DNA of 20,000 nt from an uncultured virus (IMG/VR IMGVR_UViG_2061766007_000288). Its lineage: Duplodnaviria > Heunggongvirae > Uroviricota > Caudoviricetes. The notes under the pieces are model-generated. The model did no database searches and was not told the DNA's origin. It saw only the letters and a program-made list of their open reading frames with translations. Both the position numbers and the translations under genes were made by a program. This document shows, one piece after another, positions 1-20,000 of this stretch; position 1 is the first letter of the stretch; every line of letters begins with the position of its first letter. The stretch lies in the IMG/VR virus record IMGVR_UViG_2061766007_000288; one strand, given 5' to 3'.

Positions 1-225
1 ACGGTCCTTCTTCACCGCGTCCTTCATGATCCATTTCAGTTCCCTGGCCAGTTTCTTCTTGTCGCTACCCATAAGGTATCTTGCCGCCTGCTCAAACTGA
101 CCGGAACACAGCAGCTTGCTGAAATCACCGGTAATCTGGCATTTCGGATCGCGGGTGACTAGTAGTTCGAGCACTACACCCAGCCCGAACAGTACGATTG
201 CGATAATGGTAATGTATTCGTTCAT
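1..225 (-). CDS. Hypothetical membrane-anchored protein, runs off the window
   Basis: Manual translation from ATG at 225: MNEYITIIAIVLFGLGVVLELLVTRDPK..., open to position 1. AAGGA SD upstream and an N-terminal hydrophobic helix. Absent from the ORF track because it has no stop in the window. Confidence 0.75.
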   Translation of the reverse strand, partial: MNEYITIIAIVLFGLGVVLELLVTRDPKCQITGDFSKLLCSGQFEQAARYLMGSDKKKLARELKWIMKDAVKKDR

Positions 226-235
226 ATGTTTTCCT

Positions 236-598
236 TTAATGGTGGCTTATGTCACCGGACATTGTGTTGATGTTACCCGACACGGAACCTTTAACGTCCA
301 CGTCGCCGGACATTGTTGTTACATTGTTTGCATTCCCACCCACATTGATGTCGCCGCTCGATGTCGTAAGGTTACCGGAGTTGCCGGTGACCTTGATATA
401 ACCAGAACTGGTACTGGCGGACCCGACCGTTCCATCGATGGAAATGTTGATGACCTTATCCTTGATGACCAGTTCGTTGTCACCGATGATGATTTTGTCA
501 CCGTCAATTGTGATGCTTGAACCAGGAGGGGCCTGAATTGTCCTGCCGTTTACCTGGATGCTGCTCCCGTTTACATTGCTGCAGACTATTGTTGCCAT
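236..598 (-). CDS. Small beta-solenoid repeat protein (DUF4097/adhesin-like)
   Basis: Repeated T-x-SGD-I/V-x-V-x-G units (TSSGYIKVTG, TSSGDINVGG, TMSGDVDVKG, TMSGDI). Confidence 0.7.
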   Translation of the reverse strand: MATIVCSNVNGSSIQVNGRTIQAPPGSSITIDGDKIIIGDNELVIKDKVINISIDGTVGSASTSSGYIKVTGNSGNLTTSSGDINVGGNANNVTTMSGDVDVKGSVSGNINTMSGDISHH

Positions 599-600
599 GT

Positions 601-993
601 CTATTCCTTTGTCGGCGTTCCAGCCGGCATGTGTACGATAGGTTCTTCAAAAGCGGCGATTACCACCTTGTCGAGCAGTGCGGCGAATGGAATTCCGGCC
701 CACCTGGCGTGGTTGCGTGGGTCATTGTGAGGCTCAACTCCACCGACGACCATGGTAGTCAAAAGTTCAATGTGCCAAATCCGCTCATTCGGCCACCTGA
801 TGTTATGTTCAACAGTAATGAGGATAGGGTCATTCAGTGAATTCTTGTCCTTCGGGTAGACCTTGATCTGGGAGGGGCAGTAGGAAACTTCCACCCCGTA
901 TTTCTCGTTGCCGAGGTCGATTGCCTGTTTGATTTCGTCCGAGGTGAACTTGTCCTGCACGAAATCCTTGGAAAATCCCATCAAACTGTTCAT
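601..993 (-). CDS. Hypothetical protein
   Basis: Track ORF 601..1074. Start moved to ATG 993 (MNSLMG), which forms a TAATG overlap with the upstream stop. Confidence 0.7.
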   Translation of the reverse strand: MNSLMGFSKDFVQDKFTSDEIKQAIDLGNEKYGVEVSYCPSQIKVYPKDKNSLNDPILITVEHNIRWPNERIWHIELLTTMVVGGVEPHNDPRNHARWAGIPFAALLDKVVIAAFEEPIVHMPAGTPTKE

Positions 994-1547
994 TAGATTT
1001 CCTCCGGGTGTTGGAATGTTACAATTACTTCCACATTGTGGTCGTATGTAGTCATGGAACGAGTTTCGAACCACCTGTTGTTAGTATCATCAATGAGTAT
1101 AAACTCATCGGTTTCGGTGTTATCTATCCGTGAGGGGAAACTAGATTCATCCATAGCTTGCTGCACGAAACACATCTGTTTATCCAAACCAAATCGTTTC
1201 ATTGCACCGGGGATATGCAAATCTTCAAGTTCAACTTCATCCTTTGTATTGACCCACTTGTGCTTGTACACGCACTCGATAGAATCATCCTTAGTCCACA
1301 CACGGCCACGGTTTTCCTCCGGGATTTCCAGAGCATCGAATAACCACTTGACAATGTAGTCGCGAATTTCGGACTTGGTCTTCCATCCCCAGGTAAACAA
1401 ACTTACCTTGACCGGTAATCCATGTTCATGCTCAGCAATGGTTTCTAGAGCAAATCTCGATATCCGTTTGCACTGTTCTTCCAGTAGCGTACAGCTATAC
1501 AGGTCATCAATGAGCGTATTTTCGATGTCGATGAAGATTTCTGTCAT
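993..1547 (-). CDS. HAD-superfamily-like protein (putative phosphatase, variant motif I)
   Basis: N-terminal IFIDIENTL resembles hhhDxDxT with E as the second acid; LFTWG resembles motif II; FILIDDT resembles motif IV. Confidence 0.55.
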   Translation of the reverse strand: MTEIFIDIENTLIDDLYSCTLLEEQCKRISRFALETIAEHEHGLPVKVSLFTWGWKTKSEIRDYIVKWLFDALEIPEENRGRVWTKDDSIECVYKHKWVNTKDEVELEDLHIPGAMKRFGLDKQMCFVQQAMDESSFPSRIDNTETDEFILIDDTNNRWFETRSMTTYDHNVEVIVTFQHPEEI

Positions 1548-1582
1548 GCTCCAAATATAGCAAATGCCGGCAGGGCTGGCAA
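1548..1582 (-). promoter_or_regulatory. Promoter copy 1, predicted leaderless
   Basis: Minus strand: TTGCCA(1582-1577)-17 nt-TATATT(1559-1554)-6 nt-ATG(1547). Confidence 0.8.
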
Positions 1583-1599
1583 CTATTCATGAGAATCTA

Positions 1600-1914
1600 C
1601 TAGGGTAGAAATTGACGGTACCACCAGCAAATCATCCTGTTAATGATCGGCAGGCTCAACACTGCAACCAATACAAAGCATAAAAATCCTAGTGCTATGC
1701 AGAAACACCCACCTATCGAACACCGAACTATGACAACAAACGGGCATGTCATTGCAAACAGCCATACCCCAGTTATCAGGAGAATGACAATCATTGGGCA
1801 TATCATTTCCCTCCATACTTCCCGCAGCATCTTCCGGTTCCATCCAAGACACATATCTCGGTAGAATTCGGAAAGGTGGTCAATAATCTCATGTGTGTAT
1901 GCTTTGGGTGTCAT
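1600..1914 (-). CDS. Hypothetical membrane protein (about 2 TM helices)
   Basis: Two long hydrophobic stretches (MICPMIVILLITGVWLFAM; GGCFCIALGFLCFVLVAVLSL); fits operon packing. Confidence 0.7.
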   Translation of the reverse strand: MTPKAYTHEIIDHLSEFYRDMCLGWNRKMLREVWREMICPMIVILLITGVWLFAMTCPFVVIVRCSIGGCFCIALGFLCFVLVAVLSLPIINRMICWWYRQFLP

Positions 1915-1920
1915 ATCTTC

Positions 1921-2280
1921 CTACATGTGAGGTACATTACCTGATGGCTTTCCGGTCAGGTATCCATTGATACGACATAGGCATTGTTCAGTCCTCCACC
2001 TATCAATGTACTTATTCATCTGTTCCGTCATCGGGATGGGATGCAAGATGTCATCCCCGTACCATCTTCCAAGCAATCGGGCCTGCAGGCACAAGGCAAT
2101 CCCACGTTCCCATTCCTCCTCGGTAACATTCCACCCCTCGGGCGGCTTGTTCGGGAGCCAGAATATAGGCTCGGGGATGGACTCGTCATCCAGGTTCCTC
2201 GCCAGTCGATAACTTCTCATCTTTCTGCGCACACTGACTATCAAGTGTGGAAGCGGAATATCGGGAAATCGCTTGTGCAT
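1921..2280 (-). CDS. Hypothetical protein
   Basis: 119-aa ORF starting 1 nt after the upstream stop, with GGAGG SD just upstream. Confidence 0.7.
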   Translation of the reverse strand: MHKRFPDIPLPHLIVSVRRKMRSYRLARNLDDESIPEPIFWLPNKPPEGWNVTEEEWERGIALCLQARLLGRWYGDDILHPIPMTEQMNKYIDRWRTEQCLCRINGYLTGKPSGNVPHM

Positions 2281-2281
2281 A

Positions 2282-3361
2282 CTACCTCCCGATTGCCTTC
2301 ACGTAATCTTCGAGGATTTGGTTGTGGTGGAATGCCAGACGTGTCCTACGGGCCACGCTCAACGGGAACCATGCAGCTTCCGCGGCATCGTCGTCACCCT
2401 TGACCGGACCAAAGGTACCACGCACATACACGCCCACGTCATACGCCCAGTGGCCAGGCACGCTCTCACGCGGATCTTCCGGGATGTACACCTTCAACTG
2501 GTGGACCTGATTGGGGTAGACGACAAGGCCAGTTTCCTCATTGAGTTCTCGGCATCCGCAATCCTCGATAGGCTCATGCGGGTTGGTAAAGCCACCGGGA
2601 AGGGCCCAGTACCCGGCAAAGGGCCAACGCTTGCGACGCACCAGGAGCACCTGGTCCTCGCGACCGATGGCCGGCTCACCGATACCATTGATGACCACGG
2701 AGGTAACCGTGACCGAAGGCTTCGGGTAGTCGCCGGGCTTGTAGTTGGCAAGTTCCCGGTGTTCATCGGCCCAATGGTTCACCGGATTGTCCTGATGGTA
2801 CAGGCCATGCCGGAAGATGTACCCGAGAACTTGCGGAGAAACAGCCGTGCCCTCGTACATGGGGTTCATGAACATGTCACTACGGACAGCGGTGGACGAC
2901 ACGTCGGGCACATTCACGAAGATGGGCTTGATGTCGCCACGGTCGCCGAGTTCCGTATGGAAGTTGAAGTTGCGCCCACGGTTGAACACGCGGATGCTGT
3001 ACTTGCCGATAAGTTTCTCTGAATCCTTCCACTTGCCGGCAAGCAGGGCTTCGAGCTCGTCCATGCCGATAATGAGGTCAATGCCTGGGTCCTTCTTCTC
3101 GGACCCGGTGACATAGTTCCCATAGACCGTTTCGAGCAGATCGAACGTACGGACCGACTGCTTGTGGATATTGAGTTTCGGGAAACAGGTAATCAGCATG
3201 TCGTATCGGTCCTGGAACGAGGCACTGTACTGCTTCTCGTCATTCTCGGTCAGATAGACATGCACTTCCGGGTAGTTTTCCAGTAGATACTCGATGATGG
3301 CCTCGTGGCCGACGGTAAGCGGGTCAAATGCACCGCCATAGACTGCGATTCTCTTTTCCAT
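2282..3361 (-). CDS. Bifunctional NadD-like (nicotinate/nicotinamide nucleotide) adenylyltransferase - Nudix (ADP-ribose pyrophosphatase-like) fusion
   Basis: YGGAFDPLTVGH ((T/H)xGH motif), LIIGMD..WK, VSSTAVR and HGLY match the NadD fold. C-terminal Nudix box GGFTNPHEPIEDCGCRELNEETGL and LAFHH. Start set at 3361 after the AAGGA SD. Confidence 0.88.
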   Translation of the reverse strand: MEKRIAVYGGAFDPLTVGHEAIIEYLLENYPEVHVYLTENDEKQYSASFQDRYDMLITCFPKLNIHKQSVRTFDLLETVYGNYVTGSEKKDPGIDLIIGMDELEALLAGKWKDSEKLIGKYSIRVFNRGRNFNFHTELGDRGDIKPIFVNVPDVSSTAVRSDMFMNPMYEGTAVSPQVLGYIFRHGLYHQDNPVNHWADEHRELANYKPGDYPKPSVTVTSVVINGIGEPAIGREDQVLLVRRKRWPFAGYWALPGGFTNPHEPIEDCGCRELNEETGLVVYPNQVHQLKVYIPEDPRESVPGHWAYDVGVYVRGTFGPVKGDDDAAEAAWFPLSVARRTRLAFHHNQILEDYVKAIGR

Positions 3362-3683
3362 ATTTACCATTCCTTAATTCCGATAGGCAACGGCTCATCG
3401 AATGCAATGTAGTAGGTACCTATGGTTCTCGGTTCAATTTGGTGTTCCTGCTCAATGGCTTTCTTGATGAAGCCGGCGGCATGTTCCATTGAATCGAAAA
3501 CCACGTCCATCAATAGGTTCGTATATAATTCAATGTTGCCGTTTTTAGTGTCGGCTTGCTTCATAGTATAATTGTGCCAAATGGACATGCCGCTCGACCA
3601 CTGGGGAATCCACCCTTCAGCATTTTCTTTAACTCGATGTATCTTATCTATATATAGTTCCATATTTACCATTCCTTAATTCC
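3356..3683. repeat. Exact 26-bp direct repeat, copies at 3356-3381 and 3658-3683
   Basis: Both copies read GGAATTAAGGAATGGTAAATATGGAA on the minus strand: last codons, stop, SD and next ATG. Confidence 0.95.
3364..3663 (-). CDS. Hypothetical protein, paralog of 3666..3947
   Basis: Shared pattern Y.DK.HR.K....W.PQW......W..YT...ADT..G.IELY.....DV.F...Y..FD..LP.GIKEW. Confidence 0.8.
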   Translation of the reverse strand: MELYIDKIHRVKENAEGWIPQWSSGMSIWHNYTMKQADTKNGNIELYTNLLMDVVFDSMEHAAGFIKKAIEQEHQIEPRTIGTYYIAFDEPLPIGIKEW

Positions 3684-3947
3684 AAATGGGAGGCAATCGT
3701 CGAATTTGACATAGAATTTTCCATCGTACCCCTGGGTCAGGGCCTTCTCCATGAACCGGGTCGCTTGCAGTTCCGTATGGAACATGACATCGCGCCAGCT
3801 CTCGGAATACAGTTCAATGGAACCCATGGCTGTATCGGCTACCATCAGCGTGTAGCGGCTCCAACGGAGGAAACCACGCTTCCACTGCGGCACCCACCAC
3901 CCGTCAATCTTCTTGATACGGTGAGTCTTGTCGAAATAGACGGTCAT
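3666..3947 (-). CDS. Hypothetical protein, paralog of 3364..3663
   Basis: Same conserved pattern; ATGA overlap with the upstream gene. Confidence 0.8.
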   Translation of the reverse strand: MTVYFDKTHRIKKIDGWWVPQWKRGFLRWSRYTLMVADTAMGSIELYSESWRDVMFHTELQATRFMEKALTQGYDGKFYVKFDDCLPFGIKEW

Positions 3948-4213
3948 TTCTTCTTTGCCTTCTTTTCAGCCTTCTTGTCCGCATTGTTCACGATAATGGG
4001 AAGTCTTCCCCACATCGCAGTAAACGGATCCGGCTTCGGTGTCGGTCGTTTGAACTCGATACCCTCCATGATGGGAGTGACGTCGCAACTACGTTCACAG
4101 AGCCACTTCTTTCCCAGTTTTTCCAGGCTCGTATCCTTTTCGATACGGTATCCGGCCACCATGTTCCCATTGGTCCACATGACCATGTAGTAGTAAATCT
4201 TATGCGGTTTCAT
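3944..4213 (-). CDS. Hypothetical basic protein
   Basis: 89-aa ORF with a Lys-rich tail, overlapping both neighbours; AAGGA SD upstream. Confidence 0.7.
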   Translation of the reverse strand: MKPHKIYYYMVMWTNGNMVAGYRIEKDTSLEKLGKKWLCERSCDVTPIMEGIEFKRPTPKPDPFTAMWGRLPIIVNNADKKAEKKAKKK

Positions 4214-5021
4214 TGTCTGTGTCCTTCTTTAAGTCATCGACCCACCGGTCGCACTTTTCGCGCCAGTTGGTAATTGTCTGTCTGAATGCCTTGTCACCAA
4301 GCACGCCGTTGATAATGTGCTGACGGTCGGTGATGTTCCCATTGACCTGCAGTTTCAGGCCGAACTCCACTGCCGCACGGGTGAAATTCAGCGGGACATC
4401 CGCCTCGTAGAAGTCGTTCTCGTTGGCAATGGGCGCCGGGGCGCACTGGCCGAGCCACCGCGACACCTTGGGCGAAAGCAGCACTTCCCTCATGAAGTCA
4501 TGCACAGGTTTTCCATCTTCGCCGATAGTTGCCTTGGAGTCGGCATCGGCCAATGTATGGAGCCTCGGGAACCACTGGTGGGTCACAATCTGCATGATGC
4601 GGAACCTGGACTTCATCTGGCCGAGAACCAGTGCGTTCATGTGGTTCTCGATTACCCAGTGAAGCGGCACGATATTGGGGATGACACCGCCAACCTCGTT
4701 GCGGATCCATTCATTGAGTACATCCAGGCTGTAAAGTTCATGACCGGCCATATTCTTGCCCTCGTTCTTGTCGAGCGCACGCTTCTTGCCGGCATCGTGG
4801 AACAGCGCAATCATCACGTCCACCCAGTCATGCCCCGGTCGGAGATTATTGATTACAAGGGCCGTATGGTCCCAAACGTCGCCCTCGCAGTGTACCTTCG
4901 GATGGGCGACACCCATCATTTCCTTTTCGATGAACGGGAAGAAATCCCGGTTTTCGAGGATTGTAGAAACCGGGTCTTCCGAGTTGAAAATGTCGATTGC
5001 CTTGTTGATTTTAGGATTCAT
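4200..5021 (-). CDS. HD-domain phosphohydrolase resembling the C-terminal half of HD-containing class II CCA enzymes
   Basis: FFPFIEKEMMGVAHPKVHCEGDVWDHT, ALFHDAGK, GHE, ENHM, ADAD. Start set at 5021 (MNPKIN) from promoter geometry. Confidence 0.82.
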   Translation of the reverse strand: MNPKINKAIDIFNSEDPVSTILENRDFFPFIEKEMMGVAHPKVHCEGDVWDHTALVINNLRPGHDWVDVMIALFHDAGKKRALDKNEGKNMAGHELYSLDVLNEWIRNEVGGVIPNIVPLHWVIENHMNALVLGQMKSRFRIMQIVTHQWFPRLHTLADADSKATIGEDGKPVHDFMREVLLSPKVSRWLGQCAPAPIANENDFYEADVPLNFTRAAVEFGLKLQVNGNITDRQHIINGVLGDKAFRQTITNWREKCDRWVDDLKKDTDNETA

Positions 5022-5056
5022 ACCCAAAATGTAGCAAAATGGACAGAAGGTGGCAA
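5022..5056 (-). promoter_or_regulatory. Promoter copy 2, predicted leaderless
   Basis: TTGCCA(5056-5051)-17 nt-TACATT(5033-5028)-6 nt-ATG(5021). Confidence 0.8.
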
Positions 5057-6235
5057 CTAGTCCTTCACCAGGAACAAAAACCTTCTGCGAGAGTTTGTAA
5101 ACTTGTTGCATTGTATGTAGTCCTCATCGGTAATGTACTGTCCATCACCGACCATACGTCTCTCTTCTTGCCGCTCAGATTCAGTGTGCATTATGAGCCG
5201 GTCGCCAACAAGATCAACCCTTGCCGACCTAAACCAATGAATCTGCGTTTTCACGTTCCCATCAGCGTCAAGCAAGTCCGTAATACATACTTCCTGCGAC
5301 ACAAAGGGGGCCACATTACCAAAAGTTGACTTTCGGATAGTCCCGTTTTCTGGACCAGCAAGCGCCAATGAACCAAATCCCAACAAGTCCCGCATGATAT
5401 CCGGTGCACTCTTTCCGGTTTCCCGGATTTCATCATCCTCATTCTCATTACTGCGAACTATGTCACACCTTCCCTGGTCAGTCGTAATATACAGAGATGG
5501 ATATGAGTCACCCTTATTTAATTGTCGCGGTATCCTGACGCCGCACATTGCAAACGCACGACCATTCGACCAGGAATTAGAGTACATTTTGCCGCAATCC
5601 ACGGCACCGCTTCGAATTACCTTTCCGCCCAACGCCGAATACAGGCGATACAGGTCATCAAGGGTTGGCAAATGCCAGCCGTCCGGTATGGCCTCCTTGA
5701 TGTCCGCATGCGAATACAATATGCCATGCGAACCATCTTCGGCCGACACGCTGACAGTAAGGGACGGTTCAAGAGCACGTATAATCGCTTCCGTCTCTGG
5801 AGTCAACGCATCCGCCTTGTATCGATATGTGATAAGTTCCCTTGCCTTACCGAATCGTGAATAATTATGCGAATGCGGCATGTTGGAATGTGTCAACAAC
5901 ACAAGCGAAGATCGTCCGTACGTAGCGGAGTTACCCACCTGGTCGGATAACCTAAACTCCCCGATACCCCGACCATTGCTATATTCATTGGCAAGCATAT
6001 CGGTAACGACGGCCACACTCGAGTCGTCATGTGGGAGGTTCGCTTTCTTCAAGGCGTCACGCACAGTTTGCTCACGTTCATTGCGCAACTGTTCCACGTA
6101 GTTATCACCTTGGCCAAAATCAAGATATGGCGTCAAGTCCTCCAGTATTGAGCCATCGATAATGGTGTCACCAATCTTGACCCCCTCAAGAAACACGTTA
6201 TATATCGGATCATACACATCTATGTTGCCATCCAT
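5057..6235 (-). CDS. Hypothetical protein with the central FISUMP (Fib_succ_major)-like motif; possibly the 3' half of one gene with 6245..7576
   Basis: HGILYSHADIKEAIPDGWHLPTLDDLYRL resembles FISUMP YGxLY...CPxGWHLP; no clear SD before ATG 6235. Confidence 0.65.
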   Translation of the reverse strand: MDGNIDVYDPIYNVFLEGVKIGDTIIDGSILEDLTPYLDFGQGDNYVEQLRNEREQTVRDALKKANLPHDDSSVAVVTDMLANEYSNGRGIGEFRLSDQVGNSATYGRSSLVLLTHSNMPHSHNYSRFGKARELITYRYKADALTPETEAIIRALEPSLTVSVSAEDGSHGILYSHADIKEAIPDGWHLPTLDDLYRLYSALGGKVIRSGAVDCGKMYSNSWSNGRAFAMCGVRIPRQLNKGDSYPSLYITTDQGRCDIVRSNENEDDEIRETGKSAPDIMRDLLGFGSLALAGPENGTIRKSTFGNVAPFVSQEVCITDLLDADGNVKTQIHWFRSARVDLVGDRLIMHTESERQEERRMVGDGQYITDEDYIQCNKFTNSRRRFLFLVKD

Positions 6236-6244
6236 GCTGACAAA

Positions 6245-7576
6245 TCATCGCGTGGAAGTCTTTACCACATAGCTATTCGGCACATTATGGTGAACATACA
6301 CCGAGACATTAACCCGTGCATTGCATTCCTGTATTACGTCATTTGCTGTTTCGTCATCGGCAGGATGGCGCCAGTCAATCGAGCATGTAAGCCCGTCTTC
6401 GGTGCGCGTGACACACAGGATCGGGAGAAACACCTTGATTTCCGGACGTACGGGGCATAATGTGGTTTCCAGAGTTTCCAGGTTTCCCGGAATTTCAGGA
6501 ATTTTCGTTGGCGAGTACCTGAGGGGTTCGGCCATCCACGTCCTGCCTCCAATCGTCTCTGTACGGTAGGTATTGCCGTCCCTCTTGTCGGTAAATGTCC
6601 CGGAACGGCGAATGCGGTTCTTGCCAAGGCATATACTCTTCGTAATCACCTTCCTATCAGCAATCACCTTGGCATTATTCGCAAGTCGCTCCTCTCGCAT
6701 GCGGACCGCCAGCTCATGATATGTATCGTGTCCATAGGGCGGGCATAATTCAAAGAACGGCCCACCCAGCAAGTCCGAAAGTTCAACCTCGTCGTACTTG
6801 TTGTCACCCTTGCGGACATCCAAATTGTCATGGGCATGGTTCCACCGGTTATTCACATGGACGAGACGACCGCCGGGTCCGATGTCGATACCCAGCATGG
6901 ATTCGCCATACAGTTCATCGGTTTCGGTCAAATTCTCGAACCCCGGAAGAACAGCCAGGTAAAGTTTCACCGGCAGCGTCTTATCCCCGGCATTGGCCAT
7001 CCGGTAATGGTCAAACATGCTCTGCGAATTGAGGTGACACCATACATGCGGCTTAGTGTATTCGGCATATTCTTTCGTCGTTTCAAAGTCATCAAGCGGG
7101 ATTATCTTATAACGTCTCTGCCCATACTTCCGCCTACGGAGCATGCGTTTCATCGCGCTCCAATGCTTGGCTATCCTCTGGCCATATATTTCATCCAGTT
7201 CCTTGAATGAGGGACGCCGGCCGTCCATACCGAGATAACGGTCATACTCACGCGAATGGGCAATGGAAATAATGCGGATTATGTCATGAAGACGGCCAAT
7301 CGGCCCAGGTTCTTCATCACCCGTACCAAGCGACAATTCACCAAACGCAAGTCTTGCAGCGCCCGGCGCAAAACGTATCTTGCACTGTCCGTCCCTGAAA
7401 AAGTGGGCACGGACATCCTGGTATGCTGCACGGGTCCAGGAAGAAATCCCCCTTGTCTGGGCGACTTCCTCATAGATAGCCTGGAGACGCCCCCTGTTTG
7501 GGAGGGCCATCAGGACCTTCTTGGTGTAGCGGTAGGCATCGCCTTCTGAGCCATTTGCAGTTTCGCTCGGTAGCAT
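6245..7576 (-). CDS. Hypothetical phage protein with the N-terminal FISUMP-like motif near its C-terminus
   Basis: GTFTDKRDGNTYRTETIGGRTWMAEPLRY resembles FISUMP FTDxRDGxxYxTVxIGxQxWMAENL. The upstream region carries WC...YGESM...RWNH motifs of unknown function. GAGG SD. Confidence 0.7.
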   Translation of the reverse strand: MLPSETANGSEGDAYRYTKKVLMALPNRGRLQAIYEEVAQTRGISSWTRAAYQDVRAHFFRDGQCKIRFAPGAARLAFGELSLGTGDEEPGPIGRLHDIIRIISIAHSREYDRYLGMDGRRPSFKELDEIYGQRIAKHWSAMKRMLRRRKYGQRRYKIIPLDDFETTKEYAEYTKPHVWCHLNSQSMFDHYRMANAGDKTLPVKLYLAVLPGFENLTETDELYGESMLGIDIGPGGRLVHVNNRWNHAHDNLDVRKGDNKYDEVELSDLLGGPFFELCPPYGHDTYHELAVRMREERLANNAKVIADRKVITKSICLGKNRIRRSGTFTDKRDGNTYRTETIGGRTWMAEPLRYSPTKIPEIPGNLETLETTLCPVRPEIKVFLPILCVTRTEDGLTCSIDWRHPADDETANDVIQECNARVNVSVYVHHNVPNSYVVKTSTR

Positions 7577-7584
7577 CGTTCTTG

Positions 7585-9075
7585 CCTCGTAAAAAGTATA
7601 GAAAGTATAGGCGGAATAGCCTATGGCTTAAACATAGCAATTTACGGTTGTGTTGACAACATGGTTCCGTAGACGGTTAAAGAACTCGTCCACCAGTGCC
7701 GCCCTACCATCGCTGGTAAGTATGCACTGAGCATCCGTCCCACATAACTGCGGGGTTTCCTCGGTAGTTTCGCCACACCCCGAGAGGGATGTGGCCAGAG
7801 CCACCAAGTCCGCTGGCGTGAATTTCCGACGGGCAACGTCGGTATTGAATCTTATCTTGAGTTCGCAGAACAGGGCTTCCGCAAGGATATTGATGGCGCC
7901 ATTGACATCACGGTCGATAGCCAACCCGCACTCCTCACAGATATATTCCCGTTCGGACAGGGAAAGGTCCTCTTTCCGTCCACCGCATCCGGAACATGTC
8001 TTGCTTGACGCGAACCAACGGTCCACGAAAAGCAGCAACGTTCCGAGCTTCCTGCACTTGTATTCGAGAAATCTCCTTATCATCCCGAACCCACAGTCCG
8101 CTATCGCGGAGGCAAGCCTGTGGTTTGACATCATACCCTTAACGTTCAGGTCCTCGATGGCTATCACCATGTTGTCTCGGACCATCTCCGTAGTCGCCTT
8201 GTGGATTGCATCCTTACGGTAATTGGCGACATACGAATTCTTCTTGTTGAATAATTTCTTAACTCTTTTGTATTTGGATGACCCCTTCCTGCGACGGCTC
8301 ATGCGCCGCTGGTACCGTTTCAACGCCTTCGCATGCTTGCGAAATATCTTGGCATTCAGGTAGGTGGTGCCATCGTTCTTGGTAATCAGGCTCTTAACAC
8401 CGAGGTCGTATCCCGCTATCCCGTTGCTGGTAAGATTATTCTTTATAGCAGTCTCGTCATAGGTGTAGGATATCGAGACGTACCACTCCCCGTTACTTTC
8501 TTTGGAAATGGTATAGTTATTTATCTTTCCGTCAAGGCATTCTTTGCATACAGTCTCCGCCAGCTTGACCTGTTTCTTTATCATCGGCAGCTTGATGAAT
8601 TGTGCATTAACAAGACGAGCCTGATCGTTCTCTATGTAGAATGCACGCTTCGAGGTATATTTCTTCCGCTTAGGAAAACCGAACTGTTTCGGGTTCTCGT
8701 AGTGCCTCTTCTTCGCCTGGCAGAAGTTCTTGATTGCCTGGTCCATGGAGCCTTTCGGGCTCTCGTACATCCAGTCCAGCTTCTCCGCATTGAACTCCTT
8801 ACGGAGCTCTGCACAGGTAACGCTTTCCTGACCGGCCTTCTTTTTCTCGAACCACCTGTCCCTCGCCCAGTTATATGCATAGCGGGCACAACCGCATGCA
8901 CGGTTAAGAACATGCGCTATCGAACTGTCCGTCTTCAGCATTATCTTCTGGGAACTGGTTTGCATACAAAAAGTAAATGTCCCAGCAACGCCTATTGTGG
9001 TATTTAACGCTGCCGGGACATTCAAAACTGTTTAGTATTCAATACAAGAAATACCACTAACTTGTATCAATACAT
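7585..9075 (-). mobile_element. Putative non-autonomous tnpB-only element; boundaries uncertain
   Basis: No tnpA adjacent. 3' side has a hairpin (7607-7624) and a tandem 9-mer AAAGTATAG (7593-7610). 5' side has a 15-bp hairpin (8976-9022) and an imperfect inverted repeat (9035-9073). Confidence 0.5.
7628..8965 (-). CDS. tnpB: TnpB RNA-guided endonuclease (IS200/IS605 or IS607 family), catalytic residues intact
   Basis: N-terminal HTH (RACGCARYAYNWA), RuvC-I GYDLG, RuvC-II IAIEDLNV, Zn finger SSKTCSGC..CEEC, RuvC-III IDRDVNGA. Start at ATG 8965 (MQTSSQK). Confidence 0.93.
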   Translation of the reverse strand: MQTSSQKIMLKTDSSIAHVLNRACGCARYAYNWARDRWFEKKKAGQESVTCAELRKEFNAEKLDWMYESPKGSMDQAIKNFCQAKKRHYENPKQFGFPKRKKYTSKRAFYIENDQARLVNAQFIKLPMIKKQVKLAETVCKECLDGKINNYTISKESNGEWYVSISYTYDETAIKNNLTSNGIAGYDLGVKSLITKNDGTTYLNAKIFRKHAKALKRYQRRMSRRRKGSSKYKRVKKLFNKKNSYVANYRKDAIHKATTEMVRDNMVIAIEDLNVKGMMSNHRLASAIADCGFGMIRRFLEYKCRKLGTLLLFVDRWFASSKTCSGCGGRKEDLSLSEREYICEECGLAIDRDVNGAINILAEALFCELKIRFNTDVARRKFTPADLVALATSLSGCGETTEETPQLCGTDAQCILTSDGRAALVDEFFNRLRNHVVNTTVNCYV

Positions 9076-9184
9076 AAAGTTTATAACATCTCATTAAGAA
9101 ATATAGATATTTTCACCAATTTAATTCTTACATATTACTTACATTTTCGTATTTATATAGTTTTGATAACTAATATCGTACTAA

Positions 9185-9315
9185 AACACGAAACTGCGGC
9201 CTTGCAGGGGCGTCCCCCTGCTCGACCGCAGCCTCCGAGGACCCTTCGATGACACACATCAGCCGTTTAGACTCCTTGCGGAGGGCCGACACACATCATA
9301 GTAGGAATCCTCTTC
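9185..9315 (-). ncRNA. Candidate structured non-coding RNA of unrecognised family
   Basis: GC-rich island in an AT-rich gap. Minus-strand pairing: 9312-9305 with 9244-9237; 16 bp 9299-9284 with 9264-9249 (7 G-U pairs); CUCC-GCAA-GGAG hairpin; then a second long hairpin 9231-9194 followed by UUUCGUGUUUU. Confidence 0.55.
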
Positions 9316-9348
9316 GTTAATTTTGTATCATTTTTAGAATGACTACCA

Positions 9349-10326
9349 CTACCTAGATCCCGTCGAGCCGAAACCACCCCTAGACGGATCGGTCATCTTC
9401 CCTTCTACAAAGGCAATTTTCGGCTGGCGTTCCATAATACGGAACTGGCAAATCTTATCATCCTTGTTGATAACGGTGTCGCGCATGGCGATGACGGACA
9501 TCTTCCACCAATCTTCTGGACCAGAATAGGAATTGTCAATGATACCAACATGGTTAGCCTGGATAATACCCCACTTCTTGAATGTAGAAGAACGCGGAAC
9601 AATATGGGCTTCGTAGCCTTCCGGGAGCTTCATGGCCACGCCGAGGTGGATGAGCTTGTGTTCGCCCTGCTTCAACTCGACCGTTTCTGCAGCATACATG
9701 TCGATCCAGTCGCCCTTCTTTTCAATGGAAAGGCGCTTCACGCTGTCGTTGAGGTACTGAACGGTGATCTTCATTCCATCGGGCTCGGGCTCGGGCTTAA
9801 AGGCAGTTTTCAGCTTATCTTCCATATTCCCTAGTTCGACTTCCATGTCAGGACCGTCCTCGATAGAAAATGTGCCGAGACCGTTAATGAAGATTTTGGC
9901 ATTCTTCATACCGCTCTCCACTGAAGTCACGAAATCCAAGGATCCGATCATGATGTTGTCACGTAACATGCCTGTCACCGGGTGGTCCCTGTCCATGCCG
10001 CACATGGTGAGACATATATCGTATTTGGCGAGANNNNNNNNNNTAAAGGCAGTTTTCAGCTTATCTTCCATATACCCGAGATCGACTTCCATGTCAGGAC
10101 CGTCCTCGATAGAAAATGTGCCGAGACCGTTAATGGAGATTTTGGCATTCTTCATACCGCTCTCCTCTGAAGTCACGAAATCAAAGGATCCGATCATGGT
10201 GTTGTCACGTAAAATTCCTGTCACCGGGCGGTCCCTGTCCATGCCGCACATGGTGAGACATATATCGTATTTGGCGAGAACTTCGCGGATTCTTTTGTTG
10301 ATATTTGTGATAACAATGTTACTCAT
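9349..10326 (-). CDS. dut: Trimeric dUTPase (9349..9774) fused via a PEPEPDG linker to an unknown N-terminal domain that appears twice around an N gap
   Basis: GDWIDMYA, IVPRSS, GIIDNSYSG, KICQF and SRGGFGSTG correspond to dUTPase motifs I-V. Confidence 0.92.
   Translation of the reverse strand: MSNIVITNINKRIREVLAKYDICLTMCGMDRDRPVTGILRDNTMIGSFDFVTSEESGMKNAKISINGLGTFSIEDGPDMEVDLGYMEDKLKTAFXXXXLAKYDICLTMCGMDRDHPVTGMLRDNIMIGSLDFVTSVESGMKNAKIFINGLGTFSIEDGPDMEVELGNMEDKLKTAFKPEPEPDGMKITVQYLNDSVKRLSIEKKGDWIDMYAAETVELKQGEHKLIHLGVAMKLPEGYEAHIVPRSSTFKKWGIIQANHVGIIDNSYSGPEDWWKMSVIAMRDTVINKDDKICQFRIMERQPKIAFVEGKMTDPSRGGFGSTGSR
9798..10279. repeat. 236-bp near-identical duplication around an N gap (9798-10033 and 10044-10279), probably two haplotypes scaffolded in tandem
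   Basis: Manual alignment shows 10 substitutions; both copies abut the gap. Confidence 0.85.
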
Positions 10327-10341
10327 ATTGTTTCCTTTTGT

Positions 10342-11688
10342 TTAAAAATTCTTCCAATCCATCGGAAGCCAATTCTCTGCGAGTTCCACGGAGAACTTGC
10401 CGATTTCTTCCGGTGTATATGCCTTTTCCTTCAATCCGGATTCGGCAAACGCCTTGTTCACTTCCTTGCCAAGCTCGCTGATGTAGTCGATGATGTCATC
10501 AAACGTCCAATCACCGTTCTTGATGGCCAGGAGGAAGTCACGGTCATTGTTGTACGGATGCTTGTTGTAATCCATGCAGACCTTGTTGCAGAGGTCCCTG
10601 TCGGCACGGTAGACCGGGACGGTATGCTCGGTGGCGATACCGTAGGCGGTAAGAAGCAGACGGACACAGTGCATGATGTTCTTCGCATCATATCCCTGTC
10701 CATGCTTCAACGTGGTGTTGTAGCGTTCCTCATTACGGGCCTTGACCCAGTCCCAATACTCGTGCCACTTCTTGCACTTACGCGCAAAGTCGTTGCGGTT
10801 CACGAAGATATGGGCAACGGGGCTCAAACCCTTCGGGATGGAGTTGAGTTGGATATCATCGCTGCGCTCGATGTCACGGACGACACCATAGCCCCAACGC
10901 CACTTGTGCTCAGGAAGCTGACGGACACCCTTGAATACCTTGGAGAGGCATTTCCGGACGAATTCGCGGATACTGATGGACAGCGGCTTCTTCTGGAAAT
11001 ACATAGCGTAAATACAGTCGCCATGGTCGATACGGGCGATAGAGAACCAACGCTGCACTTCCTCCGGCTTGCCGCGATAGTTGGCCTTGACCCATTCCAT
11101 GAGTGGAGTGGCAAGGTTGCCATCGAGCACGTAGATGAAATCGACAAAGCGCGGCCTGTCTTTTGGCTGCGGGTCGAACACCTTCCTGTTCAGGCCCTTG
11201 GCGCGGTCAACCTGGCCACGGGCATACTCGCAGAACGACTTGTCACAGCGCATGGTGAGGAAGTCAAATCTCTGGCGGAGGATTTCCAGGATGGACTGGC
11301 CGATAAACACGCAGTGCCTCGGCGCATAGAGCATTTCGAGAGCCTGGGGATTTGCGGAGTTCAATTCGGTAAGGAACTTCGTGATGTCCCAGTAGACCTC
11401 GTTGTTCTTCTCGTCGGCAATCTGGCTAGGTGCATCGTGCTTTACACGCTCGCTCCATTTCAGGATATACACGCCGTGGATATCCACGTCGGATGTCTCG
11501 GTCGCGAGACCGAACGACTGCGAACCCGCGGCAACCTTGATAAGGAGGATACCCTTTTCATGGACCCTCTTCTCGGTCTCGGACATGGCGCCATTGGTCA
11601 CCTGTTCTTCCCAGTAGCGTTCGAGTTCCTTCGAGAATGGTGGGAGTTCGGGTATATTGTTCTTTAAAATTTCGCTATTATCGTTCAT
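10342..11688 (-). CDS. Pol-beta superfamily nucleotidyltransferase, RlaP/YcgL-like (PF10127)
   Basis: AGSQSFGLATETSDVDIHGVY (GS..DxD), WDITKF..L..ANPQALEML, GYDAKNIMHCVRLL, LLAIKNG. Start at 11688 from promoter geometry. Confidence 0.85.
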   Translation of the reverse strand: MNDNSEILKNNIPELPPFSKELERYWEEQVTNGAMSETEKRVHEKGILLIKVAAGSQSFGLATETSDVDIHGVYILKWSERVKHDAPSQIADEKNNEVYWDITKFLTELNSANPQALEMLYAPRHCVFIGQSILEILRQRFDFLTMRCDKSFCEYARGQVDRAKGLNRKVFDPQPKDRPRFVDFIYVLDGNLATPLMEWVKANYRGKPEEVQRWFSIARIDHGDCIYAMYFQKKPLSISIREFVRKCLSKVFKGVRQLPEHKWRWGYGVVRDIERSDDIQLNSIPKGLSPVAHIFVNRNDFARKCKKWHEYWDWVKARNEERYNTTLKHGQGYDAKNIMHCVRLLLTAYGIATEHTVPVYRADRDLCNKVCMDYNKHPYNNDRDFLLAIKNGDWTFDDIIDYISELGKEVNKAFAESGLKEKAYTPEEIGKFSVELAENWLPMDWKNF

Positions 11689-11728
11689 GTTCAAAATATA
11701 GCAAAAATAATGGGCGGTGGAAACGCCC
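11689..11728 (-). promoter_or_regulatory. Promoter copy 3, predicted leaderless, overlapping a short terminator-like hairpin
   Basis: TTTCCA(11723-11718)-17 nt-TATATT(11700-11695)-6 nt-ATG(11688). Stem GGGCG/CGCCC (11712-11728) followed by ATTATTTTT. Confidence 0.75.
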
Positions 11729-11739
11729 GGGTATAATTT

Positions 11740-11954
11740 TTATGCAAGATTTACCGACAAAGGAACATGCCTTCGTCCCAAGGCTATCTCGTGCACTTTG
11801 GCAAGGTCATCAAAATTGAAATATCTGTCCATTCCATCCACCTGGTATGCACAGATCGGACATGTGCCGCGCTTGCATTCTACACGGTATTCCTCGTTTT
11901 TCCGAAGAATTTGAACATCACTTCCTTCGGAAACACGATTACGAACTTATCCAT
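11740..11954 (-). pseudogene. Small gene apparently frameshifted at an A5 run
   Basis: ATG 11954 (TGATG overlap) gives MDKFVIVFPKEVMFKFFGK. One extra A at 11897-11901 would continue it as NEEYRVECKRGTCPICAY...NLA* to TAA at 11740. Confidence 0.5.
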
Positions 11955-12445
11955 CATTTCACCACCTTTGCATCCTGGAACGCTTCTTGAAGTTTTTCAA
12001 CCAGTTCTTTTTCATATAGGCCGCTGAGAGAATCATTCGAATTACTGTATTCGAGATCGGTCAAGATGCGGAAGAACGAATCATTGAAACGGTCAGACTG
12101 AAAGTGATCGCGGAACTCCTTTGGAAGGGTTATCGTGAGCGTCAGTTCATGCTCATTGACTTCCAGACCGCGCAGCTTGGCAACCACGTCCTTGATGCTC
12201 ATTTCCTCGTCATCGTACCGGTACTTGTTGTGATATACCTCGACCGTGTGGGCATCGTCCTCCCACTGGACCGAACCGTCCGGACACGGGAACAGTTCCA
12301 TTTCGGGTGGGACAAACGGCTGCAGAATCTTGGCCCGCATGATGGTCTCATGAGTAATGGCCTCGTTCGGACGCCCGTCGCCGGACATGTCGTACCACCC
12401 AGGCTCAGCACAATCCTTCTCGATGCTGTCAAGTGTATTCCTCAT
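11954..12445 (-). CDS. Hypothetical protein
   Basis: Track ORF trimmed to ATG 12445 (MRNTLD), which forms a TAATG overlap with the upstream stop. Confidence 0.72.
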   Translation of the reverse strand: MRNTLDSIEKDCAEPGWYDMSGDGRPNEAITHETIMRAKILQPFVPPEMELFPCPDGSVQWEDDAHTVEVYHNKYRYDDEEMSIKDVVAKLRGLEVNEHELTLTITLPKEFRDHFQSDRFNDSFFRILTDLEYSNSNDSLSGLYEKELVEKLQEAFQDAKVVK

Positions 12446-13284
12446 TAGATAAGCACCTTCTTGAAAGCGTCGTAGTTTTCGGTGTCCGCACCGCGACAGT
12501 AGACGGCGAACTCGATTGCCTTGAAGCGCTTGCGGAATTCCGGCACGACTTCCTTGTAGGCCGATGCAACCACCTTCGGATCGTTGCGGAATGCCCCGCA
12601 CCCGAATGCACCGAGGATTACTACATCAACGAACTCCCGTGCAGCTGCACTCAGGATCTGACGGGCACGGGAGACATGGATGGCCTTCAATTCCTCGGGG
12701 GAGATATCCGGCGCCAGTTCACGTTCCTGGTTGTACTTGGAAATGTTCTTCTCGCGCAGGTTGGGTGCCGCGCAAGTGATTACGTCGATGAACACCGGTT
12801 CCGGGAGCCAGTCGTAGTCATCATTACGGAGAATTGCGACATTCGGCGTATAGATGATGTCGTCGTTGTGCAACGGGCCCACATTCTTGCGGTGCGGGTC
12901 ATAGAAACGGATATCGGCTTCCTTGGTCGTGAGGCACGGGTAGAGCGTGGTGCAGCGGCAGATGCATTCTTCCTGGGCGGACGAACCGGTCACGACACCG
13001 CCACCAGGACGGGTAGCGCTCGCGAAATTGAGTACGGCCACCTTGCCACTTGGATTGGCCTTCTTCCACCTCAGCGCACTGTCGATCGAACGGTCACGGG
13101 AAACCGTGACGGGACAATCGTCATCGTAAATGGGCGCGATGGACTTGATGTCCACCGGTTTCAAGTGGAACAACTGGTTCGAAATGGACTCGTTGATTAC
13201 CTTCCCTAGGGAGGCATCTCCCTTGATCTTGGCCATCGTATTCTCGAAGATGCCAATGTTGTAACTTCTGATGTCGTTATACAT
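12445..13284 (-). CDS. TIGR02452-family microbial PARG-like macrodomain protein
   Basis: VAVLNFASATRPGGG...SAQEECICR, IIYTPNV, VITCAAPN, ILGAFGCGAFRNDP. Start set at 13284 (MYNDIR). Confidence 0.92.
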   Translation of the reverse strand: MYNDIRSYNIGIFENTMAKIKGDASLGKVINESISNQLFHLKPVDIKSIAPIYDDDCPVTVSRDRSIDSALRWKKANPSGKVAVLNFASATRPGGGVVTGSSAQEECICRCTTLYPCLTTKEADIRFYDPHRKNVGPLHNDDIIYTPNVAILRNDDYDWLPEPVFIDVITCAAPNLREKNISKYNQERELAPDISPEELKAIHVSRARQILSAAAREFVDVVILGAFGCGAFRNDPKVVASAYKEVVPEFRKRFKAIEFAVYCRGADTENYDAFKKVLI

Positions 13285-13672
13285 TCTTTGATCCGCGGTT
13301 AATTTCCTTGATTTCATTGTTCTTTTCGGCAACCAGGTTGGCCACCTTCGTAAAGAAGGATTCCGTTTCCAGTTCAACCATGCGATGCTGATGTTCACAC
13401 ATCGTCACGAATTCGCGGGACAATGTTTTGCACGGAAGGAAGGAAAATGTCCTGGCGATTACCGTATTACGATACCAGGTATCAACGAAATTCAACTGAA
13501 TCTGCGCATTGAGGCACTTGAATGAACCGTTGGCGCATTCGCTAATCCAGAATTCCAGGCGCACGCCATCCTTTCCCTTAGTGAACCGCCTACGGTCACG
13601 GTCGGTCTCGAAACCGCATGCTGTCAACCAGTCCCCAAATTCCTGAATTTCTGACCATGTAGGTTTTGCCAT
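13277..13672 (-). CDS. Hypothetical protein
   Basis: ORF packed between the CCA and PARG genes; start MAKPTW lies 2 nt after the upstream stop. Confidence 0.7.
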   Translation of the reverse strand: MAKPTWSEIQEFGDWLTACGFETDRDRRRFTKGKDGVRLEFWISECANGSFKCLNAQIQLNFVDTWYRNTVIARTFSFLPCKTLSREFVTMCEHQHRMVELETESFFTKVANLVAEKNNEIKEINRGSKNV

Positions 13673-13674
13673 GA

Positions 13675-15023
13675 TTACCACATCCTGTTCATTGAATTGT
13701 ACCAGCCATCCTTAATGTTCTTATAGTCATCGAGGATGACTTCCCGCAGACGCTTGCCAAATTCCGGCCCTTCCTGAATACCTTCTGCAGCAACTTGCTT
13801 TCCGTATTCGGGTTCGCCCTTCCGGCAACGGGCAATGATTTCGCATATTGTCACCGCGCCATCGCCCAGGGCAGTTCCATACGGGTTCAGTTCGCGGTAC
13901 AGGTTGGTGATAATCCTGAATTCCGGGGAAGCGGCCATATCAACAGAATAGAGCAGCTTCTCATCGGCAAGGCCGAACTTGCCGGACATGATGCCGATAA
14001 GGCCATCCCTGATGCGTTCAGCCATACGGATTTCCTTGCGGGTACAGCGGAGCCATTCCATTGTCTTCTTCGGCAGCATGCAGATGAATACGGACATGAT
14101 TGTGTCTGCGTCCACGTTGCCGCGTACCAAGGTTTCCACCAGCATGCGCTGACGGTCGAAGCAGAAGCCGGCATCCTGGAAAATCGAACCGATACCGTAA
14201 TCGGACAGGTAACCAATCATGTTCACAAATGGCATAACTCCGTACTCGGCGCACTTGTGGAGCTCGTCATGGATACGTTCCATGGCAACGTTCTTTACAT
14301 GGTGGAGACGGCTACGCATCGCCAGCTTGGTAAGATCGTCAATCACGAAACCGAAACGGGCAGCAAATCGCATTCCACGAATGATACGGAGGGAATCCTC
14401 GGTCATGCGGTCATACGGGTTGCCCACTGCGCGGAGCCGACGGAACACCAGGTCATCGATGCCACCGAAGTAGTCTATGACATTGAGGTCCTTGTCCAGG
14501 CCCATCGCGTTGATTGTGAAGTCACGACGGGCGCAGTCCTCCTTGAAGGACTTGGTGAAATTCACAGAATCCGGGTGACGGCCGTCGGAGTAGTTGCCAT
14601 CGACACGAAACTGGGTCACCTCGAACACCAGGCCCTCGTAATGGACCAGGATGGTGCCNNNNNNNNNNTGAAATTCACGGAATCCGGGTGGCGACCGTCG
14701 GAGTAGTTGCCATCGACACGGAACTGGGTCACCTCGAACACCAGGCCCTCGTAATGGACCAGGATGGTGCCATGTGTCTCGCCGTTATTGGAATCGCAGC
14801 GGAAGGCAAGTCTCAGGTCCTCGATGGGCATGTTGGTCGCGATGTCCACGTCATGGACAGGGACTTCGGCATCGGTACCCGGAACCATGCCCAACTGGCG
14901 AATAACGAGGTCACGCACCGCACCGCCGGCAATGTATGCCTCGTGCTTGCGCTTGTGGATTTCGGCAAGAAGACCAATGCCCTTCCTGACGGTCTCCGAA
15001 ATGTACTTTTCTTCAATCTTCAT
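13675..15023 (-). CDS. cca: Class II tRNA nucleotidyltransferase (CCA-adding enzyme) lacking an HD domain; split in the ORF track by an assembly gap
   Basis: AYIAGGAVRDL..HDVDIAT (DxD), EVTQFR, EDCARRDFTINAM, EDSLRIIRGMRF (EDxxR), ERIHDEL, GPEFGK. Collapsing the 103-bp duplicate restores one ORF. Confidence 0.9.
14556..14771. repeat. 103-bp duplication around an N gap (14556-14658 and 14669-14771), probable haplotype/scaffolding artefact
   Basis: 4 substitutions, all synonymous in the cca frame. Confidence 0.88.
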
Positions 15024-15058
15024 GTCCCAAATGTAGCAAAAAGGTTGCCTTGCGGCAA
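15024..15058 (-). promoter_or_regulatory. Promoter copy 4, predicted leaderless
   Basis: TTGCCG(15058-15053)-17 nt-TACATT(15035-15030)-6 nt-ATG(15023). Confidence 0.8.
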
Positions 15059-15061
15059 CCT
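15038..15061 (-). terminator. Intrinsic terminator overlapping promoter 4
   Basis: AGGTTGCC-GCAA-GGCAACCT perfect 8-bp stem with a GNRA loop, followed by TTTT, 6 nt after the stop at 15068. Confidence 0.8.
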
Positions 15062-15067
15062 GCATGT

Positions 15068-15700
15068 TCATTCCCGTGGCATGGTGTAACTGTCCAGGAG
15101 ATTGACCTCTTCAGTATCCAGTAATTTCTTGGTTTTTTCCTGTGCCCGCAAACGGAACCTCTCGGCATCATCGAATTTCGTGAAAACCTTCTTTCCAACA
15201 AGACACCATGAGTCCATCATCTTCAAGACAACTACATATGACTTTTCCGGAATTTTTGCAGGAATTTCAAGCGGTGGCGATATCTTTCCTGGATGCAGAG
15301 GCAGTGGCATCCACCATTCGATGGAATGGCCCTCGTCGCCAGTCTGGGCATCCAGGCAACGGTCGCTATGCGTGACGATATTGTCCACATCGGAACGGTA
15401 TTCTCCCCAGTCCAGCATGCCATCTTCCCAAATTAGGAGGACATTCCCATCCTTCTCGGTCGGTTCACGATCTTCCATCGAAATCCACATGGAACCCGTA
15501 GCGCTTTCACGCTGATATGCAGCCAGCATCTTCCTCAAAACCGCATTTTCCTCTTCCAGACGGCTAAAATCGTTAATTGCGGTATCGGCGAGGCGCTTCA
15601 GGTGTTCAAGTTCGCTCTTATGAACCTCAACCCTGATATTCTGGGGGAGTTCCATGCCGGGCATTACCGGGTAATGTGGGGTCTTTTCGTTCTCATTCAT
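15068..15700 (-). CDS. DUF551-domain phage protein
   Basis: WISMEDREP...NVLL...IEWWMPLP, preceded by a coiled-coil-like segment. Confidence 0.75.
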   Translation of the reverse strand: MNENEKTPHYPVMPGMELPQNIRVEVHKSELEHLKRLADTAINDFSRLEEENAVLRKMLAAYQRESATGSMWISMEDREPTEKDGNVLLIWEDGMLDWGEYRSDVDNIVTHSDRCLDAQTGDEGHSIEWWMPLPLHPGKISPPLEIPAKIPEKSYVVVLKMMDSWCLVGKKVFTKFDDAERFRLRAQEKTKKLLDTEEVNLLDSYTMPRE

Positions 15701-15720
15701 GCTTTCATCCCTGATGCTGC

Positions 15721-16266
15721 TTACCAGTTTTTTGTAGGTTCAATCAGTTTCGACATCTCTTCGGCTTCCATTTGAGCGACGGTGCGATTTCCCGGCGCAT
15801 AGAATTCGGCTGCCAGCGCAGTCGCCTCCTCTTTACTCATTTTACCTTCCGTCATATATCTTTCGATACGGTGTTGCGTTGCCATGCCGATGGCCTGCAG
15901 CATTATTTCATCATCCGAAATCTTCGGTACGGCATCCCATGCCGCGCTAATGAGGGCATCCTGGGCATCGGGAGACTTCTTGTCAACCTCGTGGCAATTG
16001 TCGCGTTCTACTTCCATCGGCTCACCGCCATATTCTTCCACTTCCTCGAAGCGGTACTTCTGTTTCACGTCAGGGTACTTCTCGTGGTCAACTTCCGATA
16101 GGAACATATTGAGGGGACGAACGCAGAGAGACTTGTCGCCATACAGGTGTCGATAGACAACCATCGGCTCCTGGGTTTCCGAATGCTTCGCGATGCCCTC
16201 GACGATGTAATACTTGCCCTTGAAATGGCGATAGATACCATGAACAGTCACTTCCCTACTTGACAT
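15721..16266 (-). CDS. DUF1653-domain protein with a C-terminal extension
   Basis: [30 protein letters not shown]....VRPL.MF.SEVD.EKYP...QKYRFE. Start trimmed to MSSREV. Confidence 0.88.
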
Positions 16267-16570
16267 GCTTCTTCTCCGGGAAACGGTGGTCTTCTGGATA
16301 GAGGAACGCCTTATCGACATGCTCCTGCCGTTCCTCCATGTGCGCGATAAGTTCCTTCAAATAGATGCGGTTGGCCGAATCCTCGGTCCACAGGTCCATC
16401 TCGAAATCGCGTTCGGCCTTGGTGGCAGTCTCGGACTTCCACTTCTCAATCAGTTCCTTCGGGATGGACGCGGCCATCTCGATACACCCTTTCAAGTACC
16501 AGGCGTATTCCCGGTCCGTGAGTTCACCGGCGCCATGCCGGCAGCAGGGGCAGTTGCAAAATTCTCTCAT
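16256..16570 (-). CDS. Hypothetical protein with an N-terminal CxCxCC cluster
   Basis: [13 protein letters not shown]...; track ORF trimmed to ATG 16570. Confidence 0.68.
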
Positions 16571-16574
16571 AGTT

Positions 16575-16655
16575 CTACCACGAGGACAGCATCCACAGGA
16601 CAATAACCACGCAAATCAGCGCACATACAAATGCCAATGCACGGTCAAGGTCCAT
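16575..16655 (-). CDS. Possible 26-aa single-pass membrane peptide
   Basis: MDLDRALAFVCALICVVIVLWMLSSW*, ending 4 nt before the next ATG. Confidence 0.4.
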   Translation of the reverse strand: MDLDRALAFVCALICVVIVLWMLSSW

Positions 16656-16756
16656 AGAAATGTATGCAGTGCGGAAACTCACCCATCTTTAGTGGATGAG
16701 AGGAGCGCTGCTTCCTCCATAATGTAAGTGTTGTTGTGATGTTTTANNNNNNNNNN

Positions 16757-17418
16757 GCGGGCTTGTCACCCGTGATGCCTTCATCGAGGTATTTCTTGGC
16801 GAGTTTCTTGCCAAACTTGGCATCGACACCCATTTCGGCCATCACGGCCTTGACAAACAGGCCAAACTCGTACACGGCCACGGGAGCGTCAGTGTTTCCT
16901 TCAATCGTTCCCACGAACGCATCGTCCCAACGCTTGTCCAGCTTGCCGACGATCGGCATGTCCCACCGGATGGAGTCACCGCGTTCCTCGATATCATGCA
17001 GCGCTTCCATGATTATTGGGGCATGTTCATACTGATACGGAAGCGACCGGACCGTATTGTAGTTGAAATCATCATGGGCCAAGGTATAAAGCTCACTTGC
17101 CATGAAATCGGCATCAGCAAGCTGTTCCTCGGTGTAGTCACCCATGGATTCCGCCCAGTTCGGGCCATAGCTTTCCATTTTCGAAAGGACAGAAAGCTCG
17201 GATTCATATACGGGAACCTCGATGCCGTGCTCGTTCACGATTGTCCCAATCATGCCCTTTTCGCAGCCGTCCGGGAACATCATGTACTCGTTCTGCTTGT
17301 TGGTACGGCGGGTGGCTTCCTTAAACCTTGCCTTGACCGCCTTGGAGAAACCTTTGAGGTTCAGCGGATGTGGTCCGAACAGATCCTCAATCTTCTGCTT
17401 TTCTTCTTCCTTATCCAT
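16757..17418 (-). CDS. Hypothetical phage protein with an internal repeat; 3' end lost in the N gap
   Basis: Start MDKEEE after AAGGAAGGA. Segments GMIGTIVNEHGIEVPVYE and AFVGTIEGNTDAPVAVYE resemble each other. Confidence 0.72.
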
Positions 17419-18127
17419 TACGTCCTTCCTTTGTAACGGTATTCCAATCAGGTACATCATGGAAACATTGTCCTGGGTTCAATCCAAGATTATATGCGAC
17501 CGAATCCGGCACGGTCACACTGGAATAGCCGGGGGCCGGCACTCTCATATACTCGCGGGTCGGGTTCGCGGGCTCCTTGTCACCGTATCTGCGAACCATG
17601 ATGTAGCATTCGCCCATTCTCGCCGTTCGCACCCAGGGAACAATCTCATTATCTTTCCCTTCCGGATAAGTCACTGTATTTGCATATACAGGTGTATGTG
17701 ATATCTCATCCTTACATCTAACGAGAACCTGGCCATTGCCCTTGGCTACCCATTCCTGCAGTTCTAGGTAAGTGACAATCGAAGGCTCATCTTCGTCGGT
17801 GGCTATCTTGGCATCATCCTTCGTATCGTTGAGATAGTCATAGACTGCCTTGGCACCCATGCCGGTAGTCTCGGCACAATGGTCCCAGGTGGCACCCATG
17901 TTCTGTGCGGCCATGCCGTCACCGCGGGCAAACACGCGCTTGACACCGAGCCCTGGGTTTACATAGAACACTTCCGCCAGGTATGGGGCCCCGGTTTCCG
18001 GGTCGTTGGCATCCTCGTCATCCCATACAAACATCATCTTCGGAGGATCGAAGGTCACCGGCTTATCGGGCATAAATTCCTTTACGTCCGACAAGCCCAT
18101 CTTGAATAACTTTTTTGTTTCGCTCAT
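17411..18127 (-). CDS. Hypothetical phage protein
   Basis: Track ORF trimmed to MSETKK at 18127 from promoter geometry. Confidence 0.75.
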   Translation of the reverse strand: MSETKKLFKMGLSDVKEFMPDKPVTFDPPKMMFVWDDEDANDPETGAPYLAEVFYVNPGLGVKRVFARGDGMAAQNMGATWDHCAETTGMGAKAVYDYLNDTKDDAKIATDEDEPSIVTYLELQEWVAKGNGQVLVRCKDEISHTPVYANTVTYPEGKDNEIVPWVRTARMGECYIMVRRYGDKEPANPTREYMRVPAPGYSSVTVPDSVAYNLGLNPGQCFHDVPDWNTVTKEGRNG

Positions 18128-18162
18128 GACAAAAATATAGCAAAAAAGACACGGCTTGGAAG
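18128..18162 (-). promoter_or_regulatory. Promoter copy 5, predicted leaderless
   Basis: CTTCCA(18162-18157)-17 nt-TATATT(18139-18134)-6 nt-ATG(18127). Confidence 0.75.
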
Positions 18163-18171
18163 AAAGCCGTG
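18142..18171 (-). terminator. Intrinsic terminator overlapping promoter 5
   Basis: CACGGCTT-6 nt-AAGCCGTG 8-bp stem followed by TCTTTTTT. Confidence 0.75.
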
Positions 18172-18193
18172 CCATTGAATTGTTAAAAAATGT

Positions 18194-18434
18194 TTACTTG
18201 GAGACGATTTCCACGATGCGCTCGGCAATCCGCTTCACGTCTTCGCGTACATCGTTCGCAAATACGATTGGTTCCGGGAAATGCGGGTCGTTGGAAGCAC
18301 GCCACTTGTCGTACAGGTTATTCTGCATCTCGTCCGTAAGGGCGACCATCTTCCTGAAATCGGCCAGCAGCAGCTTGTTCTTCCTGTATTCCTCATCAGG
18401 AAGCACACTGAAACCGGTGCATTCCGTCTCGATG
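18194..18434 (-). CDS. Hypothetical protein; 5' end lost in the N gap
   Basis: Open frame from the gap: IETECTGFSVLPDEEYRK...IVSK*. Confidence 0.65.
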
Positions 18435-18444
18435 NNNNNNNNNN

Positions 18445-19656
18445 CTTCCTGTAACTGACCGAATCTGCTAGAAGTTTTCCGGTGATATCCGCAACAGAAA
18501 ACGAACCCGACACTCTACGTGCGCTCAGGAAGCAATCCCTGTATGCATACTCGACGGAATCCATCAGACGGAATCCCCTTACTTCACGAGGTGCCTGGTT
18601 GTTTCTCCGCGTGCCACCAGGACGAATGGTTGCCCTGTGCAGCTGCCTGTTGTTCGCACGCAACTTGCGGATTATCAAGTAATTACCATCTGAACATGCA
18701 CACGGATTGCCACTGATGCAACGGGCATCAATCGCATGCTCCTTAGGCAGTCCATATTTACTACGGGTACTCTTGGTGATGTAGCCGTAGGTCTCGAAGC
18801 AAGGAATTTTGTTTCCAATTTCTTCATTCATCCGGTTGAACATCGCCTTCCGCATGATGCCCATCTGCGTGGCATCACGTAGCGAGGTGCCACGTCTTGC
18901 GGTCTTCGGTAACTTGATTTCGCCCCTATGGTACTTAGCATGACATTCCGAGCACAACGTGATGAGATTGTTAGGTGCATCTCCACCTGTCTTTCTGCTC
19001 TCGATATGGTGGACATGCAGTTTCTTGTCCTTGAACTTACCCTTGCAGCACTGGCATTTATGACCGTCACGACACAACACATATTCCCGCACATTAAAGA
19101 AACCGAGCTGCTCACCCTTCTGGTAGTCGGTCCCCTGCGGCAACGGAAGCCCCTGTTCCTTGGCTTTCAATAGCTGGGTATCGAACTGTGCAGTCTCCAC
19201 GGTTATCTTCTTGATAGGCAAGAACTTGCATATTATCGATATCCAGTGGATATGGGTATCCACCTTCTGCCTTACCGAAGGTGAAAGCCATCCCGGCTTC
19301 TTGAACCTGGTCCTGTTCAGGAACCTGGATTTTCTATAGCGAGTCTTCCTGTCCCTTCTGGTCCGACGGAACTCCCTTCGCGTGGAGAGCTTCTCCACGA
19401 TATCCGACCTAAGCAGCAATTCTGCCTCGAAAAGTACCTTCTTCTTGGTAGTGGCGGAGAATCCGACATGCTTCGTACCCGCGTCTACGCCTAGACTGAC
19501 CTCCTGCACGCCATTCGGCGTGTCATAAGTAAGCTGGATGGTGAATGGACGGTAATCGACAACGACTGCAAGGCCTTTCCTGAGCAGACGGTGGACCCTG
19601 CCGTACCGGGTGGTAGGCATCAGCGGCTTTCCGTATCTGTTCAGTACATAGACCAT
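18445..19656 (-). CDS. iscB: IscB RNA-guided endonuclease (OMEGA, RRXRR/HNH); C-terminus cut by the N gap
   Basis: MVYVLNRYGKPLMPT (PLMP), RuvC-I LGVDAG, Arg-rich bridge helix, RuvC-II VETAQFD, HNH VHHIESRKTGGDAPNNLITLCSECH, RuvC-III KEHAIDA. Confidence 0.95.
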
Positions 19657-19659
19657 TCG

Positions 19660-19951
19660 TTCGTTATCCTTTATTTGTTGTTTTTGACCTAACTTAATAG
19701 GTAATGCAGAGCTTTCGCTCTGTGGGTGGTCATCGACAATGTTAGGAGGGCTTGTCATGAACGCCACACTGCCCCTACCCATCAGGACTGTTTAATGACG
19801 CTCGGCAGGGCGGGGGACTTGACCGTTACATCCCAGGGTGCCGTGACCTCCCTAACGTAGTTCAGCGGATTTCTCTGCTTCACTGAGTCTAATCAACTAT
19901 GAGCCTGAGTTACCCCAAACTCACGGGTCTTTACACCCGTGGGTAGTTGAT
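19660..19951 (-). ncRNA. omegaRNA (HEARO-type) scaffold of IscB
   Basis: About 290 nt directly upstream of iscB. Starts TCAACTACCC, with stem ATCAACTA/TAGTTGAT (19892-19951), GTTGATTAGACTCAG, CTACGTT (19854-19860), ACATTGTCGATG (19731-19742) and hairpin CAGAGC-GAAA-GCTCTG. Confidence 0.88.
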
Positions 19952-19953
19952 AT

Positions 19954-20000
19954 CTAGGCATTGAAGAAAGCCTCCATCATTTCGTCGTTTATGTCCTTCC
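19954..20000 (-). CDS. 3' end of an upstream gene
   Basis: ...KDINDEMMEAFFNA* with TAG at 19954-19956. Confidence 0.55.
   Translation of the reverse strand, partial: KDINDEMMEAFFNA

Follow-up and report, generated by a model that had tools for sequence, protein, structure and literature searches.

The motif that heads four putative RNA-end enzymes in this phage is most probably a general early promoter, with a phage tRNA-maintenance kit of known type expressed early behind it alongside other genes and without a separate regulon, a reading to which we assign a probability of about 0.68. The window, i.e. the whole stretch of 20,000 nucleotides that was analysed, comes from a large, uncultured, T4-like rumen jumbo phage and covers part of its early, accessory half. 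A sequence-only reading had proposed that genes for a HAD-fold protein, an HD-domain protein, an RlaP-like nucleotidyltransferase and a CCA enzyme form a co-regulated RNA-repair system marked by a shared promoter. All four proteins are credible as RNA-end enzymes, their labels mostly standing after profile, fold and neighbourhood searches; the motif as a mark of co-regulation did not survive comparison with related phages.

The motif, GTTGCC-N15-TGCTA(T/C)ATT-N6-ATG, is present in five copies, heading the HAD, HD, RlaP and CCA genes and one gene without known function. Exact matches to TGCTAYATTTNNNNYATG were found at 1545-1562, 5019-5036, 11686-11703, 15021-15038 and 18125-18142, all on the minus strand and the same copies as repeat family D2, against an expectation of 0.03 matches in the window, and none of 200 shuffles gave five. 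All five motif ATGs open real ORFs (184 aa, 273 aa, 448 aa, the CCA gene and 238 aa), four of them being the HAD, HD, RlaP and CCA ORFs as originally described. At the HAD, HD and CCA copies a 17-nt spacer separates a TTGCC-type -35 element from the -10 hexamer: copy 1 (1545..1583, minus strand) consists of TTGCCA, 17 nt, an extended -10 (TG-c-TATATT) and an ATG 6 nt past the hexamer, copy 2 (5019..5057, minus strand) reads TTGCCA-17-TACATT-6-ATG, and the -35 of copy 4 (15021..15061, minus strand) lies within a terminator-like hairpin (15042-15061, z -3.8) followed by a T run. The RlaP copy (copy 3, 11686..11728, minus strand; TTTCCA-17-TATATT-6-ATG) has TTTCCA as its -35 and overlaps a terminator-like hairpin at 11712-11728, while copy 5 (18125..18173, minus strand) has no clear -35, overlaps a 10-pair hairpin (18148-18173, z -5.6) and opens a 238-aa gene without a family match (17411..18127, minus strand). 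Judged by the motif-to-ATG spacing, the motif-led genes would be leaderless; genes further along these transcripts are preceded by SD-like leaders. The four RNA runs for relatives are contigs (word shares 0.07–0.15), which carry no start-site signal.

Contig-wide tests were run on two relatives, G001 (59% complete, RlaP 95% identical) and G002 (52% complete, RlaP 94% identical). These contain 31 and 44 TGCTAYATT sites respectively, 28 of those in G002 with a -35 element, and a control pattern gave 0 in each. The histogram of ATG offsets peaks at +6 in both genomes (11 of 31 sites in G001, 22 of 44 in G002, with a further two at +7 in the latter), and -35 and -10 elements with an AUG at a fixed 6–7 nt are the geometry of a sigma70 promoter with leaderless mRNA. 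The 24 leaderless heads in G002 comprise four named kit genes, eight genes with unrelated Pfam labels and 12 without known function, the other 20 including DNA ligase, helicase, HU and glycosyltransferases. Only one of the 31 sites in G001 falls in the 30–115 kb block that holds polymerase, primase, helicase, portal, capsid and baseplate genes. A third genome, G085 (99% complete), carries 11 leaderless motif copies and no CCA, HD, RlaP or ligase match. Leaderless genes of non-RNA function are also kept across relatives: G001 and G087 have an SbcC-like one, and seven loci of one clade have one that resembles UDP-galactopyranose mutase. Conversely, none of the nine RNA-ligase loci examined (RtcB 6, Rnl 3) is leaderless, nor are Tpt1 and PTH2 of G002. 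The motif thus precedes arbitrary genes genome-wide in the relatives, which counts against a dedicated regulon; as far as sequence can tell, it behaves as an ordinary early promoter of host sigma70 type and not as a dedicated RNA-repair switch. Hairpins with z<-2 lie over the promoter at 10 of 44 sites in G002 and five of 31 in G001, compared with five of 150 random 35-mers, hence a tendency and no rule. Our literature search, with subscription journals outside its coverage, found no paper on this promoter.

The CCA gene (13675..15023, minus strand) encodes a predicted class II CCA-adding enzyme that lacks HD motifs, matches PF01743 and possesses the DxD motif A (DVDIAT), RRD (RRDFT), the EDxxR template motif (EDSLRIIR) and the flexible loop (YSDGRHP). 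Among solved structures, CCA-adding enzymes were its best matches (E 4e-45, with poly(A) polymerase at 1e-18), and its best NCBIfam hit, PRK13299, was below cut-off on the two gene pieces. These pieces result from an N gap and a 103-nt duplication (14556-14658 / 14669-14771); as the gene is intact in both G001 and G002, as one 411-aa ORF, the interruption in the window is a scaffolding artefact.

Profile and fold searches identify the 273-aa HD protein (4200..5021, minus strand) as one half of a class II CCA enzyme, made up of body, HD domain and tail and encoded on its own. Its invariant residues (H40, H44, H52, H75-D76, H94, H127 and D161) include the CCA-type HD signature of HxEG..H, HDxGK and later H, H and D residues. 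The best full-length profile match was to residues 237-443 of a CCA enzyme (P0080, E 7e-32), 22 of the 23 scanned profile matches of at least 420 aa had a PolyA_pol head, and the fold matched residues 220-429 of 3wfo (Z 13.2). These matches to CCA C-terminal halves confirm the CCA-type label first given to the protein, which by homology corresponds to the C-terminal half found in CCA enzymes that bear an HD domain and may have cyclic phosphodiesterase/phosphatase activity on tRNA. HDxGK was found in none of the 11 phage CCA enzymes examined, hence these do not have the bifunctional E. coli-type architecture, and the free HD and CCA genes lie 1.6–3.3 kb apart in 10 of 11 distant loci. The HD gene of G001 is frameshifted. 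No paper on a split HD/CCA pair in phages was found in our literature search; the supplements of PMC7824862 may list such HD proteins.

The HAD protein (993..1547, minus strand, 184 aa) is a stand-alone HAD-fold phosphatase and, on profile, fold and neighbourhood evidence, a probable RNA 3'-phosphatase. Like the HD protein, it had no Pfam match at E≤0.1, none in NCBIfam and nothing in Foldseek at E≤0.001, and sequence searches of solved structures with HD, HAD and RlaP gave no significant match. Its predicted model (pLDDT 91) has the Rossmannoid fold and superfamily motifs I (Dx[DE], here the DxE variant D7/E9), II (T52), III (candidate K86/K123) and IV (D153-D154), these residues being invariant in 28 aligned homologues. 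The best fold match is the T4 Pnkp 3'-phosphatase (Z 6.9), tied within 1 Z with other HADs and ArgRS, and the protein falls with the NIF phosphatase cluster at 0.91. A CCA, RtcB or Rnl gene lies within 6 kb in nine of 13 distant HAD loci, whereas RNA-repair genes are missing from the surroundings of the other four; at L155 a HAD homologue sits between two RNA-ligase genes. Matches of the HAD profile in G085 and G086 were rejected as HAD genes, being confined to a C-terminal extension in longer homologues.

RlaP (10342..11688, minus strand, 448 aa) is an RlaP-family Pol-beta nucleotidyltransferase with GS...SDVD intact, matching phrog_388 and, in its N-terminal nucleotidyltransferase region, PF10127 (E 5e-16; 59.6 bits against a cut-off of 23). 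A Rnl-type ligase lies ~4 kb from RlaP in G003 and 57 kb away in G088, and the RtcB gene of G001 is ~80 kb away under another promoter, while the 52% of G002 available has no RNA ligase. According to PMC12776372, RlaP leaves a 3'-OH, which RtcB cannot ligate. The other recognisable genes, all on the minus strand, are an SD-led NadD-like adenylyltransferase-Nudix fusion downstream of HD (2282..3361), which belongs to NAD salvage and not RNA repair, an SD-led dUTPase directly downstream of RlaP (9349..10326), interrupted by an N gap and an artefactual duplication of 236 nt, and a microbial PARG / TIGR02452 macro-type protein downstream of CCA (12445..13287, start codon approximate).

No tRNA genes were found within the window, and family searches agreed with the earlier observation that it holds no RNA ligase. 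Looking beyond it, as had been suggested, located tRNAs in both relatives and a ligase in one: they carry 41–53 tRNA genes in arrays, tmRNA, Tpt1, PTH2 and IF3, and G001 also RtcB, with no ligase in G002. An ATP-grasp ligase was not found in the partial G001 and G002 genomes, and as the PF09511 profile was silent in every control genome too, this blank is no proof that Rnl1 is absent. CCA is encoded by none of the tRNA genes in two relatives (0/41 and 0/53), hence maturation would be the first job of the CCA enzyme; its part in repair we infer.

The host is probably a member of the Fibrobacterota. In the phylum of G004, 81 genomes contain the motif with ATG 63 times compared with 14 for the control, and it stands there before a gene for ribulose-phosphate epimerase and one for tRNA-Arg. 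A count in five host-phylum genomes, 16 matches against five for the control, was set aside, its pattern having a spacer that exceeded the phage consensus by one base. Two further lines were discarded as host evidence: a scan of genome contigs, whose 18 scattered single matches approximate chance and have spacers 1–3 nt too long, and DNA similarity of the dUTPase (47 of 151 genomes of the G004 phylum, 65–81% identity), which lacked an outgroup control.

Under the general-promoter reading, host sigma70 RNA polymerase would recognise the motif and place the transcription start on the AUG in about half of its copies, so that the first gene of many early transcripts, whatever its function, would be leaderless. 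Four of these first genes would belong to the tRNA-maintenance kit. The CCA enzyme would add CCA to phage tRNAs, whose genes do not encode it, and the free HD, a part that is present in cis in E. coli-type CCA enzymes as their end-cleaning half, may strip 2',3'-cyclic or 3' phosphates off damaged acceptor ends, as its homology and linkage suggest, for the HD-less CCA enzyme then to re-tail. HAD probably dephosphorylates RNA 3' ends, and RlaP may refill lost nucleotides before ligation. The kit would be expressed early alongside DNA-metabolism, glycosylation and function-unknown genes.

We observed a modest excess of tRNA-end genes among leaderless heads, most of which are nevertheless other genes. 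In one genome, and post hoc with a gene set chosen after the data were seen, this excess gave p = 0.0005 against all 255 scanned ORFs, p = 0.011–0.023 against genes of recognisable function (61 at 0.011) and p = 0.13 without HD and HAD. Such an excess, together with leaderless CCA (11 of 13 distant loci; four of six deep lineages, counting the window clade) and leaderless HD (three of four deep lineages), is unexpected from a function-blind promoter. It is conceivable, if unlikely, that the promoter is general yet the enzymes that heal and re-tail tRNA ends are kept leaderless by selection, which would let them be made when host defences impair SD-led initiation. HAD is likewise leaderless in eight of 18 loci, compared with none of nine for NAPRTase and none of eight for NadD-Nudix, and PMC9031893 indicates both that leaderless mRNA can work without the anti-SD in some strains and, to the contrary, that other laboratories could not reproduce the MazF stress-ribosome model. 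However, the leaderless state is missing from ligases, the core of repair, in all nine loci examined, and from Tpt1 and PTH2; in two of two distant phages RlaP has a leader or lies inside an operon, and the SbcC-like and mutase-like genes stay leaderless too. Cleavage of tRNA also stops elongation on leaderless mRNAs.

We consider it less probable still that there is no repair, the CCA enzyme only maturing phage tRNAs and HD and HAD being small-molecule phosphatases of their NAD/nucleotide salvage neighbours. tRNA genes without CCA suffice to explain the CCA enzyme, an NAPRTase or NadD-Nudix gene of NAD salvage adjoins the free HD in most loci, the HAD fold matches are non-specific, and the HD domain of the E. 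coli CCA enzyme reportedly has nucleotidase as well as phosphatase activity. Nevertheless, HD retains the CCA body and tail region beyond its catalytic core and co-occurs with CCA genes that lack HD motifs, HAD accompanies three different RNA-end enzymes, and RlaP homologues are active on RNA in vitro (PMC12776372). The most doubtful proposal combines terminator-promoter-AUG cassettes and selectively leaderless tRNA-end enzymes with HD as the sole end-cleaner in trans and IF3 as a later off-switch. Infected cells would then have no CCA-type end-cleaning activity besides the free HD, because neither the phage CCA enzymes nor the single PF01743 enzyme in each of five candidate host-phylum genomes have HD motifs, and phage IF3 would later turn off the leaderless mRNA class, high levels of IF3 being described as inhibiting leaderless translation in PMC9031893.

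With the general promoter as our preferred reading, the apparent anti-defence regulon is removed and two usable results are left. In at least four phage lineages, CCA enzymes that lack HD are accompanied by a free CCA-type HD-tail module, and the pair offers a simple test of tRNA 3'-end cleaning and re-tailing in trans, and of whether phages counter tRNA-end damage thereby. The promoter consensus and leaderless rule, in turn, fix start codons and early transcription units in an uncultured rumen jumbo-phage clade and point to the Fibrobacterota as its host phylum.

Sigma70 extended -10 promoters with leaderless mRNA are exemplified by lambda cI, and the phage motif has the same parts: a -35, a 17-nt spacer, TGn-TAYATT and an AUG at the expected +1. 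It differs from lambda cI in belonging to a lytic phage, in being leaderless at about half of its sites and in overlapping a terminator-like hairpin at some. Compared with the T4 Pnkp 3'-phosphatase, the window HAD shares the capless HAD fold (top-ranked, rmsd 3.7 over 118 residues) at 10% identity, with a DxE motif I and no kinase domain, and ties with unrelated HADs and ArgRS. The phage RlaP matches the family of PfRlaP, PaRlaP and T4 NrdC.11 (PF10127; PMC12776372) above the Pfam cut-off, and is a 448-aa form outside an rtcB operon. Relative to the bifunctional E. coli-type Cca, as described in PMC6961547 and PMC10673834, the CCA head motifs and flexible loop are intact in the phage enzyme and the metal-binding H and D residues in the free HD, with the functions on two genes 8.7 kb apart; as the phage CCA retains a body and tail of its own that lack HD, the HD-tail module is separately derived and not one half of a split gene. 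The closest known system is the RNA repair/tRNA set of jumbo phages (Iyer et al. 2021, PMC7824862), whose section 3.4.9 describes RlaP, CCA, HAD, KptA, PTH2, IF3 and RtcB/Rnl ligases and is silent on promoters. The window and close relatives equal this inventory beside 41–53 tRNAs and tmRNA, and differ in that the partial G001 and G002 yielded neither a polynucleotide kinase nor an ATP-grasp ligase, the family of the HAD has no match in Pfam and the HD is a free module derived from CCA enzymes.

Exact matches to TGCTAYATTTNNNNYATG occur five times in the window, all on the minus strand and against 0.03 expected. In consensus form the element has a -35 (TTGCC) separated by 17 nt from an extended -10 (TG-c-TA(T/C)ATT), with an ATG 6 nt further on; a leaderless transcript would be spaced in this way. 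As the sequence-only reading had claimed, these promoters head the HAD (993-1547), HD (4200-5021), RlaP (10342-11688) and CCA (15023-13675) genes and one other (238 aa, unknown product), all minus-strand genes opened by the ATG of the motif copy. Transcription is probably by the host sigma70 polymerase, and translation of the motif-headed genes would be leaderless. Genes downstream of the four heads, presumably on the same transcripts, include NadD-Nudix, dUTPase and PARG, several with Shine-Dalgarno (SD)-like leaders. Terminator-like hairpins (15042-15061, 11712-11728, 18148-18173) overlap three of the five promoters, their T run abutting the extended -10 in a 40-nt terminator-promoter-start cassette; such overlap is seen at 10 of 44 motif sites in the close relative G002. 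No published account of this promoter was found in a literature search.

Two IMG/VR contigs with similar gene order and 94-95% identical RlaP, G001 (224 kb, 59% complete, with T4-like portal, capsid, sheath, polymerase, primase and clamp-loader genes) and G002 (203 kb, 52% complete), carry 31 and 44 TGCTAYATT sites, with ATG at +6 in 11 and 22 respectively and at +7 in two more in G002. Besides the four named genes, the 24 leaderless heads of G002 comprise 12 unknown genes, three of them too short for scanning, and eight whose Pfam labels are unrelated to RNA ends (two glycosyltransferases, RecD-like helicase, NAD-dependent DNA ligase, radical SAM, a weak PolB-exonuclease match, HU, formylglutamate hydrolase), while SbcC-like and NIF3 genes are further heads in G001. 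Only one of the 31 G001 sites lies within the 30-115 kb replication/structural block, as expected of an early promoter. In the related phage G085 (253 kb, 99% complete), 11 copies are leaderless, and searches for CCA, HD, RlaP, RtcB and PF09414 ligase gave no match. In the phylum to which G004 (Chitinivibrionales) belongs, 81 genomes together contain motif plus ATG 63 times vs 14 for the reversed control. Ten of these loci were inspected: a ribulose-phosphate epimerase gene follows in two and a tRNA-Arg gene in one, while three more offer only short ORFs. Arbitrary genes therefore follow the motif, and the earlier proposal of a co-regulated RNA-repair system, with 20 of 24 G002 heads being other genes, falls: the element is a real promoter, with no dedicated RNA-repair regulon.

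A modest enrichment of tRNA-end genes behind the motif may survive. Among CCA, RlaP, HD, HAD, Tpt1 and PTH2 of G002, four of six are leaderless (p = 0.0005 vs all 255 scanned ORFs, 0.011 vs 61 of recognisable function, 0.13 with HD and HAD omitted), in a single genome and a gene set picked after seeing the data; Tpt1, PTH2 and IF3 are not leaderless there. In distant loci the leaderless state was seen for CCA in 11/13, HD in 2/11 and HAD in 8/18. Because nine of the 11 HD loci form one clade (66-97% identical), in which HD mostly lies downstream of a leaderless 64-aa ORF, we also counted by lineage, window clade included (CCA 4/6, HD 3/4). Selection for SD-independence could keep tRNA-end genes leaderless, as the p of 0.011 might suggest, but non-RNA genes also keep the state, namely the SbcC-like gene in G001 and the related G087 and a mutase-like gene in seven loci of the nine-locus clade. 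Early need, with the promoter inherited along with its gene, would explain the retention. According to a review (PMC9031893), other laboratories did not reproduce the MazF stress-ribosome model.

Motifs of the CCA enzyme are intact (DVDIAT, RRDFT, EDSLRIIR, YSDGRHP loop) and the solved structures nearest to it are of CCA-adding enzymes (E 4e-45), hence it probably adds CCA. The tRNAs sought beyond the window number 41 in G002 and 53 in G001 (L007:5241-8779 and L023:6945-10613, respectively, among others), with the main G002 array ~8 kb upstream of the CCA gene. With gene ends set by an acceptor-stem fit made for this analysis, none of the 41 or 53 encodes CCA, so tRNA maturation is sufficient reason for the enzyme. 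The first tail position is C in 31/41 and 38/53 genes, and the tail is often CTA or CGA, a pattern resembling a conserved processing signal. Divergent CCA and longer HAD homologue genes, both leadered, share a short intergenic region in L115/L120 (263.4-263.6 kb of the distant phage G088) and L158.

HD motifs were found neither in the window CCA nor in any of 11 phage CCA proteins examined. The free HD protein has no Pfam match, and its profile search returned 1161 representatives at E<=0.001. Among 30 scanned, 29 from the best 150 matches, 22 of 23 proteins of at least 420 aa have a PolyA_pol head, with the profile match on their C-terminal half. The best match, P0080, aligns across body, HD and tail (E 7e-32), the predicted model fits 3wfo residues 220-429 (Z 13.2), and in 10 of 11 distant loci the nearest CCA gene is at 1.6-3.3 kb from HD (the remaining locus ends at the HD gene), which bears out the CCA-type identity first read from sequence. 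The E. coli HD strips 2',3'-cyclic phosphate from tRNA ends, according to passages of PMC6961547 and PMC10673834, and the phage protein may clean tRNA ends in trans. Five candidate host-phylum genomes each have one PF01743 enzyme, and none of these shows an HD motif; if the host is correctly guessed, the phage HD may thus supply an activity that the cell lacks. Counting against this role, the G001 HD gene has a frameshift close to residue 185 (L111:1483-2303), from sequencing error or decay. A close homologue, P0075 (E 2.5e-56), carries a fused beta-helix domain. A literature search found no published account of a split CCA/HD pair.

HAD carries all four motifs, as a DxE variant; its predicted model is confident, with T4 Pnkp phosphatase the top fold match, but tied, and it resembles NIF phosphatase. 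A CCA (3), RtcB (5) or Rnl (1) gene lies no more than 6 kb off in nine of 13 distant loci and in none of the other four, two pairs of loci looking like duplicates, and one homologue sits between two ligase genes (L155). The RlaP family score exceeds the cut-off; RlaP is leadered in the distant phage G003 and operon-internal in G088. Homologues append one or two nucleotides to RNA 3'-OH ends, and an end so extended is unsuited to RtcB (passages of PMC12776372). HAD and RlaP may act on RNA ends ahead of ligation. The RNA ligase missing from the window was located in G001, where RtcB (75.5 kb) comes second in an operon within the replication block and lacks the motif. Five further RtcB loci and three Rnl-type loci were not leaderless.

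An NAD salvage set (NAD synthase, NadD-Nudix, NAPRTase, isochorismatase-family nicotinamidase, with PARG) lies repeatedly beside HD and CCA genes (G002 L006:9137-9889, L008:6759-7838, L008:14784-16178; also L142:4530-7679). In second place behind a leaderless ORF of 46 aa comes a phage IF3 gene, whose product has two IF3_N stretches at its N terminus (G002 L006:2472-3152; also G001 118.5 kb, G088 204.7 kb).

FISUMP-like stretches scoring below cut-off, one homologue named Fibrobacter sp. and the promoter itself suggest that the host belongs to the Fibrobacterota. Related sequence occurs in RNA-library contigs from bovine and sheep gut. N gaps with short duplications interrupt the window CCA and dUTPase genes, and are scaffolding artefacts since CCA is a single 411-aa ORF in both relatives. 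Two adjoining ORFs with weak FISUMP stretches (5057-7576) correspond to one 840-aa ORF in G002, and two short tandem paralogues with a common 48-nt end (3364-3947) to one or none in relatives. A TnpB-bearing IS200/605-type insertion (7581-9183) is skipped by a contig of one RNA-library run; a 404-nt RNA-library contig over 7713-8116 reaches depth 411 vs ~43 for neighbouring contigs, and might be a guide RNA. An IscB-like RRXRR-HNH gene with a HEARO RNA (19722-19951, 122.9 bits) occupies 18446-19951.

These genes may have a counter-defence role of some kind. Cas12a3 is a defence cutting tRNA tails, as part of PMC12851939 describes, and nothing in this analysis connects it to the window phage. 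The jumbo-phage gene inventory in section 3.4.9 of PMC7824862 matches the tRNA-end enzymes of the window phage, as do the inventories described in excerpts for XacN1 and HGTV-1; the kit is of a known kind and varies in one feature.

What the first reader, a model, noticed from the sequence alone, without database searches (positions are those of the whole stretch)
9185..9315. Unrecognised structured RNA with six consecutive G-U wobble pairs, upstream of a solo TnpB
Seen: an ~130-nt GC-rich island in an AT-rich non-coding gap. The 11-mer TGATGTGTGTC occurs twice as a direct repeat, yet the two copies can pair with each other on the minus strand: AUGAUGUGUGUCGGCC with GGCUGAUGUGUGUCAU, 16/16 pairs, 7 G-U, six of them consecutive. 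An outer stem (GAGGAUUC/GGGUCCUC) closes it, a GCAA tetraloop hairpin caps it, and a 15-bp two-part hairpin with a U-rich tail follows. The wobble pairing works on one strand only, which suggests RNA-level selection. I do not recognise it as tRNA, SRP, hammerhead or omegaRNA. Inference: a novel phage sRNA, for example a protein-binding decoy or antitoxin mimic using the repeat, or an upstream-encoded RNA partner of a domesticated TnpB.
Basis: partly seen in the sequence, partly recalled or inferred. Interest (0 to 1): 0.7.

Follow-up and report, generated by a model that had tools for sequence, protein, structure and literature searches.

The report
Phage RNA hairpin plus terminator, not TnpB's

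Summary
Observation confirmed. The fold works on that strand only.

The RNA does not belong to TnpB. The TnpB element (9182-7582) is a 1,601-bp insertion, and a near-identical phage contig from another study lacks it. None of 9 TnpB relatives with upstream DNA carries the hairpin. None of 25 dUTPase relatives carries it either.

The RNA travels with the gene downstream of the insertion, a conserved ~840-aa ORF that is split in this window. In 4 of 5 related viral contigs the same apex lies directly 5' of that gene. The apex is GGCC, a GNRA-capped hairpin, a 5-7-nt bulge, and GGCU, on a G·U-rich helix. In three contigs it tops a ~260-290-nt rod RNA placed right after tRNA-Gly(CCC).

Pairing is kept through substitutions, while the direct repeat is not conserved. 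No Rfam family matches. Expression and function were not shown.

Best reading: a reduced domain of a phage non-coding RNA fused to an intrinsic terminator at the end of the RlaP-dUTPase operon.

The parts
9237..9312 (-). Hairpin 1. It has an outer stem, an internal loop, a 16-bp G·U-rich helix, a GCAA-capped 4-bp hairpin and a 7-nt 3' bulge. It is homologous to the apex of the relatives' rod RNA.
   Evidence: Folds. Homologs L039, L040 and L043 were found by model R1. L045 was found by pattern and fold. Between window and L039, 11 substitutions at paired positions break no pair.
9260..9288 (-). Conserved core of hairpin 1: the GGCC/GGCU helix, the GNRA hairpin and the bulge.
   Evidence: These 29 nt are identical to L040. 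The tetraloop is GCAA, GCGA or GAAA in the relatives.
9288..9298 (-). 5' copy of the 11-mer direct repeat TGATGTGTGTC. It forms part of the 5' arm of the G·U-rich helix.
   Evidence: The repeat is not conserved in L039, L040, L043 or L045.
9251..9261 (-). 3' copy of the 11-mer direct repeat. It forms part of the 3' arm of the G·U-rich helix.
9183..9235 (-). Hairpin 2 (9235-9194, two-part, 19 pairs in the consensus) plus a U-rich run (9193-9183). It looks like an intrinsic terminator.
   Evidence: Only 1 of 38 paired positions differs from L039. The simple terminator scan did not list it.
7582..9182 (-). Inserted TnpB element: tnpB ORF 7628-8965, an AT-rich left end, and a right end finishing 6 nt before ATG 7576. 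It is not part of the RNA.
   Evidence: Pfam match. Homology limits to L029-L036. A DNA contig of run X5 joins 7581 to 9183.
9349..10326 (-). Upstream gene: a dUTPase-like protein of 325 aa, last gene of the operon that starts at the promoter-like box 11693-11704.
5057..7576 (-). Downstream partner gene: homolog of the ~840-aa ORF. Here it reads as 443 aa (6245-7576) plus 392 aa (5057-6235), split by an in-frame TGA.

Best explanation
The segment 9312-9183 (minus strand) is one transcribed, structured RNA region made of two parts.

Hairpin 2 plus its U-run works as a Rho-independent terminator. It ends or attenuates the transcript that starts at the promoter-like box at 11704 and runs through the RlaP-like nucleotidyltransferase and the dUTPase-like gene.

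Hairpin 1 is the retained apical domain of a small family of structured RNAs of large rumen phages. In relatives the same apex tops a ~260-290-nt rod-shaped RNA. That RNA lies between a promoter-like box with tRNA-Gly(CCC) on one side and the next promoter box on the other. In this lineage (window, L039, X5 contig) only the apex survives, fused to a terminator.

In every locus the RNA lies directly 5' of one conserved ~840-aa gene. In the uninterrupted allele that gene's Shine-Dalgarno-like run and ATG follow the U-run within about 20 nt, so the gene would be reached only by read-through.

TnpB is a bystander. Its 1,601-bp element landed between the U-run and that start codon.

Shown here: the structure, strand specificity, homology, synteny and the insertion.

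Inferred: that hairpin 2 terminates, and that hairpin 1 acts as a stability or protein-recognition domain of the transcript's 3' end.
For: Structure and strand:
- (energies under the observation check).
- G·U pairs make up 7-12 of 23-26 pairs in all five apex homologs.
- The whole rods fold at -146.5 and -133.7 kcal/mol in sense, against -113.9 and -100.1 in antisense.

Conservation of pairing, window vs L039:
- 43 pairs, 86 of 86 cells paired, 2 two-sided and 8 one-sided changes.
- Randomly placing the 11 observed substitutions broke no pair in only 0.075% of 20,000 trials; the mean was 4.5 broken pairs.

Conservation of pairing, L040 vs L043:
- 83 pairs, 165 of 165 cells paired, 8 two-sided changes.
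- Only 1 of 500 shuffles scored as high.

Synteny:
- The apex lies upstream of the 840-aa homolog in L039, L040, L043 and L045, that is 4 of the 5 viral contigs that carry the gene.
- tRNA-Gly(ccc) lies directly upstream in L040, L043 and L045.

Promoter boxes:
- In L040, L043 and L045 one box precedes the tRNA and one follows the rod.
- In L039 a box lies about 45 nt before the RNA.

TnpB as an insertion:
- Homology with 8 TnpB loci covers only about 9164-7575 of the window.
- The right end is conserved up to 6 nt before ATG 7576.
- The X5 contig (38,476 nt) joins 7581 to 9183, with 8 other letters between.

Terminator:
- A GC-rich stem is followed by a run with 7 U in 11 nt. In L039 the run has 10 U in 12.
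- No promoter box lies between dut and the element.
Against: - No transcript was seen. The contigs of three RNA runs did not cover 9183-9318, so expression, RNA ends and termination remain untested.
- The simple terminator scan found 0 sites in 8800-9500, and the U-run is interrupted (UUUCGUGUUUU).
- Each covariation test rests on only two sequences, and the structures were predicted from those same sequences. For window vs L039 the shuffle control is weak (120 of 500 as high).
- G·U-rich helices tolerate transitions by nature.
- L045's apex was not found by model R1. L044 has a structured RNA in the same place but no clear apex.
- In this window the partner gene carries an in-frame TGA and is cut off from the RNA by the insertion. 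The locus may therefore be decaying, and hairpin 1 may be a relic.
Confidence: 0.55

Rival explanations
1. Cis-acting leader. Hairpin 1 plus the terminator form a regulated attenuator, or a read-through or antitermination signal, that sets how much RNA polymerase enters the ~840-aa gene.
For: - In the uninterrupted alleles the U-run is followed within about 20 nt by a purine-rich Shine-Dalgarno-like run and the ATG, with no promoter box between (L039; X5 joint; box scan).
- In L039 a promoter-like box lies about 45 nt upstream of the RNA, so the RNA would be the gene's 5' leader.
- Adjacency to this gene holds in 5 of 5 relatives.
- Hairpin 2 is almost invariant: 1 of 38 paired positions differs.
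Against: - I found no alternative (antiterminator) pairing by eye between hairpin 1 and hairpin 2. This was inspection only, not a computation.
- In L040, L043, L045 and L044 a promoter-like box lies between the RNA and the gene. There the RNA is a separate unit, not a leader.
Confidence: 0.2
2. Nothing more than an oversized terminator or 3' UTR. Hairpin 1 is kept by descent and has no role of its own.
For: - Position at the end of the RlaP-dUTPase-like operon.
- In relatives the rod's closing helix plus U-run sits where this phage normally has a short hairpin plus U-run before a promoter box. That arrangement is seen at 3 of the 5 boxes at window 18143, 15039, 11704, 5037 and 1563 (my reading).
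- The local partner gene is damaged.
Against: - The ordinary hairpins before promoter boxes in this window have 5-9 bp. This element is 130 nt long.
- The core is 29 nt identical to L040, although the 840-aa proteins share only about 40% identity over their length (57% in the best N-terminal segment).
- Pairing is kept through 11 substitutions.
Confidence: 0.12
3. Trans-acting RNA partner of the ~840-aa protein. The RNA would be encoded just upstream of the gene, as HEARO/omega RNA is for IscB, and the protein's conserved N-terminal ~360 aa would bind the apex.
For: - The RNA-gene pair is kept while the upstream neighbour changes: dUTPase-like gene, a small ORF, and tRNA-Gly after an NAD-dependent DNA ligase.
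- The N-terminal domain is strongly conserved, with 28 invariant columns across 36 sequences, and has no known fold or family.
Against: - No evidence of binding.
- Adjacency alone is weak evidence.
- The C-terminal part has weak matches to Fib_succ_major, a lectin-like domain, which suits a surface or structural protein.
- The reduced form in the window and L039 lacks most of the rod.
Confidence: 0.08
4. RNA partner, decoy or antitoxin mimic of the solo TnpB.
For: Only its position 5' of tnpB in this window.
Against: - It lies outside the element.
- None of 9 TnpB-relative loci that hold upstream DNA matches it.
- It is present in L039, L040 and L043, where no TnpB element lies between it and the gene.
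- TnpB's guide RNA comes from the 3' end of tnpB and the right end (PMC8612924, passages read). That region is conserved here.
Confidence: 0.02
5. DNA-level element: the two 11-mers act as protein-binding or recombination sites.
For: An exact 11-mer occurs twice, 37 bp apart.
Against: - The repeat is not kept in any relative, while complementarity is.
- The pairing needs G·U, so it works only as RNA of one strand.
Confidence: 0.03

Closest known systems
Rho-independent (intrinsic) terminators
   Same: Hairpin 2 is a GC-rich stem-loop followed by a U-rich run at the end of an operon.
   Different: It is preceded by a second, 76-nt conserved hairpin. Its stem is two-part and unusually long, and its U-run is interrupted. 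Termination was not tested.
GOLLD and ROOL RNAs (large phage or prophage RNAs often near tRNAs; PMC5737381, passages read)
   Same: The long form is a phage-borne structured RNA of unknown function placed next to a tRNA gene. The runs that hold this phage are labelled bovine gut, and ROOL was first seen in cow rumen data.
   Different: It is much smaller (about 260-290 nt against about 580 nt and more). Neither Rfam model gave a match. It has a rod shape rather than many junctions.
TnpB omega RNA / reRNA (PMC8612924)
   Same: A structured RNA next to tnpB.
   Different: reRNA comes from the 3' end of tnpB and the right end. This element is 5' of tnpB, outside the element, and independent of it.
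HEARO / IscB omega RNA (RF02033)
   Same: An RNA encoded directly upstream of a large ORF. A true HEARO is present in this window at 19722-19951.
   Different: No model match at 9183-9312. The downstream protein has no RuvC, HNH or RRXRR domains.
Small stable RNAs made together with the tRNA cluster of phage T4 (recalled from memory, not checked in a call)
   Same: Structured RNAs of unknown function made with phage tRNAs.

Membership tests
TnpB omega RNA / reRNA | [quoted passage not shown] | tested here: not met
   The element lies 5' of tnpB and outside the insertion limits 9182-7582.
TnpB omega RNA / reRNA | Co-occurs with TnpB homologs. | tested here: not met
   0 of 9 TnpB-relative loci with upstream DNA match it. 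It is present in L039, L040 and L043 with no TnpB element between it and the gene.
HEARO / IscB omega RNA (RF02033) | Match to the covariance model. | tested here: not met
   The only HEARO hit in the window is at 19722-19951. Nothing appears at 8900-9500 up to E 10.
Any Rfam 15 family (including GOLLD, ROOL, SRP, 6S, Y RNA, riboswitches, ribozymes) | Covariance-model match at or near the gathering score. | tested here: not met
   The best match overlapping 9183-9312 scores 14.2 bits against a gathering score of 35, E 1.4. The relatives' long forms gave only weak sRNA matches, the best at E 0.82.
tRNA / tmRNA | Cloverleaf or tmRNA detected by ARAGORN. | tested here: not met
   0 genes in the window.
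Intrinsic terminator | GC-rich stem-loop directly followed by a U-run, at the end of a transcription unit. | tested here: met
   Sequence and fold. No promoter box lies between dut and the element. Caveat: the simple scan listed 0 sites.
Intrinsic terminator | RNA 3' ends at the U-run in vivo or in vitro. | not testable with these tools
   Only assembled contigs of RNA runs were available, and none covered the element.
Candidate family: jumbo-phage apex/rod RNA (defined here) | GGCC and GGCU strands flanking a GNRA-capped 4-5-bp hairpin and a 5-7-nt 3' bulge, on a G·U-rich helix. | tested here: met
   Found in window, L039, L040, L043 and L045. R1 finds the first four.
Candidate family: jumbo-phage apex/rod RNA (defined here) | Lies directly 5' of the ~840-aa gene. 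| tested here: met
   Met in the uninterrupted allele (X5 joint) and in 4 of 5 relatives. In the window itself the two are separated by the TnpB insertion.

The most novel reading that the evidence does not exclude
The hairpin is the conserved business end of an undescribed ~260-290-nt structured RNA that is linked to tRNA-Gly in rumen jumbo phages. This RNA would work together with an equally uncharacterised ~840-aa protein that is widespread on very large phage contigs (96 clusters, many on contigs of over 100 kb). It would act either as that protein's RNA partner or as its dedicated regulator.
Probability: 0.15. Interest if true: 0.7.

Novelty: new member of a known kind. Interest (0 to 1): 0.4.

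Why it matters
The finding removes a tempting but wrong link between a solo TnpB and an 'upstream RNA'. It also shows a TnpB element caught as a present/absent polymorphism in a phage population.

What remains is a candidate structured RNA family tied to one conserved gene of unknown function in large rumen phages, with a tRNA-linked long form. Phage RNAs placed next to tRNAs (GOLLD, ROOL) are still functionally unexplained, so a small and tractable RNA in the same genomic setting could be useful.

The evidence base is thin: six loci and no expression data. Large catalogues already list thousands of candidate structured RNAs in phages (PMC10690425).

Tried and rejected
**Searches for a known RNA family**
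- Rfam at gathering and at E up to 10, on the window and on the relatives' RNAs: nothing relevant.

**Searches for more copies or relatives**
- blastn 'distant' of 9000-9420 against GenBank phages: no match.
- tblastn of the 443-aa ORF against the same collection: no match.
- Repeat pattern in viral contigs: one hit, L001, in an unrelated GC-rich context with no shared structure. I read it as chance.
- Exact core patterns in viral contigs: only the L040 and L043 contigs.
- Protein alignment A1 in genome contigs: none.
- Degenerate core pattern in genome contigs: 25 hits in unrelated bacteria and archaea. None has a complementary hairpin. My rough estimate is that about 100 hits are expected by chance.
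- Model R1 over five whole viral contigs: single copies only, in G001-G003.

**Expression**
- RNA runs X15, X17 and X18: their contigs lay only on dut- and tnpB-like parts at about 90% likeness, and none covered 9183-9318. This is no evidence either way.

**The 840-aa protein**
- 443-aa AlphaFold model, mean pLDDT 82.
- Foldseek against PDB: best E 0.5.
- VIA-align wide: best Z 4.2.
- Pfam, PHROGs, PDB sequence search and ESM Atlas: nothing usable.

**Other checks**
- No whole genome is held for the window.
- Earlier findings of this scan: nothing.
- The core string was not found in the 6 searchable supplements of PMC10690425. Files 1, 2 and 4, which may hold the alignments, could not be searched, so the motif may already be listed there.
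- MAFFT alignments of all five or six RNAs (A2, A3, A6) misaligned the apex and were not used for counts.

Full report
**1.

- an outer stem GAGGAUUC/GGGUCCUC;
- an internal loop;
- a 16-bp helix with 7 G·U pairs, six of them consecutive (pair table);
- a 4-bp hairpin capped by GCAA, and a 7-nt bulge on the 3' side.

A second, two-part hairpin follows at 9235-9194, then a U-rich run at 9193-9183.

The 171-nt stretch 9340-9170 folds at -71.1 kcal/mol on the minus strand (z -5.63, 0 of 200 shuffles as good). On the plus strand it folds at -52.7 kcal/mol (z -3.34). Hairpin 1 alone gives -22.0 kcal/mol (z -2.38, 4 of 200) on the minus strand. On the plus strand it gives -14.0 kcal/mol (z -0.92, 35 of 200).

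The 11-mer occurs exactly twice. No ORF of 50 aa or more overlaps 9026-9348. Rfam gives nothing there. The only gathering-level hit in the window is HEARO at 19722-19951, and the matches to 8900-9500 at E up to 10 are far below their thresholds.

**2. TnpB is a bystander**

The ORF 7628-8965 is a TnpB (OrfB_IS605, Cas12f1-like TNB domain and HTH domain).

Twelve loci encoding TnpB relatives were fetched (L027-L038). Eight of them gave nucleotide matches to window 9500-7400. Apart from one 35-nt match inside the dut gene, every match lies between about 9164 and 7575, and none touches 9315-9185. Nine of the twelve hold DNA upstream of tnpB.

The left flanks of those relatives are unrelated coding sequence. 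Their right ends are conserved up to a common terminus that, in the window, lies 6 nt before ATG 7576.

Direct proof of insertion comes from a DNA run of another study. A 38,476-nt contig of X5 matches the window on both sides, with 2 other letters over 7400-7581 and 1 over 9183-9983. It joins 7581 to 9183, skipping 1,601 bases, with 8 other letters between.

TnpB's own guide RNA derives from the 3' end of tnpB and the right end (PMC8612924, passages read). That region is conserved here.

**3. It is not tied to the dUTPase-like gene either**

Twenty-five viral loci encode relatives of the 325-aa protein. Neither blastn-short nor nhmmer finds the element in them.

The closest, L002, is syntenic: its RlaP homolog is 95% identical. 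There the dUTPase-like gene is followed at once by small ORFs, and L002 lacks TnpB and both halves of the downstream gene.

**4. It travels with the gene downstream of the insertion**

The 443-aa ORF (6245-7576) and the 392-aa ORF (5057-6235) are the two halves of one gene. L039 has it as a single 840-aa ORF. The window has an in-frame TGA where L039 has TGC.

In L039 the element's homolog (82.6% identity to window 9318-9183) ends 15 nt before that gene's ATG, with no TnpB between.

Only five viral contigs carry the gene:
- **L040, L043 and L045.** tRNA-Gly(ccc) is followed within about 10 nt by a ~260-290-nt rod-shaped RNA. Its tip is the same module: GGCC, a 4-5-bp hairpin capped by GCAA, GCGA or GAAA, a 5-7-nt bulge, then GGCU, on a G·U-rich helix. 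In L040, 29 nt of the core are identical to the window.
- **L044.** It has a structured ~300-nt RNA in the same place that shares a hairpin with L045, but it has no clear apex.

This phage group has a promoter-like grammar. A TTGC motif is followed, about 19 nt later, by a box close to TTGCTATATTTG. In the window an ATG follows the box after 4 nt at five sites (18143, 15039, 11704, 5037, 1563). The boxes are placed as follows:
- In L040, L043 and L045 one box precedes the tRNA and one overlaps the 3' end of the rod's closing helix.
- In L044 a box precedes the RNA. A hairpin with a U-run follows it, and a second box precedes the gene.
- In L039 a slightly deviant box lies about 45 nt upstream of the RNA.
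- In the window no box lies between 11704 and the element.

So the relatives' RNA looks like a transcription unit of its own. In the window the element is the tail of the RlaP-dUTPase-like operon.

**5. The structure is kept by selection, as far as few sequences can show**

Window vs L039:
- 43 consensus pairs, 86 of 86 cells paired, 2 two-sided and 8 one-sided changes.
- The built-in shuffle control is weak with two rows (120 of 500 as high).
- In a script I placed the 11 observed substitutions (9 transitions) at random among the 48 paired positions of hairpin 1. No pair was broken in 0.075% of 20,000 trials, and the mean was 4.5 broken pairs. The observed number is 0.
- Unpaired columns of hairpin 1 differ at 13 of 27 positions, paired positions at 11 of 48, and paired positions of hairpin 2 at 1 of 38.

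L040 vs L043:
- 83 pairs, 165 of 165 cells paired, 8 two-sided changes.
- Only 1 of 500 shuffles scored as high, and the slid controls pair 37-47% of cells.

Other points:
- G·U pairs are 7-12 of 23-26 pairs in all five apex hairpins. The rods fold about 33 kcal/mol better in sense than in antisense.
- The direct repeat itself is not conserved in any relative, but the pairing is.
- A covariance model of the apex (R1) found only the window, L040, L043 and L039 (E 0.012) among 27 sources. It found one copy per contig in G001-G003 and none in G004 or G005.

Caveats: each test has only two sequences, the structures were derived from those same sequences, and G·U-rich helices tolerate transitions.

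**6. How it most likely works**

Shown: a strand-specific, conserved RNA structure at the end of an operon, directly before the Shine-Dalgarno-like run and ATG of the ~840-aa gene in the uninterrupted allele.

Inferred:
- Hairpin 2 with its U-run terminates or attenuates transcription. The ordinary hairpins before promoter boxes in this window are 5-9 bp, seen at 3 of 5 boxes (my reading).
- Hairpin 1 is a retained functional domain, either a stability domain or a protein-recognition domain, of what is a free-standing RNA in relatives.
- The gene is reached by read-through in this lineage.

The rivals are:
- a regulated leader;
- a mere oversized terminator, with hairpin 1 a relic;
- an RNA partner of the 840-aa protein.

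The protein gives no help. It has no Pfam or PHROG family apart from weak Fib_succ_major matches in its C-terminal part. It has no fold match. Its 96 related clusters, many of them on contigs of over 100 kb, carry only 'hypothetical protein' or no name.

**7. Comparison with what is known, and novelty**

The element is not a member of any Rfam family, and it is not an omega RNA, tRNA or tmRNA.

By genomic setting the long form resembles GOLLD and ROOL, which are phage or prophage RNAs often near tRNAs. ROOL was first seen in cow rumen data (PMC5737381, passages read). It is much smaller than either and does not match their models.

A catalogue of 8,495 candidate structured RNAs from IMG/VR exists (PMC10690425, passages read). 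The core string is absent from its six searchable supplements. The files likely to hold the alignments could not be searched, so prior listing cannot be excluded.

I rate it a new member of a known kind, a phage structured RNA of unknown function, reduced in this window. Interest is moderate.

**8. Limits**

- No expression data. The RNA-run contigs did not cover the element.
- The genomic context of most 840-aa homologs could not be fetched.

Noticed in passing
window 18235-19951 (-): An IscB-like gene (RRXRR and HNH domains, 515 aa) with a full HEARO RNA (RF02033, 122.9 bits) at 19722-19951 overlapping its 5' end. This is a second RNA-guided nuclease locus in the same 20 kb.
   Followed up: partly
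window 7577-7600 (-); L030, L031, L032, L034 right ends: The TnpB element's right end finishes in ...TACGAGGCA(G). In the window and in four relatives it sits 3-8 nt before an ATG, so the element appears to land between a gene's ribosome-binding site and its start codon and to supply a replacement GAGG. Left flanks in four relatives end in GAG(A).
   Followed up: partly
window 9165-9182 (-): The window's left end of the TnpB element diverges from the relatives' terminal motif. Compared with the empty site in run X5, 8 flank letters are missing at the junction. The element may no longer be mobile.
   Followed up: partly
window 6245-6247 (-): An in-frame TGA splits the ~840-aa gene into 443 and 392 aa. 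L039 has TGC (Cys) at that codon and the frame continues. It could be a nonsense change, a sequencing variant or recoding; this was not resolved.
   Followed up: partly
window 13675-15071 (-): A CCA-adding / poly(A) polymerase head domain is split over two ORFs in different frames that overlap by 13 nt (14616-15071 and 13675-14628). It could be a frameshift or a sequencing error.
   Followed up: no
window (-) 18143, 15039, 11704, 5037, 1563: A promoter-like grammar: TTGC, about 19 nt, a box close to TTGCTATATTTG, 4 nt, then ATG. This suggests leaderless messages. Three of the five boxes are preceded by a short hairpin and a U-run.
   Followed up: partly
L040 about 3100-3125 (-); L043 about 1215-1240: The long-form RNA has a side hairpin whose loop reads GUUCGAAA (T-loop-like). 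Its stem is kept by 3 two-sided changes between L040 and L043 (helix 5). It was not seen in L045 or L044.
   Followed up: partly
window 8971-9060 (-): A 13-bp hairpin lies just upstream of the tnpB start, inside the element's left part. It gives weak sub-threshold Rfam matches (CopA-like 25.4 bits, TarB 24.6 bits).
   Followed up: no
window 9349-10326 (-): The 'dut' gene encodes 325 aa, but only residues 209-323 match dUTPase. The ~180-aa N-terminal part is shared only with L002. Other relatives match only residues ~185-325, and L039's homologous ORF is 144 aa.
   Followed up: no
window 10342-15071 and 2282-3370 (-): The neighbourhood is rich in RNA and nucleotide-handling genes: an RlaP-like nucleotidyltransferase, a microbial-type PARG, a CCA-adding enzyme, and a cytidylyltransferase-NUDIX fusion.
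   Followed up: no
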